64,000 nucleotides of DNA, from contig QHSX01000064.1 in assembly GCA_003221695.1 (NCBI GenBank), forward strand, positions 9,048-73,047, written 5' to 3'. Numbering within the stretch: position 1 is the first letter of the stretch; the number at the start of each line of letters is the position of its first letter. Made by a program: the position numbers and the translations under genes. The notes beneath the pieces were generated by a model. The model ran no database searches and was not told the DNA's origin. It worked only from the letters and a program-made list of their open reading frames with translations. The stretch comes from Candidatus Rokuibacteriota bacterium. Its GTDB lineage: Bacteria > Methylomirabilota > Methylomirabilia > Rokubacteriales > CSP1-6. Shown here piece after piece: positions 1 through 64,000 of the stretch.

Positions 1-777
1 GAGGTCGATGACGCTCACCGTGTCCACGTGGCCGTCGGAGGCACCACCGTTGCCGTTGTCGGCGGTGAGGGCCAGCGTGCCGTTCGGCGTGATGTCGATG
101 TTGTACGGCCAGAGCCCTGCGGGCATGTCGTACTTCGAGTAGGTGACCTTCTGGCCGTTGATCTCGAGCATCGCGACCTTGTGACCGGGGAACTTGACCG
201 CGAACGCACGCCGGCCATCGGGCGCGATCGCGACGGCCGCGACCATCTCGCCGATCGCCACCGAGTCGATCAGCTTCACCTCTTTGCCATGGATCGAGAG
301 CACGCTGATCGAGTTGTCGGCGCGGTTCGTGACCAGCGCCAGGTCGCCCGCGTGGTTGATGGCGAGGCCCGAGGGCTGCTTGCCGACCTCCACGGTCGCG
401 ATGTGCGCGGGCGGGCTCGTGGTCAGGTCGATGACGTAGAGCTTGGTGTCGGGCGTGGGCTTCCAGGCGCCGCCGTCCTGCGTCCACGCCATCGAGTTGG
501 CGACGAGCGCCAGCGTGCCGTCGGGGGTGATCTGGAGGTTGGTCGGCGGGCCGAAGACGGAGTTCAACAGCGGGAGGGTCACGAGGATCCGCGGCGCCTC
601 GCGGCTCGAGATGTCCACGATCGACACGGTGTCCTTCCCGGGCGGGAGGAACACGGGCTTGCCCGCGTCATCCCAGGTCACCTTCTCGTCGCTGCCGACG
701 AGCATGAGCTGCGCGGGCGCCGCCCGGGGAGCCAGCGCGAGCACCGCGACGAGCAGGAGCGTCAGCTTGAAGCGCAT
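1..777 (-). CDS. YncE/YVTN-like beta-propeller protein, secreted (runs off the window start)
   Basis: Not in the ORF track. Manual translation gives MRFKLTLLVAVLALAPRAAPAQ... with repeated blades (VEVGKQPSGLAIN, PYNIDITPNG); GGAGGA RBS upstream. Confidence 0.75.
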   Translation of the reverse strand, partial: MRFKLTLLLVAVLALAPRAAPAQLMLVGSDEKVTWDDAGKPVFLPPGKDTVSIVDISSREAPRILVTLPLLNSVFGPPTNLQITPDGTLALVANSMAWTQDGGAWKPTPDTKLYVIDLTTSPPAHIATVEVGKQPSGLAINHAGDLALVTNRADNSISVLSIHGKEVKLIDSVAIGEMVAAVAIAPDGRRAFAVKFPGHKVAMLEINGQKVTYSKYDMPAGLWPYNIDITPNGTLALTADNGNGGASDGHVDTVSVIDL

Positions 778-937
778 GTGGTCCTCCGACTCCGTGGGTT
801 GACGTTTCGCCGCTCCACCCTGAGCGGTCACGCATCGGCGATGCTAAGAGCGGCGGGCGCCGGCGTCAACCCTGATAGAATCCTCGGAAGGTGATGGACC
901 TCTCCGAGCCCTTCCCGGGCGCGCGCAGGCGCTAGCG

Positions 938-1720
938 GTGCGCGTCGTCATCGACCGGGTCTCGAAGACGTACGCCGACCGCCGGGGCCAGGCCATCGAG
1001 GCGCTCCGGGACGTGAGTCTCACCGTCGAATCGGAGGAGTTCGTCGCGCTCGTCGGCCCCTCGGGCTGCGGCAAGTCCACGCTCCTTAACGTCGTCGCCG
1101 GGCTCACGCGACCGAGCGCGGGCGCGGTCGAGCTCGAGGGCGACTTCGCGCCGGGCCGGTCGGCGACGGCGATGGTCTTTCAGGAGTCGGCCCTGTTCCC
1201 CTGGCGCACCGTGCAGGCGAACGTCGAGTTCGGCCTCGAGGAGCTCGGCGTGGCGCCGGCCGAGCGCGTCCGCCGCGCGCGCGAGCACCTCGCGCTCACC
1301 GGTCTCGCCGGCTTCGAGACGAGGTACCCGCATCAGCTCTCGGGGGGCATGCGCCAGCGGGTCGGCATCGCTCGGGCTCTCGCCGTGGATCCCGCCGTGC
1401 TCCTCATGGACGAGCCCTTCTCGGCGCTCGACGCCCAGACCCGGCGGCTCCTGCAGGAGGAGCTCCTCACGATCCGGGAGCGGACGCGGAAGACGATCGT
1501 CTACGTCACGCACACCATCCAGGAGGCGGTCTGGCTGGCCGATCGAGTCGTGGTTCTGTCCCGCCGCCCGGGGCGCGTGCTGGCGACCGTGCCGATCCCG
1601 CTCGGGCGGCCGCGGACGGAGGCGCAGCTCGTCGAGCCCGGCTTCGTGGGCGCCGTCGAGCGGCTCTGGTCGCTGATCAAGGCGGAGGCGCTCGGCGCCC
1701 TGCGCGAGGCGCCAGCGTGA
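938..1720 (+). CDS. NitT/TauT-family ABC transporter ATP-binding protein
   Basis: Walker A GPSGCGKS, LSGGMRQR, DEPFSALD. Confidence 0.92.
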   Translation: MRVVIDRVSKTYADRRGQAIEALRDVSLTVESEEFVALVGPSGCGKSTLLNVVAGLTRPSAGAVELEGDFAPGRSATAMVFQESALFPWRTVQANVEFGLEELGVAPAERVRRAREHLALTGLAGFETRYPHQLSGGMRQRVGIARALAVDPAVLLMDEPFSALDAQTRRLLQEELLTIRERTRKTIVYVTHTIQEAVWLADRVVVLSRRPGRVLATVPIPLGRPRTEAQLVEPGFVGAVERLWSLIKAEALGALREAPA

Positions 1721-2508
1721 GCGTGCGCGTCCCGGTACCCGATCGCACGCGCGTCCTCGAGCGTCGCGAGCACCCGGTCGTGCGTGTCCTGGCGCTCGCG
1801 GGGCTCCTCGTCCTGTGGGAGCTCGTGACACGGACGGGCCGGGTGCCTTCCCTGTTCCTCCCGTCGCCGCTCGACGTGATCCAGAGCGGCGTGGAGATGC
1901 TGCGCTCGGGCGAGCTCGTCACGGACGTCCTGACGAGCCTCCGGCGCGTCGTCCTCGGCGTGGGCCTGGGCGCGCTGGGCGGCGTGTCGGTCGGCCTCGC
2001 GATCGGCATCTCCCGCCTCGCCGAGGCCGTCGGCAACCCGTTGATCGCGGCGACGTTTCCGATTCCGAAGATCGCGCTCCTCCCGTTGCTCATCCTCTGG
2101 CTCGGAATCGGCGAGGCATCGAAGGTCGCGGTGATCACGCTGGGCGTCTTCTTCCCGATGGCGATCAACACCTACGCGGGGGTCCGGAGCGCGGATCCGC
2201 TCCTGATCCGCGCGGCGGTGAGCTTCGGCGCCGGGCGGTGGAGCCTGATCCGCAAGGTCCTGCTGCCGTCGGCGCTCCCCATGATCTTCGCGGGGCTCAA
2301 GCTCGGGGCGGGCACGTCGCTCCTGCTGCTCGTCGCTGCCGAGATGATCGCGGCGAATGCGGGGATCGGCTTCCTGGTGCTCCACGCGCAGAACCTCATG
2401 GAGACGACGAAGCTGATGGTGGGCATCGTGCTCCTGTCGGTCCTCGGCGTCCTCACCCACTGGCTCCTCGTCCGGTGTGAGCGGGCGGCGATACCGTGGA
2501 CGACATGA
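1717..2508 (+). CDS. NitT/TauT-family ABC permease
   Basis: Hydrophobic; PIPKIALLPL and VAAEM motifs; overlaps ATPase stop. Confidence 0.9.
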   Translation: MSVRVPVPDRTRVLERREHPVVRVLALAGLLVLWELVTRTGRVPSLFLPSPLDVIQSGVEMLRSGELVTDVLTSLRRVVLGVGLGALGGVSVGLAIGISRLAEAVGNPLIAATFPIPKIALLPLLILWLGIGEASKVAVITLGVFFPMAINTYAGVRSADPLLIRAAVSFGAGRWSLIRKVLLPSALPMIFAGLKLGAGTSLLLLVAAEMIAANAGIGFLVLHAQNLMETTKLMVGIVLLSVLGVLTHWLLVRCERAAIPWTT

Positions 2509-3515
2509 GGCTCTTCGCGCGAGGGATCGCGGCGCTGGCGCTGGCGGCGTGTGCCCTGGGCGGCGCCGGCGAGGTCCCCGGGCAGGGCGCGAAGGTGCGG
2601 CTCGGCGTGCTCAAGCTCACGTCGTCCGCCGTCCTGTTCCTGGGCGCGGAGAAGGGCTACTTCAGGGAGTTCGGCGTCGAGCCCGAGCTCGTCTTTTTCG
2701 ACGCGGCCCAGCCGATCGCGGTCGCGATCGCCTCGGGCGACCTCGACGTGGGCGCGACCGGACTCACGGCCGGCCTCTACAACATCGTTGCCGGTGGCGT
2801 GAAGATCTGGATCGTCGCCGACAAAGGTCGCGAGTGGCCCGATCACAACCTGACCGCGCTCCTCGTGCGCAGGGACCTGTACGACGCCGGTGCGCGCACG
2901 CTCCGCGATCTCAAGGGACGCACGATCGGCGTCACGCAGATCGGTTCCACGTTCCACTACAACGTCGGCCGCCTCCTCGAGCGCGAGGGCATGGCGCCGG
3001 GCGACGTCGAGATCGTCCCGTTGCAGTCGCTCGGCGCCGTGGCCGACGCGCTCCAGGCCAAGCGCCTGGACGCCGCCGCGACGGCCGAGCCCTTCGTGTC
3101 CCGGCTCGAGTCGAGCGGCGCCGGCGTGACGATCATCCGCACCGGCGACTCTCTGCCGTGGCAGATCGCCGCGATGCTCTACTCGGACACGTTTGCCCGC
3201 GACCGGAGGCGTGCCGTCGCCTTCATGAGGGGCTACGTCAAATCGTCCCGCCATTACTTCGACGCCGTGCTCCGGAAGAAGTCGGGCCCCGAGTTCGACG
3301 AGGTCGTCGCGATCACCGCGACGTACACCGGCGCCCGCCCGGAGCTCATCCGTCGGGGGTTCCCCTATCAGGATCGCGACGGCCGGCTGATGCCCGGCGA
3401 CATCGGGCGCCAGACCGCGTGGTGGTACGCGCGGGGCCTCGTCAAGGCGCCGATCGCGGCCACGGGCATCGTCGACGAGAGCTTCCTGCGCGAGGCCCTC
3501 GAGGGGCTCAAGTGA
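2505..3515 (+). CDS. NitT/TauT (SsuA/THI5-like) substrate-binding protein
   Basis: Signal peptide, EKGYFREFG and DLKGRTIG motifs; operon context. Confidence 0.88.
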   Translation: MRLFARGIAALALAACALGGAGEVPGQGAKVRLGVLKLTSSAVLFLGAEKGYFREFGVEPELVFFDAAQPIAVAIASGDLDVGATGLTAGLYNIVAGGVKIWIVADKGREWPDHNLTALLVRRDLYDAGARTLRDLKGRTIGVTQIGSTFHYNVGRLLEREGMAPGDVEIVPLQSLGAVADALQAKRLDAAATAEPFVSRLESSGAGVTIIRTGDSLPWQIAAMLYSDTFARDRRRAVAFMRGYVKSSRHYFDAVLRKKSGPEFDEVVAITATYTGARPELIRRGFPYQDRDGRLMPGDIGRQTAWWYARGLVKAPIAATGIVDESFLREALEGLK

Positions 3516-3573
3516 CCACGCGTCGGTTATCATGGAGGCCCTCGTGTTCGGGACGCGCGCGGGGGCCGACAGA

Positions 3574-5097
3574 ATGAAGAGCGGCGGACGGACCACAGCC
3601 CGCCGGATCGCGAAGGTCCTGGTCGCGAACCGCGGCGAGATCGCCGTGCGCGTGATCCGCGCGTGTCGCGAGCTCGGCATCGTGCCCGTCGCGGTCTTCT
3701 CCGAGGTGGACCGCGCGGCGCTCCATGTCCTCTCGGCCGACGAGGCGTACCCGATCGGCCCGGCGCCCGCGGCCGAGAGCTACCTGAACGTCGACCGGCT
3801 CGTGGGTGTGGCGAAGGCCGCCGGCGTCGACGCGGTCCATCCCGGCTACGGGTTCCTCGCCGAGAACGCCGCCTTCGCCGAGGCGTGCGAGGCCGCCGGG
3901 CTCGTCTTCGTCGGTCCACCGCCGTCGGCCATCCGCACGATGGGTGACAAGAGCGCGGCCCGCCGGATGGCGCGCGAGCTCGGCGTGCCGATGGTCCCGG
4001 GCAGCCTCGCGCCCGTCGCCGACGACGCCGCGGCGCGGGCCGCCGACGAGATCGGCTACCCGCTGATGGTCAAAGCGACGATGGGCGGCGGTGGCAAGGG
4101 CATGCGCCTCGTCCGCCAGGCGACCGAGCTCGACGGAGCGCTGCGGGCGGCGCGGAGCGAGGCGGCTGGCGCGTTCGGCGACGGTGCGGTCTACCTGGAG
4201 CGCTACGTCGAAGAGGCGCGCCACATCGAGATCCAGGTGCTCGCCGATGCCCACGGTCAGGTGATCCATCTCGGGGAGCGCGAGTGCTCGATCCAGCGGC
4301 GCCATCAGAAGCTCGTCGAGGAGTGTCCGTCGCCTTTCGTGGACGCGGCCATGCGGGAGCGCATGGGGCAGGCCGCGTGCCGGATCGCGAAGACCGCGGG
4401 CTACGTCAGCGCGGGCACCGTCGAGTTCCTCGTGGACGCGACGCGAAACTTCTACTTCCTCGAGATGAACACACGCCTTCAAGTCGAGCATCCCGTGACG
4501 GAGCTGGTGACGTCCATCGATCTCGTGCGTGAGCAGCTCCGGATCGCGGCCGGCGAGCCGCTCGACCGCACGCAGGACGACGTGGAGTGGCGCGGCGCCG
4601 CGCTCGAGTGCCGGATCAACGCCGAAGACCCGTTCGGTGGCTGGCTTCCGTCGCCGGGGACGATCACGGCGCTCCGTGGGGCGTCGGGGCCCTGGGTGCG
4701 CGAGGACTCGGGCGTCTACGAAGGCTACACGGTCCCCGGCTCCTATGACACGCTCCTGGCCAAGCTGATCGTCTGGGGCGCCGACCGCTCGGCGGCGATC
4801 GATCGGATGGCGCGCGCGCTCGCCGAGTACAAGGTGGTGGGCGTCCGGACGACGATTCCGGTGCTCGCCCGCATCGTCGCGCACGCGGATTTCCGCGCGG
4901 GACGACTGTCCACCCGCTTGCTCGAGCGGATCATGGCCGGCGAGGTCCCGGCACGCGGCCGCCTGCGCCCTGTCGCCCTCGTCGCCGCTGTCCTTGCCGA
5001 GTATGAGCGCCTTGGTCGCCGCCCGCTGACGGCGTCGGCGCCCGCGACCGCCGACATGTCGCGGTGGAGCCGTCGCCCCGGCTGGAGATCGCGATGA
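3574..5097 (+). CDS. accC: Biotin carboxylase subunit of an acyl-CoA carboxylase (AccC/PccA-like)
   Basis: ANRGEIA, HPGYGFLAEN, GGGGKGMR, FLEMNTRLQVEHPVTE. Confidence 0.88.
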   Translation: MKSGGRTTARRIAKVLVANRGEIAVRVIRACRELGIVPVAVFSEVDRAALHVLSADEAYPIGPAPAAESYLNVDRLVGVAKAAGVDAVHPGYGFLAENAAFAEACEAAGLVFVGPPPSAIRTMGDKSAARRMARELGVPMVPGSLAPVADDAAARAADEIGYPLMVKATMGGGGKGMRLVRQATELDGALRAARSEAAGAFGDGAVYLERYVEEARHIEIQVLADAHGQVIHLGERECSIQRRHQKLVEECPSPFVDAAMRERMGQAACRIAKTAGYVSAGTVEFLVDATRNFYFLEMNTRLQVEHPVTELVTSIDLVREQLRIAAGEPLDRTQDDVEWRGAALECRINAEDPFGGWLPSPGTITALRGASGPWVREDSGVYEGYTVPGSYDTLLAKLIVWGADRSAAIDRMARALAEYKVVGVRTTIPVLARIVAHADFRAGRLSTRLLERIMAGEVPARGRLRPVALVAAVLAEYERLGRRPLTASAPATADMSRWSRRPGWRSR

Positions 5098-5274
5098 GCG
5101 CGAAGGAACCGCGGCCGGCGTCTGGAACGCGGAGCGGCATGCGGAACGGCGCCGGGTCGCGCCTGTGTCAGGCCACCCACGGAGTATGACGGTCCCGGGG
5201 ACCCGCAACTTGATCATAGGCTCGCCTCGGACGGCGGGGCCCCAGCCCCGCGACGTCCTGCGGCTCGCACTGAC

Positions 5275-5778
5275 ATGAAGTTCGTCGCGACGATCGGCGA
5301 CCGCGCCGAGACGGTCGAGGTGACCGGCACGGCCGGACGCTATCGGCTGACGATCGGGAGCGAGGTTCGCGAGGTCGACGCGCGGCTCGTCGGGCCCGGC
5401 ATATACTCGCTGCTGATCGACGGGGTCTCGTACGTCGCCGACGTCACCGAGCGCGACGGGGAGTGCGTCGTCGGCGTCGCCGACGAGACGTACGTGATCC
5501 GGGTCGAGGAGGAGGCCCGTTACGCCATTCGGACCAAGGGCGGTGCGTCGGCGGGCGGCGGATCCCAAACACTGACGGCGCCCCTGCCGGGGAAGATCAC
5601 CCACGTCGCGGTCAAGGCGGGTGACATCGTCGCGCTCGGCGACACGCTCCTCGTGATCGAGGCCATGAAGATGGAGAACGAACTCCGGGCCGGGGCCCCC
5701 GGGACGGTTGCGGAGGTGCGGGTCCGGCTCGGCCAGGCGGTGAACGCCGGCGACGTCCTCGTGGTGATCACCGGATGA
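5275..5778 (+). CDS. Biotin carboxyl carrier protein
   Basis: EAMKMEN biotinylation motif. Confidence 0.9.
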   Translation: MKFVATIGDRAETVEVTGTAGRYRLTIGSEVREVDARLVGPGIYSLLIDGVSYVADVTERDGECVVGVADETYVIRVEEEARYAIRTKGGASAGGGSQTLTAPLPGKITHVAVKAGDIVALGDTLLVIEAMKMENELRAGAPGTVAEVRVRLGQAVNAGDVLVVITG

Positions 5779-6515
5779 CCGACGCGGTGATCGAGTTCAA
5801 GTCCGTCAACAAGTGGTTCGGAAAGATGCATGTCCTCCGCGACATCACCCTGGCCGTGGAGGCGGGCGAGGTCGTCGTCGTGTGCGGCCCGTCGGGCTCG
5901 GGCAAGAGCACCCTCATCCGCTGCGTGAACGCGCTCGAGCCCGTCCAGGGCGGCGAGCTCGTCGTGCTCGGCGAGTCGCTCACGCGGCCCGGCGTCAGCC
6001 TCTCGGCGCTGCGCACGCGCGTCGGCATGGTCTTCCAGTCGTTCAACCTCTTCCCGCACATGACCGTGCTCGAGAACATCATGCTCGCGCCCGTCAAGGT
6101 GCGCGGCCTCAGCGGGGCCGACGCGTTGCGCACGGCGCGCGCGCTCCTGGAGCGGGTCCGCATCCCGGACAAGGCGGAGTACTACCCCGCGAACCTCTCG
6201 GGAGGCCAGCAGCAGCGCGTCGCGATCGCGCGCGCGCTGGCGATGCAGCCGAAGATCATGCTGTTCGACGAGCCCACCTCCGCGCTCGACCCGGAGATGA
6301 TCAACGAAGTCCTGGACGTCATGACCGACCTCGCGAAGGACGGCATGACGATGATGGTGGTCACGCACGAGATGGGCTTCGCGCGGCGGGTGGCCCACCG
6401 CGTCGTCTTCATGGACGCCGGCCAGGTGGTCGAGGAGGCCCCGCCCGAGCAGTTCTTCGCCGCCGCGAGGTCGGAGCGTGCCCGGGAGTTCCTGTCGAAA
6501 ATCCTCACCCACTAA
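5775..6515 (+). CDS. Polar amino acid ABC transporter ATP-binding protein
   Basis: GPSGSGKS, LSGGQQQR, FDEPTSALDPE. Confidence 0.93.
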   Translation: MTDAVIEFKSVNKWFGKMHVLRDITLAVEAGEVVVVCGPSGSGKSTLIRCVNALEPVQGGELVVLGESLTRPGVSLSALRTRVGMVFQSFNLFPHMTVLENIMLAPVKVRGLSGADALRTARALLERVRIPDKAEYYPANLSGGQQQRVAIARALAMQPKIMLFDEPTSALDPEMINEVLDVMTDLAKDGMTMMVVTHEMGFARRVAHRVVFMDAGQVVEEAPPEQFFAAARSERAREFLSKILTH

Positions 6516-6528
6516 GCGGAGGGTCACG

Positions 6529-7389
6529 ATGAGACGAGTGCTGACGGTCCTCTCCACCCTCGGGCTCGCGCTGTCGGTCGCGGCGCCCGCGCTCGCGCAG
6601 CAGTCCACCCTGGAGAAGATCAACCAGACGGGCGTGCTGACGATCGGGACGCGCACGGCGTCGCCGCCGTTCGCGTTCGTCGACAAGCAGAACGAGTGGG
6701 TCGGCTTCTCGATCGACCTGGTCGAGCAGGCCGTCAAGCCGGTGATCGAGCGGAAGCTCGGCAAGCCCATCCGGGTCGAGAAGAAGGAGTCGACGCCGCC
6801 GACCCGCATCCCGTTGCTGACGTCGAACGCGGTGGACCTGATCGCGGGCACGATGACGGACACCCGCGCGCGCCGCGAGTCGGTGGACTTCAGCCTGACG
6901 TTCTTCGTCACCGGCGCGCAGTTCCTCGTGAAGCGAAACAGCCCGATCAAGGGGATCGACTCGATCGCGGGCAAGCGCGTCGCCGCCCAGCAGGGGTCGA
7001 CGAACGCCAAGATCATCCGCGAGCGGATGCCGACGGCGCGGCTGCAAGAATTCCCCGACCAGCCGGCGGCGTTCCAGGCGCTCGCGCAGGGGCAGGTGGA
7101 CGCCTACACGAACGACGGCATCCAGCTCTACGGACTCAGGGCCAAGGCGCCGAAGCCGGGGGACTGGAAGGTCGTGGGCGACTTCTTCTCCTACGAGCCG
7201 TACGGCATGGCGATGCGGAAGAACGACTCCGACTTCCGTCACGTGGTCAACGTGGGCCTCATGGAGGCGATCGAGTCGGGCAAGTACTTCGAGCTCTACG
7301 ACAAGTGGTTCGGGCCGAAGGGCGAGACCCCCTATCCGCTGACGCCGGAGAACAAACGCTTCCTGATCATGCAGGTGGTGCCGAAGTAG
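6529..7389 (+). CDS. Polar amino acid ABC substrate-binding protein (GltI-like)
   Basis: Signal peptide, GFSIDL, RRESVDFS, EPYGMAMRK. Confidence 0.88.
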   Translation: MRRVLTVLSTLGLALSVAAPALAQQSTLEKINQTGVLTIGTRTASPPFAFVDKQNEWVGFSIDLVEQAVKPVIERKLGKPIRVEKKESTPPTRIPLLTSNAVDLIAGTMTDTRARRESVDFSLTFFVTGAQFLVKRNSPIKGIDSIAGKRVAAQQGSTNAKIIRERMPTARLQEFPDQPAAFQALAQGQVDAYTNDGIQLYGLRAKAPKPGDWKVVGDFFSYEPYGMAMRKNDSDFRHVVNVGLMEAIESGKYFELYDKWFGPKGETPYPLTPENKRFLIMQVVPK

Positions 7390-7401
7390 GCCGGACGCTC
7401 G

Positions 7402-8115
7402 TTGCGATACGAGTTTCGCTGGGAGGTGCTCTGGAGCGGCCAGTCGGGAGCCTGGCTGCTCCAGGGCCTCCTGACGACGCTGGCGATCTCGAGCCTCGCC
7501 TGGCTCCTCGCCGCAGGACTCGGGATCCTGTCGGGCGCCCTCCGCACCGTGCCGTGGAAGCCGCTGCGCGCCGTCGCGACGTTCTACGTCGAGTTCTTCC
7601 GCAACGTCCCGCTGCTCGTCTGGATGTTCTTCTGGTACTTCGGAGTCCCGCCCCTTCTGCCGCAGGTGGCCCGAGAGTGGCTGTTCGATCACGGGGCCGA
7701 GTTCTGGGCCGGGATGTTTGCGCTCGGCGTCTACCACGGCGCCCGCATGTCGGAGGTCATCCGCTCGGGCATTCAGTCGATCCCGAAGACTCAGTTCGAG
7801 GCCGCCGTGGCGATGGGGCTCACGACGTTTCAGGCGTACCGGCTCGTCATCGTGCCGATCGCGCTCCGGCTCATCGTGCCGCCCGCAACGAGCGAGTCGC
7901 TGAACCTGCTCAAGAACTCGTCGGTCGCGCTCACGATCAGCGTGGCGGAGCTGACCTTCCAGACCCGCCAGATCGAGACCTACACGGCGCGGGCCATCGA
8001 GGCGCTCACCGCGGGCACCGTCGTCTACCTCGCGCTCTGCGTTGGAATCGCGACGATCATGGCCCGCGTGGAGCGTCGCTTCGCGATCCCCGGCCTCATC
8101 GCGCGGGGCGGTTAG
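7402..8115 (+). CDS. Polar amino acid ABC permease
   Basis: YVEFFRNVPLLV, KNSS. Confidence 0.9.
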   Translation: MRYEFRWEVLWSGQSGAWLLQGLLTTLAISSLAWLLAAGLGILSGALRTVPWKPLRAVATFYVEFFRNVPLLVWMFFWYFGVPPLLPQVAREWLFDHGAEFWAGMFALGVYHGARMSEVIRSGIQSIPKTQFEAAVAMGLTTFQAYRLVIVPIALRLIVPPATSESLNLLKNSSVALTISVAELTFQTRQIETYTARAIEALTAGTVVYLALCVGIATIMARVERRFAIPGLIARGG

Positions 8116-8118
8116 CCG

Positions 8119-8790
8119 GTGCTCGACCTCTCGGTCATCGTCAACAACTTCACCTTCCTCGTGGTCCAGGGGCTCCTGGGCCTCGGCGGCTTCACCGGCG
8201 GCACACTGCGCCTCGCGATCCCCGCGATCGCCCTCGGCTTCGTCCTTGGCATCTTCATCGGGATCGCGCGGCTCGCGCGCGCCTGGTGGATCAGCCTGCC
8301 GGCGACGCTCTACGTCGAGTTCTTCCGCGGCGTGCCGCTCGTCATGGTGATCTTCTGGATCTGGTTCATCATTCCGCAGCTCCTCCGGCTCCCCATCCCC
8401 GAGTACGGTGTCGCGCTCACGGCCTTCGTCGTCTTCGAGGCGGCGTACTTCGGCGAGATCGTGCGGGCGGGCATCCAGTCGGTCCCGCGCGGCCAGGTCG
8501 AGGCCGCGACGGCGCTCGGCCTGACGGCCGTGCAGTCGATGCGGTTCGTCGTGCTGCCGCAGGCGGTCCGCAACATGGTGCCGTCGCTGGTGACGCAGAT
8601 GATCGTGCTCTTCAAGGACACCTCGCTCGCCTCGATCATCGGCTACGTGGACCTCACCAAGGCGGCGCAGATCGTCAACAACCGCGAGATCCGCCCGTTC
8701 GAGCTCTACCTCTTCATCGCGGTCGTCTACTTCGCCTTCACCTACTCCATGTCCCGGATCGCGTCGCGCTTCGAGCGCCGGCTCGCCTGA
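8119..8790 (+). CDS. Polar amino acid ABC permease
   Basis: YVEFFRGVPL, GQVEAA, FKDTSL. Confidence 0.9.
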   Translation: MLDLSVIVNNFTFLVVQGLLGLGGFTGGTLRLAIPAIALGFVLGIFIGIARLARAWWISLPATLYVEFFRGVPLVMVIFWIWFIIPQLLRLPIPEYGVALTAFVVFEAAYFGEIVRAGIQSVPRGQVEAATALGLTAVQSMRFVVLPQAVRNMVPSLVTQMIVLFKDTSLASIIGYVDLTKAAQIVNNREIRPFELYLFIAVVYFAFTYSMSRIASRFERRLA

Positions 8791-8808
8791 CGGGCGCGCG
8801 GCGGGCCC

Positions 8809-9618
8809 GTGCTCGAGGTCCTCCTCAAGACGCTCGTCGCGCTGGGCCTCCTCGCGGTCGGCGCGGCCTACGCCCGCGGCTGGCGTCGGCTGCGCGCCGC
8901 CCGCGACGCCGCACCGCGCTGGCGGCTCGCGCTCTACGCGGCGGGCCTCGCCACGATCGCCGTGGCGCTCCTCTCCCCCCTCGACGCGCTCGCGGCCGAG
9001 CGCTTCTCGGCCCACATGGGCCAGCACCTGCTGTTGACGATGGTCGCGGCGCCGCTCGTGGTCCTCGGCAACCCGCTGCCGTTCGTCCTGTGGGGCGCGC
9101 CGGCCGGCGCCAGGCGCGCGCTCGGGACGACGCTGCGCCGCCGCGCCCCGCTCCGAACGGCGCTGTCGGCGCTCACCTTCCTGCCCGTGGCCGGCATCCT
9201 CCATGTCACCGGCGTCTGGGTCTGGCACCTGCCGTTCATGTACGACGCCGCGGCCGAGCAGGAGCTGGTGCACGCCGTCGAGCACGCGACGTTCTTTGGG
9301 ACGGCGATCCTCTTCTGGTGGCCGATCGTCCAGCCGGCGCCGCGGCTGCGCCCGCCGCCCCACCCCGGCTTCCAGATCCTGTACCTCCTGCTCGCCACCG
9401 CGCAGAACACGGCGCTGGGCATGCTGCTCGCCGTCCCCGAGCGCCCGTACTACCCGTACTACGTGCGGAGGGCGGCGGCGCTCGGCATCAGCGCGGTGGA
9501 CGATCAACTGCTCGGGGCCGGCCTCATGTGGAGCGGGGGGCACATGTACCTGCTCCCCATTCTCATGATCCTCTGGGGCCTCGCGCGCGACGCCGTCCGG
9601 GAGGAGGCCGGCGCGTAG
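8809..9618 (+). CDS. Cytochrome c oxidase caa3 assembly factor (CtaG-like)
   Basis: FSAHMGQHLLL, WVWHLP, DQLLGAGLMW. Confidence 0.82.
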   Translation: MLEVLLKTLVALGLLAVGAAYARGWRRLRAARDAAPRWRLALYAAGLATIAVALLSPLDALAAERFSAHMGQHLLLTMVAAPLVVLGNPLPFVLWGAPAGARRALGTTLRRRAPLRTALSALTFLPVAGILHVTGVWVWHLPFMYDAAAEQELVHAVEHATFFGTAILFWWPIVQPAPRLRPPPHPGFQILYLLLATAQNTALGMLLAVPERPYYPYYVRRAAALGISAVDDQLLGAGLMWSGGHMYLLPILMILWGLARDAVREEAGA

Positions 9619-9658
9619 GGCGGGTCCGGAGCCGTTCCATGGGCCCGCTCGCCACACG

Positions 9659-9701
9659 GCGTGACAGTCCCTTGACAGTCACGCGTGGCGTCGTCTAGAG
9701 T
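9659..9701 (+). promoter_or_regulatory. Sigma70-like promoter overlapped by a palindrome, upstream of the symporter
   Basis: TTGACA 9672-9677, 18 nt, TAGAGT 9696-9701; inverted repeat GCGTGAC/GTCACGC 9659-9684; TGACAGTC occurs twice. Confidence 0.5.
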
Positions 9702-9774
9702 CCCGCGTGTCTCGCGGTCCGGGAGCCCGTCCTGGGCAACCCGCCTCCTGTGCGTGCAGTCAGGGGAGGGCACA

Positions 9775-11487
9775 ATGACTTCGCTCGACTGGGCGCTGGT
9801 CGTCGTCATCAACCTCGGCATCGTCATTTACGGCGTCTGGGTCATTAAGAGCAAGGACGAGAGCTTCGACTACTTCCTTGCCGCCAAGACGCTGCCCTGG
9901 TGGGCGGTCGGGCTGTCGGCCTTCGGCACCGCCGTGGACACCGGCGACTACGTGGCCGTGGCCGGCGGCGCCTACCGCTTCGGGATCTCTCAGCTCGCCT
10001 TCTGGTGGCTCGGCCTCGCGGTGGGCTGGTTCGTGCTGAGCTTCTTCGTGCTGAAGGCGATGTACCGCACGGGGATGTATACGAACGCGGAGTGGCTCGA
10101 GTTCCGCTTCGGGCCGATCACGCGCGTCCTCGCGGTGTTCATCAACATCCAGTCGCGGACCAACGTGCTCGGCAACATCTACTTCTCCATGTTCCTCGTG
10201 CTCAACATCGTGGCGGGGGTCCCTCGGGGGTGGTCGTGGGTGGTGGTCGTCCTCGTCGCGCTCACCGCGATCGCCTACATCGTGACGGGCGGCCTGCGCT
10301 CGGACGTCATCACGGACGTGATGCAGGCGGTGCCCATGGTGATCGGCTCCTTCGTGCTCGGCGGCGCCGTGTGGTGGAGCGTGGGCGGCTGGAGCGGGTT
10401 GACCGCGAAGCTCACCGCCATCGACCCGAAGCTCCCCGCGCAGCTCCTGCACGTCGGCGGGTACTCGCCCGGCGGCGTGCCGCCCACCGTGGTCGTCTTC
10501 GGGATGGTGATCGCCCTGATCGCCTACGCCACGATCAACCAGTACGAGGCGATCAGGTTCCTGGGCGCGCGCTCGGAGTGGGACTACAAGATGGCGGCCG
10601 TGGTGGCGAGCGTGGTCACGTCCGCCACGCTCTGGTTCAACATCACGATGGGGCCGCTGGCGAGGGCCGACTTCCCCGATCTGAAGATCGTGGACCAGGC
10701 CTATCCCCTGATGATCACGAAGTACCTGCCCGCGGGCCTCATCGGCATCGTGGTGGCCGGGCTCGTCGCCGCCGGCTACTCCACCTTCGACTCCATCGGC
10801 ATCGGCATCTCGAGCCTCTTCGTCCGCGACCTCTACGCCCGCTTCTTCGTGAAAAACGCGACGGACGCCCACTACACGCTGGTGGGGAAGCTCTCGGTGC
10901 CGTTCGTCATCGCCCTCGGCTTCGTGTACGTGCCGTTCCTGGGTGCGCCCGGGATGTTCGCCTTCTACATCCGCCTGGCCGGGGCCATCTCGGTGCCGCT
11001 CATGACCGTGATGCTGATGGGCGTCTTCACGCGCGTGCATCGGGCCACGGGCTCGATCGGCCTCGTCGCGGGCCTTCTCTACGGGGTCTCGGCCATCGTC
11101 GCGGACTTCAACCGGTGGGGCTGGCCCACCTGGTACGTGAGCCCGTGGTGGGCGTACGTGTGGAACATCGTGATCCCGGCGTTGGTGATGGTCGCGGCCT
11201 CCGCGATCATCGACCGCGTGCGCGGTCCGGTGAAGGACGAGGAACTGCTGGGTCTCGTCTTCACCGGGCGCGAGGTGCCGCCGGCTCAGCTCCGGGACTC
11301 CATCGCGAAGCGACTCAAGGCGCTCGAGGGCACGTGGCTGCAGAAGACGCTGCGGGAGGCCCGACCGATGCCCAAGTACCCATTTCCGGTGCCGGCGGAA
11401 GGCTTGCCCTGGTACAAGTCGCCCGAGCGCTGGACGTGGGGCTACGTCGTCGTCGTCTGCTTCTTCCTCTTCTTCATCTTGTGGTGA
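9775..11487 (+). CDS. Sodium:solute symporter (SSS) family transporter
   Basis: DYFLAAKTLPWWAVGLS, GGLRSDVITDVMQ; many TM segments; GGAGG RBS. Confidence 0.88.
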   Translation: MTSLDWALVVVINLGIVIYGVWVIKSKDESFDYFLAAKTLPWWAVGLSAFGTAVDTGDYVAVAGGAYRFGISQLAFWWLGLAVGWFVLSFFVLKAMYRTGMYTNAEWLEFRFGPITRVLAVFINIQSRTNVLGNIYFSMFLVLNIVAGVPRGWSWVVVVLVALTAIAYIVTGGLRSDVITDVMQAVPMVIGSFVLGGAVWWSVGGWSGLTAKLTAIDPKLPAQLLHVGGYSPGGVPPTVVVFGMVIALIAYATINQYEAIRFLGARSEWDYKMAAVVASVVTSATLWFNITMGPLARADFPDLKIVDQAYPLMITKYLPAGLIGIVVAGLVAAGYSTFDSIGIGISSLFVRDLYARFFVKNATDAHYTLVGKLSVPFVIALGFVYVPFLGAPGMFAFYIRLAGAISVPLMTVMLMGVFTRVHRATGSIGLVAGLLYGVSAIVADFNRWGWPTWYVSPWWAYVWNIVIPALVMVAASAIIDRVRGPVKDEELLGLVFTGREVPPAQLRDSIAKRLKALEGTWLQKTLREARPMPKYPFPVPAEGLPWYKSPERWTWGYVVVVCFFLFFILW

Positions 11488-11493
11488 GGGCCC

Positions 11494-11688
11494 ATGGAAG
11501 CCAATGCGTTCCAGCTCCTCTACGGCACGGTCTTCCTCGCGATCGTCGGCGTCCTGGTGCTGCTCACGCTGGCGTACGGGGGCGGCCTCGCGTGGGTGAA
11601 GGTGCTGATCGGCGTGGGGCTCCTGGCGTTCAGCGCGTGGTTCGGCGTGCAGTACCAGCGCGCGCGCGGCGTCCGGCGGCGCCGCTGA
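11494..11688 (+). CDS. Small membrane protein, possible symporter accessory subunit
   Basis: 64 aa, two TM helices, directly after the SSS gene. Confidence 0.6.
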   Translation: MEANAFQLLYGTVFLAIVGVLVLLTLAYGGGLAWVKVLIGVGLLAFSAWFGVQYQRARGVRRRR

Positions 11689-12519
11689 TCACTTGAAGCG
11701 GTCGATGCCGGTGCCGCGATAGAGGATCTGCGCCTGGCGTTTCATGATCGCGGCGTGACGCGCCAGGGCCTCCGGCGCGAGGTCGCGCGCCGGGGGCTCC
11801 TCGGGCTCGAAGTGATGGTACCCGTCCGTCCCGCGGACCAGCAACGCGCTGTCCCCCTCACCGGCCACCTGGCGGACCGACGTCGGGATGTAGCGGACGG
11901 CGAAGCCGATCCGACGGTCATCGGACCGGTTGGGCGGCGAGCTGTGGAACATCAGCACGTGATGGAGCGACATCTCGCCCGCACGGAGCAGGATGTCGAC
12001 CGCTCGCCCCTCGTCCACCTCGACGGCGATCTCCTGACCGCGCGAGAGCAGGTTGCTCGGGGCGAAGGTGTCGCGGTGCGGGACCTGCGCGCGATGCGAG
12101 CCTGGCACCATGCGCATCGCGCCGTTCTCCACGGTGGCGTCCGTGAACGCCACCCACGCCGTGACGATGTCGGGCTGGCTGAGGCCCCAGTAGGTCGCGT
12201 CCTGGTGCCAGGACACGTACGCCGGATCCCGCGCCTCCTTGATGAAGAAGCTCGAGCTCCAGCAGAGGAGGTTCGCCCCCAGGATGGCTTCGACGGCGTC
12301 GAGGATGACGGGATGCCGCACCAGCCGATCGAGCCACGTGAAGACCAGATGGGCCTTGTGCCGGAGCTCGCCGCGCAACGGGCCGCCCTGGAGGCGCTCG
12401 ACCCCCTCCAGACGCAGCCGGACCTCGCGCGCCTCCGCGGCGGAGAGCACGCGAATCGGGAAGGCGAAGCCGTCGCGCTCGTACGCTGCCACCGCCGAGG
12501 ACGAGAGACGCGTCCCCAT
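11689..12519 (-). CDS. Phytanoyl-CoA dioxygenase (PhyH) family Fe/2OG enzyme
   Basis: WHQD, NGAMRMVPGSH, HSSPPN..RRIG. Confidence 0.88.
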   Translation of the reverse strand: MGTRLSSSAVAAYERDGFAFPIRVLSAAEAREVRLRLEGVERLQGGPLRGELRHKAHLVFTWLDRLVRHPVILDAVEAILGANLLCWSSSFFIKEARDPAYVSWHQDATYWGLSQPDIVTAWVAFTDATVENGAMRMVPGSHRAQVPHRDTFAPSNLLSRGQEIAVEVDEGRAVDILLRAGEMSLHHVLMFHSSPPNRSDDRRIGFAVRYIPTSVRQVAGEGDSALLVRGTDGYHHFEPEEPPARDLAPEALARHAAIMKRQAQILYRGTGIDRFK

Positions 12520-12523
12520 GACC

Positions 12524-12784
12524 TCAGCCCTTGAGCCGGAGCACGTCGTCGTGCTTGCGGACCCGCTCGCCGACCTTCAGCGCCACCTCGCTGCCACGCT
12601 CGGCCCGTTGCACCCCGCGGTGGTCCACCTCGAGCGACTCGACCGTCTGGATGACGTCGGTCGTGTGACCGCGGATGCGGATCCTGTCGCCGACCTGGAG
12701 GGCGCCCTCGCCGAGGTTGATGGCCGCGACACCGATCTTCGCGTAGTAGTCCGTGACGGTGCCGACCTTCTCTTCCGTGGCCAT
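12524..12784 (-). CDS. Small EF-Tu domain-2-like beta-barrel protein
   Basis: VGTVTDYYAKIGVAAI..GDRIRIRGHTTD..QTVES. Confidence 0.7.
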   Translation of the reverse strand: MATEEKVGTVTDYYAKIGVAAINLGEGALQVGDRIRIRGHTTDVIQTVESLEVDHRGVQRAERGSEVALKVGERVRKHDDVLRLKG

Positions 12785-12805
12785 GCGCGCCCCCCTGGGT
12801 GGCGG

Positions 12806-13651
12806 TTACTTCAAGGCGCCCGCCGTCAGGCCGGAGACGTAGTAGTCGAGGAAGAAGACGTACAGAATCACGATCGGGACCGAGCCGAGGACGGCGCCCG
12901 CCATGAGGGAGCCCCAGAAGTAGATGTCGCCACGGATCAGCTCGGTCGTAACCCCGACGCTCGCCGTGATCTGCTCCGAGGACGAGGTGAAGGTGAGTGC
13001 GTAGATGAACTCGTTCCAGGAGAGCGTGAAGGCGAAGAGCGCCGCGCAGACGAGCCCAGGCACGGCCATCGGCAGCACGATGCGCCAGAGCGCCTGGATG
13101 CGCGTGGCCCCGTCCACCAGGGCGCACTCCTCGACCTCCTTCGGCACCGTGCGGAAGTAACCGATCAGCAGCCACGTGCAGAACGGGACGAGGAACGTAG
13201 GGTACGTCAGGACGAGCGCCCACTTCGAGTCGGACAGGCCGAGCCACTGGACGACCTGCGCCAGCGGCAGGAAGAGGAGCGAGGTCGGCACCAGGTAGGT
13301 GACGAAGATGCCGGTCCCCAAGCTCGCCACGCCGAAGAACTTGAGCCGCGCCAGCGCGTAGGCGGCGATGGTGCCGACGACCACGGAGATCCCCGTGGCG
13401 AGAAAGGCCACCATCAGGCTGTTCTTCGTCCACGTGAGAAACTCGGTGTCCCAGAGCAGCTTCGCGTAGTGCTCCAGCGTCGGCCCCTGCGTGATGACGA
13501 GCGGCACCGCGTAGCGGTCGTAGAGCTCGCGGTCCTGCTTCAGCGACGTCAGCGTCATGTGATAGAAGGGGAACAGCGCGAAGATCAGGAACGGCAGCAG
13601 CGCGACGTGGAGCATCAGCCGCTTGACGAAGGGCCGGCGCGACACCGTCAT
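12806..13651 (-). CDS. Carbohydrate ABC permease (MalG-like)
   Basis: EVEECALVDGA, WNEF, VSGLTAGALK. Confidence 0.9.
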   Translation of the reverse strand: MTVSRRPFVKRLMLHVALLPFLIFALFPFYHMTLTSLKQDRELYDRYAVPLVITQGPTLEHYAKLLWDTEFLTWTKNSLMVAFLATGISVVVGTIAAYALARLKFFGVASLGTGIFVTYLVPTSLLFLPLAQVVQWLGLSDSKWALVLTYPTFLVPFCTWLLIGYFRTVPKEVEECALVDGATRIQALWRIVLPMAVPGLVCAALFAFTLSWNEFIYALTFTSSSEQITASVGVTTELIRGDIYFWGSLMAGAVLGSVPIVILYVFFLDYYVSGLTAGALK

Positions 13652-13654
13652 GCG

Positions 13655-14596
13655 CTAGTACACCTGCTTCCGCACGAACCGCAGCTGCGCCCAGACGACG
13701 AAGACCAGCAGTGGGAAGAGGTAGAGGGAAATCGCCGCCCCCTCGCCGATCCGGCCGGTATCGATGCCCACCTGACGCGAGAGCGTGGCGAAGAGATGGG
13801 TGGCATTGATGGGGCCGCCGTGCGTCAGAATGTAGACGATGTTGAAGTCGCCGAAGGTGAAGATGGTCGAGAAGAGGACGACCACGGCGAGGACAGGCCT
13901 CAGCAGGGGCAGCGTGACGTGCCAGAACCGCGCGTTCGCGCCCGCACCGTCGGCCTCGGCGGCTTCGTAGAGCTCCTTCGGGATCGCGACGAGCCCCGCG
14001 AGGATGGTGATGGCGAAGAACGGCAGCCCCCGCCAGACGTTGACGGCGATGACCGCACTCATGGCGTAGTAACGCTGGCCGAGCCAGTTCGGTCCCGGTG
14101 GGTCCACGATCCCGAGCGCGATGCCCGTCCAGTTCACCACGCTGTAGAGCGAGTTGAACATCCACCACCAGCCGAGCGTCGAGAGCGCGGTCGGAATCAC
14201 CCACGGCAGGAGGACCGCCCCGCGGATCATGCGCTTGAACCAGAGCTGCTCGTTCAGCAGCAGCGCCAGGATGATGCCCAGCACGACCTTGAAGGCCACC
14301 GCGATGCTGGTGAAGACGAAGGCGTTCTGGAAGGTCTGGCGGAAGACGTCGCTGTCCCAGAGCGCGATGAAGTTGTGGAGACCCACCCAGCGGCTCGGGC
14401 GGCCGATGAACGCGTTGGACATGGAGAAATAGAGCGCCATGACGAAGGGATACGCGACCAGCAGCACGAGGAGGAGCAGCGCCGGCGTGACGAACACCGG
14501 CCCGAGGATCGACTCGTGGTCGAGCCACTCGCGCACGCGCCCGGCGAGCCGCGGGCGGCCACGCGGCACCGGGAGATCGTCGGCCCTGACCGCCAT
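13655..14596 (-). CDS. Carbohydrate ABC permease (MalF-like)
   Basis: WVGLHNF, ELYEAAEADGA, THGGP. Confidence 0.9.
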   Translation of the reverse strand: MAVRADDLPVPRGRPRLAGRVREWLDHESILGPVFVTPALLLLVLLVAYPFVMALYFSMSNAFIGRPSRWVGLHNFIALWDSDVFRQTFQNAFVFTSIAVAFKVVLGIILALLLNEQLWFKRMIRGAVLLPWVIPTALSTLGWWWMFNSLYSVVNWTGIALGIVDPPGPNWLGQRYYAMSAVIAVNVWRGLPFFAITILAGLVAIPKELYEAAEADGAGANARFWHVTLPLLRPVLAVVVLFSTIFTFGDFNIVYILTHGGPINATHLFATLSRQVGIDTGRIGEGAAISLYLFPLLVFVVWAQLRFVRKQVY

Positions 14597-14597
14597 G

Positions 14598-15878
14598 TCA
14601 GCCGGCGAGGATCTTCTTCATTTCGGTCTCGGCCCAGGCGATGGCGTCCTTGGGCGAGGTGCCGGTGACCGCCTTGGCGATCATGTTCGGCAGCAGATAG
14701 GTGTTGGTGATGAGCTGGACCTTGTCCGAGGGCGGCGCCGGCCAGCCATAGGTGTGATACTGGACCCCCTCGCCCCTGAGAGCGGCGTACTTGGGGTCGG
14801 TCCTGAGCACCGGGTGATCCTGGAGCTTCTCGTAGACGGGCAGATTGAACGCGTCGCCCGACATGATGTACTCGTCGTAGACCTCTCGCGTGCCGAGCAG
14901 GTACCGGATCCACTCCTTGGCGGGCTCGACGTTCTTCGAGAACTTCCAGATGGCGATGTGGCGCGGAGTGTCGGTCTCGTGGCGGCCGTGCGGCCCGCCG
15001 AGGCTCCGGTGGTGGTTGATGCCGTCGGCGGTGACCAGCTTCCGCTGCTTCGCCACGATATAGGCGCTGACGGGGTTGTGGATCCAGCCGGCCTTGCCCT
15101 GCTGGATCGACTCGTTGTTGCTGGCGTCCGACCACGACAGCACCTCGGGCTCCATGCAATCGCGGAACATCTTCTTGTACCACTCGATCGTCTGGACGGT
15201 GGCCGGCGAGTTGATGCGCACGGTCTTGCCGTCCTTGTCCACCTCCATGCCGCCGAACGACCACAGCACCGGGCCGGCCGTGGAGATCGAGTCGTAGTTC
15301 TGGCTGATGGGAATCCCGACCGGATTCCCCATCTTCTTGAGCTCCTTGCCGACCGTGTAGAGATCTTCCCAGGTGTCGGGGACCTTGAGGCTCGCCTTCT
15401 TGAACAGGTCCTCCCGGTAGGTCGCGACGAACATGGCGTGGTACTGGGGCACGGCGCGCCACGCCCCGTTGACGTGGGCGCCCTCGTACGCCGAGCCGAT
15501 CGCCTTGCCGTGCTTCTTCTCGAGCTCGCCCACGACGTCCGAGACGTCCACGAGCTGGGGCTCGTAGAGCCACGGGAAGTGCATGCGCATCTCGACGAGG
15601 TCGTGGCCGGCCTGGGTCTGGACTTCGGAGGCGTACTTCTGCTGTTGCGGGCCCATGTGCGAGACGTGGTCGATCTTGAGCTTGATGCCGGTGTCCTTGG
15701 TGAAGCGCTGGCCGATCTCGGCCAGCTTCTTGTCCGAGGCCGGGGCGAAGTTGTTCCAGCAGAGGTACGAGATCTCCCGCTGCTGGCCCCGCGCCGGGGG
15801 CACGCGCGTCGCGAGGATGCCGGCGAGGCCTCCTCCCGCGGTCGTGGTCAGGAAACGGCGGCGGCTGATCGGCTCCAT
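14598..15878 (-). CDS. Carbohydrate ABC substrate-binding protein, Tat-exported
   Basis: SRRRFL Tat motif; PDTWEDL; RBS before ATG at 15878. Confidence 0.85.
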   Translation of the reverse strand: MEPISRRRFLTTTAGGGLAGILATRVPPARGQQREISYLCWNNFAPASDKKLAEIGQRFTKDTGIKLKIDHVSHMGPQQQKYASEVQTQAGHDLVEMRMHFPWLYEPQLVDVSDVVGELEKKHGKAIGSAYEGAHVNGAWRAVPQYHAMFVATYREDLFKKASLKVPDTWEDLYTVGKELKKMGNPVGIPISQNYDSISTAGPVLWSFGGMEVDKDGKTVRINSPATVQTIEWYKKMFRDCMEPEVLSWSDASNNESIQQGKAGWIHNPVSAYIVAKQRKLVTADGINHHRSLGGPHGRHETDTPRHIAIWKFSKNVEPAKEWIRYLLGTREVYDEYIMSGDAFNLPVYEKLQDHPVLRTDPKYAALRGEGVQYHTYGWPAPPSDKVQLITNTYLLPNMIAKAVTGTSPKDAIAWAETEMKKILAG

Positions 15879-15971
15879 GGCTCCTCCCTGTCTGGCGTTG
15901 GGGGGCCCGACGGTTCGAAACGGTGAAGGGAGTGTAGACAACGCGCGTCGGCTGTCAAGGCGCGCCGCGGC

Positions 15972-18900
15972 TCACGCCGTCTCCTCGGGCGCGCCGATCG
16001 TGCGGGGGAACCGCTCCTCGAGGATGACGTAGAGCGTGGGGATGAGGACCAGCGTGAAGAAGGTCGAGACGAGCAGGCCGCCGATGACCGCGATGGCCAA
16101 CGGCTGATTCGCCTCCGTGCCGACCCCGAAGGCGAGCGCCATCGGCAGGAGGCCGACGACGGTCGTGAGCGTGGTCATGAGGATGGGGCGCAGACGGATC
16201 CGGCCGGCCCGCGGGACCGCCACGCGCAAAGGCTCGCCGCGCCGGCGGCGTTCGTTGATGTACTCGACGAGGAGCACGCCGTTCGAGACCACGATTCCGA
16301 CCATCATGATGATGCCCATGAACGACGTCGTCGAGAGCGTCGTGTTCGTCAGGTAGAGCGCCCAGAAGACGCCGATGAGCCCCATGGGCACCGAGAACAT
16401 GATCGTGAACGGGTCCTTGAGTGACTTGAACTGCGACGCGAGCACCATGTACACGAGGATGACCGCGAGGATCGAGGTGAAGTAGAGGCTCGCGAAGGAC
16501 TCCCGCTGCTGCTCGGTCTGCCCACCGAGGCGCACCGTGAAACCGGCCGGCAGCGGAAGCCGACGGAACTTCGCCTCGAGCTCCTCCGAGATCGAGCCGA
16601 GGTCGCGGCCCACGGCGTTGGCGTTGATGCGGATCAGCCGCTGTGCGTACTTGCGCTCGATCTCGACGGGCCCCGTCGACTGGACGATGCTGGCGACCGT
16701 GGAGAGCAACACGGGCCGGTCGTTCACCGTGACGAACAGACGCGCGAGGTCGTCCGGCGTCTGGCGGTACGGCTCGTCGAGCTGGACGACCAGGTTGTAT
16801 TGGTTACCCGTCCGCGGGTCGGTGAAGATCGACGGGTTGACGCTCGCGTTCGAGTTCAGCGAGAAGAGCGCCGCCTGGGCGATGTCGCGCTGCGAAAGCC
16901 CGGCCGAGGCCGCCTTCTCACGGTCGACGAGCAGCTCGAACTGGGGGTAGTTGGCGTCGCGACTGATGTTGACGTCGGCGATGCCCTCGGTGGCCTGCAT
17001 CAGGCGGGCGACCTCGCGGGAGAGCGCGTCGGCGGTCGCGAGGTCGTAGCCGAGGATCTCGACCTGGATCGCCGTCTCCGACCCGAAGTTGATGACGCGC
17101 GAGACGAGGCCGCCCGCGACGAACTGGTAGCGCGTGCCCGGGAACTGGCCGGCGAACCGCGGCCGGAGCGCATTCACGATCTCGCGGTCGCTCCGCGTCC
17201 GCTTGTCCGCGGTCGAGAGGTAGACCTGGATCGTCGCGCTGTGGGGGCCGGTGTTACTGGTGAAGACCGCCGAGCGCCCCTGGGGGATGCCGACGTTCGT
17301 GACGACCGACGTCAGCTCCTCGGGGCGCAGCGTCGCCCGGATGATCGACTCCATGCCCTTGACGATGCGCTCGGTCTCCTCGATCCGCGTGCCGATCGGC
17401 GCCTTGGCGTTGATGCGGAACTGCGCCTCGTCCGACGGGGGGAAGAACTCGGTGCCGATGAGCGGCTTGAGACCGAACCACGGCGCGAGGACGAGGAACA
17501 TGCTCCCCGCAAACGCCACGGCGACCCAGCCCACGACGAGGCCGCGACGGCCGAGCGCCCACTCGAGGAGGCGCTGGTAGAGCGTCTCCATGCCGTCGAA
17601 GAAGCGCTGCGAGAGCCGGAAGACGCGGTCCTTGACGCGCCGGGAGGCGGGGTCGACCGGGTGCTCCGGCCGCAACACCCGGAGCGCCAGGAGCGGCGTC
17701 ACCGTCCGCGACACGAGGAACGAGGCGAAGAGCGAGATCGAGATCGTGAACGTGAGCGGAATGAAGAGGAGCTTGATCTGCCCTTCGAGGAACACCGTCG
17801 GCACGAAGACGATGATCGTCGTGATCGTCGCGGCGAAGATCGGCATGGCCACCTCGCGCGCGGCGTCGAGGACGGCCTTGCGGCGCGGCGTGTCCGGGAT
17901 GTTCAGGTGGCGGTTGATGTTCTCGAGCTCGACGATCGAGTCGTCGACGAGCCGGCCCACGGCCAGCGCGAGCCCCCCGAGGGTGAACACGTTGAGCGTC
18001 TGGCCGAGGAAATACATGCAGATGAACGAGAGCAGGATCGAGAGCGGGATCGCGATCGAGATGATCAGCGTCGAGGTGAACGACCGGAGGAAGATCAGGA
18101 TGACGACGAAGGCCAGGGCCGAGCCCTGCATGGCCTCGTGCCAGAGGCTCTCGATGGCCTGGCGGATGTAGATCGACTGGTCGAACGTGACGCCGACCCT
18201 CACCCCCGGCGGGACACCGGTCACCTTCGGCAGGAGCTCTCGCACCTGGTCCACGACGGCGATCGTGTTCGCCCCGGGCTGCTTGTTCACCCGCATGAAG
18301 ACGCCGCGATGACCGTCGATGCGGACGACCGCCGTCTGGGTCTCGTGGGAGTCGACGACGTGGCCGACGTCCTTCACGTGGATCGGCGTGCCGCTCGGCC
18401 CGGCCCGCTGAATGACGATGTCCTCCATCGGCTGGACGACCTTGAACTGGTTGTTCGTGTAGATGTTGTAGTCGAGGCGGCCGACCTTGATGTCGCCTGC
18501 GGGAAGGAGGAAGTTCGCCTCGTTGACCGCCCGGACGACGTCGATGACCGAGAGCCGCTTGGCGTAGAGCTGGTCGCGGTTCAGGTTCACCGTGATCTGA
18601 CGCACCCTGCCGCCGTCCACCGACGCCGACGCGACCCCGCCCAGCCGCTCGAGCTGGGGCTCGATCGTGTTGTAGGCGAGGTCGTAGAGTTGTCGCTCGT
18701 CGAGGTCGCCCCCCGAGACCGTGACGAGGCAGACCGGGATGTTCGAGAGGTCGAAGCGCACGATGAACGGCTGCTTGATCCCCGTGGGCAGCGAGTTGAG
18801 GATCTGCTGGATCCGCTGGATCACCTCGGTCTGGCCGTTGTTGACGTCGGCGCCCCAGTTCATCCAGAGCCGCACCGTCGAGAGGCCCTGCCGCGATTTC

Positions 18901-19145
18901 GACTCGACGAACTTGACGTCGCTGACGGCGCTGACGGCCTTCTCGATCGGGTAGGTGACGGTCTTCTCGATGTCGAGGACACCGGCGCCTGTGTAGACGG
19001 TGCCGATGTTGATGATCGGCAGATTGATGTTCGGAAAGAGGTCGATGGGAAGCCGCGCCAGCGCCACGAAGCCGAGGATGGCCACGCCCAGCGACGCCAT
19101 CAGGATGGCGATGGCGTTGCGCAGCGCGAGGAACGTCATCCACAT
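15972..19145 (-). CDS. RND efflux permease (AcrB/AcrD/AcrF family)
   Basis: 1057 aa; GRLVDDSIVELENI, RLRPILMT. Confidence 0.95.
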   Translation of the reverse strand: MWMTFLALRNAIAILMASLGVAILGFVALARLPIDLFPNINLPIINIGTVYTGAGVLDIEKTVTYPIEKAVSAVSDVKFVESKSRQGLSTVRLWMNWGADVNNGQTEVIQRIQQILNSLPTGIKQPFIVRFDLSNIPVCLVTVSGGDLDERQLYDLAYNTIEPQLERLGGVASASVDGGRVRQITVNLNRDQLYAKRLSVIDVVRAVNEANFLLPAGDIKVGRLDYNIYTNNQFKVVQPMEDIVIQRAGPSGTPIHVKDVGHVVDSHETQTAVVRIDGHRGVFMRVNKQPGANTIAVVDQVRELLPKVTGVPPGVRVGVTFDQSIYIRQAIESLWHEAMQGSALAFVVILIFLRSFTSTLIISIAIPLSILLSFICMYFLGQTLNVFTLGGLALAVGRLVDDSIVELENINRHLNIPDTPRRKAVLDAAREVAMPIFAATITTIIVFVPTVFLEGQIKLLFIPLTFTISISLFASFLVSRTVTPLLALRVLRPEHPVDPASRRVKDRVFRLSQRFFDGMETLYQRLLEWALGRRGLVVGWVAVAFAGSMFLVLAPWFGLKPLIGTEFFPPSDEAQFRINAKAPIGTRIEETERIVKGMESIIRATLRPEELTSVVTNVGIPQGRSAVFTSNTGPHSATIQVYLSTADKRTRSDREIVNALRPRFAGQFPGTRYQFVAGGLVSRVINFGSETAIQVEILGYDLATADALSREVARLMQATEGIADVNISRDANYPQFELLVDREKAASAGLSQRDIAQAALFSLNSNASVNPSIFTDPRTGNQYNLVVQLDEPYRQTPDDLARLFVTVNDRPVLLSTVASIVQSTGPVEIERKYAQRLIRINANAVGRDLGSISEELEAKFRRLPLPAGFTVRLGGQTEQQRESFASLYFTSILAVILVYMVLASQFKSLKDPFTIMFSVPMGLIGVFWALYLTNTTLSTTSFMGIIMMVGIVVSNGVLLVEYINERRRRGEPLRVAVPRAGRIRLRPILMTTLTTVVGLLPMALAFGVGTEANQPLAIAVIGGLLVSTFFTLVLIPTLYVILEERFPRTIGAPEETA

Positions 19146-19146
19146 G

Positions 19147-20448
19147 CTACTTCTTCACCTCCGCGCGGACCCGCTGGCCGTCGCGCACCAGCTCCTTGCC
19201 CTCGACGATGACGAGCTCATCCCCGCTGAGCCCCTTCGTGACCTCCACGAGCGTGCCCTCGCCGACGCCGGTGGCGATCGTGCGCCTGGCGACGACGCCT
19301 TCCTTCACGACGAACACGACCGGCGTCTCGCCCTCGTTCGAGACCGCCTCGCCGTGGATCAGGATGGCGCCGGGATGGTGGGCGATGACCAGCTCGACCC
19401 GGGCGTACATGCCGGGCTTGAGGAGACCGTCGGGGTTGACGATCGCCATCTCGACGCCGAGCGTGCGCGTCCGGGGATCGAGGGCGTGGACGAGGCGCGT
19501 CGCCCGCGCCTCGAACGCGCGGTCGGGGTAGGCGTCCACGAGGACGCGCGCGACCGAGCCGAGCCGGACGAGCGTGATGTGCCGCTCCTGGACCTCGAGC
19601 TGGACCTTGACGGTCGCGATGTCCTGCAGGACCAGAATGCCCACGGCCTGGGTCGACGTGCCCGCCTGCTGGGAGTTGACCGAGGCGCCCGGGTAGAGGT
19701 TCCGCGCCGAGATGTACCCCGAGAACGGCGCGAGGATCCGCGTGTTGTCGAGGTTGGTCTGGGCGATCTTGAGGAAGGCGCGGGCGCCGTCGGCGTTGGA
19801 TTGCGCGAGCGCCACCTGGCTACGCTGGGTCTCGATCTGGCTCCGGGCCGCGGCGAGCTGCGCCTCGGCCGCGGCGAGCGACGCCTGCGAGGACTCCGCG
19901 TTCGTCTTCGCGTTGTCCCGGTCCATCGCCGCGATCAGCCCGCGGCCGTGGAGGTCTTCGAGCCGGGCGGCGTTCCGCGCGTCGTTGCTCGCGACCGTGC
20001 GGGCCTTGACGAGATTCGCTTCCTGGTTGACGGCGTTGGCCTTCGCGGATTCCAGGGTCGACTCGGCGACCTTCAGGTTGGCCACGGCCGTCGCCACGGC
20101 GGCGCGGGCCTGCTCGACGGCGGCGGCGAGCTCCGGCGCCTCCACCTCCACCACGAGCTGGCCCTCCTTGACGAAGTCGCCGAGGTCGGCTCCGAGCCGC
20201 TTGATGTATCCGCTCACCTTCGAGAAGATCGCGACCTGCTGGTTCGGCAGCACGTCCGCCGTGTATGCGAGCTTGACGTCGAGGTCCTTCCGGATCGGCG
20301 TGATCACGCCCACCACGATCTCGAGCTGTCGCGGGGCCACGGCCGCGGCCTGCTGCTTCCGGATCCGGTACCCGACGAGCGTCGCGACGAGGACGCCGAG
20401 CGCCAAGAGGACGACGAAGACGCGGTGCCGGCGGAGAAAGGCCGTCAC
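19147..20448 (-). CDS. RND membrane fusion protein
   Basis: N-terminal anchor, GDFVKEGQL, APFSG, LKPGMYA; GTG start inferred. Confidence 0.88.
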   Translation of the reverse strand: MTAFLRRHRVFVVLLALGVLVATLVGYRIRKQQAAAVAPRQLEIVVGVITPIRKDLDVKLAYTADVLPNQQVAIFSKVSGYIKRLGADLGDFVKEGQLVVEVEAPELAAAVEQARAAVATAVANLKVAESTLESAKANAVNQEANLVKARTVASNDARNAARLEDLHGRGLIAAMDRDNAKTNAESSQASLAAAEAQLAAARSQIETQRSQVALAQSNADGARAFLKIAQTNLDNTRILAPFSGYISARNLYPGASVNSQQAGTSTQAVGILVLQDIATVKVQLEVQERHITLVRLGSVARVLVDAYPDRAFEARATRLVHALDPRTRTLGVEMAIVNPDGLLKPGMYARVELVIAHHPGAILIHGEAVSNEGETPVVFVVKEGVVARRTIATGVGEGTLVEVTKGLSGDELVIVEGKELVRDGQRVRAEVKK

Positions 20449-20786
20449 GGCACGGCGCGCTCCTCGGCCCGCGGCCTCACGCCGGCCGGTGACGTCCGGA
20501 CGCTCCCGTCGGGGTTGATCACGGCAAGCGGCGGGACGTACGACTCGTGATCGGAAACCCGGCGCTCCCAGTGACCCGGGACGAGGACGGTCCCCCCGGT
20601 GGTCGCCGGGAAGTGGCGGTCGGGGACCCAGACGGTGTCGGGTCGCGCTGCCGGAGGCCGCGCCACGGTGGGCACGGGTGTCCTGCTGGCGCGGTCGATC
20701 TGGTCCACCCCGTGACGGAGCCCGGTCCCGCCGCCGGTCTGGAGGAACAGGAGCCCGCCCGCCAGCAGCGCGCCGGCCCGTCGCAT
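20445..20786 (-). CDS. Hypothetical exported protein
   Basis: Coupled between ligase and MFP; signal-like N-terminus; VWVP..VPGHW. Confidence 0.55.
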   Translation of the reverse strand: MRRAGALLAGGLLFLQTGGGTGLRHGVDQIDRASRTPVPTVARPPAARPDTVWVPDRHFPATTGGTVLVPGHWERRVSDHESYVPPLAVINPDGSVRTSPAGVRPRAEERAVP

Positions 20787-22423
20787 CAGGCGTCCCTCGC
20801 CTTCCAGCCCTTGTAGCGCTCGCGCAGCACTTTCTTGTCGAACTTGCCGACGCTCGTCTTGGGCACCGCGTCGATGATCTCGACGTCGTCCGGCAGCGCC
20901 CACTTGGCGACCTGGGGCCGGAGGTGGTCGATGATCTCGGTCGCATCGAGCCGCGCGCCGGGCTTCGGCACGACGCACGCCAGCGGCCGCTCGACCCACT
21001 TCGGGTGCGGCACGGCGATGACGGCCGCCTCGAGGACCTTCGGGTGCGACATGATCATGTTCTCGAGGTCGACGCTCGAGATCCACTCGCCGCCGGACTT
21101 GATCAAGTCCTTCGTGCGGTCGGTGATCTGCACGTAGCCCTCGGGGTCGATCGTCGCGACGTCGCCCGTCCTGAACCAGCCGTCTTCGGTGAACCGGGCG
21201 GCCGACTCCGGGTTGTTGTAGTAGGCGCCGACGACCCAGGGGCCGCGCACCTGGAGCTCGCCCATGCTCGTGGCGTTCCACGGCAGCTCGCGGCCGGCGT
21301 CGTCCACGATGCGGACGTCCACCCCGACCGACGGGTAGCCGACGCGCGCGCGCACGTCGTACTGCGCGTCCTCGGACCAGCCCCGCATGTAACTCTTGAG
21401 CCGTGCGATCGTGCCCAGGGGCGTCATCTCCGTCATGCCCCAGGCGTGCGACATGACCACGCCGAACTGGTTCTTGAAGGCGAGCTGGAGGTGCTTGGGC
21501 GCCGCCGAGCCGCCGATCGCGATCGTGCGGAGCGAGGCGATGTTCCAGCCCTCCTTCTCGCAGAGATCCTTGACGGCGATCCAGACCGTTGGCACCGCGC
21601 CGGTGAACGTGACACGCTCGTTCTGGACCAGCTCGCAGATGTCGCGCGGCTGGGGGCTCGGCCCGGCGAAGATCTGGGTCGACCCCACCATCACGCCCGT
21701 GAACGGCAGGCACCAGGCATTGGCGTGGAACATGGGGACGATGTGGAGGATCGTGTCGTCCTCCGAGATCCCGAACGAGTCGGTGAGCGCCTCCCCGAGG
21801 CAGTGCAGGAACATCGCCCGGTGGGTGTACACGACCGCCTTCGGGCTCCCCGTGGTGCCCGAGGTGTAGCACATGCCCGCCGCGTCGGTCTCCGCGAGCC
21901 GCGGCCAGCCCGTGACGGGCGTGGCGGCGGCGAGGAGCGCCTCGTACTCGTCGAGGCCCGCCGGCACCGTCGCGTCGGGCGTGTCGCGCATGATCACGAT
22001 CCGGCGCACGCTCGGGATCTTGTCGCGGATCGCCTCGAGCACAGGCCACACGCTCGCGTCGGCGAAGATCACCGCGTCCTCGGCATGGTTGACGATGTAG
22101 GTGAGGTCCTGGGCCGAGAGCCGGAAGTTCAGCGTGTGGAGGACGCAGCCGACGAGCGGCGCCGCCCAGTAGATCTCGAGGTGGCGGTGGCTGTTCCAGG
22201 CCAGGGTCGCCACACGGTCGCCCTTCCGGAGGCCGAGGGCCCGGAGGGCGCCGGCGAGGCGTGTCGTCCGCTCGGCAAAGTCCGCGTACGTGTGGCGGAA
22301 GAGCGGGCGGCCGGGGATGCGCGTGGCGAGCGTCTTCTTCGAGAAGAGCCGACGGCTCCGCTCGAAGAAGTGCGTCAGCGTGAGCGGGTAGTCCATCATG
22401 AGCCTGTCGAGCTGAGCACTCAT
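20786..22423 (-). CDS. Fatty acid/acyl-CoA ligase (AlkK/DmdB-like)
   Basis: YTSGTTGSPK, WGMTE, DRTKDLIKSGGEWISS. Confidence 0.9.
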   Translation of the reverse strand: MSAQLDRLMMDYPLTLTHFFERSRRLFSKKTLATRIPGRPLFRHTYADFAERTTRLAGALRALGLRKGDRVATLAWNSHRHLEIYWAAPLVGCVLHTLNFRLSAQDLTYIVNHAEDAVIFADASVWPVLEAIRDKIPSVRRIVIMRDTPDATVPAGLDEYEALLAAATPVTGWPRLAETDAAGMCYTSGTTGSPKAVVYTHRAMFLHCLGEALTDSFGISEDDTILHIVPMFHANAWCLPFTGVMVGSTQIFAGPSPQPRDICELVQNERVTFTGAVPTVWIAVKDLCEKEGWNIASLRTIAIGGSAAPKHLQLAFKNQFGVVMSHAWGMTEMTPLGTIARLKSYMRGWSEDAQYDVRARVGYPSVGVDVRIVDDAGRELPWNATSMGELQVRGPWVVGAYYNNPESAARFTEDGWFRTGDVATIDPEGYVQITDRTKDLIKSGGEWISSVDLENMIMSHPKVLEAAVIAVPHPKWVERPLACVVPKPGARLDATEIIDHLRPQVAKWALPDDVEIIDAVPKTSVGKFDKKVLRERYKGWKARDA

Positions 22424-22565
22424 GTCACCGGCCTCCCAGACCCTCCGACGTCGCACCACGCGGCCCCGGCGACCCCGTCCCGTCCATTCCCGGAATCATC
22501 AGGAGAGGCCCCAGGAGTATAAGGATAGGGGCGCGGGAGGTCGACGTCCACTCGGGCGCGTCGGG

Positions 22566-22844
22566 ATCATGGTCGTGGGAGCCGAGCGGCGGCCGCGGAG
22601 GCTCGGCGACGCGCGCCGCGAGGCGAGTCTGGAATCATGGTCGTGGGAGCCGAGCGGCGGCCGCGGAGGCTCGGCGACGCGCGCCGCGAGGCGAGTCTGG
22701 AATCATGGTCGTGGGAGCCGAGCGGCGGCCGCGGAGGCTCGGCGACGTGCGCCGCGCGGCGAGTCTGTAAATCATGGTCGTGGGAGCCGAGCGGCGGCCG
22801 CGGAGGCTCGGCGACGCGCGCCGCGAGGCGCGTCTGGAATCATG
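22566..22844. repeat. Four tandem ~68-bp palindromic units (REP/BIME-like) between divergent genes
   Basis: Units start 22566, 22634, 22702, 22771; each has stem GCCGAGC/GCTCGGC and a GCC-GCGA-GGC-type hairpin. Confidence 0.92.
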
Positions 22845-22860
22845 CTATCGTGATCCAGCG

Positions 22861-24921
22861 ATGCACTCACGCTGGGACGACGCCGAGGCCCGCCGGCTCG
22901 AGGGCCTCGATCTCCTCGTCTACGCCTCCCGTCTGATCGGCGCCGAGACCTCGCTCGTCGTCTGGGGGGGCGGCAACACGTCGATCAAGACCGTCGAGCG
23001 CGACCACCGTCGGCGTGACGTCCGGGTGCTGCGGGTGAAGGGCAGCGGCTCGGACCTCAAGTCGGTCGAGCGCAAGGACTTCCCGGGCGTGCGCATGGAC
23101 GACATCCTGGCGTTGCTCGAGCGGGACGACATGGGCGACGCGGAGATGGTGGGCTACCTTGCCCACGGGCTCCTGGACCCGGGCTCCACCCGGCCCTCGA
23201 TCGAGACGCTGCTCCACGGTTTCCTCCCGGCCCCCGCCGTCATCCACACCCACGCCGACGCGATCGTCTCGCTCACGAACAACGACCACCACCGCGACGT
23301 CTTCGATCAGGTGTACGGCAAGGACGTGATCACGCTCCCGTACCGGCGCCCGGGGTTCCGGATCTCGCGCGACGTCGCGGATGCGCTCCGCCTCCACCCC
23401 GACGCGCCGGCGCTCGTGCTCGAGCGTCATGGCACGATCACCTGGGGCGCGACGGTTCGCGACGCCTACGACGCGACGATCGAGCTGATCACGCGCGCCG
23501 AGGAGGCGATCGCCGAGAGGAAGCGGGGCCGGCGAGTCTTCGGCGGCCCGCGCGTCCCGGTTTCTGAGCCGGCGGCGCGGCGCGCGGCCGCGCTCGCGGC
23601 GGCGCCACGCCTGCGCGGCGTGCTGAGCCGCACGCGGCGGGTGATCGTCACGTTCGACGACTCGCCCCCGGTCCTCGAGTTCGTGTCCTCCGCCCACGGG
23701 CCGCGGCTCTCGCAGATCGGTCCCGCCACCCCCGACCACACGATCTACACGAAGCGGCTGCCGTGCGTGGTGGCGCTCGACGGGGCGGAGACCGGCGAAC
23801 CGCTCATGGCCGCGATCGAGGCGGCCGTCGAGCGCTTCGTCGCCGACTATACGCGCTACTTCGACGCGAATCGCTTCGAGGGCGCCGAGCTCGGCGACCC
23901 TCGGCCACGCGTCGTCCTGGCGCCCGGGCTCGGCATGTTCACCGCGGGTCGCGACCGGCGCACCGCGGGGATCGTGAACGATATCTACCACCACACGATC
24001 GACGTCATCGGCGGCGCCTCGACGTTCGGCGAGTACGTCTCGCTCTCGGCCAAGGACGCCTTCGACGTGGAGTACTGGCCGCTCGAGCTCTACAAGCTCA
24101 CCCTGGCGCCGCCCGAGAAGGAGCTGGCGCGGCGCATCGCGCTCGTGACCGGCGGTGCCTCTGGCATCGGCCGAGCGGTGGCGCGGCGGCTCGCGGCCGA
24201 AGGCGCCCACGTCGTGGTCGCCGACCTCGACGAGGCCGGCGCGCGAAAGACGGCACACGAGATCGTCGCCACGGTCGGCGCGGGGCGGGCGCTCGGCCTC
24301 GGGATGGACGTCAGCCGGGAGGACTCGGTGAGCGCTGGCGTCGAGGAGACGGTGCTCGCCTACGGCGGGCTCGACATCCTCGTGTCGAACGCCGGCGTCG
24401 CCCACTCCTGCCCCGTCGAGCGGCTGTCGCTCGCCGACTGGGAGCGGTCCTTCGCGGTCAACGCGACGGGCCACTTCCTGGTGGCGCGCGAGGCGCTGAA
24501 GATCCTCATCGCCCAGGGGCTGGGCGGCGCCCTCGTCTTCGTCGCGACCAAGAACGTGATGTCGCCCGGCAAGGACTTCGCCGCCTACTCCGCCGCCAAG
24601 GCGGCCGAGGCGCAGCTCGCGAAGGTCCTGTCGCTCGAGGGCGCGCCCCACGGGATCCGCTCGAACATCGTGAACCCCGACGCCGTCTTCCAGGACTCGA
24701 AGCTCTGGTCCGACGAGGTCCGGCGCGAGCGCGCGGCCGCCCAGGGGATCCCGGTGACCGAGCTCGAGGAGTTCTACCGCAGACGTAATCTCCTCGGCGT
24801 CCGCATCCTCCCCGAGGACGTCGCCGAGGCGGTGCTCTTCCTCGCTTCCGACCGCTCGGCGAAGACGACCGGCTGCACGATCACCGTGGACGGCGGCGTG
24901 AAAGACGCGTTCCCGAGGTGA
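22861..24921 (+). CDS. Bifunctional rhamnulose-1-phosphate aldolase / short-chain dehydrogenase
   Basis: GGGNTS, PSIETLLH, HTHADA, then SDR TGGASGIG and YSAAK. Confidence 0.88.
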   Translation: MHSRWDDAEARRLEGLDLLVYASRLIGAETSLVVWGGGNTSIKTVERDHRRRDVRVLRVKGSGSDLKSVERKDFPGVRMDDILALLERDDMGDAEMVGYLAHGLLDPGSTRPSIETLLHGFLPAPAVIHTHADAIVSLTNNDHHRDVFDQVYGKDVITLPYRRPGFRISRDVADALRLHPDAPALVLERHGTITWGATVRDAYDATIELITRAEEAIAERKRGRRVFGGPRVPVSEPAARRAAALAAAPRLRGVLSRTRRVIVTFDDSPPVLEFVSSAHGPRLSQIGPATPDHTIYTKRLPCVVALDGAETGEPLMAAIEAAVERFVADYTRYFDANRFEGAELGDPRPRVVLAPGLGMFTAGRDRRTAGIVNDIYHHTIDVIGGASTFGEYVSLSAKDAFDVEYWPLELYKLTLAPPEKELARRIALVTGGASGIGRAVARRLAAEGAHVVVADLDEAGARKTAHEIVATVGAGRALGLGMDVSREDSVSAGVEETVLAYGGLDILVSNAGVAHSCPVERLSLADWERSFAVNATGHFLVAREALKILIAQGLGGALVFVATKNVMSPGKDFAAYSAAKAAEAQLAKVLSLEGAPHGIRSNIVNPDAVFQDSKLWSDEVRRERAAAQGIPVTELEEFYRRRNLLGVRILPEDVAEAVLFLASDRSAKTTGCTITVDGGVKDAFPR

Positions 24922-24925
24922 GTCG

Positions 24926-25843
24926 ATGACCGGCTTCGGCGTCCACCTCACCATGCATCCCCCCGAGGAGCAGTTCGCGCTCGTGCGACGGGTCGAGGAG
25001 CTCGGCTTCGACTCGGTCTGGACGGGCGACCACGTCGCCTTCAACACCCCGCTCTACGAGTCGCTCACGCTGCTCGCCGCCTACGCGCCGATCACGCGCC
25101 GGCTCAAGCTCGGCGTCGCGGTGTACCTGCTCGCGCTCCGCTCGGCGGCGGTCGCGGCCAAGGTGACCGCGACGCTCGACGTGCTCTCGGGCGGGCGGCT
25201 GATCTTCGGCGTGGGAGTCGGGGGCGAGAACCCGAAAGAGTTCGAGCTATGCGGCGTTCTCCACGCGGAGCGGGGGGCGCGCGTCACCGAGGGGATCGAC
25301 GCGGTGCGCGCCCTCTGGCGCGACACGCCCGCGACGTTCCAGGGGCGGTTCAACCGGTTCAAGGACGTCTCGATCGATCCCAAGCCCGTGCAGACGCTCC
25401 CGCCGGTCTGGGTTGGCGGGCGCTCGGACGCCGCGCTGGTTCGCGCCGGCCGCCAGGGGGACGGCTGGGTGTCCTACGTCGTCCAGCCCGAGCGCTACGC
25501 GCGGAGCCTCGAGACGATCCGCGAGGCGGCGCACGCCGCCGGCCGGTCGCTCGCCGACTTCACCGCCGCGCACCTCGCCTTCATCGCCGTGGGGCGCGAT
25601 TACGAGCGCGCCAAGCAGGCGTGGGTCAGCGTCCTCTCCAGGCGTTACGCCCAGAACTTCGAGCCCCTCGCACGGAAGTACGGGATCATCGGCACCCCCG
25701 CCCAGTGCGTCGAGCAGCTCGCGGCGTTCCGCGACGCCGGCTGCGGCTACTTCCTCCTGAGCGCGATCGGCGAGCCCCGCGAGGAGCGGGAGCAGCTCGA
25801 GGCGATCGCCGCGGAGATCCTCCCGCGTCTCCGGGCGCGCTGA
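24926..25843 (+). CDS. LLM-class flavin-dependent oxidoreductase
   Basis: GFDSVWTGDH, LDVLSGGRL, PPVWVGG. Confidence 0.88.
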   Translation: MTGFGVHLTMHPPEEQFALVRRVEELGFDSVWTGDHVAFNTPLYESLTLLAAYAPITRRLKLGVAVYLLALRSAAVAAKVTATLDVLSGGRLIFGVGVGGENPKEFELCGVLHAERGARVTEGIDAVRALWRDTPATFQGRFNRFKDVSIDPKPVQTLPPVWVGGRSDAALVRAGRQGDGWVSYVVQPERYARSLETIREAAHAAGRSLADFTAAHLAFIAVGRDYERAKQAWVSVLSRRYAQNFEPLARKYGIIGTPAQCVEQLAAFRDAGCGYFLLSAIGEPREEREQLEAIAAEILPRLRAR

Positions 25844-25853
25844 GCGGGCCGCC

Positions 25854-26555
25854 GTGAAGCCCTTCGAGTGCCGGGCGCGGGTCGACGCGGTCCGTCGGCT
25901 CGCGCCCGAGATCCTCGAGGCCGACCTCCGTCTGGACGAGCCGCCGGCGCTCGAGTTCGTCGCAGGCCAGTGGGTATCGGTCCCGTTCGGACCGAAGACC
26001 GTCCGCGCCTACTCGATCGCCTCGACGCCGCGCTCCCCCACGCGGCTCACGCTCTGCGCCGACGTGGCGCCCGGCGGGATCGGCTCCGAGTGGTTTCGCG
26101 GCCTCAAGCCGGGCGACGCCGTCCGTTTCAAGGCGCCGCTCGGCGGCTTCGTCTTCAGCCGCGCCGATCCGCGGCGTCCCCTCTTCGTCGCCGAAGAGAT
26201 CGGCATCGTGCCGATCCGCGCGATCCTGACCGAGCTCTACGCGACCGGCTTCGGACGCCCCGCGACCCTCGCCTACTGGGCGCGTGACCCGGGCTGGCTC
26301 GCGTACGACGCGGAGTTCGGCTCGCTCGCACGCCGGTATCCCGGCTTCGTCTACCATCCGGTGGTGGCGGGCGCCGGGGGCCCGGCACGGGACGGGGCGG
26401 GCAGCCTCGCCGAGGCAGTCCGGTCCCTGGTCGCCGACGTCACCGGGCTCGTCGCCTATGTCTCGGGGAGCGAGTCGATGATCCACCAGGTCCGCGACGT
26501 CCTCGTCGCCAGGGGCCTCGACCGCAAAGCCGTCAAATGGGAGAAATTCTGGTGA
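25854..26555 (+). CDS. FAD/NAD(P)-binding oxidoreductase (ferredoxin reductase-like)
   Basis: GQWV, RAYSIAS, GIVPIRAI, terminal EKFW. Confidence 0.8.
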   Translation: MKPFECRARVDAVRRLAPEILEADLRLDEPPALEFVAGQWVSVPFGPKTVRAYSIASTPRSPTRLTLCADVAPGGIGSEWFRGLKPGDAVRFKAPLGGFVFSRADPRRPLFVAEEIGIVPIRAILTELYATGFGRPATLAYWARDPGWLAYDAEFGSLARRYPGFVYHPVVAGAGGPARDGAGSLAEAVRSLVADVTGLVAYVSGSESMIHQVRDVLVARGLDRKAVKWEKFW

Positions 26556-26561
26556 GTGGCA

Positions 26562-26728
26562 GTGCGAGCCGAGGGGCGGCCGCGGAGGCTCGGCGACGCG
26601 CGCCGCGAGGCGAGTCTGGAAATCGCGGTTGTGCGAGCCGAGGGGCGGCCGCGGAGGCTCGGCGACGCGCGCCGCGAGGCGAGTCTGTAATGACCGCCGG
26701 GGAGATTCGGAGGGGGTCGCCCCCTCCG
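26562..26728. repeat. Two more copies of the same repeat unit plus a GC hairpin
   Basis: Units at 26562 and 26631 share GAGCCGAG...GGCGAGTCTG with the 22.6-kb units; CGGAGGGG..CCCCTCCG hairpin follows. Confidence 0.88.
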
Positions 26729-26733
26729 CCAGA

Positions 26734-28377
26734 ATGACGGGCGGGGAGCTGGTCGCGCGGACGCTCAAGGAGGCGGGCGTGAGCCACGTGTTCACGCTCT
26801 GCGGCGGCCACATCCTACCGATCTACGACGGCTGCCTCAGCGAGGCCCTCACGCTCGTCGACTTCCGCCACGAGCAGGCGGCCGCCCACGCCGCCGACGC
26901 GTACGCTCGCCTCACGCGGGGAATCGGCGTCGCCCTCGTCGCGCCGGGGCCCGGCGTGACCGACGCGGTCACGGGCGTCGCGAACGCCTACGCGGCGCGC
27001 AGCCCCGTGCTCCTGGTCGGTGGCGCCGCGCCCCAGGGACTTCACGGACTCGGCGCGCTCCAGGAGATGGACCAGCTAGGGCTCATGCGCTCGATCACCA
27101 AGGGCGCGTGGACGGTCGCGGAGACGCGGCAGATCCCCGAGGTGCTCACCACGGCGATCCGCACCGCGCTCTCGGGCCGGCCCGGCCCGGTGTTCGTCGA
27201 GATTCCGGTGGACCTCTTGATGGCGACGGTCGAGGACCGCCTGGCGCCGATCCCCCGGCAGTACGTCCACCGGCCGCGGCCCGCCGCCGATCCTGACGGG
27301 CTCAGGCGCCTGGAGCGGCTGCTCGCCGCCGCCGCGCGCCCCGTGGTCATCGCCGGGGGCGGCGTGTACTGGGACGACGCGGCGCAGGCGCTCACCGCGT
27401 TCGTGGAGCGCGCGGGGGCGCCGGTGTTCATGAACGGGGCGGGACGCGGCGCGCTCCCGTCGTCCCACCCTAACGCCTTCGCCCAGGCACGCGGCTTCGC
27501 CCTGGGCCAAGCCGACCTCGTCCTCGTGCTCGGCACGCCGCTCGACTTCCGCCTAGGCTACGGCCGGCCGCCGCTCTTCGCCGAGGGTGCGAAGGTCGTC
27601 ATGATCGACGTCGATCCGGCCGAGCTTGGCCGGAACCGCCCGCTCGAGTTGGGGCTCGTGGGCGACCTCGACGTGATCCTCCGTCAGCTGAGCGAGGTCG
27701 TTCCCCCGAGGCGCGCCGAGCAGACGGCGCCTTGGCTTGCGGCGGTGCGCGCCCGGGAGACGGAGAGCCGGGGGAAGCTCGACGGCTTCTGCGCCTCCGA
27801 GCAGGTGCCGGTGGCACACTACCGCCTCGCCGCGGAGATTGCGCGCGTCGTGACCCCGGAGACGATCGTCATCGGCGACGGCGGCGACATCGTCGGTTGC
27901 GCCTCGAAGGTCGTGCTGCTCGACCGGCCGGGGCAGTGGCTCGACCCCGGGCCGCTCGGCTGTCTCGGGGTCGGCCCGTCGTTCGCACTCACGGCGAAGC
28001 TGCTCCACCCGGGACGGCGCGTCCTCCTGATCGCGGGCGACGGTGCCCTGGGGCTCAACGGGATGGAGCTCGAGACGGCGGTGCGCTTGGGTCTGCCGCT
28101 GACCGTGGTCGTCGGCAACGACGGCGGCTGGGGACAGATCCGGAACCCGCAGCTGGGGTTCTACGGCGAGGCGCGCGCGGTGGCGACGTCGCTCCCGCAC
28201 ACGCGCTTCGACCTCCTGGCCGAGGCGTTCGGTGGACGCGGCGTGCTCGTCCGGGAGCCGGACCAGATCGGCCCCGCGCTCGCGCGGGCGCTCGCGAGCG
28301 ACCAGGTCTGGTGTGTCAACGTCATCCTCGACCCGGAGGCGTACAAGAAGACCGGCACGGTCTCGATGGCGATCTGA
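26734..28377 (+). CDS. Thiamine pyrophosphate enzyme (acetolactate synthase / 2-hydroxyacyl-CoA lyase-like)
   Basis: RHEQAAAHAAD, GRPGPVFVEIP, GDG..GND. Confidence 0.85.
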   Translation: MTGGELVARTLKEAGVSHVFTLCGGHILPIYDGCLSEALTLVDFRHEQAAAHAADAYARLTRGIGVALVAPGPGVTDAVTGVANAYAARSPVLLVGGAAPQGLHGLGALQEMDQLGLMRSITKGAWTVAETRQIPEVLTTAIRTALSGRPGPVFVEIPVDLLMATVEDRLAPIPRQYVHRPRPAADPDGLRRLERLLAAAARPVVIAGGGVYWDDAAQALTAFVERAGAPVFMNGAGRGALPSSHPNAFAQARGFALGQADLVLVLGTPLDFRLGYGRPPLFAEGAKVVMIDVDPAELGRNRPLELGLVGDLDVILRQLSEVVPPRRAEQTAPWLAAVRARETESRGKLDGFCASEQVPVAHYRLAAEIARVVTPETIVIGDGGDIVGCASKVVLLDRPGQWLDPGPLGCLGVGPSFALTAKLLHPGRRVLLIAGDGALGLNGMELETAVRLGLPLTVVVGNDGGWGQIRNPQLGFYGEARAVATSLPHTRFDLLAEAFGGRGVLVREPDQIGPALARALASDQVWCVNVILDPEAYKKTGTVSMAI

Positions 28378-28384
28378 CCGTTCC

Positions 28385-29416
28385 GTGAGGATCACCTTTC
28401 TCGTTCCCCACCTGCGGATCGCCGGCGGCGTGCGGGCGATCCTCGCGTACGCGGACCGGCTGGCGGCCCGGGGCCACGACGTGACGCTGGTGGTGGAGGC
28501 GAAGAGCCGCGTCCGTGCCGCGTGGCGTAACCTGAGAGGCGTCGGCGCCGACTGGGTCCCGGCGCTCCGCGCGCGTGTGCGCTGGGTGGAGCGCTTCGCG
28601 CCCGCGGTGCTCGCCGAGGGCGACGTCGTCGTCGCCACGGCGTGGCAGTCGGCGGCCGGGGTCGCCGCGGCGCCAGCCCGGTGCGGGGCGAAGTTCTACT
28701 TCGTGCAGCACTACGAGAGCCTCTACCACGGCGCGCCCAACGCCGTGGACGCGACGTACCGGCTCCCGCTCAGGAAGATCGTGATCTCGACATGGCTCCG
28801 CGACCTGATGCGCGAGCGGTTCGGCAGCCCGACCGACGTGCTCGTGACGCCGGTGGATCCCGACCTCTTCCATCCGACGCCCGGCACCGTCTCCACCTCG
28901 CGGCCGCGCGTGCTGATGCTCCACCACGAGTACGCGTGGAAGGGTGTCGCCGACGGCCTGGAGGCGGTGGCGCGCGTGAGGCGTCACGTGCCGGCGCTCA
29001 GGCTGGTCGGGTTCGGGGTCAAGCCGCCGGCCGGCGAGATGCCGTACGACGAGTTCCACCTGAGCCCCCCGCAGGCGCGCCTGGCCGCCGTGTACTCGAG
29101 CTGCGAGGTCTATCTCTGCCCGTCGTGGGACGAAGGCCTCGGGATGCCGCCGATGGAGGCGATGGCCTGCGGCGCCGCCCTCGTCACGTACGACAACGGC
29201 GGCTGCCGCGATTACGCGCGCGACGGCGAGACCGCCCTGGTCGCGCGACGGCGAGACGTCGCCGACCTCGCCGACAAGCTGGAGCGCCTCGCGGTGGACG
29301 CGCCGCTCCGCATGCGGCTCGCCGCCGCGGGCATGCGCTTCGTCACGACGGCGTTCAGCTGGGACCGCGCCGTGTGCCGGCTGGAAGAGATCTTCGGAGC
29401 GAGGCGATCAGGATGA
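28385..29416 (+). CDS. Glycosyltransferase family 4
   Basis: IAGGVR, EGLGMPPMEAMACG. Confidence 0.87.
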   Translation: MRITFLVPHLRIAGGVRAILAYADRLAARGHDVTLVVEAKSRVRAAWRNLRGVGADWVPALRARVRWVERFAPAVLAEGDVVVATAWQSAAGVAAAPARCGAKFYFVQHYESLYHGAPNAVDATYRLPLRKIVISTWLRDLMRERFGSPTDVLVTPVDPDLFHPTPGTVSTSRPRVLMLHHEYAWKGVADGLEAVARVRRHVPALRLVGFGVKPPAGEMPYDEFHLSPPQARLAAVYSSCEVYLCPSWDEGLGMPPMEAMACGAALVTYDNGGCRDYARDGETALVARRRDVADLADKLERLAVDAPLRMRLAAAGMRFVTTAFSWDRAVCRLEEIFGARRSG

Positions 29417-29602
29417 TCGGCGTGCCGCGAGCGCGATGAGGGCGGGCTGACCGTCCAGGGTCCAGGCGAGCACGTGGAGCTCCGCTTCCACCTCGGTGAG
29501 CTGCCGCATGAGGCGCTCCCGGTCCTCGCGCAGCGCGCGCGCGAGCCGTGCGACCTGCTCCAGCACGCGCTGCTCATCGTCGGTGTACGCGCCGTCGGGC
29601 AT
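29408..29602 (-). CDS. Small coiled-coil hypothetical protein
   Basis: 64-aa ORF with a sigma54-type motif just upstream. Confidence 0.5.
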   Translation of the reverse strand: MPDGAYTDDEQRVLEQVARLARALREDRERLMRQLTEVEAELHVLAWTLDGQPALIALAARRSS

Positions 29603-29616
29603 GCCCGGGCCCGGCA

Positions 29617-29631
29617 GCAAAAAAGGTGCCG
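29617..29631 (-). promoter_or_regulatory. Sigma54 -24/-12 promoter candidate
   Basis: Minus strand CGGCACCTTTTTTGC (GG-N10-GC). Confidence 0.55.
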
Positions 29632-29762
29632 CCGGGTGGAGGGCTTGCTGGACGCGAGCTTGGCCGAGCGCGCCCGGCAGACTGGCACACCGTGTCCGCG
29701 GCCTGACACGTGGGCCCGCGCGCCCGCCGAGGCGCCCACCGCGTGCTAAGATTGATGAGACC

Positions 29763-30146
29763 ATGCCGATCTACGAGTACGAGTGTCACGACTGCCAGCG
29801 CCGGGTCAGTCTGCTCGTGCTTCGCCCCTCCGCGGCGTCGCCGCCGACGTGCCCGCGCTGTCACGGTCAGAGCCTGAGCCGCGTGATGTCGCGCTTCGCC
29901 ACGGTGAAATCGGAGGAGGCGCGCCTGGAGTCGCTCGCCGACTCGTCCGCCTTCGGCGACCTCGACGACAACGACCCCGCGAGCGCGGCCCGGTTCATGA
30001 AGAAGATGGGCCGGGAGCTCGGCGACGACCTCGGCGAAGACTTCGAGTCGGCGATGGACGAGGCGCTCAGCGAAGGCGAGGCCGACGCGGCGGACGGGAC
30101 CGCGGCCGACCCCCCGGGCGCGGCAGGCGCGGCTCCAGACCTGTGA
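29763..30146 (+). CDS. FmdB-family zinc ribbon protein
   Basis: MPIYEYECHDC...CPRC. Confidence 0.85.
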   Translation: MPIYEYECHDCQRRVSLLVLRPSAASPPTCPRCHGQSLSRVMSRFATVKSEEARLESLADSSAFGDLDDNDPASAARFMKKMGRELGDDLGEDFESAMDEALSEGEADAADGTAADPPGAAGAAPDL

Positions 30147-31123
30147 AGACCGACGTCGTCGACCGCCTCGAGGCGGTGGGCGCCGCCGCGTGGGATCACC
30201 TCGTGGCGCAGAGTCGCCTGCGGTCGCCGTTCCTCACATGGACCTGGCAGCGCGAGTGGACGCGGACGTTCGCCGCCGACCGGCGCCTCGAGATCAGGCG
30301 CGTCGAAGACGCCGAGGGCCAGCTCGTGGCCCTCCTGCCGCTTCACGAGGCCGCGCCGGGCGTGCTCACGCTCATCGGCGGCGGCGACATTTCCGACTAC
30401 CTCGACCTGATCGCGCTCGCCGGCCGGGAGGAAGAGGCGTGGATGGCGCTCCTCGAGTCGCGCGCGGCGGAGCGGGTCGCGTGGGACCTCCACGCCGTCC
30501 CCGGGACCTCGCCGACCGTGACGGCGCTCCCCCAGCTCGCCCGAGCGTGCGGGCTCTCCGCGTCGGTTGCGGTCGAGGAGCGCTGTCCCGTCCTGGTCCT
30601 GCCGTCCTCGTGGGACGGGTATCTGGCCTCCCTCAGCGGCAAGCACCGCCACGAGCTCGTGCGGAAGATGCGGCGGCTCGAGCGCGAGACGCCCGAGGCG
30701 CGGGCCGTGTGCGCGAGCCGCCCCGCCGACGTCGAGGACCGGCTCGGCGACTTCTTCGACCTCCATCGCCGCTCCCGAGCCGGGAAGGCGCGTTTCATGG
30801 ACGTCCGGATGGAGGCGTTCTTCCGACGCGTCACGACGGCGTTCGTCGAGCGCGGCGCCGCCCGGCTGTGGTTCCTCGACACGACCTCCGGACCCATCGC
30901 GTCTTTCATCACGCTCGAGTGGGATGACACGGTCGGCCTCTACAACTCGGGGTTCCACCCGGACCGGGCGACGCTGTCCCCCGGCGTGGTCCTGCTCGGG
31001 CACCTGATCCGCGACGCGATCGAGCGCGGGAAGCGGCGCTTCGACTTCCTGCGGGGCGAGGAGCGGTACAAGTACGAGTTCGAGCCCGTCGCCAAGGACG
31101 TCTGCGCGGTGAAGATCACGTGA
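30143..31123 (+). CDS. GNAT acetyltransferase (CelD/BcsL-like)
   Basis: SDYLD, YNSGF..SPG, FDFLRGEERYKY. Confidence 0.82.
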   Translation: MKTDVVDRLEAVGAAAWDHLVAQSRLRSPFLTWTWQREWTRTFAADRRLEIRRVEDAEGQLVALLPLHEAAPGVLTLIGGGDISDYLDLIALAGREEEAWMALLESRAAERVAWDLHAVPGTSPTVTALPQLARACGLSASVAVEERCPVLVLPSSWDGYLASLSGKHRHELVRKMRRLERETPEARAVCASRPADVEDRLGDFFDLHRRSRAGKARFMDVRMEAFFRRVTTAFVERGAARLWFLDTTSGPIASFITLEWDDTVGLYNSGFHPDRATLSPGVVLLGHLIRDAIERGKRRFDFLRGEERYKYEFEPVAKDVCAVKIT

Positions 31124-32388
31124 GGGGGGGCGCCGCGCTCCGGGTCGCGATGCTCTCGGTCCACACGTGTCCGCTCGCCGCGCTCGGGGGCAAGGAGACG
31201 GGCGGGATGAACGTCTACGTCCGCGAGCTCTCCCGCGAGCTCGGTCGGATGGGCGTCGAGGTGGACGTGTTCACGCGCTCGCAGAACGCGTCGATCCCGC
31301 GCGTCGTCCCCCTCGGCGCGCGCGCGCGCGTCATCCATCTCGCCGCGGGCCCGGAAGCCCCGATGCCGCGGGCCGAGATCCACGCGTACCTCGACGAGTT
31401 CGTGGACGGCGTCGATGCGTGGCGGCTCACGCAGGGCGCGGAATACGACCTCATCCACGCCCACTACTGGCTCTCCGGCGTCGCGGCGCTGGCCTTGCGG
31501 GAGCGGTGGTCGGTGCCGGTGCTCCAGATGTTCCACACGCTCGGCCGACTGAAGAACCGGGCAGCGCGGAGCGCGGCCGAGCTGGAGCCGGCGCTCCGCC
31601 TCCGCGAGGAGACGCGCATCGTCCGGGCGTCCGATCGCGTGGTCGCCGCGAACGTCGTGGAGCGCGCCGAACTGCTCCGCGACTATGCGGTGCACGCGCC
31701 GCGCATCGCGACGATCCCGTGCGGTGTGGACACGGCGCTCTTCGCGCCGGGTGACCGCGCGGCGGCGCGTGTGGCGCTCGCGCTCGACGCGCACCCGGTG
31801 TTGCTCTGGGTAGGGCGCATCGCGCCGATCAAGGGGCTCGACACGCTGCTCGACGCCATCGCGTGCCTGCGCGCCGGCGGGACCGCGCTCACCCTTCTGA
31901 TCGTCGGCGGCGAGGCCGACGAGCCGCGGAACGGCCACGAGGCCGCCCTGCGCGAGCGGATCGAGCGGCTCCACCTGGACGCGGCGGTCCGCTTCGTCGG
32001 GCCGCTCCCCCAGGACGTGCTGCCGACCTACTACATCGCCGCGGACGTCACCGTGCTGCCCTCGTACTACGAGTCGTTCGGCATGGTGGCCCTCGAGGCG
32101 ATGGCGTGCGGGAGCCCGGTCATCGCCTCCCGCGTGGGCGGCCTCGTGACGACCGTGCGTGACGGCGTGACCGGCTTTCTCGTCCCCGAGAGCGACGTCG
32201 CGGCGCTCGCCGAGCGCATCGGGGGGCTGATCGCCGATCCAGACCTGCGTTGGCACATCGGGCGCGAGGGCGTGCGCTGGGCGAGGGCGCACCGGTGGCC
32301 GTGCGTGGCAGAGGCGATCTGTCGCGAATACGCGTCGCTCGAGCCCAGCGCGACACTCCACCTGGCGGCCGCGCGCTGCCGGGACTGA
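31120..32388 (+). CDS. MshA-like glycosyltransferase (GT4)
   Basis: SVHTCPL..GGMNVYV, HAHYWLSG, ESFGMVALEA. Confidence 0.85.
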   Translation: MRGGAALRVAMLSVHTCPLAALGGKETGGMNVYVRELSRELGRMGVEVDVFTRSQNASIPRVVPLGARARVIHLAAGPEAPMPRAEIHAYLDEFVDGVDAWRLTQGAEYDLIHAHYWLSGVAALALRERWSVPVLQMFHTLGRLKNRAARSAAELEPALRLREETRIVRASDRVVAANVVERAELLRDYAVHAPRIATIPCGVDTALFAPGDRAAARVALALDAHPVLLWVGRIAPIKGLDTLLDAIACLRAGGTALTLLIVGGEADEPRNGHEAALRERIERLHLDAAVRFVGPLPQDVLPTYYIAADVTVLPSYYESFGMVALEAMACGSPVIASRVGGLVTTVRDGVTGFLVPESDVAALAERIGGLIADPDLRWHIGREGVRWARAHRWPCVAEAICREYASLEPSATLHLAAARCRD

Positions 32389-32528
32389 CGGACCGCGGGC
32401 ACGGTCCGCGCTCGGTGTCGAATCTCCGACCACCCGTGGTCAGGCTCTTTCCAATTTTGTGGGTCCACTCCGCGGAACGCCCATCGCGGCGTTCTTTTCC
32501 GAGCCGACGTTAGGCATTTCCGGATTAG

Positions 32529-32544
32529 TGGCACGGCGCTTGCT
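32529..32544 (+). promoter_or_regulatory. Sigma54 -24/-12 promoter
   Basis: TGGCACGGCGCTTGCT matches TGGCACG-N4-TTGC, 30 nt before the ATG. Confidence 0.75.
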
Positions 32545-32574
32545 GTGGTCCAGCGGGAGGGGTCTGCACGAGCT

Positions 32575-34518
32575 ATGCGCGTTCTCGTCGTGGAAGACGA
32601 TCCGCTGCTGTGCGACGTCCTGCGGGACTTTCTCTACGAGCTCGGCCACGAACCGGTCGTCACTCACTGCGCCGAGGATGCGCTCGCGCGCATGGGCCTG
32701 GAGCTCCCCGACGCTGTCCTGCTCGACATCTACCTCCCCGGCATCAGCGGGCTCGACTTCCTGCAGCTCCAGACCACGCGCGAGTCGCGCATCCCGATCG
32801 TGGCGATCTCGGGCATGGCGGCGGAGAGCCAGGCGCGCGAGTGCGTGCAGCTCGGCGCGGTCGACTTTTTGCCGAAGCCCGTCGAGCTCGAACGCCTGCG
32901 AGAGGTCCTCACGTGTCTCGAGCCCCACGCCGGCCGGCGGTCCCCCGCGGCGCACCGACACGAGCGGCGGCGGGCGCCGCGCGCGGCCGTCGCCGTTCCC
33001 ATCCGCGTCGTCGAGGACGGCGGCGCCGAGTGGGAGGCGACCTCCGAGGACCTCAGCGCGGTCGGCGTCAGGCTCCGCTCGAGCCAGGCGGTCAGCCCGG
33101 GCGGCGCGGCCAGGCTCTCGTTCGCGCTTCCCGACGGCGACGGGACGCTCGAGGTCAGCGCCATGCTCGTCAGGTCCGACGGCCGGGGCTACGCGTTCGA
33201 CTTCGTCAGCCCCACCGAAGGCCAGCTCGGGCGGCTGCGCGAGTTCGTCCAGCGGCGCGACGCCGGCGCCGCGCGCGCCGTCGAGCCGCACTTCCGCGTC
33301 CTGCGGGCGATCTCGCGGGCCCTCAGCCTGAGTCTCGACGTCGACCAGATGCTGCGCATCGCCCTCGACGCGCTCACGCGCGTGACCGGGCACGAGGTCT
33401 CGAGCCTCCATCTCCTGTCCGACGACCGGAGGACGCTGCGCCTGCTCGCCGACCGCGGCCTCGGGCCCGAGTTGCGCGAGGCGAACCGCGTGCTCAAGGT
33501 CGGCCAGGGTGTGATCGGGCGCGTGGCGGTCACCGGCGAGACGGTGCACCTGACGAACGCGGCCTCCTGTACGGACCTCCCGCCGGCCGAGCGGGCGGTC
33601 GTCGAGCGGGAGGGGATCCGCGGCCTCGTCTGCGTCCCGCTGCAGAGCCGCGGACGCATCCTGGGTGCCCTGTCGCTCGCCCGGCGGACGCCGGAGCCCT
33701 TCACGGATGCCGAGATCGCGCTCCTGGAGGCGGCCGCGAACCAGATCAGCCTGGCGCTCGACAACGCCCGACTGTACTCGGAGACCCGGACCCAGCTCGA
33801 CGAGATCAAACAGGCCGAGACCCAGCGGGCGGAGGGCGAGCGGCTCTCCACGGTCGGCAAGCTGGCGGCTGGCCTCGTGCACGAGATCAACAACCCGCTC
33901 ACGGTCATCCTCGGCCAGGCAGAGCTCGTGATGACGGAGCTCGCGGATTCGACGCGGGGGCGGGAGCGCGTGCGCATCATCCTCCAGGAGACGTCGCGGG
34001 CCGCGCGTTTACTACAGAAGGTTCTGCAGCTCGCGCAGCCACAGCCTTCCGAGCGCCGGCCGTGTGCCCTCCTGGACCAGGTGCAGTGGGTGCTCGGGGC
34101 GAAGCGCCACGAGCTCGACCGGGATGGCATCCGAGTCGTCACCGAATTCGCGCCGATCCCGTCCGTGTACGCCGACCAGGACCAGATCCGACAGGTGCTC
34201 CTCAACCTCGTCCAGAACGCGCAGCAAGCGATGGCGAAGCATCCCGGGCCGCGCGTGCTGACGCTCTCGACCGCGGAGGCGGACGGGCGCGTCCGGGTCG
34301 AGGTACACGACACCGGGCCCGGCATCCCACCGGAGACGCTCCCGCGGATCTTCGACGCGTTCTTCACGACCAAGCCCGCCGGCGAGGGCACCGGCCTCGG
34401 CCTCTGGGTGTCCTACGGCATCATCGAGCAGCACCAGGGCCGGCTCAGCTGCGAGTCGCGCCCCGACGGCGGCGCGACCTTCATCGTCGAGTTACCGTTC
34501 CGGAAAATGCCGAGCTGA
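32575..34518 (+). CDS. Hybrid sensor kinase REC-PilZ-GAF-HisKA-HATPase
   Basis: REC (VEDD, LLDI, FLPKP); PilZ (RRAPR, DLSAVG); GAF; HEINNPL, NLVQNA, DTGPGI, GTGLGL. Confidence 0.85.
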   Translation: MRVLVVEDDPLLCDVLRDFLYELGHEPVVTHCAEDALARMGLELPDAVLLDIYLPGISGLDFLQLQTTRESRIPIVAISGMAAESQARECVQLGAVDFLPKPVELERLREVLTCLEPHAGRRSPAAHRHERRRAPRAAVAVPIRVVEDGGAEWEATSEDLSAVGVRLRSSQAVSPGGAARLSFALPDGDGTLEVSAMLVRSDGRGYAFDFVSPTEGQLGRLREFVQRRDAGAARAVEPHFRVLRAISRALSLSLDVDQMLRIALDALTRVTGHEVSSLHLLSDDRRTLRLLADRGLGPELREANRVLKVGQGVIGRVAVTGETVHLTNAASCTDLPPAERAVVEREGIRGLVCVPLQSRGRILGALSLARRTPEPFTDAEIALLEAAANQISLALDNARLYSETRTQLDEIKQAETQRAEGERLSTVGKLAAGLVHEINNPLTVILGQAELVMTELADSTRGRERVRIILQETSRAARLLQKVLQLAQPQPSERRPCALLDQVQWVLGAKRHELDRDGIRVVTEFAPIPSVYADQDQIRQVLLNLVQNAQQAMAKHPGPRVLTLSTAEADGRVRVEVHDTGPGIPPETLPRIFDAFFTTKPAGEGTGLGLWVSYGIIEQHQGRLSCESRPDGGATFIVELPFRKMPS

Positions 34519-34572
34519 CCGGCCCCCGGGAGCTACGCGCGGCTCGGAGCGCGTGCTACACTCCCGCGCACC

Positions 34573-35571
34573 GTGGGAGCCCTCCTCGAAGTCGAGAACC
34601 TGACGACCGAATTCGTGACGCGGGGCGGCGTCGTCCGGGCCGTGGACGGCGTCTCGTGGGATGTCCGGGAAGGGGAGACCGTCGCCCTCGTCGGGGAGTC
34701 GGGCTGCGGCAAGAGCGTCAGCGCGCTTTCCGTCATGCGCCTCATCGCCGCGCCCGCCGGCCGCATCGTGGGGGGCCGGGTCCGCTTCAAGGGCCGGGAC
34801 CTCCTGGCGCTCTCCGATGAGGAGATGCGGCGGATCCGCGGCCGCGAGATCGCGATGATCTTCCAGGAGCCGATGACCTCCCTGAATCCGGTGCTGTCCA
34901 TCGCGCGTCAGCTCACGGAAGGGCTCGAGATCCACCTGGGGACGACGGCGGCGGAGGCGCGGCGTCGGGCGGCCGAGCTCCTGGCGACGGTCGGGATTCC
35001 CGACTCCGAGCGGCGGCTTCGGCAGTACCCGCATCAGTTCTCGGGGGGGATGCGCCAGCGAATGATGATCGCCATGGCGCTCGCGTGCAATCCGTCCCTG
35101 ATCCTCGCCGACGAGCCCACCACGGCGCTCGATGTCACGATCCAGGCGCAGATCCTCGAGCTGATGAAGGCTCTCTCGCGGCGGCTCGGCGTCGCGATGC
35201 TGATCATCACCCACAACCTCGGGGTCGTCGCCCGCTACGCCGATCGCGTGAACGTGATGTACGCGGGCCGCATCGTCGAGCGCGGGACCGCGCGCGAGCT
35301 CTACGCGCACCCGCGCCACCCCTACACGCTCGGCCTCCTGCGCTCGGTGCCCCGGCTCGACGAGCCGCGCCGCGCCCGGCTCGACCCGATCGAGGGGCAG
35401 CCACCCGACCTCACGCGACTGCCGGCCGGCTGCGCATTCGCGACGCGCTGCGCCTTCCGCGTCGAGCGGTGCGCCCGCGAGCGGCCCGGGCTCGTCGCGG
35501 TCGGCGGGGGCGGCCATGTGAGCGCCTGTTGGGAGGCAGAGCGCCTGGACCGGGCGCTGGCGATGCGATGA
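34573..35571 (+). CDS. Oligopeptide/dipeptide ABC ATPase (OppD-like)
   Basis: [17 protein letters not shown]-terminal Cys cluster. Confidence 0.92.
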
Positions 35572-36548
35572 TCGACGGGCGCCCGCTGCTCGAGGTCCGG
35601 AACCTCGTCAAGCACTTCTACGTCTCGGGCGGGCTCTTCGGCGGGCGGGAGGGCGTCGTCCGCGCCGTGGACGACGTGAGCTTCGCGATCCATCGCGGCG
35701 AGACGCTGGGGCTCGTCGGCGAATCCGGCTGCGGCAAGACCACGACCGGTCGGTGCATCCTCCAGCTCGAGCGGCCCACGCGCGGCCAGATCCTCTTCGA
35801 GGACCGCGACCTTGCGACCCTCGGCCCCGAGGAGCTCCGGGCGGTCCGCCGCCGTATGCAGGTGATCTTCCAGGATCCCTACAGCTCGCTGAACCCCCGC
35901 ATGACGGTGGGCCAGATCATCACCGAGCCGCTCGCGGTGCATCGCATCGTCCCCGACCCGGTGAAGCGCGAGGCGCGTGTCCAGGAGCTCCTGGGACACG
36001 TGGGCCTGCTCCCGCAGCATGCGCGGCGGTATCCCCATCAGCTCTCCGGTGGTCAGCGCCAGCGCGTGGGGATCGCGCGGGCGCTCGCCATGGAGCCCGC
36101 GCTCATCGTCTGCGACGAGCCGGTCTCCGCGCTCGACGTCTCGATCCAGGCGCAGATCATCAATCTGCTCGAGGATCTCCAGCGCGAGTTCGGCCTGACC
36201 TACCTGTTCGTCGCTCACGACCTCTCCGTCGTGCGCCACATCTCGGACCGCGTGGCGGTGATGTACCTCGGCAGGATCGTCGAGCTCGCCGACCGGAAGG
36301 CGCTCTACGACGACCCGCTGCACCCCTACACCCGCGCCCTGCTCTCCGCCGTGCCGATCCCCGACCCCGAGCTCGAGGCGCGCCGCGAGCACATCGTCCT
36401 GGGCGGGGAGGTCCCGAGCCCGTTGCACCCGCCGTCGGGGTGCGTCTTCCACCCTCGCTGTCCCATCGCGATCGACCGGTGCCGGGCGGTGGTGCCAGAG
36501 CTCCGCGAGATCAAGCCGGGCCACTGGGCGGCGTGCATCCTCGCTTGA
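35568..36548 (+). CDS. Oligopeptide/dipeptide ABC ATPase (OppF-like)
   Basis: [28 protein letters not shown]. Confidence 0.92.
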
Positions 36549-36627
36549 CAGGCCCGCGGCACGTGCTTAAATGCTGAAACCTTTCGTGGTCTTCCTCGGT
36601 TTCAAAGCCAACCCTCTGGAGGGATCG

Positions 36628-38220
36628 ATGCTCCATCGCCTGGCCCTCGTGATCGCGATCGTCGCCGCCGCGGCGGCGGCCCCTGCGGGGGCGCAGGAGA
36701 AGCCCCGTTACGGGGGCGAGCTGGTCTTCGCCGTGCCCTCGGAGCCACCGTCCTACGACGCCCACCGAGAGGAGACGTTCGGCGTCATCCACCCGATGGC
36801 CCCGCACTACAACACCCTGCTCCGACCCGACCCGACCGACAAGACGGCGAGCCGGATCGTGGGAGACCTCGCGGAGTCGTGGACGATCTCGAAGGACGGG
36901 CGCGTGTACACGCTCAAGCTCCACCGGGGCGTCAAGTTTCACGACGGCAGCGAGCTGACGTCTCGGGACGTCAAGGCCAGCTACGACAAGATCATCTTCC
37001 CGCCCGCCGGGGTCGCCTCCGACCGCAAGGGCGAGTACGTGGACGTCGAGGCCGTGCAGGCCCCCGACCCGTACACCGTCGTGTTCCGGCTCAAGTGGCC
37101 GTCCGGCTCGTTCCTCATGTCTCTGGCTTCGCCCTGGAACTGGATCTACAAGGCCGACATCCTCGCCAAGGACATGCGCTGGTACGAGACGCACGTGATG
37201 GGCACGGGCCCGTTCGTGTTCGTGGAGCACGTGAAGGGCTCGCACTGGGTGGGCAAGAAGAATCCCAACTACTGGGACAAGGGGAAGCCTTACCTCGACG
37301 GCTACCGTGCGATCTTCATCAAGGACTCGGCGGCGCAGGTGTCGGCGGTTCGCGGCGAGCGGGCGTACATCCAGTTCCGCGGCTTCGCACCCGCCGAGCG
37401 CGACAGTCTCGTCGCCGCGCTCGGGCCCAAGCTCACCGTCCAGGAGAGCCCCTGGAACTGCGTGATCCTGGTCGCGCTCAACCACGAGAAGAAGCCCTTC
37501 GACGACAAGCGGGTGCGTCGCGCGCTCACGCTCGCCATCGACCGCTACCAGGGGGCGCAGGCGCTGTCGAGGATCGCCATCGTGAAAGAGCCGGCCGGCG
37601 TGCAGGTGCCGGGGATGCCGTTCGCCACGCCCCCGGCGGAGCTCGAGAAGCTGGCCGGCTACGGGCGCGACATCGCCAAGGCCCGCGCCGAGGCCAGGCG
37701 CCTGCTCAGGGAGGCCGGGGTCCCCGACGGGTTCTCGTTCACCTACAAGAACCGCGGGGTCCCGATGCCGTACGAACCGCTCGGCGTCTGGCTCATCGAC
37801 CAGTGGCGGCAGATCGGACTCAACGTCCGCCAGGAGGTGATCGAGGCCGCCAAGTATTACGCCGAGCTCCGTGGAGGCAACTTCGAGGTGGCGGCCGACT
37901 TCCAGTGCGGCTACATCGTGGAGCCCGACCTCGATCTCTACAAGTTCCAGTCCAAGGACAAGAGTCCGGCCAACTACAGTCGCTACGTGGACCCGACCCT
38001 CGACGAGCTGTACGAGAAGCAGAGCCGCGCGGTCGACCCGGAGGAGCGCAAGAGGTACATCCGCGAGTTCGAGCGGCGGCTGCTCGACGAGGAAGTGCAC
38101 TACATCTACACGCTGCAGTGGCATCGGATCATCCCGCATCTGGCCAGGGTCCGGGGATGGACGATCACGCCGAGCCACTACCTGAACCAGCAGCTCGATG
38201 CGGTGTGGCTGACCGAGTAA
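36628..38220 (+). CDS. Peptide/nickel ABC substrate-binding protein (family 5), paralog 1
   Basis: LAESW, KFHDG, GTGPF. Confidence 0.9.
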   Translation: MLHRLALVIAIVAAAAAAPAGAQEKPRYGGELVFAVPSEPPSYDAHREETFGVIHPMAPHYNTLLRPDPTDKTASRIVGDLAESWTISKDGRVYTLKLHRGVKFHDGSELTSRDVKASYDKIIFPPAGVASDRKGEYVDVEAVQAPDPYTVVFRLKWPSGSFLMSLASPWNWIYKADILAKDMRWYETHVMGTGPFVFVEHVKGSHWVGKKNPNYWDKGKPYLDGYRAIFIKDSAAQVSAVRGERAYIQFRGFAPAERDSLVAALGPKLTVQESPWNCVILVALNHEKKPFDDKRVRRALTLAIDRYQGAQALSRIAIVKEPAGVQVPGMPFATPPAELEKLAGYGRDIAKARAEARRLLREAGVPDGFSFTYKNRGVPMPYEPLGVWLIDQWRQIGLNVRQEVIEAAKYYAELRGGNFEVAADFQCGYIVEPDLDLYKFQSKDKSPANYSRYVDPTLDELYEKQSRAVDPEERKRYIREFERRLLDEEVHYIYTLQWHRIIPHLARVRGWTITPSHYLNQQLDAVWLTE

Positions 38221-39854
38221 TGGCGACGAATCGCGCGCGCCGCCGGGGCTCCGAGACCGTGCGCGGTCTCGTGGTCGGTGTCGCCGGACTGATGCTCGCC
38301 GTGCTCGGCGGCACCGGCGCGGGCGCGCAGGAGCGGCCGCGCTACGGTGGCGAGCTCGTGTTCGTCGTCCCGACCGAGCCGGCATCCTACGACGGGCACC
38401 GCGAAGGGACGTTCGCGCTCGTCCACCCTGTCGCTCCGATTTACAATACGCTCCTCCGGTTCGATCCCACCGATCGTACGGGGACGCGGGTGGTGGGTGA
38501 CCTCGCCGAGTCGTGGACGATCGCCAGGGACGGCCGGACCTACACGTTCAGGCTCCGTCGCGGGGTGAAGTTCCACGACGGCAGCGACCTGACCTCGAAG
38601 GACGTGAAGGCGTCCTACGACAAGATCATCTTTCCGCCCTCTGGCGTCATCTCGTTCCGCAAAGGGCAGTACACGGCCGTCGAGGCGGTGGAGGCCCCGG
38701 ACGCCGCCACGGTCGTGTTCCGCCTCAAGTGGCCGTCGGCGTCGCTCATCACCGCTCTCGCCTCGCCCTTCAACTGGATCTACAGGGCCGACATCCTGGC
38801 GAAGGACGTGCACTGGTACGAGACGCACGTCATGGGCACGGGCCCCTTCATCTTCGTCGAGCACGTGAAGGGCGCATACTGGGCCGCCAGGAAGAACCCC
38901 AATTACTGGGACAAGGGCAAGCCCTATCTCGACGGCTACCGCGCACTCGTCGTCAAGGACGCCAACGCGCAGGTGGCGGCGGTCCGGGCCGAGCGCGCCC
39001 ACATCCAGTTCCGAGGGTTCACGCCCTCGGAACGGGACAGCCTCGTGCAGGCCCTCGGCGCCAAGATCGCGGTGCAGGAGAGCCCCTGGGACTGTGTCCT
39101 CCTGGTCGGGATGAACCACGAGAAGAAGCCGTGGGACGACAAGCGCGCGCGCCGGGCGCTCACGCTCGCGCTCGATCGCCACCAAGGCTCGCAGGCGCTC
39201 TCGAGAATCGCCATCGTGAAGAGCGTCGGAGGCGTGCAGGTTCCAGGGACACCGTTCGCGGCGCCGCCCGAGGAGCTCGAGAAGCTCGCCGGCTACTCTC
39301 ACGACGTCGCAAAGTCGCGGGCCGAGGCGCGCCGTCTCCTGACGGAGGCCGGCGTCCCGGAGGGCTTCTCGTTCAGCCTCAAGAACCGCAACGTCCCCAT
39401 GCCCTACGAGCCGATCGCCGTATGGCTGGTCGATCAGTGGCGGCAGGTCGGCCTCCAGGCGCGTCACGAGTTCATCGAGTCGACCAAGTGGGAGGCCGAT
39501 CTCCGAAACGGCGAGTACGAGGTCGCCGTCGACACCCAGTGCAGTTACGCCGTCGATCCGGACCTCGACCTCTACAAGTTTCAGTCGATGGGGATCAGCC
39601 ACAACAACTACGGCCGCTACACGGACACGGTCCTCGACGAGCTCTACCAGAAGCAGAGTCGCGCCCTCGATCCGGACGAGCGGAAGAAGTACGTCCGTGA
39701 ATTCGAGCGGCGGCTTCTGGACGAGGAGGCTCACTACGCCTACACGCTCCAGTGGCACCGCATCATTCCGCACAGCGCGAAGGTGCGCGGGTGGACCATC
39801 ACGCCCAGCCACTTCGTCAACAACCAGCTCGATACGGTGTGGCTTGCGGAGTAG
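38220..39854 (+). CDS. Peptide/nickel ABC substrate-binding protein, paralog 2
   Basis: Collinear with paralog 1; TAATG coupling. Confidence 0.9.
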   Translation: MATNRARRRGSETVRGLVVGVAGLMLAVLGGTGAGAQERPRYGGELVFVVPTEPASYDGHREGTFALVHPVAPIYNTLLRFDPTDRTGTRVVGDLAESWTIARDGRTYTFRLRRGVKFHDGSDLTSKDVKASYDKIIFPPSGVISFRKGQYTAVEAVEAPDAATVVFRLKWPSASLITALASPFNWIYRADILAKDVHWYETHVMGTGPFIFVEHVKGAYWAARKNPNYWDKGKPYLDGYRALVVKDANAQVAAVRAERAHIQFRGFTPSERDSLVQALGAKIAVQESPWDCVLLVGMNHEKKPWDDKRARRALTLALDRHQGSQALSRIAIVKSVGGVQVPGTPFAAPPEELEKLAGYSHDVAKSRAEARRLLTEAGVPEGFSFSLKNRNVPMPYEPIAVWLVDQWRQVGLQARHEFIESTKWEADLRNGEYEVAVDTQCSYAVDPDLDLYKFQSMGISHNNYGRYTDTVLDELYQKQSRALDPDERKKYVREFERRLLDEEAHYAYTLQWHRIIPHSAKVRGWTITPSHFVNNQLDTVWLAE

Positions 39855-39859
39855 CGGTC

Positions 39860-40813
39860 TTGGGCAAGTACATCCTCAAGCGACTCCTCTTGATGATCCC
39901 GACCCTGCTCGGCGTCGCGGTGATCATCTTCTTTCTGATGCGCGTCGTGCCGGGCGACATCGTCGAGCTGCGGTTCGCGGGCGAGAGCTCGTTCGCCTCG
40001 AAGGAGAACCTCGACAAGGAACGCGTCCGGCTCGGTCTGGACCAGCCGCTCTGGAGACAGTTCCTCGCCTGGATCACGGGGATCGTCCGGCTCGACTTCG
40101 GCAAGTCGATGTGGACCGGCGCTCCCATCCTCGAGGAGATCCGGTTGCGCTTTGCGCTGTCGCTGCAGCTCGCGATCATGGCCACGCTGATCGCCGTGCT
40201 GCTGGCGATCCCGCTTGGCGTCATCGCCGCGCTCAAGCAGGACACGTGGGTGGACTACGTCGTGCGGATCGTGTCGATCGCCGGGCTGGCGACGCCCTCG
40301 TTCTGGCTCGGCATCGTCTTCATCCTCGGACTCCTGATCGTCTTCAAGTGGCTTCCGCCCATGGTCTACACGCCGCTCTGGGTGGACCCCTGGCAGAACC
40401 TCCTGCAGCTCATCTGGCCGGCACTCGCGGTCGGCTACCGGTACTCGGCGGTCGCCACGCGCATGACGCGTTCGGCGATGCTCGAGGTGTTGCGAGAGGA
40501 CTACATCCGCACGGCCCGGGCCAAGGGACTCTGGGAGAAGCTCATCCTCTCGCGCCACGCGCTCAAGAACGCGATGCTGCCGGTGCTCACCGTGATCGCG
40601 CTCGAGTTCGCCTTCCTGATGGGCGGGCTCGTCGTGACCGAGCAGGTGTTCAACCTCAACGGGCTCGGTCTCCTCTTCGTCGAGGCGGTGGCCCACCGCG
40701 ACTACACGCTCACGCAGGCGCTCGTGATGCTCGTCGCGTTCGTCTTCATCTTCGTGAACTTCCTGGTCGACCTGGCGTACGCCTGGATCGACCCGCGCAT
40801 CAGATTCAGATGA
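39860..40813 (+). CDS. Peptide ABC permease (OppB-like)
   Basis: EDYIRTARAKG, DPRIR; TTG start inferred. Confidence 0.9.
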   Translation: MGKYILKRLLLMIPTLLGVAVIIFFLMRVVPGDIVELRFAGESSFASKENLDKERVRLGLDQPLWRQFLAWITGIVRLDFGKSMWTGAPILEEIRLRFALSLQLAIMATLIAVLLAIPLGVIAALKQDTWVDYVVRIVSIAGLATPSFWLGIVFILGLLIVFKWLPPMVYTPLWVDPWQNLLQLIWPALAVGYRYSAVATRMTRSAMLEVLREDYIRTARAKGLWEKLILSRHALKNAMLPVLTVIALEFAFLMGGLVVTEQVFNLNGLGLLFVEAVAHRDYTLTQALVMLVAFVFIFVNFLVDLAYAWIDPRIRFR

Positions 40814-40910
40814 TGGGACGGCTCGGATCGGGGATCCAAAGGACCACAACGCGTGATCGCGGCGGGGTGCGGGCGTGGCGCGAGCCCGGGTGCCCGCACC
40901 CGGTTCGGTG

Positions 40911-41807
40911 ATGGCCGTCGAGCGCGCGGTCCTCGGCGAAGTCCCGGAGGTCGTCGAGCGTGGCGGCTGGCGGAGCGCGGCCCTGGACTTCTGCCGTGCG
41001 CGGCCGCTCGGCGCCATCGGCGCCGTCGTCGTCGCCATCAACATCTTCGTCGGCCTGGGCGCCAACGTGATCGCCCCCTATGACCCGCTGGCGACCGACT
41101 ACGGGGCCATGCTGGGGCGGCCGTCGGCGGCCCACTGGCTCGGCACCGATGCCTTCGGCCGCGACGTCCTCTCGCGGATCATCCACGGCTCGCGCACCGC
41201 CATGCTGGTCGGCTTTTCGTGCGCGTTCCTCGGCGCGACCCTGGGCACGATCATCGGCGTCACGAGCGCCTACTTCGGTGGCCGGGCGGACCTCCTGATC
41301 CAGCGCGTGATGGACGTCTTCCTCGCGTTCCCTTTGATCATCCTGGCCCTCGCGGTCGTCTCGATCCTCGGCACGGGCATCGGCAATGTGATCATGGCGA
41401 TCACGATCCCGATGATCCCGCGCGCGGCGCTCGTGGCGCGCTCGAGCGCGCTCGCCATCAGGGAAATGCCCTACGTCGACGCGGCGCGCGCCGCAGGCTT
41501 CAGCCACGGGCGGATCATTCTGCGCCACATGTTGCCGAACGTGATGGCCCCGTACCTGATCATGCTCACCGCGTACCTCGGGCAGGCGATCCTTCTCGAG
41601 GCGTCGCTCTCCTTTCTCGGCCTCGGCGTCGCCGAGCCGACGCCGGCCTGGGGCCTCATGCTCCGCGGGGCCGCGGTCCAGTTCGCCGAGTCGGCGCCTT
41701 GGATGGCGATCTTCCCCGGGTTCGCGATCAGCCTCGCGGTCTTCGCGTTCAACCTCTTCGGCGACTCGCTGCGCGATGCGCTCGACCCGCGCCTCCGGAC
41801 GCAGTAG
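40911..41807 (+). CDS. Peptide ABC permease (OppC-like)
   Basis: HWLGTD..GRD, GDSLRDALDPR. Confidence 0.9.
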   Translation: MAVERAVLGEVPEVVERGGWRSAALDFCRARPLGAIGAVVVAINIFVGLGANVIAPYDPLATDYGAMLGRPSAAHWLGTDAFGRDVLSRIIHGSRTAMLVGFSCAFLGATLGTIIGVTSAYFGGRADLLIQRVMDVFLAFPLIILALAVVSILGTGIGNVIMAITIPMIPRAALVARSSALAIREMPYVDAARAAGFSHGRIILRHMLPNVMAPYLIMLTAYLGQAILLEASLSFLGLGVAEPTPAWGLMLRGAAVQFAESAPWMAIFPGFAISLAVFAFNLFGDSLRDALDPRLRTQ

Positions 41808-41949
41808 CCGCGCGCCTGAACCTCGGTGGAACGGAAAGCGACCGGGCTCGCGGCCCCCGCGACAACGGTCGAATGCTTGACACGCTGCGGCGATTCGGGT
41901 ACAAACTCATGGGTTTAGCCAGCGCTCAAGAATTGATTGGGAGGCTCTG

Positions 41950-42216
41950 ATGCCGTATATCATCGCCGAGCCGTGCATCAACGTGAAAGACAAGGCATGC
42001 GTCGAGGTGTGCCCGGTCGACTGCATCTACGAAGGCGAGACGATGCTCTACATTCACCCCGACGAGTGCATCGACTGCGGGGCCTGCGAGCCCGTGTGTC
42101 CGGTGAAGGCGATTTTCGCCGAGGACGAGACTCCGGAGCAGTGGAAGAACTACATCGAGCTCAACAAGCAGTTCTTCAAGGACCACCCGGGAGTCAAGCC
42201 CGCCACCAAAAAGTAG
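41950..42216 (+). CDS. fdxA: Ferredoxin (FdxA-type)
   Basis: [22 protein letters not shown]; GGAGG RBS; TTGACA-17-TACAAA upstream (41877-41905). Confidence 0.88.
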
Positions 42217-42307
42217 CTGCACACCCCCCGCGGCACCCCGCCAGGCCCGCCGGGCATTCGCGCGAATGCGGTGGGCCTTAGTCGCTGCGAAATCGAGCGT
42301 CGGTGTC

Positions 42308-42322
42308 TGGCACAGCGGTTGC
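42308..42322 (+). promoter_or_regulatory. Sigma54 -24/-12 promoter
   Basis: TGGCACAGCGGTTGC. Confidence 0.7.
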
Positions 42323-42337
42323 GTCCCGTCGAAGGGC

Positions 42338-42574
42338 ATGGCCTCGGTGCCCGCAACCTCGCCGCCACCCTTGCTCGAGTCGAGCCTCGGCTACCACGGC
42401 GCCGTCTCGGCGTTCAAGCGACGGCTGATCGAAGCGACGCTCCACCAGGTGAGCGGCAACCGCACCCACGCCGCCCGCATGCTGGGCCTCCAGCGCACCT
42501 ACCTCCTCCGCCTCATCCGGGACCTCGGCGTCGCCGCGCCGCCGCCCCCGACGCGAGGACGGCGCCTGGCCTAG
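42338..42574 (+). CDS. Stand-alone Fis-type helix-turn-helix protein
   Basis: FKRRLIEATL..GNRTHAARMLGLQRTYL. Confidence 0.78.
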   Translation: MASVPATSPPPLLESSLGYHGAVSAFKRRLIEATLHQVSGNRTHAARMLGLQRTYLLRLIRDLGVAAPPPPTRGRRLA

Positions 42575-42651
42575 ACAGCCTGGCCTAGACAAAGGTCGGC
42601 CCCCACATACGGGTTGACGGGCCGCGATCCGTCCGGGCAAGCTGAGGCCCG

Positions 42652-43776
42652 ATGCGTGACGTGTGGGTCGCGGGCGCGGGCATGACGCGCATTGGCCGCC
42701 GGGCGGAGTCACTCTCCGATCTTATGGCCGAGGCGGCGCACGCCGCCCTGCGCGACGCCGGGCTCGAGCGGCCCGACGCGATCGTCGCCGCGGCAATGAA
42801 CCCCGAGGAGTTCGTCGGCGACGGCAACTTCGCCTCCAGCACCGCCACGCACATGGGCTTCGCGGAGACGCCCGCGATGCGCATCGAGACCGCGACGTCC
42901 TCGGGCGCGGCGGCGCTCTACGCGGGCTTTGCCCAGATCGCGGCGGGCATGCGCCACGCGGTGCTCGTCGTCGGCGGGGAAAAGATGACGCATCTCGACA
43001 CGCCGCGCGTCTCGGAGCTGATCGGCCGCTCGATCGATCACTACGAGCGCTCGTACGGCGCCACGATGCCAGCGCTCGCCGGCCTCGTCGCGCGTGCGCT
43101 AATCGCGCGGAACGGCGGCGCGCCCCGCGAAATGGCCCAGGTCGCCGTGAAAAACCACGCCAACGCCGTCCGGAACCCGTACGCCCATTTCCAGCGCGCG
43201 GTCACCGTCGACGAGGTGCTGGACTCCCGGATGGTCGCCGATCCGCTCCGCCTGCTGCACTGCTGCCCCATCTCCGACGGCGCCGCCGCCGTCGTCCTGA
43301 CGGCCGACCGCGCGGCGGTACGAATCACCGGCATCGGGCAGGGGATGGACACGCTCGCGCTCCGCCACCGCGATGCGCTCACGAGCTTCCGGGCCTCCCG
43401 AGCGGCGGCGCGCGCGGCGTTCGCGATGGCGGGTGTCGGTCCCGAGCGCGTGGACGTGGCCGAGCTGCACGACGCGTTCGCGCCGTTCGAGCTGATGTCG
43501 CTCGAGGACCTCGGCCTGGTGCCGTCGGGGAAGGCCGGCCGCGCGACGCTCGACGGCGAGACCGCGCTCGACGGCCGGCTGCCGGTGAACCCGTCGGGCG
43601 GCCTCAAGGCGCGTGGCCACCCGCTCGCGGCGACGGGGCTCGCGCAGATCGTCGAGTGCGTGTGGCAGCTCACGGGGCGCGCCGAGGGGAGGCAGGTGCA
43701 GGCGCATGTCGCGCTCGCGCAGTCGATCGGCGGGCTCGCAACGAACAACTGGGTGACGCTCCTCGAGGCGCCATGA
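42652..43776 (+). CDS. Thiolase-like protein (SCP-x/Ltp type)
   Basis: CCPISDGAAA, ELHDAF, NPSGGL..GHP. Confidence 0.85.
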   Translation: MRDVWVAGAGMTRIGRRAESLSDLMAEAAHAALRDAGLERPDAIVAAAMNPEEFVGDGNFASSTATHMGFAETPAMRIETATSSGAAALYAGFAQIAAGMRHAVLVVGGEKMTHLDTPRVSELIGRSIDHYERSYGATMPALAGLVARALIARNGGAPREMAQVAVKNHANAVRNPYAHFQRAVTVDEVLDSRMVADPLRLLHCCPISDGAAAVVLTADRAAVRITGIGQGMDTLALRHRDALTSFRASRAAARAAFAMAGVGPERVDVAELHDAFAPFELMSLEDLGLVPSGKAGRATLDGETALDGRLPVNPSGGLKARGHPLAATGLAQIVECVWQLTGRAEGRQVQAHVALAQSIGGLATNNWVTLLEAP

Positions 43777-43888
43777 GGGAACGAGACATGAGGTGTGTAG
43801 CCGGGTCGCCCTGTGTCGAGATACGGAGCCGGGTCGCACCTCGTCTCGGGCCACCCACGGGATGTCGCGGTCTCGCGGCGTCGTTGCA

Positions 43889-44317
43889 ATGATCGAGACG
43901 ATCCCGGGCTCGCGCTGCCCCGCGTGCGGGCTGACCGTGGCGCCGCCCGCCCCCTTCTGCCCGCGTGATCCGGTCGCGATGACGCCGGTCGACCTCGAGG
44001 GCACTGGCGAGATCGTCTCGTTCACGACGCTGCACTCGCCGCCCGCGGGGTTCCGGTCGCCGCTCCACATCGCGCTGGTCGCGCTCGAGGGGGGCGCCCG
44101 GTTCATCTGCCACGGCGCGGAGACGCGCGGGCTGCGCATCGGCTCGCGCGTCGCGATCGAGGCGGTGAACGACGTCTACTACTTCTCCCATCTCGGCGCG
44201 CTGGACCGCGCCCGCCTCTTCTGGCGGCGCACGGGCCGCGCGGGCGACCGCGTGCACGCGATCGCCCAGAGCCTCGCCAAGCGAGTCCGGAAAGGAAAGA
44301 CGCGTGTCTCGAGCTGA
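43889..44317 (+). CDS. Zn-ribbon/OB-fold (DUF35) protein
   Basis: CPACG..PFCP, GEIVSFTT; next to thiolase. Confidence 0.75.
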   Translation: MIETIPGSRCPACGLTVAPPAPFCPRDPVAMTPVDLEGTGEIVSFTTLHSPPAGFRSPLHIALVALEGGARFICHGAETRGLRIGSRVAIEAVNDVYYFSHLGALDRARLFWRRTGRAGDRVHAIAQSLAKRVRKGKTRVSS

Positions 44318-45500
44318 CCAGCCCCTCGCCGGTATCCGCGTCCTGGATCTCACGCGCGTCCTCGCCGGGCCGTTCTGCTCGATGACGCTGGGCGACATGG
44401 GCGCCGAGGTCATCAAGATCGAAGAGCCCGGGAAGGGCGACGACACGCGGAGCTGGCCGCCCTTCGCGGGCGGTGAGTCGACGTACTTCATGTCGGTGAA
44501 CCGCAACAAGAAGAGCGTCACGCTGAACCTCAAGGCGCCGGAGGGCCAGGCGATCCTCCGCACGCTCCTGGGGAAGAGCGACGTCCTCGTGGAGAACTTC
44601 CGGCCCGGGACGATGGACAAGCTCGGGTTCGGCTACCGGACGCTCGCGCGCCGCCACCCTCGGCTCGTCTACTGCTCGATCTCGGGCTTCGGCGAGTCCG
44701 GGCCGGAGGCGCACCGCGCCGGCTACGACCTCGTCGTGCAGGCCGAGTCGGGGATCATGGACATCACCGGCTTCCCCGACGGTCCGCCCGTCAAGGTCGG
44801 CACCTCCATCGCCGACCTCGTGGCGGGCATGTCGGCGGCCCACGGCGTGACGCTCGCGCTGCTCGCGCGCGCGCGCACGCGGCGGGGCCAGAAGGTCGAG
44901 ATCTCGATGCTCGACGCCATGGCGGCGCTGCTCACCTACCAGGCGGGCATCTACTTCGGCACGGGCCAGCGGCCGGCGCGCCGGGGGAACGCCCATCCCT
45001 CGATCGTGCCCTACGAGGTCTTCAAGGCGGCCGACGCGTACCTGACGCTCGGCGTCGCCAACAACGCGCTGTGGGCGAGGTGCTGCGCGGCGCTCGACCG
45101 GACCGAACTCGCGACCGATCCGCGTTTCGACACCGAGGCCAGGCGCGTCACGAACCGCGACGCGTTGATCCCGCTGCTCAACGAGATCTTGGGGACCCGC
45201 ACGGCGGAGGAGTGGCTCAAGCGCTTCGAGAGCGCGGGCGTGCCCGCGGGGCGGATCAAGAGCGTTCCCGAGGTGTGTGAGAGCCCGCACCTCAAGGCGC
45301 GCAGGATGATCGCGACGCTGCCGCATCCCCGGGCGGGCCGCGTGACGGTCCTCGGCGTGCCGATCCGTCTGCACACGACACCGGGCGGCGCGCGGCTCGC
45401 GCCGCCCCTCCTCGGCCAGGACACCGACGCCGTGCTGCGGACGCTCGCGGGCCTCGGGAAGAAGGAGGTGGCGCGCCTGCGCGCGCAGGGCGTTGTCTGA
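44304..45500 (+). CDS. Family III CoA-transferase (CaiB/BaiF)
   Basis: GIRVLDL, NRNKKS, ENFRPG. Confidence 0.92.
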   Translation: MSRADQPLAGIRVLDLTRVLAGPFCSMTLGDMGAEVIKIEEPGKGDDTRSWPPFAGGESTYFMSVNRNKKSVTLNLKAPEGQAILRTLLGKSDVLVENFRPGTMDKLGFGYRTLARRHPRLVYCSISGFGESGPEAHRAGYDLVVQAESGIMDITGFPDGPPVKVGTSIADLVAGMSAAHGVTLALLARARTRRGQKVEISMLDAMAALLTYQAGIYFGTGQRPARRGNAHPSIVPYEVFKAADAYLTLGVANNALWARCCAALDRTELATDPRFDTEARRVTNRDALIPLLNEILGTRTAEEWLKRFESAGVPAGRIKSVPEVCESPHLKARRMIATLPHPRAGRVTVLGVPIRLHTTPGGARLAPPLLGQDTDAVLRTLAGLGKKEVARLRAQGVV

Positions 45501-45588
45501 CGGCGCGGAGCCGGGTCGTTGGCGGCGTGGACTCGAGGCCGCGAATCTTGACACTCCGGCGTCGCGCAGCGCATCATGACAGTAACCC

Positions 45589-47169
45589 ATGCGCGAGCTG
45601 ATCAGGATCTATGACACGACCCTCCGGGACGGGACGCAGGGCGAGGGAGTGTCCTTCTCGATGGAGGACAAGGTCCGCCTGACGTCGCGGCTCGACGCGC
45701 TCGGCATCCACTACATCGAGGGAGGCTGGCCGGGCTCCAATCCCAAGGACTTGCGCTTCTTCCGCCGGATGCAGGACGTGGCGCTCAAGCACGCGAAGCT
45801 CGCCGCGTTCAGCATGACCCGCCGTGCGGGTGGCACCGCCGAGTCGGACGCCAACATGCAGGCGCTCCTGGACGCGGGCGCGCCCGTCGCGACGATCGTC
45901 GGCAAGGCGTGGGACTTCCACGTGACCCACGCGCTCTCCACGACCCTCGACGAAAACCTGGCGATGATCGCCGACACGATCGCCTTCCTCCGGCCGCGGG
46001 TGGAGGAGGTCATGTTCGACGCCGAGCACTTCTTCGACGGCATCCGTCGGAACCGCGACTACGCGCTCGCGACGCTCCGCGCCGCCGAAGCCGCCGGCGC
46101 CCACTGGCTCGTGCTCTGCGACACGAACGGCGGCACGCTCCCGCGCGACCTGATCGCGGCCCTCCAGGCCGTGAAGCAGCACGTGAAGACGCCGCTCGGC
46201 ATCCACGTCCACAACGATGCCGAGTGCGCCGTCGCCAACTCGCTGGCCGCCGTCGGCGAAGGCGTGCGCCAGGTGCAGGGGACGATGAACGGCTACGGCG
46301 AGCGGTGCGGCAACGCGAACCTCGTCTCGATCATCCCCAACCTGGTGCTCAAGATGGGGCTCGACTGCATACCGCAGCCGAACCTGCGCGAGCTGCGGGA
46401 CGTCTCGCGGTTCGTCTCCGAGCTGGCCAACCGCAAGCCGTGGGCCGCGCAGCCCTACGTCGGCGACTCCGCCTTCGCCCACAAGGGTGGCATGCACGTC
46501 GCCGCCGTGCTGAAGCATCCCGAGACGTACGAGCACCTGGACCCCGAGGCGGTGGGCAACCACCGGCGCGTGCTCGTCTCCGAGCTCGCGGGCAAGTCGA
46601 ACATCCTCTGGAAGGCGCGCGAGTATGGCATCGACATCGACCGCGACACGCCGGACTCGCGACGGATTCTCACCGAGCTCAAGGCGCTCGAGGACCAGGG
46701 GTTCCAGTTCGAGGGCGCGGAGGCGTCGTTCGAGCTCCTGATGGAGCGCGCGCTCGGCCGGCACAAGCCCTACTTCGAGCTCGACGCGTACCGCGTGATC
46801 GTCGAGGAGCAGAGCCACGACGCGGAGCCGGTCGCGGAGGCCACGGTCCGCGTCCGCGTCAAGGGCATCCTCGAGCACACGGCGGCGTCCGGCAACGGGC
46901 CGGTCAACGCGCTCGACCACGCGCTCCGCAAGGCGCTGGAGGAGTTCTACCCGAACCTCCGGGCGATGCGGCTCCTCGACTACAAGGTGCGTATCCTCGA
47001 CGAGTCCAAGGGCACCGCGGCGAAGACGCGTGTGCTCATCACCTCGGGCGACGGCGAGGAGACGTGGGGCACCGTCGGGGTCGCCGACAACATCATCGAG
47101 GCGTCCTGGCAGGCGCTCGTGGACTCGATCGAGTACAAGCTGCGCCGGGACGAGCGGGCGCGTCCATGA
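45589..47169 (+). CDS. cimA: Citramalate synthase
   Basis: [33 protein letters not shown]. Confidence 0.88.
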
Positions 47170-47537
47170 CCGTCGTGGTCGTCGACGACGACCTCACGAT
47201 CGTCAAGATGTGCGAGAAGGTCCTTCGTGCGCAGGGCCACACGGTCCACGGCTTCACGACCACGCGCGAGGCGCTCGCCCACCTCGGGCAGGGCGTCCCC
47301 GCCGACCTGCTCGTCGTGGACTACATGATGCCCGAGCAGAACGGGTTCGAGTTCGTCGAGCAGGCGTGGTCGCTCAGGCCCGCGCTGCGAGTCGTCATGA
47401 TCACCGCCCACGGCAATCGTGAGCTCGTGGGTGAGGCCGCCCAGGCCGGGATCCACGGGGTCGTCCTCAAGCCATTCACCGCGGCTGACCTCACGCGGGG
47501 GGTGGCGACGGCGATGGAGCGGTCGACGTCCGCCTAG
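47166..47537 (+). CDS. Single-domain response regulator
   Basis: VDDD, VVDYMMP, ITAHG, LKPF. Confidence 0.85.
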
Positions 47538-47656
47538 CTCCGTGGTCTCGGCTCTGTGAGGGGGGGGTGGTCCGGAAATTATCTGGGTGTCCAGAAACTT
47601 ACCAGCAATATCGTGGCCACCCACTCGTAAGATCTTGAAATTTCAGCATAGGGAGT

Positions 47657-47672
47657 TCGGTATCGAAATTGC
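47657..47672 (+). promoter_or_regulatory. Sigma54-type promoter candidate
   Basis: TCGGTATCGAAATTGC (GG-N10-GC) in an AT-rich intergenic stretch. Confidence 0.45.
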
Positions 47673-47701
47673 CTTTGCTCCATCCCCAGGAGGATTCAGC
47701 C

Positions 47702-47953
47702 ATGGGGATGGGAGAAGTAACAGCGTTCAGCGGGATGGTGCCGGGCAACGGCCAGGCGCACACCCGGGTGCGTGGCGTGGGCCGGCCGTCCACGGTGGCC
47801 CAGTTCTCGCCGCAGATCACGCAGTGGCTTCAGGACCACCCGGCCATGTCGGGTGCGGAGGTGCTTCGGCGCGTCCGTCTGGTAGGCTATCGCGGCGGTA
47901 AGAGCGCGCTGTACGAGCTGGTGCGGCGCCTCCGGCTCGCAATCGCCAACTAG
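47702..47953 (+). CDS. Small protein resembling the IS21 IstA HTH domain
   Basis: GRPS..EVLRRVRLVGYRGGKSALYELVRRLR; GGAGG RBS; no DDE domain follows. Confidence 0.55.
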   Translation: MGMGEVTAFSGMVPGNGQAHTRVRGVGRPSTVAQFSPQITQWLQDHPAMSGAEVLRRVRLVGYRGGKSALYELVRRLRLAIAN

Positions 47954-48074
47954 CCCGCCTTAGCGTGCTCCCGCGTCGGCGCGCCGGCCTTCGGTGTGCG
48001 CTCGACGCGTAGGGACCCGGTCTCGCCTCTCGCGCCACGCTCGGATTCCCGCGCCACGCTCGATCTGGTCGACG

Positions 48075-49751
48075 TCAGCGATCCCGATCGTCCCCGTCGC
48101 CGTCGTGTTCGGCAGCGCCACGGCACGCGAAGTTCGCGGCCTCATTGGTCCCGCCGTGCCCCCTGTAGACCGCCTTTTGAGGGTACGGGCAGAGCGGACG
48201 TTGCATGGCGACGCCCTTCCCGGGATCGTCGTCCACGTATTTCGTGGCGATGATCTTGTCCGGCGCCACGTGGCGGTCGACCCACTGGTCGAGCGCGCTC
48301 AGCACGTCGTGCGCCGCGTCGATTTGTGGCGGGCTCGCCCCGAACACGCCACCGATGGCGTGAGGGCCAGGGCCGCCACCGCAATGGAGCATCCCCGGCG
48401 CCATGAAGAGGCGGAAGAACTGCTGCGTCTCGCGCAGGGCGTCTCCGCGATCGCGAGTGTCGGGCTTGCGCCCATCCTCCTCGGCGACGGCTCGCACCAC
48501 GCTCTCGTAGTAGTTGATGGCGTTGAGCGGCGCGATCGCCCCGTCCTCCCAACCGTGATACATGATGATCTTTCCGCCGCGAGCCTTCAGGCGTCTGAGG
48601 TCCGGGTTGGTCGAGTTGAGGATGCCGGCCAGCTTGTTATCGGTGACGTCGACGTCGCTGTCGAAGTCGAAGGTCCTGAAGTCCCAGCTCGGATCCTCGA
48701 AGACCATGTTGGTGAAAAACTGGTTCCCGAAAAAGAACTGCAGCGCCCCGCCTGGCGGTGCGCCGGTGATCCAGACCGACCAGTTGCCCGGCGCGGCGAC
48801 GGCGCCCGGCGTATAGCCGGGGAAGATCTGCTTTCCTGTGCCCGGGTTCCGTGGCCCGTCCATGATCTTCATGAGCGCGGTCACCTGTGGCGCCGTGAGG
48901 CACGTGTTGGCGTCGGCCCCCTGACACAGGAGTTGCGATGGATCGAAGTGGCATCGCCTCGGGTCGTCGATGATGCCGTCCACGATGCCGTCGAGCGCGT
49001 CACAGGCGGCGAGCGCCGCGGCCTGGATGGCGGGGAGCTTGCTCGTCGGGATGTAGCTGCCTGGTCCACCCATCGTCGCTTGCTCGTTCCAAACGAACCC
49101 CACGAAGTGGTGCGTCCAGAAGTTGGCCGGTGCCCCGACGATGATGCCATCGTAGTCGTCGGGGAAGCGCTGCGCTTCCATGAGCGCCTCCCGGCCGCCG
49201 TCCGAGCATCCGCTGAAGTAGGAACGCCGGGGACCGTTGCCGTAGAAGGCGCGGATGATCGCCTTGGCCCTCTCGGCCGTTTCGTGGACCGCGCGATACC
49301 CGAAATCGACGACCCTTTCAGGGTGTCCCAGGGCCCAGCGGGCGTCGCCGCCCGTGTGGCCATCATCCGTCCCGGCGGTAGCGTAGCCGCGGCGGAGCCC
49401 GGGGGCCAGGGCGCTGTACAAGATCGAGCCCGCGAAGCCGCCATTGCCAATGCCCTCGAACTTTCCGTTCCAGCCCGAGCTTGGCATCCAGACTTCGAAA
49501 CCGATCCGCGAGGCGCTCGTCGGCGTTGCGAAGCCCGCCACCCGGCAGAAGGCCGGCAGATCGTTGACGACCTCCCCACTCGGTGCGCTGAAGGTGCCGG
49601 AGGGGACGGACTGGGCCACCGTGATCGTCGTGTTCGGCACCGCAAGAGCGCTGAGGCTCTCGCAGGCCGCCGCGGCCGCCGGCGTCGGGCCCGGGATGAC
49701 CGCCGCGAGCAGACCCACGACGAGAACGAGAACGCCGAAGTGACGACTCAT
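48075..49751 (-). CDS. Tannase/feruloyl esterase family hydrolase, secreted
   Basis: WNGKF..GNGG, GCSDGGRE, PGMLHCGGG, RPLCPYP. Confidence 0.9.
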   Translation of the reverse strand: MSRHFGVLVLVVGLLAAVIPGPTPAAAAACESLSALAVPNTTITVAQSVPSGTFSAPSGEVVNDLPAFCRVAGFATPTSASRIGFEVWMPSSGWNGKFEGIGNGGFAGSILYSALAPGLRRGYATAGTDDGHTGGDARWALGHPERVVDFGYRAVHETAERAKAIIRAFYGNGPRRSYFSGCSDGGREALMEAQRFPDDYDGIIVGAPANFWTHHFVGFVWNEQATMGGPGSYIPTSKLPAIQAAALAACDALDGIVDGIIDDPRRCHFDPSQLLCQGADANTCLTAPQVTALMKIMDGPRNPGTGKQIFPGYTPGAVAAPGNWSVWITGAPPGGALQFFFGNQFFTNMVFEDPSWDFRTFDFDSDVDVTDNKLAGILNSTNPDLRRLKARGGKIIMYHGWEDGAIAPLNAINYYESVVRAVAEEDGRKPDTRDRGDALRETQQFFRLFMAPGMLHCGGGPGPHAIGGVFGASPPQIDAAHDVLSALDQWVDRHVAPDKIIATKYVDDDPGKGVAMQRPLCPYPQKAVYRGHGGTNEAANFACRGAAEHDGDGDDRDR

Positions 49752-50027
49752 AGGATCCCCTCCCTGTGCAACAGATAGGGGGCCAGGGCTCTCTCCGCTA
49801 TCAGGGGTTTCCTTGGCTCGGCTCAGGGAAGATCCCCCGTCTCGGGAAGCGCGGGAACCTGCGGGAAGTTGCGGCCGGCGCTGATTTCCCTGAGGTCGCG
49901 TGTAACCCCGCTTCGCGATTCACGAGTCGCTCGCCGTCATTCGAGAACAAGCTTCTCAAGTTCGGTCAGGTCACGGATGCCCGATCCGCATCTGCACTAA
50001 CCGCACGCGGATACAGCTGGGCGCGGC

Positions 50028-50057
50028 TTGTTCGCTTCGCCAGCCGCGCGCTATAGT
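50028..50057 (+). promoter_or_regulatory. Sigma70-like promoter facing the cassette array
   Basis: TTGTTC 50028-50033, 18 nt, TATAGT 50052-50057. Confidence 0.45.
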
Positions 50058-50105
50058 CGGGCCGGCGCCGTGCGGAGCCCGGTGGACCGGATGTTCACGT
50101 CGTGA
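50058..50105 (+). pseudogene. intI: Putative remnant of an integron integrase C-terminus
   Basis: Encodes (R)AGAVRSPVDRMFTS-stop, like the IntI terminal VRSPLD motif; positioned just ahead of the array; very short. Confidence 0.55.
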
Positions 50106-50271
50106 CCTGGCTCGCGGCCTCTGGACGTATACGCGACAGGATATGCTGCAGGGGTCCCGCAGCCTATCTCGGGAAAGGGCCTGTCGGGGTGACGAGCAAT
50201 TCGTTCGTATCACGAATAGGCTGCGAAATCCCCCAGCGTTTCCGGTATTACGCTGATCAGCCGATCCGGTG

Positions 50272-50289
50272 GCCGAATTCTAGTTCGGC
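50272..50289 (+). other. attI-like site
   Basis: GCCGAA-TTCTA-GTTCGGC inverted pair; GTTCGGCGT matches 8/9 the complement of the first cassette's R'' region (ACGCCTAAC). Confidence 0.5.
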
Positions 50290-50329
50290 GTACTTCGATA
50301 TGACGCTGCGTGACGACGATTCAAGGATC

Positions 50330-50938
50330 ATGGATCCCAAAACGCAAGTCCGAGAGTCGTACAACCGCATTGCGGGCGCGTATCTTTCGTCACGTCGTTG
50401 CGATTCGCCGGATGTTGCGTTGCTGAATGATCTTGTCGTCCGGCTCCCACCGCGTGCACGGGTCCTTGACGCGGGTTGCGGCGCCGGTGTCCCCATCGCC
50501 CGGCAGCTTGCGACTCGTGCCAATGTCGTCGGGGTCGACTTTGCCGACGTACAGCTCGGCCTCGCCAGACGCCACGTGCCCACGGGGCTTTGGGTCTGTG
50601 CAGACCTCGTCGCACTGCCGTTCGCTGACGCGTCGTTCGATGCGATATGCTCGTATTACGCCGTCATCCACATCCCGCGAGAAGAGCATGCGCGCGTTCT
50701 TGATGGCTTTGCACGAGTGCTACGGTCCGGAGGGCCGGCGCTTCTGTGCCTTGGCGCGGCCGACCTGCCTGCGTGGACGGAGGAGTACCACGACGCGCCA
50801 ATGTATTGGAGCCACTACGATGCCGCGACGAGTCTTTCGCTGGTGAAGGCCGCCGGCTTCGACTTGGTGTGGCATCGTTGGGTCGCCGATGGATCTGGTG
50901 GTCACTTGTTCGTTCTGGCTCAGCGCCATGACGCCTAA
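50330..50938 (+). CDS. Cassette: class I SAM-dependent methyltransferase
   Basis: VLDAGCGAG; TAA stop lies within R''. Confidence 0.85.
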   Translation: MDPKTQVRESYNRIAGAYLSSRRCDSPDVALLNDLVVRLPPRARVLDAGCGAGVPIARQLATRANVVGVDFADVQLGLARRHVPTGLWVCADLVALPFADASFDAICSYYAVIHIPREEHARVLDGFARVLRSGGPALLCLGAADLPAWTEEYHDAPMYWSHYDAATSLSLVKAAGFDLVWHRWVADGSGGHLFVLAQRHDA

Positions 50939-50993
50939 CTGCAGCTTGGAGCCGGCGGCGCTGGCGCGCCGCGGCTCAAGCTGAGCGTTCGGC
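50933..50993 (+). other. attC site 1
   Basis: GCCTAAC..CTTG[G]AGC..GCTCAAG..GTTCGGC. Confidence 0.9.
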
Positions 50994-51021
50994 GTACTAG
51001 CGGCAAGACGGAGGAGGCCAT

Positions 51022-51912
51022 ATGGCAGGTCGACGACCGGTGGTTATCCTGGCGCTGACGTTACTGGTTTTGCCGGAACTCGTGCTTCACGCCTCGGGCA
51101 AGCCCATCACGACGATGGCCCATGGCCCCAAGGGCGACGTCGAGTTCGAGACGCTCACGCTGAACGCGAGCGACTTCTGGGACGGCGTCAAGACCGGGCA
51201 GCGCGTCACCATCTCCGGCGAGCTGCTCCTGCCGAAGGGCGAGGGCCGGGTGCCCGTCGTCGTCCTGTCGCATGGCGGCGGCGGCGTGGGGCGCGCGGAG
51301 GACACCTGGGCTCGTGAGCTGCGATCACAGGGCATAGCCGTGTTTGTCGTCGACAGCTTCACCGGCCGCGGGATCAAGAAGTTCCCGCCCGAGACAGAGC
51401 TGAGTCGCGCCGGGCAGGTGTACGACGTGTACCAGGCCCTCGCGCTCCTCGCGACTCATCCCAGGGTCGACCCCGGCCGTATCGCGCTGATGGGCGGGTC
51501 GCGCGGCGGCGGGCTGTCCCTCCTGGCCGCGATGACGAGATCGCTAAAGGCGCAGGCGCCCGCCAACCTCGAGTTCTGCGCGTATCTCGCGCTTTACCCC
51601 TCGATCAACGCCACGCTCGACTACGGGAAGGTAGCGAGCCGCCCGATCCGCCTCTTCACGGGCACGCTCGACGAGGCCACCTCGATCACCACGGTGCGGG
51701 GCTTCGCCGAGAAGCAGCGGGCGGGCGGCGCCGACGTCAAGCTGTTCGAATACGAAGGCGCCCACCACGCGTTCGACAACCCCGACTTCCGGGCGCCGTT
51801 GGTCGCGACGATAGGGAATACCTCGTTCACCGTGCTCTACCACGCGCAGGCTCACGCGAGGGTCACGAAGGACGTGAAGGCGACGCTGGCCGAGGTCTTC
51901 GCGAAGCCGTGA
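51022..51912 (+). CDS. Cassette: dienelactone hydrolase family protein
   Basis: GGSRGG, YEGAHHAFD; GGAGG RBS. Confidence 0.82.
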   Translation: MAGRRPVVILALTLLVLPELVLHASGKPITTMAHGPKGDVEFETLTLNASDFWDGVKTGQRVTISGELLLPKGEGRVPVVVLSHGGGGVGRAEDTWARELRSQGIAVFVVDSFTGRGIKKFPPETELSRAGQVYDVYQALALLATHPRVDPGRIALMGGSRGGGLSLLAAMTRSLKAQAPANLEFCAYLALYPSINATLDYGKVASRPIRLFTGTLDEATSITTVRGFAEKQRAGGADVKLFEYEGAHHAFDNPDFRAPLVATIGNTSFTVLYHAQAHARVTKDVKATLAEVFAKP

Positions 51913-52057
51913 TGCCGACGGCGGGACGGAGCCAGCAAGGGACGACTGCCGGCATGATTTCCCGGGCGCTCACGATCGAGAATCGCTTGCGGGGAGTTTG
52001 CGGGGGCCAGAAGCTCTCGCTGGAGGAGATGAAACGTGCCGTGCTGCCGAGACGGAC

Positions 52058-52121
52058 GCCGAACAAACGCATGCAGCCGACGGCGCGCAGGGCGCGCCGC
52101 GGCTGATACGTCGCGTTAGGC
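52058..52121 (+). other. attC site 2
   Basis: GCCGAAC..AT[G]CAGCCG[A]CGGCGCGC/GCGCGCCGCGGCTGAT..GTTAGGC. Confidence 0.9.
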
Positions 52122-52138
52122 AGGAAGGTCACAGCACG

Positions 52139-52603
52139 ATGGCGACTGAATGTCCACAATGTGGCCTGATCAATCCGCCCGCTGCCCAGCGTTGCGATTG
52201 CGGCTACAATCTCGCCCAACGCCCCACTCTCAATGCGTCGCGAATCGGCCTTCAGGCTTTGTTGTTCTCTTTTACCGGTCGAATAGGCCGGTCTACATAT
52301 TGGCTCAAGTTTCTCGTGCCGTATTTTGCACTCTACTTGGTATTGCTGGTCGTCGACTGGACTCTGGGAACACTTGATCGCAAGGAAGCTATTGGTCTCC
52401 TTTCTGGGATCTTCCTACTCCTGGCGTTGTTCCCGTCTGTTGCTGTCGGCGTGAAGAGGTGCCACGACAGGGACCGGTCCGGATGGTTCCTCCTGGTGGG
52501 AGTCATCCCCTTTTTGAATCTGTGGCTTCTGATCGAGCTCGGGTTCATGGCCGGGACAGCCGGGCCTAATAGGTACGGGCTCCCTGAGCCACGCGTGGTC
52601 TGA
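52139..52603 (+). CDS. Cassette: DUF805 membrane protein with N-terminal Cys ribbon
   Basis: CPQC..CDCG; FTGRIGR, KRCHDRDRSGW, GPNRYG. Confidence 0.82.
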   Translation: MATECPQCGLINPPAAQRCDCGYNLAQRPTLNASRIGLQALLFSFTGRIGRSTYWLKFLVPYFALYLVLLVVDWTLGTLDRKEAIGLLSGIFLLLALFPSVAVGVKRCHDRDRSGWFLLVGVIPFLNLWLLIELGFMAGTAGPNRYGLPEPRVV

Positions 52604-52647
52604 GCGTCAGCAGGGAGCTATGGTACCCAACCGTCTGCGCTGTCCCT

Positions 52648-52705
52648 GCTTAACCTCGGCATTCAGCCGACGGCCTGTGGCCGCGGCTGATGCCGGGCGT
52701 TGAGC
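52648..52705 (+). other. attC site 3 (R' now GTT plus the IS left end)
   Basis: GCTTAAC..CAGCCG..CGGCTG..GTT|GAGC. Confidence 0.88.
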
Positions 52706-54473
52706 CTGTAGAAAAACCTTGGAATCGCCGTCGTCTCGTCTCTCGTGTGAAGAGCGCGACGACCTCACACGATGAGGAGGAGCGATGGCGCGGTTTAAGC
52801 CCTACAGCTACGATCAGCTGAAGCTCGTGCCGGTGAGCTTCGAGCGCCAGATCCTGCCGGGCACGTTCGAGGCTACGCTGAGCCGCCTGATCGACGAGGA
52901 GATCGATCTGTCGGTGTTCGAAGCCCGGTACCGTAACGACGAGGTGGGGGCGCCGGCCTACGACCCGGCCATCCTTCTCAAAGTCATCCTTTATGCCTAC
53001 GCCCGCGGCGTGACCTCCAGCCGCGAGATTGCCCGGCTGTGTCGGGAGAATGTCCTGTTCATGGCGTTGTCGGCCGACAGCGCGCCCCACTTCACGACGA
53101 TCGCAGATTTCATTGCGACGCTCGACCGGGAGATCGTCGCCGTGTTCCGGGACGTGCTCTTGGTGTGTGACGAGCTGGGGCTGATCGGGCGAGAGATGTT
53201 CGCCGTCGATGGGGTGAAGCTGCCGAGCAATGCCTCCAAGGAGTGGAGCGGCACCCGGGGGGACTTCGAGAAGAAGATCGCGAAGATGGAACGTGCGGTT
53301 GAGCATCTGGTGCGCCGTCACCGCGACGCCGACGCGGCGGGGGACGAGGAACCGCTGCGGGTGGCGCGGGGCAAGCAGATCGAGACCCTCCAGGCGGCGC
53401 TGGAGAAGGTCCGGGGGTTTCTTCAACGCCACGCGGACAAGGTCGGGCCCAGCGGGCGGGTGAAGAAGAGCAACCTCACCGACAACGACAGTGCCAAGAT
53501 GAAGACCTCGAAGGGCGTGATCCAGGGCTACGACGGGGTGGCGGTCGTGGACGGCCAGCATCAAATCGTGGTCCACGCGCAGGCCTTCGGCGAAGCCCAG
53601 GAGCACGCGCTGCTGGTGCCCATGTTGGAGGGGACGCGAGCGACGTTTCGCGAGCTGGGCCTCGCCGAGGACGTGCTGGCGGGCGCGGTGGTCGCGGCGG
53701 ACGCGGGCTTCCACACGGACGCGAACGTGCAGTACCTCGACGAGACGCACGTCGACGGCTATCTGGCCGACACGTTGTTTCGCAAGCGCGACCCGCGCTT
53801 TGTCACCGCCGAGCGGCATAAGCCCGAGCCGGTGGACGATCCCGCGCGGCTCTTTCGGCCCGAGGACTTTCGCTTCGACCCGAAGAGCTTGACCTGCATC
53901 TGCCCGGCGGGCAAGCGGCTGTACCGGAGCGGCCAACACAACCGTCCTGACGGCTATCGCGCGGTGATCTTCAAAGGGGCCAAGCGGGACTGCGGGGCGT
54001 GCCCGCTGCGCGCCCGGTGCCTGACGCATCCCGAGCGCACTCTGATCCGACAGGTCACGCTCTTCCTGGGACGATCCCCGGGCAAGCCGGAGACCTGCAG
54101 CGCTCGCATGAAGCGCAAGATCGACACCGACCACGGGCGCTATCAGTACAGTCGCCGGCTTGCGGTGGCCGAGCCGGTGTTTGCGAACATCTGCAGCAGC
54201 CGCCGCTTGAGGCGGTTCAGCCTGCGCGGCCACCGAAAGATCAACACCCAGTGGCTGCTGTACTGCCTGGTGCACAACATCGGGAAGCTGCAACGCTACG
54301 GGACGAGCGAGGGCCGATCGGCATGAACGGATCGATCCGCCAGAGCGAGAACGGCCGCAGGCGATGCTGAGAGATCGGCTGTCGGCACCCCTCGCCTCCC
54401 TCGATAAAGACCGCCGACACTAGGGCGATTCTGGCGATGGCAGGCTTCGCAAACCTGGTTTTTCTACAGACTC
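52702..54473 (+). mobile_element. IS1182-family insertion sequence (1772 bp) in an attC core
   Basis: 17-bp IRs GAGCCTGTAGAAAAACC / GGTTTTTCTACAGACTC (16/17); GTT duplicated at 52699-52701 and 54474-54476. Confidence 0.92.
52785..54326 (+). CDS. IS1182-family DDE transposase
   Basis: GAPAYDP..LLKV..SSR (DUF772-like), AVDGVKL, ADAGF, CPAG..C..CP..C, AEPVFAN. Confidence 0.9.
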   Translation: MARFKPYSYDQLKLVPVSFERQILPGTFEATLSRLIDEEIDLSVFEARYRNDEVGAPAYDPAILLKVILYAYARGVTSSREIARLCRENVLFMALSADSAPHFTTIADFIATLDREIVAVFRDVLLVCDELGLIGREMFAVDGVKLPSNASKEWSGTRGDFEKKIAKMERAVEHLVRRHRDADAAGDEEPLRVARGKQIETLQAALEKVRGFLQRHADKVGPSGRVKKSNLTDNDSAKMKTSKGVIQGYDGVAVVDGQHQIVVHAQAFGEAQEHALLVPMLEGTRATFRELGLAEDVLAGAVVAADAGFHTDANVQYLDETHVDGYLADTLFRKRDPRFVTAERHKPEPVDDPARLFRPEDFRFDPKSLTCICPAGKRLYRSGQHNRPDGYRAVIFKGAKRDCGACPLRARCLTHPERTLIRQVTLFLGRSPGKPETCSARMKRKIDTDHGRYQYSRRLAVAEPVFANICSSRRLRRFSLRGHRKINTQWLLYCLVHNIGKLQRYGTSEGRSA

Positions 54474-54503
54474 GTTAGAAGGACAAGAGTCGAGGAGGTA
54501 CCC

Positions 54504-54944
54504 ATGGGCCGACCGTACGCGACAGAAAACGATGCTGAGCGCACCAGACTGAAGGCCTTCGTAGCCGGGCTGAGGGATGCCACGATCGCTCGCTCCATCG
54601 GCCATGGGTGGACGGTCGGCGTTGGTCTGGCACACTTGGCCTTCTGGGACAGGCTCTGGCTCGCCAAGTTCGAGGAGTGGGAGCGCACGGGTGTGGTGAG
54701 GGTGCCGCCAGTCGAGAGCTTCGTCAACGGAATCAACGACGGCATGCTGCCCTGGTGGCAGGCTATTGCGCCAGCCCAGATCAGGTACGAGGTGATCGCG
54801 GCGGCCGAGGCGGCGGACAGCAAGGCTGAGAGCCTGCGCGAGGCATTGGCCCAGGCAATCCTCGCGGTGCGTCCGCGGACTCTTGTTCGTGCGACCCATC
54901 GCCGTCAGCATCTGGACGAAATCGAGCGCGCCCTTGCCGACTGA
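54504..54944 (+). CDS. Cassette: DinB/MDMPI-like protein
   Basis: GWTV..LAHLAFWD, HRRQHLDEI. Confidence 0.7.
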   Translation: MGRPYATENDAERTRLKAFVAGLRDATIARSIGHGWTVGVGLAHLAFWDRLWLAKFEEWERTGVVRVPPVESFVNGINDGMLPWWQAIAPAQIRYEVIAAAEAADSKAESLREALAQAILAVRPRTLVRATHRRQHLDEIERALAD

Positions 54945-54971
54945 CGACAGGTACGCACCCAACCCAGGGCC

Positions 54972-55040
54972 TTCTAACCGCACGCTTCAGCTGACCGGGG
55001 CTCGCGCTGCTCGCCCCCGCAGCTGAGCGGCACGTTAGCC
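54972..55040 (+). other. attC site 4
   Basis: TTCTAAC..TCAGCTG..CAGCTGA..GTTAGCC. Confidence 0.9.
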
Positions 55041-55059
55041 GTCCAGAGGGAGACGGGGA

Positions 55060-55425
55060 ATGGATCGACGGCCAATCAACTTTGCCGAGAAGTTCTCGAA
55101 GTTCTCTGACCACTGGGCGCCGAAGATCATCGCCCAAATGAACGACTATCACTTCAAACTCGTGAAGATTCAGGGCGAGTTTGTCTGGCACAGTCACGCT
55201 GACACCGACGAAGTCTTCATCGTCATCGGTGGGGAGATGAAGATCCACCTCCGGGATGGCGAGGTTAACCTCCGACCCGGAGAACTGTTCGTTATCCCGC
55301 GAGGAGTCGAGCACAAGCCCTGGGCGGCTGGAGAGTGCAAAATCATGCTTGTTGAGAGTGCTGGAACAATCAACACGGGTGATGCCGGTGGCCCAAAGAC
55401 AGCCGCTGACGGAGTCTGGGTCTAA
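55060..55425 (+). CDS. Cassette: cupin domain protein
   Basis: [19 protein letters not shown]. Confidence 0.85.
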
Positions 55426-55431
55426 ATGGCC

Positions 55432-55489
55432 CCCTAACACCGCTGGCTCGCCTTTGCTCGGCGGCGCCGCGCAACGTGCGCGGTGAGGG
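55432..55489 (+). other. attC site 5 (degenerate)
   Basis: CCCTAAC...GTGAGGG; poor internal pairing; GTT changed to GTG. Confidence 0.5.
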
Positions 55490-55508
55490 GGTATAGGACA
55501 TTCTCCAG

Positions 55509-56097
55509 ATGGATGATCTTGAAATCAGGCAGGTTCCGGCAGTGGTCGATACGATTCGCCGCGACACCCGGCAGTTGGGGTTCACAATGGCTTCTGAGCC
55601 GCAGACCGGCTCGCTGCTTCGCACCCTCGCCGCATCCAAGCCGAGCGGCAGATTTCTGGAACTCGGGACCGGTACTGGCGTCGGTACGGCTTGGCTCCTC
55701 GCCGGCATGGACGAGCGTTCCCGGCTCGACTCGGTCGAAAACGACGCCAAGGTGTTGGAGGTGGCTCGGCGCCATCTCGGGCACGACCCGCGCGTCACGT
55801 TCCATCTCGCAGACGGTGAGGCGTTCCTCGCCCAGTCAGCACCGTTGCACTTCGACTTCATCTACGCTGACACGTGGCCCGGCAAGTTCACGCACGTGGA
55901 CCTTGCGCTTTCGCTCCCGAAAGTCGGCGGTATCTATTTTATCGACGACCTTACTACCGCAGGCGTCATGGCCGGAGGGGCACGCACCAAAGGTTCCGGC
56001 GCTGATCACGGAGCTGGAAACCCGACCCGGATTTGTTGCCACGAAGTTGGCCTGGGCGTCCGGGCTTATGATGCTCGTACGAACGAATGCCGTCTAA
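55509..56097 (+). pseudogene. Cassette: O-methyltransferase with a +1 frameshift near 55950
   Basis: LELGTGTG frame to IDDL, then LPQASWPEGH.. continues in another frame whose TAA is inside R''. Confidence 0.75.
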
Positions 56098-56160
56098 CAC
56101 GGACTTGACCCCGACGCCGCGGGTGACCCGATCGCGCCGCGGGTCAGTCCGATGTTAGAC
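56092..56160 (+). other. attC site 6
   Basis: GTCTAAC..GGACT[T]GACCC..GGGTCAGTCC..GTTAGAC. Confidence 0.85.
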
Positions 56161-56190
56161 CGACAACAGCCGAAACCAACAGAGAGAGTC

Positions 56191-57048
56191 ATGCATGATA
56201 AGCAAGTGGCGGCGCCAGACAACACGGCGGTGCGGGTCGCCTTGTGGCGGGCGCTGCACGTAGAAGTCGATTCGCCGCCGCACGTGCTCGAAGACGAAGT
56301 CGGCTTGAAGCTGGCGGCTCCAGACGACGGATGGCGCAGCCGCCCGGACATGAGCCCGTTCACGCGGCCCTTCCGCGCCTCCATCGTGGCCCGCGCCCGC
56401 TTCATTGAAGATCTCGTCGCGGAACAAGTTGCCCATGGCGTCGGACAGTACGTCATCCTCGGAGCGGGGCTGGACACCTTCGCCCAGCGTCGGCCGGAGC
56501 TTGCCTCCCGTCTGCTCGTGTTCGAGATCGATCCGCCCGGCCCTCAGGCGTGGAAGCGCCAGCGCCTCGTCGACCTCGGCCTCGGTATCCCGTCGTTCCT
56601 GCGGCTCGTGCCAGTCGACTTCGAGGCAGGCGACGCGTGGCGGGAGCAGCTGGCAGCGACGGGCTTCGACTCCGGGCGGCCGGCGGTCGTGGCGTCCACC
56701 GGTGTCAGCATGTACCTGACCAAGAACGCGATTGCGGCGACGCTGCGCCAGGTCGCGACGCTCTCTCCGGGCTCCACGCTCGCCATGTCGTTCATGCTTC
56801 CGATCGAGCTTGCGGACCCCGAGGTGCGTCCCGGGATTGAGCGAGCGGTGGCGGGGGCGCGAGCAAACGGCACGCCCTTCATCAGCTTCTTCACGCCGAC
56901 AGAGATGCTGACACTGGCTCGCAATGCCGGCTTTAGAGAGGTCCAGCACGTATCGGCAGCTACGCTTGCCCAACGCTACTTCGCGGGCAGGACAGATGGC
57001 CTTCGTCCGCCAAATAATTCAGAGGAACTGCTAGTGGCGACTACCTAA
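56191..57048 (+). CDS. Cassette: LCM-family SAM-dependent methyltransferase
   Basis: RARFIED, QYVILGAGLDT, GVSMYL. Confidence 0.85.
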   Translation: MHDKQVAAPDNTAVRVALWRALHVEVDSPPHVLEDEVGLKLAAPDDGWRSRPDMSPFTRPFRASIVARARFIEDLVAEQVAHGVGQYVILGAGLDTFAQRRPELASRLLVFEIDPPGPQAWKRQRLVDLGLGIPSFLRLVPVDFEAGDAWREQLAATGFDSGRPAVVASTGVSMYLTKNAIAATLRQVATLSPGSTLAMSFMLPIELADPEVRPGIERAVAGARANGTPFISFFTPTEMLTLARNAGFREVQHVSAATLAQRYFAGRTDGLRPPNNSEELLVATT

Positions 57049-57057
57049 AATGAAGCG

Positions 57058-57117
57058 GTCTAACAACCGGTTGTGGCGGACGGCGCTGCGCACCGCCGCT
57101 GAGCCGGAGTGTGAGAT
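57058..57117 (+). other. attC site 7 (R' GTG variant)
   Basis: GTCTAAC..GCGG[A]CGG..CCGCCGC..GTGAGAT. Confidence 0.78.
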
Positions 57118-57135
57118 GTACAAGCGACGAGAGCT

Positions 57136-57579
57136 ATGACGTCGGCAGGCACCACGAGGATCTGTGCTGGCGGCCTGCTGGTTCGGGGAGGCCAGATCCT
57201 TTTGGCTAGGCGCTCGGGAGACCGGAAGTTTTACCCCGGTGTGTGGGACATCATCGGTGGACACTGCGAAGGAGGCGAAGCACCTGCCGATGCCCTCGTT
57301 CGCGAACTTGAGGAAGAGATTGGCGTCAAGGCGCACGTGTTCGAGGAGATCGCCGTCTTGGAGGAGCCGCAGCCTGCCGAACACGGAGACGCCAGGTATC
57401 ACGTGTTCGTCGTGACATCCTGGGGCGGAGGTGAGCCCCGGTTGCTTGGGGCCGAGCATTCTGAGCTGCGCTGGGTGAACCTTGCTCACGCATTGGCTCT
57501 ACCACTTGCTCATCCTGGGTATGGCAACCTCTTCCGCGCCGTATTGGGACGTGGCGGTGCATTCGAACGAGACATCTAA
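57136..57579 (+). CDS. Cassette: NUDIX hydrolase
   Basis: GGHCEGGE..ALVRELEEEIG; stop in R''. Confidence 0.88.
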   Translation: MTSAGTTRICAGGLLVRGGQILLARRSGDRKFYPGVWDIIGGHCEGGEAPADALVRELEEEIGVKAHVFEEIAVLEEPQPAEHGDARYHVFVVTSWGGGEPRLLGAEHSELRWVNLAHALALPLAHPGYGNLFRAVLGRGGAFERDI

Positions 57580-57645
57580 CCCGGCACTCGAGCGGACCGC
57601 TGGCTCGCATTCGCTCGCCGCGGCCGCTCACTGCCAGCGTTCGAC
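57574..57645 (+). other. attC site 8
   Basis: ATCTAAC..GAGCGG[A]CCGC..GCGGCCGCTC..GTTCGAC. Confidence 0.9.
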
Positions 57646-57691
57646 GGCACCGAATAGGGGCCGAGGATTGTGCATTTGATAATGTAACCGG

Positions 57692-57889
57692 GTGAAGGTT
57701 CGTGAAGTGATTCGGATGCTGCAAGACGATGGCTGGACGCTGGTGGTTACAAGAGGTAGCCATCGTCAGTTCAAGCACCCGACCAAGCCGGGCCGTGTGA
57801 CTGTCAGCGGCCAGCTTGGAGACGACATGCCGAAGGGGACGCTGGCATCCGTCAGGCGCCAGGCGGGGCTTAAAGGAGACAGACCGTGA
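57692..57889 (+). CDS. hicA: Cassette: HicA toxin
   Basis: DGW..RGSHRQFKHP..GRVTV..GTL. Confidence 0.9.
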   Translation: MKVREVIRMLQDDGWTLVVTRGSHRQFKHPTKPGRVTVSGQLGDDMPKGTLASVRRQAGLKGDRP

Positions 57890-58149
57890 AAAGGCTGCGG
57901 TACCTCGTGCGCATCAACAAGGACCCTGACAGCGATTGGGGCGCTTCCGTTCCTGATTTGCCAGGATGCGTCGCTACGGGCAAGACGATCGACTCAACCC
58001 TCCAGCGCATTCAGGCGGCGATTCAACTTCATCTCCGTGGAATGCGGGCTGACGGTGTTCGTCCTCCGCGCCCACGCCGGCGAACTGTAGTGCCGGGCAG
58101 GACATCGCGACAGGTCGACTTTTACGCAACCGTAGAGGTTGCCGCCTGA
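57886..58149 (+). CDS. hicB: Cassette: HicB antitoxin (short form)
   Basis: VPDLPGCVATGKT; overlaps hicA stop. Confidence 0.88.
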   Translation: MKRLRYLVRINKDPDSDWGASVPDLPGCVATGKTIDSTLQRIQAAIQLHLRGMRADGVRPPRPRRRTVVPGRTSRQVDFYATVEVAA

Positions 58150-58177
58150 GAAGGGTGGACACGGTTGCCGGCAGTCC

Positions 58178-58241
58178 GCCGAACAAGCGCATGCAGCCGC
58201 CGGCGCGCAGGGCGCGCCGCGGCTGATAGGTAGCGTTCGGC
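58178..58241 (+). other. attC site 9
   Basis: 59/64 identical to attC site 2. Confidence 0.92.
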
Positions 58242-58259
58242 GAACGTCAGAGGTGCAGT

Positions 58260-58832
58260 ATGGAAATCGTCATGACACGAACCGCGGAGGGGCGGTCCAC
58301 GACGCTCGTGCGACGCGACGATGGCGTTACGCTTGAGCTTCCGAGTTACGCACCCCTTCACAGACTCCCTCACGACTTGGCGCACTTCGTCGTCGAGCGC
58401 ACTCTAGGGCTCCTGTGGGGGTTCTGGGGCTCCATCGCCGCTGGTGCCGTATTCGCAGGCGTGGAGGTTCTTCCGCGAAAGCGGGCCGCGCGCGTAGAGG
58501 AGCTTTCGCGACAGGTCATGAAGGGCGTCAGTTCGCGGGTCACCGAGGCCGAGGCAGTCGTAGGCAGCCTGGTAGAGATCTACCAGCGTCGGCTTGATCG
58601 CGACTGGGCAGCGGCTCGCGCTCTGCTCAGTGGGATATGGAGGCCGGCTCACCCATCGCGCGAGCTCCCCACACAGCCAGAGGTGCGTCGCGTATGTCAG
58701 GAGCTTTCGGATGCTGAGAACCGCTGGCTCGGCATGGCCATTGGTAGTAGCGTCACGCTTGTCTGGCCTCGGCAGGAGGCCACTTCTCCTCGTGCAGCGT
58801 CGCCGAACATCAGCCTTCAACCGATGCGCTAA
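58260..58832 (+). CDS. Cassette: hypothetical protein (PHDLAHFVVE motif)
   Basis: 190-aa ORF bounded by attC sites; reads into its own attC. Confidence 0.7.
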   Translation: MEIVMTRTAEGRSTTLVRRDDGVTLELPSYAPLHRLPHDLAHFVVERTLGLLWGFWGSIAAGAVFAGVEVLPRKRAARVEELSRQVMKGVSSRVTEAEAVVGSLVEIYQRRLDRDWAAARALLSGIWRPAHPSRELPTQPEVRRVCQELSDAENRWLGMAIGSSVTLVWPRQEATSPRAASPNISLQPMR

Positions 58833-58860
58833 CGCGCGCGGCTGATGCTGAGCGTTGAGC
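58802..58860 (+). other. attC site 10
   Basis: GCCGAAC..TCAACCG..CGGCTGA..GTTGAGC. Confidence 0.8.
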
Positions 58861-58864
58861 CGCC

Positions 58865-59647
58865 GTGAGAGAATCCAGAACGCCGGGCTGCCTCAGCGCC
58901 CGCCAGATCCTTTGGTTCGTCTCGCCGACGGTCGTATTGGTGTTCGCGGGCGCCTCCACGCCGTGGATAGCCCAGCGGGTTCCTCGATTTACCTTTCCGA
59001 CCGTGGCCGCCGCTGGTGCCGCGCTGATCGTGTTGTCGTTCGTGAACTCGCTCGTTCAGTTCGTGCGGCGTCGCCGCGTGGAAGGGCACCTGCGCTTCTT
59101 CTCTGTCGTCGTCAATGTCGTTGCGCTGGTGTTTCTCGTGCTTCTGCCCCTGACGCATCTTGTGTGTGCGGTGACCCCCTCAGGCGACGGCACCCCGCGA
59201 ATCCACACGGGCTTTGGCGACTGGCTGGGCTCAGAGGGCTATCCGCGGATGAGTCCCCATCGCGGCGTCGACGTCGCAGGCAGGATGGGCGCGGATGTGC
59301 TGGCGGCGGCCGACGGCCGCGTCACCGTCGCGCGTGACAACCGAGACTTGTGCGGGCTGATCGTCGTTATCGACCATGATCCATACGGCCTCCGAACGGT
59401 CTATTGCCACTTCTCCGAGATCGCCGTACGGGTCGGGGAGAATGTCAAGCGTGGCCAACGGATCGGCGCGGTCGGCACGTCGGGGCAGCGCGCGTGGCCT
59501 GGCTTTGAGCATGTGCACCTGGAGCTGCAGAGAGGGCGTAACATCAACGCCATCGAAGACCCGCTCCCACGGATTGTAGGATGCTTCGATGACACGAAGG
59601 TGTACTCGGCAGATCGCTTGGTGCTCACATATCCGGTGAAGTGCTGA
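58865..59647 (+). CDS. Cassette: membrane-anchored M23 peptidase
   Basis: Three TM segments, HRGVD, YCH, HVHLE. Confidence 0.82.
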   Translation: MRESRTPGCLSARQILWFVSPTVVLVFAGASTPWIAQRVPRFTFPTVAAAGAALIVLSFVNSLVQFVRRRRVEGHLRFFSVVVNVVALVFLVLLPLTHLVCAVTPSGDGTPRIHTGFGDWLGSEGYPRMSPHRGVDVAGRMGADVLAAADGRVTVARDNRDLCGLIVVIDHDPYGLRTVYCHFSEIAVRVGENVKRGQRIGAVGTSGQRAWPGFEHVHLELQRGRNINAIEDPLPRIVGCFDDTKVYSADRLVLTYPVKC

Positions 59648-59693
59648 GGATCTGCCAGGAAACATGGAGACAAAGTCATGCTGACAGCGGGTC

Positions 59694-59749
59694 GGCTAAC
59701 TTGCACATACACCCGATGCTTCGCGCGCCGCTCAGCGTGATCGTTAGGT
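59694..59749 (+). other. attC site 11 (degenerate arms)
   Basis: GGCTAAC...CCGCTCA..GTTAGGT. Confidence 0.6.
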
Positions 59750-59798
59750 CCAAAGCTCAGCCCGACTGGCTCCACGATTGTCATAAAGGAGGGAGGTC

Positions 59799-60710
59799 AC
59801 GCTGAAGCGGGTCGAGGCGGGTGTCCTCAGCGTCGCCTATGAAGAGAGTGGTGCCGCGAGCGGCACACCAGTTTTGCTTCTGCACGGTTTCCCCTATGAC
59901 GTTCACGCCTACGATGAGGTCACGCCTCTTCTTGTTTCGGCGGGGTGTCACGTTATTGCACCCTTCCTGCGCGGGTACGGGCCCACGCGCTTCTTGTCTC
60001 TCGATACGCCGCGCTCGGGACAGCAGGCGGTGCTGGCCCACGATCTCGTGGCCTTCATGGATGCGCTCCAAATTCAGAGGGGTGTGCTGGCGGGCTACGA
60101 CTGGGGAGGTCGTGCTGCTTGTATCGTCGCTGCGCTGTGGCCTGAGCGGGTAAGGGGGCTGGTATCAGGGGGCGGTTACAACATTCAGTACATTCCCGGC
60201 TATATCGAGCCACAAGCGCCGGAGAGAGAGTTTCAACTGTGGTACCAGTACTACTTCCATGGCGAGCGTGGGCGGGCCGGTCTGGAACAGAATCGCTACG
60301 AGTTTTGCAAACTTCTGTGGCGGCTTTGGTCCCCGAACTGGCATTTCGATGAGGCGACCTATGAACGCACTGCTGGTTCTTTCAACAACCCGGACTTCGT
60401 CGCTGTGGTGATTCATTCCTATCGGCATCGCTTTTCGCTGGTGCCCGGAGACCCGGCGACCGAGGTTACCGAACGCCGGTTGACCCAGCGACCGCCGATT
60501 GCCGTGCCGACGATCGTGCTGCACGGAGGTGATAACGGAGTCACGCCGGTAGCTAGCTCCGAGCGCCACCATCGGTTCTTCACAGCCGCATATGAGCGCC
60601 GAGTGATTCCGCTGGCGGGCCACAACTTGCCCCAGGAAGCGCCCCAGGACTTTTCGGCGGCGGTGCTCTCCCTCGTTAACCGTGCCAAAGAAGAACTCCG
60701 ATCGGCCTAA
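59799..60710 (+). CDS. Cassette: alpha/beta hydrolase (epoxide hydrolase-like), non-canonical start
   Basis: LLHGFP, GYDWGG, GHNLPQE; strong RBS precedes ACG/CTG. Confidence 0.82.
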   Translation, partial: TLKRVEAGVLSVAYEESGAASGTPVLLLHGFPYDVHAYDEVTPLLVSAGCHVIAPFLRGYGPTRFLSLDTPRSGQQAVLAHDLVAFMDALQIQRGVLAGYDWGGRAACIVAALWPERVRGLVSGGGYNIQYIPGYIEPQAPEREFQLWYQYYFHGERGRAGLEQNRYEFCKLLWRLWSPNWHFDEATYERTAGSFNNPDFVAVVIHSYRHRFSLVPGDPATEVTERRLTQRPPIAVPTIVLHGGDNGVTPVASSERHHRFFTAAYERRVIPLAGHNLPQEAPQDFSAAVLSLVNRAKEELRSA

Positions 60711-60786
60711 CATCACGTTGGACCCGACGGCCCACCTCCCTCGCCGGGGCTCGCTCGGTGGCCGCAGGTCAACGTGAGCGTTAGGC
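60705..60786 (+). other. attC site 12
   Basis: GCCTAAC..CACGTTG[G]ACC..GGTCAACGTG..GTTAGGC. Confidence 0.9.
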
Positions 60787-60791
60787 CGACC

Positions 60792-61307
60792 ATGACGATA
60801 CTGATGGGTTTTCTGCTGTTACTACAGCAAGCGTCGACTCTTCAAAGCACGTGCCCTGATCTGTCTGGCCGCTACGTCAAACAAAGTGAGGACGGGCGAG
60901 TCTACATCTCTATCAAGCAAACTCGCTGCGAGTCGATCGAGATCGATTGGGACGGGGAGACTCACGTCCTGCGACTCGATGGCAAGTCTCATGAAGACAC
61001 CAGCTGGTTTGGCGGCACCGGGAAGCAGCTTACCTCGGCAACATTTCGCTCTAAGATCCTCGAGCTCATCGCAAGACCTGAGAAGGCCGCAGACGCATCC
61101 GCCTTCCTTTGGAAGCTCGCCTTTGAGCTACTCTCTAATGGAGATCTTTGCGAACGGTTCCTCAGTTCCCATGGGTCTTCGTCGTCCGTGGCCGGACGCC
61201 AGAGGTCGAGCGACCCGTCAGCAGAAGACGAAGCCGCTCGACGTTCATCGGAAGCACGAGATCCGTCGGACCCTTATCAGGCCCTCGGTTGTCCACGGAG
61301 AAAGTAG
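60792..61307 (+). CDS. Cassette: hypothetical exported protein
   Basis: Signal-like N-terminus, CPDLSGRY. Confidence 0.6.
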   Translation: MTILMGFLLLLQQASTLQSTCPDLSGRYVKQSEDGRVYISIKQTRCESIEIDWDGETHVLRLDGKSHEDTSWFGGTGKQLTSATFRSKILELIARPEKAADASAFLWKLAFELLSNGDLCERFLSSHGSSSSVAGRQRSSDPSAEDEAARRSSEARDPSDPYQALGCPRRK

Positions 61308-61338
61308 TGCCGTCACGGATAGAGGCGTAGGTGATGAA

Positions 61339-61821
61339 ATGGTGACGTGGAAGGAGTTCGCCGCTGCCGAGCGCGACCTGGCCGAAACGGGCCGCTCGCT
61401 TCTCCTTCATAAGTCTGGCGTAGGGCTGGCCTTTCTGGCGACCGTGCGCAAGGACGGTGCCCCGCGCCTCCACCCGCTGTGCCCCGTCCTTTCCGACGAC
61501 CGTCTCTTTGTCCTCATTACACCCGCTTCACCGAAGCGCCACGACTTGCTGCGGGATGGCAGGTACGCTCTTCAGACGTTCTCGCAGCCGAAGCCTGGAA
61601 GCGACGAGTTCTACGTCGCAGGCAAAGCCATCTTGGTTGAAAATCCGGCGGTCCGTGGCGCAGTGTTTCGAGACGCGAAACACATGGCAAACGCGTCTGA
61701 AGTTCTGTTTGAACTGTGGATCGATCGGGTCATGCATACGCGATGGGAGAACGTACTAACGCCACAGATGCGCCCAGTGCACAGGAAGTGGCGCGCGCCG
61801 GGAGCCGCGAGTTCCGCCTAA
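61339..61821 (+). CDS. Cassette: pyridoxamine 5'-phosphate oxidase-like protein
   Basis: LATVRKDGAPRLHP, KRHDLLRDGRYAL; stop in R''. Confidence 0.82.
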   Translation: MVTWKEFAAAERDLAETGRSLLLHKSGVGLAFLATVRKDGAPRLHPLCPVLSDDRLFVLITPASPKRHDLLRDGRYALQTFSQPKPGSDEFYVAGKAILVENPAVRGAVFRDAKHMANASEVLFELWIDRVMHTRWENVLTPQMRPVHRKWRAPGAASSA

Positions 61822-61902
61822 CCGGCGCATGGAGCCGCCCGGCATGATCCCGGCTGCTTCTCTCAAGCCTCTCTGCGCCGGCGGCTCATGCGCACGTTCG
61901 AC
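61816..61902 (+). other. attC site 13
   Basis: GCCTAAC..GCGCATG[G]AGCCG..CGGCTCATGCGC..GTTCGAC. Confidence 0.9.
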
Positions 61903-62031
61903 TTCACACCCATCTGGGCCGAACTCGGCCTGGAGCGACCGGAATAGGCACCAGCCGCCGACGCTCGATGGGTCGGTGATGCGTGAGCTGCCTTGACACA
62001 ATGGGGCGTAAGACTCTCAGGAGCGGCGAGC

Positions 62032-62538
62032 ATGCGTGAGGAACCGGAACAGATCCGGCGAAGGCGGGTCCCCGTCAACTGGGACGATCTCAAGATGGCG
62101 CTGACCTGGCGCAGTGACGAGCTGGAATACTTTCTGGATCTGCGCAGCGGCGAGGTGCGACAGTACCGGCTATCCGCGTTCACGGATGGCGCTGAGGATT
62201 TCGAACTCTCCGAGGACGAAGCGACCGCGGGACTCGCGGAAGGCTCCCTCGTGCGAATCGAGCGACTCGAGGCGTCCATGGAGTACGGCTGGATGACGGA
62301 GTTCGCGGCGTCGGTGACCAACACGCGTCTGCGCGATCGTTTGGAGATCGCGCTCGACGGCCGCGGCGCCTTCCGACGGTTCAAGGACGTGCTGGCGGAG
62401 TACCCTACGGAGCGCGAGCGATGGTTCCGGTTCCACGACGAGCGCGTGCGGAAGGCGATGCGCGAATGGTTGGAGGAGCACGACATCGAGCCGACGACAG
62501 CGCCGCCAGAGCGTCGGGAAGAAATGACGAGCGAGTAG
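62032..62538 (+). CDS. UPF0158 family protein
   Basis: YFLDLRSGEV, GRGAFRRFKD. Confidence 0.8.
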   Translation: MREEPEQIRRRRVPVNWDDLKMALTWRSDELEYFLDLRSGEVRQYRLSAFTDGAEDFELSEDEATAGLAEGSLVRIERLEASMEYGWMTEFAASVTNTRLRDRLEIALDGRGAFRRFKDVLAEYPTERERWFRFHDERVRKAMREWLEEHDIEPTTAPPERREEMTSE

Positions 62539-62745
62539 TCTCCCTCCCGACCGAGAGAAACTCCGGCACGTGAGACAAAGTGCGGTTGCTCTCTCCACTA
62601 ATCTAATGAGAGGACCTGGCGGAGCGAAGAATTCCGGCTGACAGCGAGCATCGCCTGTTAGGACGTATCCAGAAATAGGCCTGGGCTCCGGCGCGTCCAT
62701 GCGCGATGATTGAAGTGAAGGTGACTCTGCGTAAGGAGGGACGAC

Positions 62746-62988
62746 ATGGCGAAGCAACTGAAGTGCGCTGATGTTGACCCGAAGATGCGGGGCTGCAGCT
62801 TCGTGGCCGAAGGCAGGGACGAGGCCGAGGTGATGAAGAAGGCCGCTGACCACGCCAAGAGCGCTCACGGTATGGCTGTGATCCCGCCGGACGTCGAGCG
62901 GAAGGTGCGAGCTGCGATTCGCGACACTGGCGGATCTAAGGACATTGCAGGCAGGGACGTCAAGCTTGGAACGAGCAAACTCGGGTAG
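62746..62988 (+). CDS. DUF1059 small metal-binding protein
   Basis: LKCAD..GCSF..EVMKKAADHAKSAHG; AAGGAGG RBS. Confidence 0.8.
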   Translation: MAKQLKCADVDPKMRGCSFVAEGRDEAEVMKKAADHAKSAHGMAVIPPDVERKVRAAIRDTGGSKDIAGRDVKLGTSKLG

Positions 62989-63176
62989 ACACGCGGCGCC
63001 CGATCGCGTGCGTTGTTTTGCGCTATCCGACTCCGAAAACCGTGCGAAGTTGAATGCGCGTAAGTCGGCTGAGTACGTGTATGTCGCGAGCGATCAGCCA
63101 GCGAACGCGTAGACGGGTCGCGCGGTTACACGGAAGATCGCGGAAAGAGGAGAGGGCCGGCTCATCACCGGCCCTC

Positions 63177-63223
63177 GACTTCGAATCCGAAGGTCGCAGG
63201 TTCGATCCCTGCCGGGCGCACCA
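63177..63223 (+). pseudogene. 3' half of tRNA-Arg(UCG), att-site core
   Basis: CTTCGAA anticodon loop, GCAGG-TTCGATC-CCTGC T arm, CGGGCGC-ACCA; 5' acceptor strand and D arm absent. Confidence 0.85.
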
Positions 63224-63260
63224 TGTTCTTTCAAGCACTTGAACGCGCATGCCTCGCACG

Positions 63261-64000
63261 CTATGCCTCAGCGGTGCCGGTTTTGGTGCCGGTTGCGGCG
63301 CTCGATGTGCCTTGGGCGAGTTTCTCGACCGCGGCGCGAATATGATCAGGACTCAGGTGAGCGTACCGCTGCACCATAATCGGTGTCTTCCAGCCGCCGG
63401 CGCGCTGGACCGTGTAGAGGTCGACCCCGGGGGTCATCGCCAAGCGGCTGGCGAACGTGTGGCGGAGGTCGTGGAAGCGGAAGTTGGGGATCCTCGCCGC
63501 CGTGACGGCCGGCCGCCAGTACCGCTCGAAGTTGTGCAGGTACTTCCCCTCGGGCGAGCAGAACACGAACGGGCCGAGGACCTTGCGCTCGCGCTTGATC
63601 GTATGGAGCGCCTCTCGAACGACGCTGTTCATCGCCACCCATCGGCCGTCGCCAGCCTTGTCGCGGCGAATCCGGATGCTGCCGGTCTTCTCGTCCACGT
63701 CTTCCCACTGGAGCGCGCGCAGCTCGCCCAACCGCATCCCGGTGTGGAGCGCGACGGTGATGAGCGGGCGCATCCACGCAGGTACGGCGTCGAGAAGGCG
63801 TGCCTCCTCCTCGGGGCTCAGGCAGCGATTGCGGGCGTTGTGCTCTCGCGCGAGCTTGATTGGGGTCACTGGATTGTTGGTGAGCCGGCCCTGACGGATC
63901 GCGCGGTTGAACACCGCCTTCACAAACTTCAAGTAGTGGTTGACCGTGGCGATGGCTCGTCCATCGCCGAACGAGGCGCGGAAGTCCTCGATCTCCCTCG
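63261..64000 (-). CDS. Phage-type tyrosine integrase (start beyond the window)
   Basis: TGMRLGE, HDLRHTFAS, GW..VQRY; frame open to the window end. Confidence 0.9.
   Translation of the reverse strand, partial: REIEDFRASFGDGRAIATVNHYLKFVKAVFNRAIRQGRLTNNPVTPIKLAREHNARNRCLSPEEEARLLDAVPAWMRPLITVALHTGMRLGELRALQWEDVDEKTGSIRIRRDKAGDGRWVAMNSVVREALHTIKRERKVLGPFVFCSPEGKYLHNFERYWRPAVTAARIPNFRFHDLRHTFASRLAMTPGVDLYTVQRAGGWKTPIMVQRYAHLSPDHIRAAVEKLAQGTSSAATGTKTGTAEA

Follow-up and report, generated by a model that had tools for sequence, protein, structure and literature searches.

What has become of the integrase gene of an integron whose cassette array now stands behind a promoter-like sequence and a few codons? 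The question is raised by positions 50008-61902 of the window, by which we mean the whole stretch of 64,000 nt analysed here (G000:C21:9048-73047), taken from a 4.6-Mb Candidatus Rokuibacteriota assembly of 109 contigs. A sequence-only reading of this DNA had pointed to two promoter-like hexamers (TTGTTC and TATAGT), a run of codons resembling the end of an integron-integrase (IntI) and the inverted pair GCCGAA-N5-GTTCGGC, each of which proved to lie where it had been placed, and it had supposed that most of the integrase gene (intI) was deleted between the hexamers and the codons. Our comparison with the rest of the genome and with relatives from the same order leads us to the view that the region is very probably a decayed chromosomal integron, from which nearly all of intI was removed by an internal deletion of about 1.05 kb. 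For each of the pieces concerned, namely the upstream region, the stub, the dyad, attI and the array (Table 1), homology to the corresponding part of an integron is demonstrated by comparison of the sequences.

The course of events that we propose is as follows. In the ancestral layout, intI would have been transcribed toward attI and the cassettes. The deletion would have extended from just past the -10-like box of the intI upstream region to intI codon -15, leaving behind the upstream region, the last 14-15 codons, the dyad and attI, together with an array in which 11 attC sites and an insertion sequence are found. As IntI is not supplied in cis and the rest of the assembly yielded no intact intI, the insertion, excision and shuffling of cassettes would then have ended, and the array would thereby have turned into a static gene cluster, which gene-finding tools would label as a CALIN.

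Table 1. Features of the decayed integron, its left neighbour and the two other intI genes of the genome (window positions unless a contig is named; a slash marks the crossover)
Feature	Position	Strand	Basis or remark
Tannase/feruloyl esterase gene	48075..49751	-	Pfam Tannase, E 2e-130; left neighbour, outside the integron
Retained intI upstream region (putative PintI), 51 nt	50008..50058	+	Similarity to relatives' intI upstream regions
intI 3'-end remnant	50059..50105	+	Last 14-15 codons AGAVRSPVDRMFTS (50061-50102), stop TGA 50103-50105
Conserved dyad GATATGCTGC-N9-GCAGCCTATC	50140..50168		35 nt past the intI stop; putative hairpin or protein-binding site
Third motif copy AATAGGCTGC, direct	50215-50224		Inside the attI region
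Fourth motif copy, degenerate, inverted (CAGCCTATCC in relatives)	~50257-50266		Inside the attI region (50215..50267)
attI	50216..50289	+	Core ...ATCCGGTGGCCGAATTCTAG/TTCGGC; pair GCCGAA 50272-50277, N5, GTTCGGC 50283-50289
Cassette array, 11 attC	50284..61902	+	Hairpin scan and covariance model R1
attC 1-6	50933-50993, 52058-52121, 52648-52705, 54972-55040, 56092-56160, 57058-57117	+	
attC 7-11	57574-57645, 58178-58241, 58802-58860, 60705-60786, 61816-61902	+	
Cassette ORFs: methyltransferase, dienelactone hydrolase, DUF805, DinB-like, cupin, methyltransferase		+	Pfam
Cassette ORFs: LCM methyltransferase, NUDIX, HicB-like (adjacent small ORF), unknown protein		+	
Cassette ORFs: M23 peptidase, alpha/beta hydrolase, PNPOx-like		+	
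Transposase gene of the insertion sequence in cassette 4	52785..54326	+	Pfam DDE_Tnp_1_6 (E 4e-22), DUF772, DDE_Tnp_1
Truncated intI	C28:1905-2459	-	TIGR02249 positions 131-315; positions 1-130 absent
Internally deleted intI	C11:80501-81154	+	TIGR02249 positions 1-111, 195-315; in-frame loss of 112-194

The intI remnant

Similarity to the 3' ends of intI genes starts at 50059, from where many relatives align rightward; the two sides of the deletion meet between 50058 and 50059-50061. When 49700-50400 was compared with the whole genome by blastn, both of the best non-self matches came from the two integron-type integrase genes of the genome, at their 3' ends: 50059-50106 matched C28:1940-1892 with 88% identity over 49 nt (E 5.4e-9), and the second-best match, to C11:81119-81157, was 85% identical over 39 nt (E 1e-3). 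At the protein level, 11 of 14 residues of the stub are identical to the C-terminus of the C28 IntI, and the stop codon stands at the same position. Immediately before their stops, the C28 and C11 products read ...PAAVRSPADRMFPS and ...PAAVRSPADRMFDP, and, over a longer stretch, ...NRGPAAVRSPADRMFPS and ...NRGPAAVRSPADRMFDP. The resemblance is specific to IntI C-termini, as the best DNA matches are the two genes above the cut-off of the integron-integrase profile TIGR02249, and the XerC/D-like genes of the genome have different ends (...HPRA). The proposal that these codons are the C-terminus of intI is thus borne out by the blastn match, by the identical residues and by the shared stop.

The reading frame of the stub extends 34 codons upstream before it closes, with no IntI-like residues ahead of the A of AGAV. 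A tblastn search with intact IntI misses the stub even at E<=50, since it is too short. Because the intI 3' end directly abuts a conserved intI upstream region, about 1.05 kb of the gene is missing, as measured against the intact intI of G006:C78, close to the roughly 1 kb assumed from the sequence at the outset. A site-specific excision signal or microhomology at the deletion endpoints was also considered, the left one reading GTTC... and the right one ...GAAC, and excision mediated by IntI was dropped because the two stand in inverted orientation.

The upstream region and its possible present role

The -35-like hexamer TTGTTC (50028-50033) and the -10-like hexamer TATAGT (50052-50057) are separated by an 18-nt spacer, and the left edge of similarity to the other integron platforms of the genus is at about 50008. 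Positions 50008-50059 are 96% identical over 52 nt to a locus of a genome of the same genus (G001:C203, L019 6001-6051), in which the leader and the N-terminus of IntI (~65 codons) come next. The upstream region is also 85% identical to G001:C183 and 82% identical to G002:C131 over 50015-50058; in these two loci it is fused to longer intI 3' remnants, which begin at about residues 326 and 308 of 357, respectively, and because the breakpoints differ, they represent separate deletions. In a genome from another genus of the same family (G006:C78), TTGTTC-N17-TATAGT with a divergent spacer is located 31 nt before the start codon of an open intI, and hexamers that are kept around a divergent spacer would be the pattern expected of a promoter. 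The region left of the stub had been taken for the upstream region of intI, and both the 96% match to G001:C203 and the hexamers shared with G006:C78 speak for this assignment.

A scan of 49600-50500 for sigma-70 consensus promoters and terminators called 0 sites, so the support for a promoter is comparative and not based on the consensus; TTGTTC agrees with TTGACA at three of six positions. According to blastn, the upstream region occurs once in this genome. The -35 box is surrounded by an inverted repeat (50021-50028 with 50042-50049), which we regard as unproven, a counterpart being present in G006 and absent from G001. On the reverse strand of the G006:C78 locus (L028), at ~780-900 and 5500-5585, there are two copies of an 84-nt module, 4.7 kb apart and 94% identical, each consisting of the promoter-like hexamers with a leader, a ribosome-binding site and a start codon; intI follows one of them, and a gene for a small membrane protein of 125 aa follows the other, which counts against the main reading of the upstream region.

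It is possible, though on the whole doubtful, that the retained intI promoter, 220 nt from attI, now acts as a cassette promoter that replaces or reinforces Pc, cassette 1 having come about 1 kb closer. The promoter-like hexamers before intI are kept in two genera and point at the array, the expected transcription start is 266 nt ahead of cassette 1, and internal deletions of nearly all of intI, with the upstream region left in place, are seen repeatedly (G001:C183, G002:C131, G018:C222), all of which would suit such a role. Nevertheless, the upstream region was lost in about 10 of the relatives' remnants and kept in about 8, so there is no clear selection to keep it; in addition, the consensus scan calls no promoter here.

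The RNA data can be read both ways. Two RNA-library contigs of 262 and 232 nt, from two metatranscriptome runs of one study, span the junction without differences (49911-50172 and 49949-50180) and cover the promoter, the stub and the dyad, which would suit that role. However, these contigs, which carry no strand information and no true ends, begin 115-150 nt before the expected start site and end 4-12 nt past the dyad. Because their starts lie upstream of the expected one, they did not arise solely from the retained promoter, and part of the transcription, at the least, comes in from outside or is antisense. The contigs could represent an RNA of their own or the tannase mRNA leader. No RNA-library contigs from runs X19 and X20 were found on attI or cassettes 1-3, which is no evidence of silence.

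attI and the GATAKGCTGC repeats

The crossover point G/TT of attI is at 50283-50285. In an alignment of 17 loci, conservation ends at GTT and the bases beyond it differ from locus to locus, which would be expected of the boundary between attI and the first cassette; the conserved block before the crossover ends ...GTGGCCGAATTCnAG/TT in the relatives. Positions 50184-50285 are 90% identical to G046:C69, and similarity to relatives in general extends 180 nt beyond the stop codon of the stub, across the dyad and attI. The sequence-only reading had taken GCCGAA-N5-GTT for the attI site, and the conservation, which ends exactly at this GTT, upholds that choice.

Between the stub and this site there is a dyad, whose arms are the first two copies of a motif, GATAKGCTGC. 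Together with the third and fourth copies, the positions of which are kept in the 17-locus attI alignment, they make up two inverted pairs in the interval from the intI stop to the attI crossover (50140-50267), an arrangement that is kept across genera. When one mismatch at most is allowed, three of the four matches to the motif in the whole window fall within the 85 nt of 50140-50224. The dyad is kept in 18 aligned loci from several genera and families, and its hairpin, weak in the window (-14.8 kcal/mol), is strong in some of the relatives (-31.2 kcal/mol in G035:C261). In the alignment, 82% of the cells are paired, covariation is weak and the central pair is unpaired in 11 of the 18 sequences; an RNA element at the dyad is not claimed for these last two reasons. 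The predicted RNA structure of 50060-50185 was also not more stable than that of shuffled sequences (z 0.52).

The repeats most likely bind a protein, be it IntI at accessory sites or a regulator, or form a 3' hairpin of the intI transcript. We favour protein binding over RNA structure, because the sequence of the arms is kept, covariation between them being slight, and the motif recurs twice in attI. Any likeness of the motif to the DR1 site of class 1 integrons is tentative.

A broader idea, which we think unlikely, would unite these elements: in the toward-array integrons of this order, one promoter would serve both intI and the cassettes, the conserved module of four GATAKGCTGC copies, of which one pair would form a hairpin after the stop, would gate read-through into attI, and the repeated near-complete deletions of intI that spare the promoter, the 3' end and the module would be selected. 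If this were true, the selected deletions (those in this window, G001:C183, G002:C131 and G018:C222) would silence recombination and move the cassettes about 1 kb nearer to the promoter.

Orientation and decay of intI in the genome and its relatives

A search of the genome with TIGR02249 returned two loci above the cut-off, C28 and C11. The positions lost from the C11 copy presumably include the catalytic Arg and Lys, and judging from their sequences, both copies look inactive. In a genome-wide search with the covariance model R1, attC sites were found on the strand of intI at both loci (- in C28, + in C11), past the 3' ends of the genes. The same order of elements was found in two relatives with intact intI, L024 and L028, which score 456 and 462 bits on TIGR02249 (cut-off 265) and in which the 3' end of intI is followed by the dyad, the attI block and cassettes on the same strand. 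An intI that reads toward attI and the array, as supposed for the ancestor of our locus, is therefore the arrangement in C28, in C11 and in the relatives with intact intI, and the stub and the attC sites in the window, all on the + strand, place the locus by orientation in the inverted integron-integrase group. Segments 57-76% identical to the relatives' IntI were found by tblastn in records of many phyla, and a crude attC scan of 46 of these 80 loci suggested that the array follows intI in the nearest relatives and precedes it in the proteobacterial ones.

Two further arrangements were seen at the other loci of the genome. At C28:1893-2601, the truncated intI on the - strand abuts a short piece of an intI 3' end that reads the other way (2455-2601, TIGR02249 positions 264-312, 16 bits), which suggests an inversion or a head-to-head remnant. 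At C11:81408-82367, a gene for a tyrosine recombinase that is not an IntI stands between the deleted intI and its cassette array.

Within the order, 56 of 183 genomes have a match to 50008-50300, and a further tally gave 23 of 41; both tallies include three unpublished genomes (G011, G044 and G167), of which our other claims are independent. We classified 26 published loci that have an intI 3' end, one locus cut by a contig end being excluded. Three of them are open over the full length, four have frameshifts or stops only (which could reflect assembly errors), seven have large internal or 5' deletions and 12 are short remnants. The right breakpoints in the relatives are scattered over codons 302-346, and a breakpoint hot spot among their stubs was rejected on this basis. 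A strict orthologue with an intact intI at the junction was not found, so that the comparison is one with paralogous platforms and other genera. The comparison with relatives that had been named as a test of the deletion is thus answered by way of paralogous and related loci; a strain in which intI is intact at precisely this point was not found.

Two loci of relatives have structures of their own. In G018:C222 (L035), the TATAGT box, the leader and the start codon are joined to the last ten or so intI codons, and about 4.3 kb, probably an insertion, lie between the dyad and the attI block. In G001:C203 (L019, ~6050-6400), intI with its upstream region and about 65 codons passes into the 3' half of an attC (...GTTAGAT), the deletion having started within intI and reached into the array.

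The junction might also have come from recombination or rearrangement between two integron platforms, one of which would have supplied the upstream region and the other the 3' end, attI and array, an origin that we consider quite improbable. There are at least three platforms in this genome and arrays at contig ends, the intI fragment in opposite orientation abuts the truncated gene in C28, and the fusion of intI into the middle of an attC in G001:C203 means that rearrangements among such elements do occur; the upstream piece, moreover, shares 96% identity with G001:C203, and the stub 88% with C28. However, a single deletion is the simpler explanation, the upstream piece is without a second copy in this genome, and two loci of the genus have the same upstream region with longer intI 3' remnants, as serial internal deletions would give. 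We thus retain the internal deletion as the preferred reading. That the array became frozen by it is plausible, because none of the three intI loci of the genome is intact, within the limits of a 109-contig assembly; an intact intI acting in trans may exist, because of this number of contigs and because several arrays are located at contig ends.

Reality of the junction

Contigs from 12 soil metagenome runs contain the full segment 49800-50400, and six more runs have it with a share of 0.98; these runs carry 16 study codes, some of which may belong to one campaign or source sample. The junction 50058/50059 is not an assembly error. A chance resemblance, with 14 codons that are not intI, or an assembly chimera at 50058/50059 is extremely improbable, because, even though the stub is short and missed by tblastn and the source is in 109 contigs, it stands out by blastn against the whole genome, the similarity of relatives continues for 180 nt past its stop through the dyad and attI, and the join is whole in 12 runs and is spanned by two RNA-library contigs. 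The DNA contigs of the soil runs also include a 1-nt indel at 50025 and a variant left of 50008, where the flank resembles that of G001; these differences mean that related platform alleles coexist in the samples.

Relation to known integrons and CALINs

A complete integron is defined by an intI recognised by TIGR02249, an adjoining attI with a G/TT insertion point and a cassette promoter Pc, and a CALIN by at least two clustered attC sites with no integron-integrase gene nearby. In our locus 14-15 codons of intI are left, and the genome search with TIGR02249 gave no match at the stub. The attI sequence, kept in 17 loci up to GTT at 50283, would provide the insertion point. As regards Pc, the consensus scan of 49600-50500 gave no promoter, and the RNA-library contigs extend over 49911-50180 only. 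The 11 attC sites at 50933-61902, scoring 39.7-70.8 bits and all on the + strand, and the lack of a TIGR02249 match near the array agree with a CALIN.

According to Cury et al. (2016, PMC4889954), CALINs are attC clusters without an integron-integrase, loss of intI is proposed as one origin of them, and IntI-specific pseudogenes occur within 10 kb of 15 of 279 CALINs; a same-orientation integrase group is described there as well, and the inverted group is reported to be paraphyletic. Our locus resembles these CALINs in having an attC array with no detectable intI. It differs from those described there in that its relic of 14-15 codons is below detection by profile or tblastn and was found through DNA similarity, the upstream region and attI.

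In Treponema integrons, as described by Wu et al. (2013, PMC3607928), intI also reads toward attI, and in T. phagedenis intI was lost and attC sites were kept at the syntenic place, which they describe as a static structure. The loss of intI with retention of attC is common to both cases, whereas our locus belongs to a lineage of high-GC soil bacteria, its deletion endpoints are visible within a few bases, and neither its upstream region nor its attI has been lost. In the survey of Cambray et al. (2011, PMC3108266), in which frameshifts and deletions of <=100 bp only were scored, inactivity was predicted for 43-46% of IntI homologues and was common among bacteria from soil and freshwater. The deletion here is, by comparison, about 1 kb in size, and for the order sampled the intact fraction is lower, with three of 26 loci open over the full length.

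As for the recombination site, attI1 of class 1 integrons is described as a simple site with two accessory IntI1-binding sites, DR1 and DR2 (PMC4618277). The inverted core pair at the crossover and the repeated short motifs upstream of it are similar in our locus; unlike in that description, there are four GATAKGCTGC copies in two inverted pairs, 25-145 nt from the crossover, which do not resemble the GTTRRRY core and are putative IntI sites.

Because integrase loss, CALINs and same-orientation integrons have all been described already, our locus is a further case of a described type of decay, and it is neither a new system nor a reason to change the understanding of integrons. Its value is that it displays, base by base, an integron becoming a static attC cluster. 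A relic below the reach of the protein searches that were tried suggests one way in which CALINs could come to have no recognisable intI pseudogene, and comparison at the DNA level of the intI upstream region, 3' end and attI recovers the history of such loci. The comparison also defines a conserved attI and an adjoining repeat motif for a large uncultured soil group with toward-array integrons, most of whose integron platforms are decayed.

Flanks and cassette array

The tannase gene and the integron lie within a variable region. A contig from the same genus (G001:C34) aligns with 42205-48075 at about 90% identity, the alignment ending at the 3' end of the tannase gene (48075); the downstream flank of this contig has no match past the array in this genome, and for this reason the boundary of the island could not be set. 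At 47669-47953 there is a 94-aa ORF with no Pfam match, and its DNA at ~47770-47935 recurs at numerous sites of the genome and of relatives in the manner of a small repeated element. Beyond the end of the array, a phage-type tyrosine recombinase gene on the - strand (63261-64000) continues past the window edge; no other recombinase is present in the window, and this one was rejected as an integron integrase with 43 bits against the cut-off of 265 (TIGR02249). No Rfam family reached its gathering score in a scan of the whole window, and a tRNA scan of the window found none, by which a tRNA-like hairpin at ~63100-63206 was rejected as a tRNA.

The covariance model R1 was trained on 10 attC sites of the window, which score 51-71 bits, and it added one new site at 39.7 bits; outside the array, no site on either strand of the window came under E 0.01 (best 16.5 bits, E 0.066). 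The 10-mer GTTCGGCGTA occurs exactly twice in the window, at 50283, where cassette 1 starts, and at 50987, at the end of its attC. Every cassette ORF to which a Pfam family could be assigned reads along the + strand. One cassette (57692-58149) has an apparent HicA/HicB-like toxin-antitoxin pair, with a HicB_lk_antitox match at 57886-58149 and a 65-aa ORF upstream of it. Between the cupin and methyltransferase ORFs of one cassette interval, there is a weak attC-like sequence at 55426-55508, which is not called by the model and may be a decayed attC.

Follow-up and report, generated by a model that had tools for sequence, protein, structure and literature searches.

The window analysed here, a stretch of 64,000 nucleotides from the genome of an uncultured soil bacterium of the Methylomirabilota, harbours an integron gene-cassette array (Table 1). 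On its plus strand, from left to right, a relic of an integron integrase gene (delta-intI) is followed by an attI-like spacer and by 13 promoterless-looking cassettes extending to position 61902. Pfam searches of the cassette ORFs are consistent with the preliminary description of this DNA, which had recognised enzymes and hypothetical proteins but no resistance genes. Among the encoded proteins is HicAB, a type of toxin-antitoxin module thought to stabilise large arrays. The methyltransferase gene of cassette 5 is probably frameshifted, with its N-terminal part located in the frame starting at 55509, its C-terminal part in that terminating at 56097, and both long frames overlapping; at the frame switch, a metagenomic contig from this population is identical to the window.

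Table 1. Features of the array and its surroundings (positions in the window; R1 and R2, covariance models described in the text).
Feature	Position	Strand	Gene or basis
Tannase/feruloyl esterase gene	48075-49751	-	PF07519, 436 bits
delta-intI, relic of integron integrase gene 3' end	50059-50106	+	similarity to C28 intI
attI-like region	50107-50289	+	position relative to relic and first GTT
Cassette 0, SAM methyltransferase	50283-50993	+	ORF 50300-50938; PF13649, 69 bits; attC1
Cassette 1, dienelactone-hydrolase-like protein	50987-52121	+	ORF 51022-51912; PF01738; attC2
Cassette 2, DUF805 membrane protein	52115-52701	+	ORF 52139-52603; PF05656; attC3
IS1182-family insertion sequence, 1772 bp	52702-54473	+	NF033551, 271.4 bits (cut-off 270)
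Cassette 3, DinB/MDMPI-like	54474-55040	+	ORF 54504-54944; PF11716 and PF12867 weak, both below cut-off; attC4
Cassette 4, cupin	55034-55489	+	ORF 55060-55425; PF07883; attC5
Cassette 5, class I methyltransferase	55483-56160	+	PF13578 over residues 50-147 only; attC6
Cassette 6, LCM-type O-methyltransferase	56154-57117	+	ORF 56152-57048; PF04072, 162 bits; attC7
Cassette 7, NUDIX hydrolase	57111-57645	+	ORF 57136-57579; PF00293; attC8
Cassette 8, HicA toxin and HicB antitoxin	57639-58241	+	HicA 57692-57889, HicB 57886-58149; PF07927, PF15919; attC9
Cassette 9, 190-aa protein	58235-58860	+	ORF 58260-58832; no Pfam family; attC10
Cassette 10, membrane-anchored M23 peptidase	58854-59749	+	ORF 58865-59647; PF01551; attC11
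Cassette 11, alpha/beta hydrolase	59743-60786	+	ORF 59802 or 59874 to 60710; PF00561; attC12
Cassette 12	60780-61902	+	177-aa protein without family 60774-61307; PNPOx-like 61342-61821; attC13
attC1	50933-50993	+	R1 71.0, R2 65.2 bits
attC2	52058-52121	+	R2 61.5 bits
attC3	52648-52705	+	R2 60.0 bits; R' split by IS
attC4	54972-55040	+	R2 34.2 bits
attC5	55432-55489	+	core GTG; R1 41 bits (site in R1's own training set); R2 none
attC6	56092-56160	+	R2 40.7 bits
attC7	57058-57117	+	core GTG; R2 27.4 bits
attC8	57574-57645	+	R2 50.2 bits
attC9	58178-58241	+	R2 54.5 bits
attC10	58802-58860	+	R2 42.7 bits
attC11	59694-59749	+	fold only -7.1 kcal/mol; R2 none
attC12	60705-60786	+	R2 69.3 bits
attC13 (last attC)	61816-61902	+	R2 46.1 bits
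tRNA-Arg(TCG) 3'-end copy, 47 nt	63177-63223	+	identical 47-mers on C21, C28

The 13 attC-like sites between 50933 and 61902, a number that agrees with the initial count, measure 56-87 bp; 11 of them are solid, and all share a single orientation, each being located 3' of plus-strand genes. They are bounded by ..AAC and GT[T/G].., with R'' ending in AAC throughout (13/13) and R' beginning with GTT in 11 of 13 cases, the remaining two showing GTG at 55483 and 57111. Stop codons inside R'', one of the features noticed earlier, are found at five of the 13 sites, where the ORFs end at 50938, 56097, 57579, 60710 and 61821 and R'' starts at 50933, 56092, 57574, 60705 and 61816, respectively. Bottom-strand folds range from -7 to -26 kcal/mol, and the unpaired bases formerly ascribed to the left arm are found in these folds as bulges on the R''-L'' arm, which is the left arm of the top strand. 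In the MFE folds, position 23 is unpaired at nine of 13 sites, positions 23-25 at 11 and positions 15-17 also at 11, attC5 and attC11 failing at both locations. The bulges at 16 and 23, with a 6-bp stem separating them on the bottom strand (at the sites inspected by hand), match the extrahelical-base arrangement reported by Nivina et al., 2016 (PMC5027507) and thus show canonical geometry. The fold is also reflected in covariation, as 77.6% of cells in the 13-site alignment pair, compared to 28-38% with partners slid, and 13 pairs carry changes on both sides. Two sites, attC5 and attC11, are degenerate.

A covariance model trained on the 13 sites (R1, scored with filters off) assigns 40-76 bits to these sites and at most 12.6 bits to the rest of the 64 kb. 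Because this result is circular for the 13, a second model (R2) was trained on 23 attC sites of the same genome, all located outside the window. It found 11 of the 13 again, with unchanged coordinates and strand and 27.4-69.3 bits, its best other match in the window scoring 14.2 bits; attC5 and attC11 are not recovered in its scan. Neither model finds further sites beyond attC13 up to 64000, and the attC scans find none before the first GTT at 50283, which had been proposed as start of the array. In R1, seven sites also have a top-strand match, which scores 17-47 bits lower than the bottom strand, while the remaining six lack such a match at E up to 10, a difference that originates from the asymmetry of the bulges. 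R1 also matches just 3' of intI on contigs C28 (595-664, 1196-1253) and C11 (84493-89967) of the same genome, and 3' of the intI end on the cassette-co-oriented strand at all five intI loci counted in relatives, namely those listed with both features (G024:C57, G024:C184, G035:C261, G018:C4 and G006:C78). The assignment as integron cassette array is thus upheld by attC sequence, fold and extrahelical-base geometry, by the same site family directly 3' of intI on C11 and C28, and by its proximity to full-length intI genes in relatives.

In light of established integron biology, each cassette would have arrived as a circle. IntI would have bound its attC as folded bottom strand, in which the R and L boxes are separated by an unpaired spacer and followed by a variable loop, the extrahelical bases at positions 16 and 23 belonging to the L box. 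Strand exchange by IntI would then have proceeded at 5'-AA|C-3', with attI serving as partner. As a consequence of such entry, a cassette start should be complementary to its own R''. The matches for cassettes 0 to 12, counted over 9 nt, amount to 8, 9, 8, 9, 6, 6, 9, 8, 8, 9, 4, 7 and 8, and the nine pairs listed in the preliminary description were all reproduced to within one base. Leaving aside the invariant GTT/AAC, cognate pairs match at 4.77 of 6 positions compared to 3.26 of 6 in 156 non-cognate pairings, and the observed total was reached with a frequency of 5e-5 in 20000 permutations.

The relic of the integrase gene (48 nt) reads ..RAGAVRSPVDRMFTS* with its stop at 50103-50105 and is identical to the 3' end of C28 intI at 43 of 49 aligned positions, with a local alignment score of 66, whereas 200 shuffles gave at most 36. 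No similarity to intI was detected 5' of 50059, and the earlier statement that the locus contains no intact integrase is borne out, with only this 3' relic remaining. Its stop is separated by 177 nt from the first GTT (50283-50285), which forms the first cassette junction, whereas on C28, where the first cassette start is complementary to its own R'' at 8 of 8 positions, this distance is 178 nt. The 177-nt spacer would constitute the final stretch before the first cassette and terminates with the G|TT junction at 50283, and an inverted pair GCCGAA..TTCGGC is found at about 50271-50289. Judged only by position, the region 50107-50289 would represent attI; it displays no sequence similarity to its counterparts on C28 and C11. 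A search for sigma-70-like promoters between 49700 and 50400 found none, and the presumed expression of the array is thus unexplained. All three intI loci of the genome are broken, with that on C28 covering only positions 131-315 of TIGR02249 and that on C11 positions 1-111 plus 195-315 in one frame, and a TIGR02249 search of the genome shows no other match above cut-off. The assembly, a MAG, comprises 109 contigs and is broken inside arrays and IS copies, and an intact intI could for this reason be unassembled. An assembly artefact is an unlikely cause of the intI deletion, since contigs from four soil runs cover the junction, one of them spanning 47884-51015.

The tannase gene is the first gene of a segment that is missing at this locus in same-genus genomes, whose synteny running from cimA stops at about 47940-48075 of the window. 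In the two with contigs extending past the locus (G002 and G003, the contig of a third ending too soon), other genes follow cimA and no attC matches are found at the cimA locus. The absence of the array from both genomes examined implies that it is not ancient at this position. The block following cimA in G002 and G003 is homologous to the sequence from C11:92357 onward of the present genome (G000), directly after the C11 array. The partial tRNA-Arg copy, with identical 47-mers at C21:74983-75029 and inside an intact tRNA-Arg at C28:2693-2769, forms the left repeat of a small integrase island; it delimits the low-GC segment on the right and is located outside the integron. An ARAGORN scan of the window found no tRNA.

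The insertion point of the IS1182-family element coincides precisely with the GTT core of attC3. The transposase gene of the element (52785-54326) is enclosed by terminal inverted repeats GAGYCTGTAGAAAAACC with GTT on each side, and behind it GTTAGAAGG resumes at 54474, which is complementary to R'' of attC4 at 9 of 9 positions. Both junctions are covered by contigs from several soil runs, including those of the four compared by contigs taken together, and other copies of the element occupy the same position in other attC sites. It resembles known attC-specific mobile elements of one orientation in its target but, with its DDE transposase, inverted repeats and bordering GTT, is neither a DEDD element of the IS110/IS1111 type nor an intron.

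These properties make it very likely that the region represents a chromosomal integron with co-oriented, Treponema-like layout whose integrase gene has lost all but its last 48 bases by deletion. That the palindromes belong to another class of repeats (REP-like elements, terminators or MITE ends), found 3' of genes by chance, is hardly credible. GC-rich hairpins at gene ends would fit this idea, as would an Rfam scan without match in the window, although the latter has no bearing either way on attC, whereas the complementarity of cassette starts to their own R'', the asymmetric bulges with better-scoring bottom strands and the presence of the same family next to intI in this and other genomes contradict it, as does the absence of T-tract terminators from the single stretch scanned (49700-50400). 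It is also improbable that the array is a cluster of attC sites lacking an integron integrase (CALIN; Cury et al., 2016, PMC4889954) that never owned such an enzyme and arose either by insertion at secondary sites or by rearrangement splitting an array from another integron. Both routes are listed in the part of that study considered here, and a rearrangement involving arrays is plausible, since the block following cimA in the two relatives matches the sequence behind the C11 array. However, the correct orientation of the relic and a spacing to the first GTT that differs from C28 by a single nucleotide argue that a resident intI-attI platform once stood at this locus.

The integron left behind by this deletion is probably frozen, since none of the three intI loci in the assembly is intact, GTG replaces GTT in two attC cores, an IS1182-family element splits one attC at GTT and one cassette gene is probably frameshifted. 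The array is almost unchanged in 20 soil runs from 14 studies, each with at least 0.90 of sampled words. An active reservoir, in which an intact IntI acting in trans (unassembled, from co-resident relatives or from incoming DNA) would still reshuffle cassettes, is less likely, although 11 of 13 attC have kept canonical cores and folds, full-length intI (TIGR02249 1-315 or 1-314) is found in the family-level relatives G024, G006, G015 and G035, and mobilisation of CALIN cassettes in trans was proposed in the pertinent part of Cury et al., 2016 (PMC4889954). Some cassettes and IS copies have different neighbours in metagenome contigs of this population; contigs sharing 99.5-100% identity with the present genome place the same cassette behind different attC, C28:1-602 being equal to the end of C46. 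Furthermore, unitigs from soil runs display loose ends that coincide exactly with attC borders, and the bin of the HicAB cassette is 2-5 times as deep as its neighbours in four runs. Alternative neighbours, loose ends and excess depth may stem from continuing cassette exchange somewhere in the community. In contrast, besides the broken intI loci, array, IS and deleted intI appear unchanged in four runs from four studies, and no reliable joint at GTT skipping a whole cassette was found in contigs, which cannot show rare circles; the two attC-to-attC joints listed from soil-run contigs have sides of less than 30 and fall within hairpins.

Collectively, the array formally classifies as a CALIN and constitutes a fossilising chromosomal integron in Candidatus Methylomirabilota, MAGs of which are the closest named relatives, in line with the poorly studied lineage suspected at the outset. 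While the phylum is little studied, this kind of element is already well described and ordinary. Added to the preliminary description are the intI relic, the broken intI loci, the IS in attC3, the locus comparison and the survey of soil runs. With the CALINs in the part of Cury et al., 2016 (PMC4889954) considered, which had an intI pseudogene within 10 kb in 15 of 279 cases, the array shares the presence of at least two attC without an HMM-callable intI, cassettes of unknown or non-resistance function and intI loci elsewhere in the genome. It differs by its 13 sites compared to an average of 5 and by the survival of a 48-nt relic and an attI-positioned junction, which render its origin by intI loss visible. 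Chromosomal integrons of Xanthomonas, as summarised from Gillings et al. in the pertinent part of PMC12444791, similarly combine fixed arrays with intI inactivated by frameshifts, stops or large deletions, and CALINs are found at other loci too. However, they belong to another phylum and their intI is divergently oriented, whereas here it is co-oriented with the cassettes, and the same-genus genomes examined do not share the array locus. The co-orientation, which extends to C28, C11 and all five loci in relatives, is found in the 'atypical' integron of the Treponema denticola type (PMC3607928), a likeness of layout only, between a system of Spirochaetes and one of Methylomirabilota whose integrase is gone.

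The segment at 50283-61902 displays features that point to an integron cassette array. From about 50000 onward the G+C content of the window, which is otherwise ~70%, falls to 61-65%, and within the segment all credible genes lie on the + strand, with an imperfect palindrome from ..AAC to GTT.. behind each gene or gene pair. According to the accessible part of Nivina et al. (2016; PMC5027507), an attC site is such a palindrome of ~57-141 bp, bounded by R'' (RYYYAAC) and R' (GTTRRRY), whose bottom strand carries extrahelical bases at 16 and 23/24 with a 6-bp stem between them. The 13 sites of the window, attC1 to attC13, measure 56-87 bp; R'' ends in AAC in all of them and R' starts with GTT in 11, with GTG being found at 55483 and 57111. 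Their bottom strands fold with -7.1 to -26.4 kcal/mol. In the minimum-free-energy structures, numbered from the bottom-strand 3' end, 9 of the 13 sites leave position 23 unpaired (with T as base 23 in 8), 11 are unpaired at position 23-25, and the same number is unpaired at position 15-17. The bottom-strand folding proposed in the preliminary description thus recovered the extrahelical-base geometry in 11 of 13 sites, with attC5 and attC11 failing in both regions. The 6-bp stem separating the bulges was observed in attC2, in a by-hand reading of the fold, and from the alignment in one site on C28, another contig of this genome. Unlike in usual attC sites, where the base at position 16 is G, it is here C or A, one G excepted. 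The expected fold further comprises an unpaired central spacer. An ungapped palindrome scan had found only 1 site because bulges break ungapped matching, and folding was used instead. Similarly, the consensus that RNAalifold derived from a MAFFT alignment was poor (-3.2 kcal/mol), and a hand-mapped structure took its place.

In this hand-mapped structure 77.6% of cells pair, versus 28-38% with partners slid by 1-3 columns, 13 of 26 pairs differ on both sides, and the covariation score was reached by 0 of 500 shuffles, in a test which is biased in favor of the structure since the latter was derived from the same 13 sequences. A further property, which marks cassettes inserted as circles at G/TT, concerns the opening of each cassette, whose first 9 nt match the complement of its own R'' at 8, 9, 8, 9, 6, 6, 9, 8, 8, 9, 4, 7 and 8 positions in cassettes 0 to 12. 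After removal of the invariant triplet, cognate pairs agree at 4.77 of 6 positions versus 3.26 of 6 in the 156 non-cognate pairings, with a permutation frequency of 5e-5. The earlier claim that every cassette start complements its own R'' therefore holds overall and fails in cassettes 4, 5 and 10.

A covariance model built from the 13 sites (R1) assigns them 40-76 bits and the rest of the window no more than 12.6 bits. On the top strand seven sites match at 17-47 bits below the bottom strand and the other six do not match at E up to 10, a deficit of the kind that asymmetric bulges would produce. As the scoring of its own sites by R1 is circular, a second model (R2) was built from 23 sites located elsewhere in the genome. 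R2 recovers 11 of the 13 sites at identical coordinates with 27.4-69.3 bits, although, its training sites having been chosen by R1, it is independent in sequence and not in selection; the best other match in the window reaches 14.2 bits, and the two sites missed are attC5 and attC11. A 14th site was sought with filters off at ~50240-50290 on the left and ~62598-62664 on the right and was detected by neither R1 nor R2. A scan of the window at Rfam gathering thresholds returned 0 matches, which is uninformative for attC. Elsewhere in the window, a very GC-rich tandem repeat, made up of 4.3 copies of a 68-bp unit with 94% matches, gives weak hairpin matches to the attC model. Collectively, core motifs, folds, covariation, the circle signature and the 11 sites matched by a model not trained on them support, at the level of sequence, the initial assignment of 13 attC sites in a cassette array, for which an absence of covariance-model hits had been named as the opposing outcome.

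By Pfam, three genes of the array encode SAM methyltransferases, one of them probably with a frameshift, and hydrolases are represented by a dienelactone-hydrolase-like protein, an alpha/beta hydrolase and a NUDIX hydrolase. Further products are a DUF805 protein, a DinB-like protein, a cupin, an M23 peptidase, a PNPOx-like protein and the toxin-antitoxin pair HicA/HicB, and two array proteins have no family. None of these families is typical of antibiotic resistance, as had been anticipated. In the methyltransferase gene of cassette 5, the reading frame appears switched near 55950, and the downstream frame stops at a TAA inside R'' of attC6.

Established integron biology would have circular cassettes inserted at attI by the integrase IntI to form such an array. 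An intact integrase had been described as absent, and our analysis bears this out: TIGR02249 finds no match near the array on its contig, which thus lacks the intact adjacent intI of a complete integron, with its IntI-specific domain, and what is left is a 48-nt relic (delta-intI). When the 559 nt that precede the array on its left were compared with the genome by BLAST, the match obtained was the 3' end of the intI on C28, to which the relic is identical at 43 of 49 positions, with a local score of 66 compared to at most 36 among 200 shuffles. Its translation ends in RAGAVRSPVDRMFTS in front of a stop codon at 50103-50105, and nothing intI-like was found upstream of 50059. From this stop codon to the first GTT (50283) the distance is 177 nt, and the same interval on C28 spans 178 nt. 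The relic and the matching spacing therefore indicate that an intI platform once resided at this position and that a deletion removed intI starting at its 5' side. The tannase gene is now separated from the upstream end of the relic by 307 nt. A complete integron would further possess a functional attI and a Pc promoter. The attI-like region shows no similarity to the attI regions of C28 and C11 beyond the intI relic, and a scan of 49700-50400 for sigma-70-like promoters and terminators found none.

Features of the array, the integron loci and the inserted element. Bare coordinates refer to the window; C plus number denotes a contig of the same genome (C21 carries the window at 9048-73047) and L plus number an extracted locus, metagenome contigs included.
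Feature	Location	Strand	Remark
Tandem repeat	22555-22844		
Tannase gene	48075-49751	-	
delta-intI	50059-50106		
attI-like region	50107-50289		
Cassette array	50283-61902	+	attC1-attC13
IS1182-family IS	52702-54473, 1772 bp	+	splits attC3 at GTT
attC5	55432-55489		
Cassette 5 methyltransferase	55509-56108		
HicAB bin	57589-58119		
Junction after attC10	58854-58862		
attC11	59694-59749		
Mini-island	63177-64000 to C21:75029		L011 2177-5030
IS copies in the genome	C11:138142-139505; C46:1-435; C34:126841-127271		
IS copies at loci	L111, L116, L123, L126, L138, L143, L155; also L128/L145		
C28 intI	C28:1905-2459		
C28 recombinase junction	C28:1905-2769		L001, L010
R1 matches downstream of C28 intI	C28:595-664; C28:1196-1253		
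C11 intI	C11:80501-81154		
C11 recombinase and transposase	C11:80481-83586		L009 2481-5586
R1 matches downstream of C11 intI	C11:84493-89967		six sites
Shared cassette sequence	C28:1-602 = C46:3676-4277		
Block after C11 array	C11:92357-109474		

In the whole genome TIGR02249 exceeds its cut-off at two loci only, on C28 and C11, and both genes are defective. The C28 gene comprises model positions 131-315, the first 130 being absent; in the C11 gene positions 1-111 are fused in frame to 195-315, the deletion of 112-194 having removed a third of the catalytic domain. The truncated intI on C28 directly abuts the C-terminal 113 residues of a different tyrosine recombinase, which ends at a tRNA-Arg, so that the two recombinase genes were presumably cut by one event. 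On C11, a tyrosine recombinase and an IS91-family transposase are inserted between intI and the first cassette, before attI. At both loci R1 matches follow just downstream of intI, which faces the cassettes, and the first cassette starts with GTTAGAC, complementing its own R'' at 8 of 8 positions on C28 and 10 of 10 on C11. Additional R1 clusters are located on C32, C53, C46, C35, C34 and at the end of C11, amounting to ~37 sites in the genome, 13 of them in the window. One cassette sequence ends both C28 and C46, in opposite orientation and after two different attC sites, which would mean either that the cassette was duplicated or that the population contains more than one arrangement.

A second pronounced feature of the array concerns the insertion sequence in attC3. 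Its transposase scores 271 bits with the IS1182-family model NF033551 (Pfam DDE_Tnp_1_6/DUF772) and is not the DEDD transposase of the IS110/IS1111 type that defines IS1111-attC elements. Besides those in the genome, copies are found in metagenome contigs 99.5-100% identical to it and in two more (L138 and L128/L145), those compared being ~92-100% identical to the copy in the window; at the DNA level the element was not found in the genomes of 40 relatives. In all copies GTT is found directly outside both inverted repeats. Five of six distinct left flanks are attC sites, with the R1 match ending exactly at the end of the element, and its orientation relative to attC is fixed. The sole counter-example to attC targeting is the common left flank of L128/L145, which ends in CGTT and shows neither an R1 match nor an attC-like fold. 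On the right, five junctions were seen, the fifth being that of L138; the four compared are cassette starts that fit R'' of the next attC (9/9, 9/10, 8/10 and 9/10). After attC10 the window reads GTTGAGCC where the R'' of the cassette that begins here predicts GTTAGCC, and through the extra G the junction resembles the left end of the element; at exactly this GTT, the metagenome contig L116, with 4 differences from the window over 4.8 kb, carries a copy. Either the insertion is polymorphic at this site or an excision has left a footprint here. We consider it an even call whether the element represents a DDE-transposase element targeting the G/TT crossover of attC in fixed orientation; it would then join the IS1111-attC elements and the group IIC-attC introns as a third independent class of parasites specific for attC. 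Taken with the three independently broken intI, it would show a soil Methylomirabilota population in the midst of the fossilization of its integrons. In the works consulted, attC targeting by an IS1182-family element is not described.

The present state of the array can be viewed in two ways. Since no intact intI was found, cores are mutated and the array is unchanged across samples, we regard it as probably frozen. Its decay is evident in the split attC3, the degenerate attC5 and attC11 and the GTG cores of two attC. Its constancy is reflected in soil metagenomes, where the array is found at a fraction of at least 0.90 of sampled words in 20 runs from 14 studies. In four runs examined in detail, contigs cover the whole stretch and the delta-intI boundary, one of them spanning 47884-51015; those of runs X1 and X6 extend into the insertion sequence at its left end and those of X2, X6 and X16 cross its right junction. 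The run with the highest array content is possibly the sample of origin, and rare variants are lost from contigs. Between 54085 and 58861, a metagenome contig from this population is identical to the window except at 4 positions, none of them at the frame switch of cassette 5. That cassettes of the array are still moved by an activity in trans appears unlikely. The joints 52081>52683, 55014>57593, 50786>58833 and others were rejected as excision products, their sides of 20-25 letters lying inside hairpins, and were attributed to cross-matching of similar attC sites or to other organisms; as contigs are unable to show rare circles, these data are silent on excision. In the same four runs, contigs have loose ends at attC borders, bins of the insertion sequence show ~2-3x the depth of neighboring bins, and the HicAB bin shows 2-5x the contig depth of its neighbors, with loose ends at the borders of attC8; the HicAB cassette seems to occur in other contexts within these communities. 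With respect to the array itself, the frozen state remains the reading we favor.

The history of the locus can be followed from its left flank. The nearest named relatives of cimA, the gene on this side, are found in Candidatus Methylomirabilota MAGs with 86, 80 and 76% identity, and a match of 79% is labelled only 'uncultured bacterium'. A same-genus DNA match covers cimA up to ~47940-48075 of the window and then ends. In the same-genus relatives G002 and G003 (contigs C141 and C154, compared with window 45589-48075), homologs of the genes from C11:92357 onward come after cimA at a distance of 0.6-1.4 kb. In the genome under study, this block is located directly after the C11 array. No attC was found at the cimA locus of either relative, and the tannase-integron segment is therefore lineage-specific among the genomes examined. 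Identical gene order across relatives, which would have spoken against the preliminary description, is hence not what these two genomes display. The comparison suggests that the C11 and window arrays flank an ancestral adjacency that would have been broken up when the integrons took part in a rearrangement or a large insertion. The named relatives at loci L012-L016 show no attC, their sequence past cimA being too short to judge the locus. On the DnaE2 side of the C11 integron relatives' contigs end 0.1-0.6 kb from DnaE2, and in G001 this gene is followed by a homolog of C15:152677, not by intI. More generally, among the 41 genomes searched, a set that comprises this one and G011, attC matches (E up to 1e-4) are common, being found in 33 (32 of 40 relatives), and IntI scores above cut-off in 10 (9 of 40 relatives), with intI co-oriented with the cassettes at all five relatives' loci for which an R1 match was seen on the same contig (G024:C57, G024:C184, G035:C261, G018:C4 and G006:C78). 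At the right end of the window, two identical 47-nt copies of the tRNA-Arg(TCG) 3' end enclose a mini-island of ~2.8 kb. This island encodes a HigB-like/XRE toxin-antitoxin pair and, on the - strand, a 361-residue tyrosine integrase, and contains one or more additional long open frames. ARAGORN detected no tRNA gene in either the window or C21:70000-88000, and the intact tRNA-Arg was found on C28 beside the broken intI.

Our work documents integrons in Candidatus Methylomirabilota, a common uncultured soil phylum. Among the papers returned by full-text searches, none on integrons of Rokubacteria or Methylomirabilota was found, as judged by titles and the start of abstracts, and supplementary tables of surveys might list the phylum. 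Because a datable relic is kept, the locus offers a clear worked example for the origin of a cluster of attC sites lacking integron integrase (CALIN) by loss of intI, and it indicates a possible new family of attC-targeting insertion sequences. It also illustrates that such arrays are missed by routine MAG annotation and that contig breaks in these genomes often fall in arrays.

As worded in the available portion of Cury et al. (2016; PMC4889954), a CALIN consists of at least two clustered attC sites with no intI nearby, which describes the array in the window, and a sedentary chromosomal integron is chromosomal and either common to all strains of a species or in possession of more than 19 attC. 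The array is chromosomal, on a 131-kb contig beside cimA, has 13 sites and thus fewer than 19, is nearly unchanged in 20 soil runs and is absent from the locus in the same-genus genomes G002 and G003. Formally it is thus a CALIN and, more exactly, a chromosomal integron of Treponema-type orientation that has lost its intI. The loss of intI from a chromosomal integron is likewise found in many Xanthomonas, according to the accessible text of PMC12444791, and the co-oriented layout of intI and cassettes resembles the 'atypical' layout of Treponema in that of PMC3607928.
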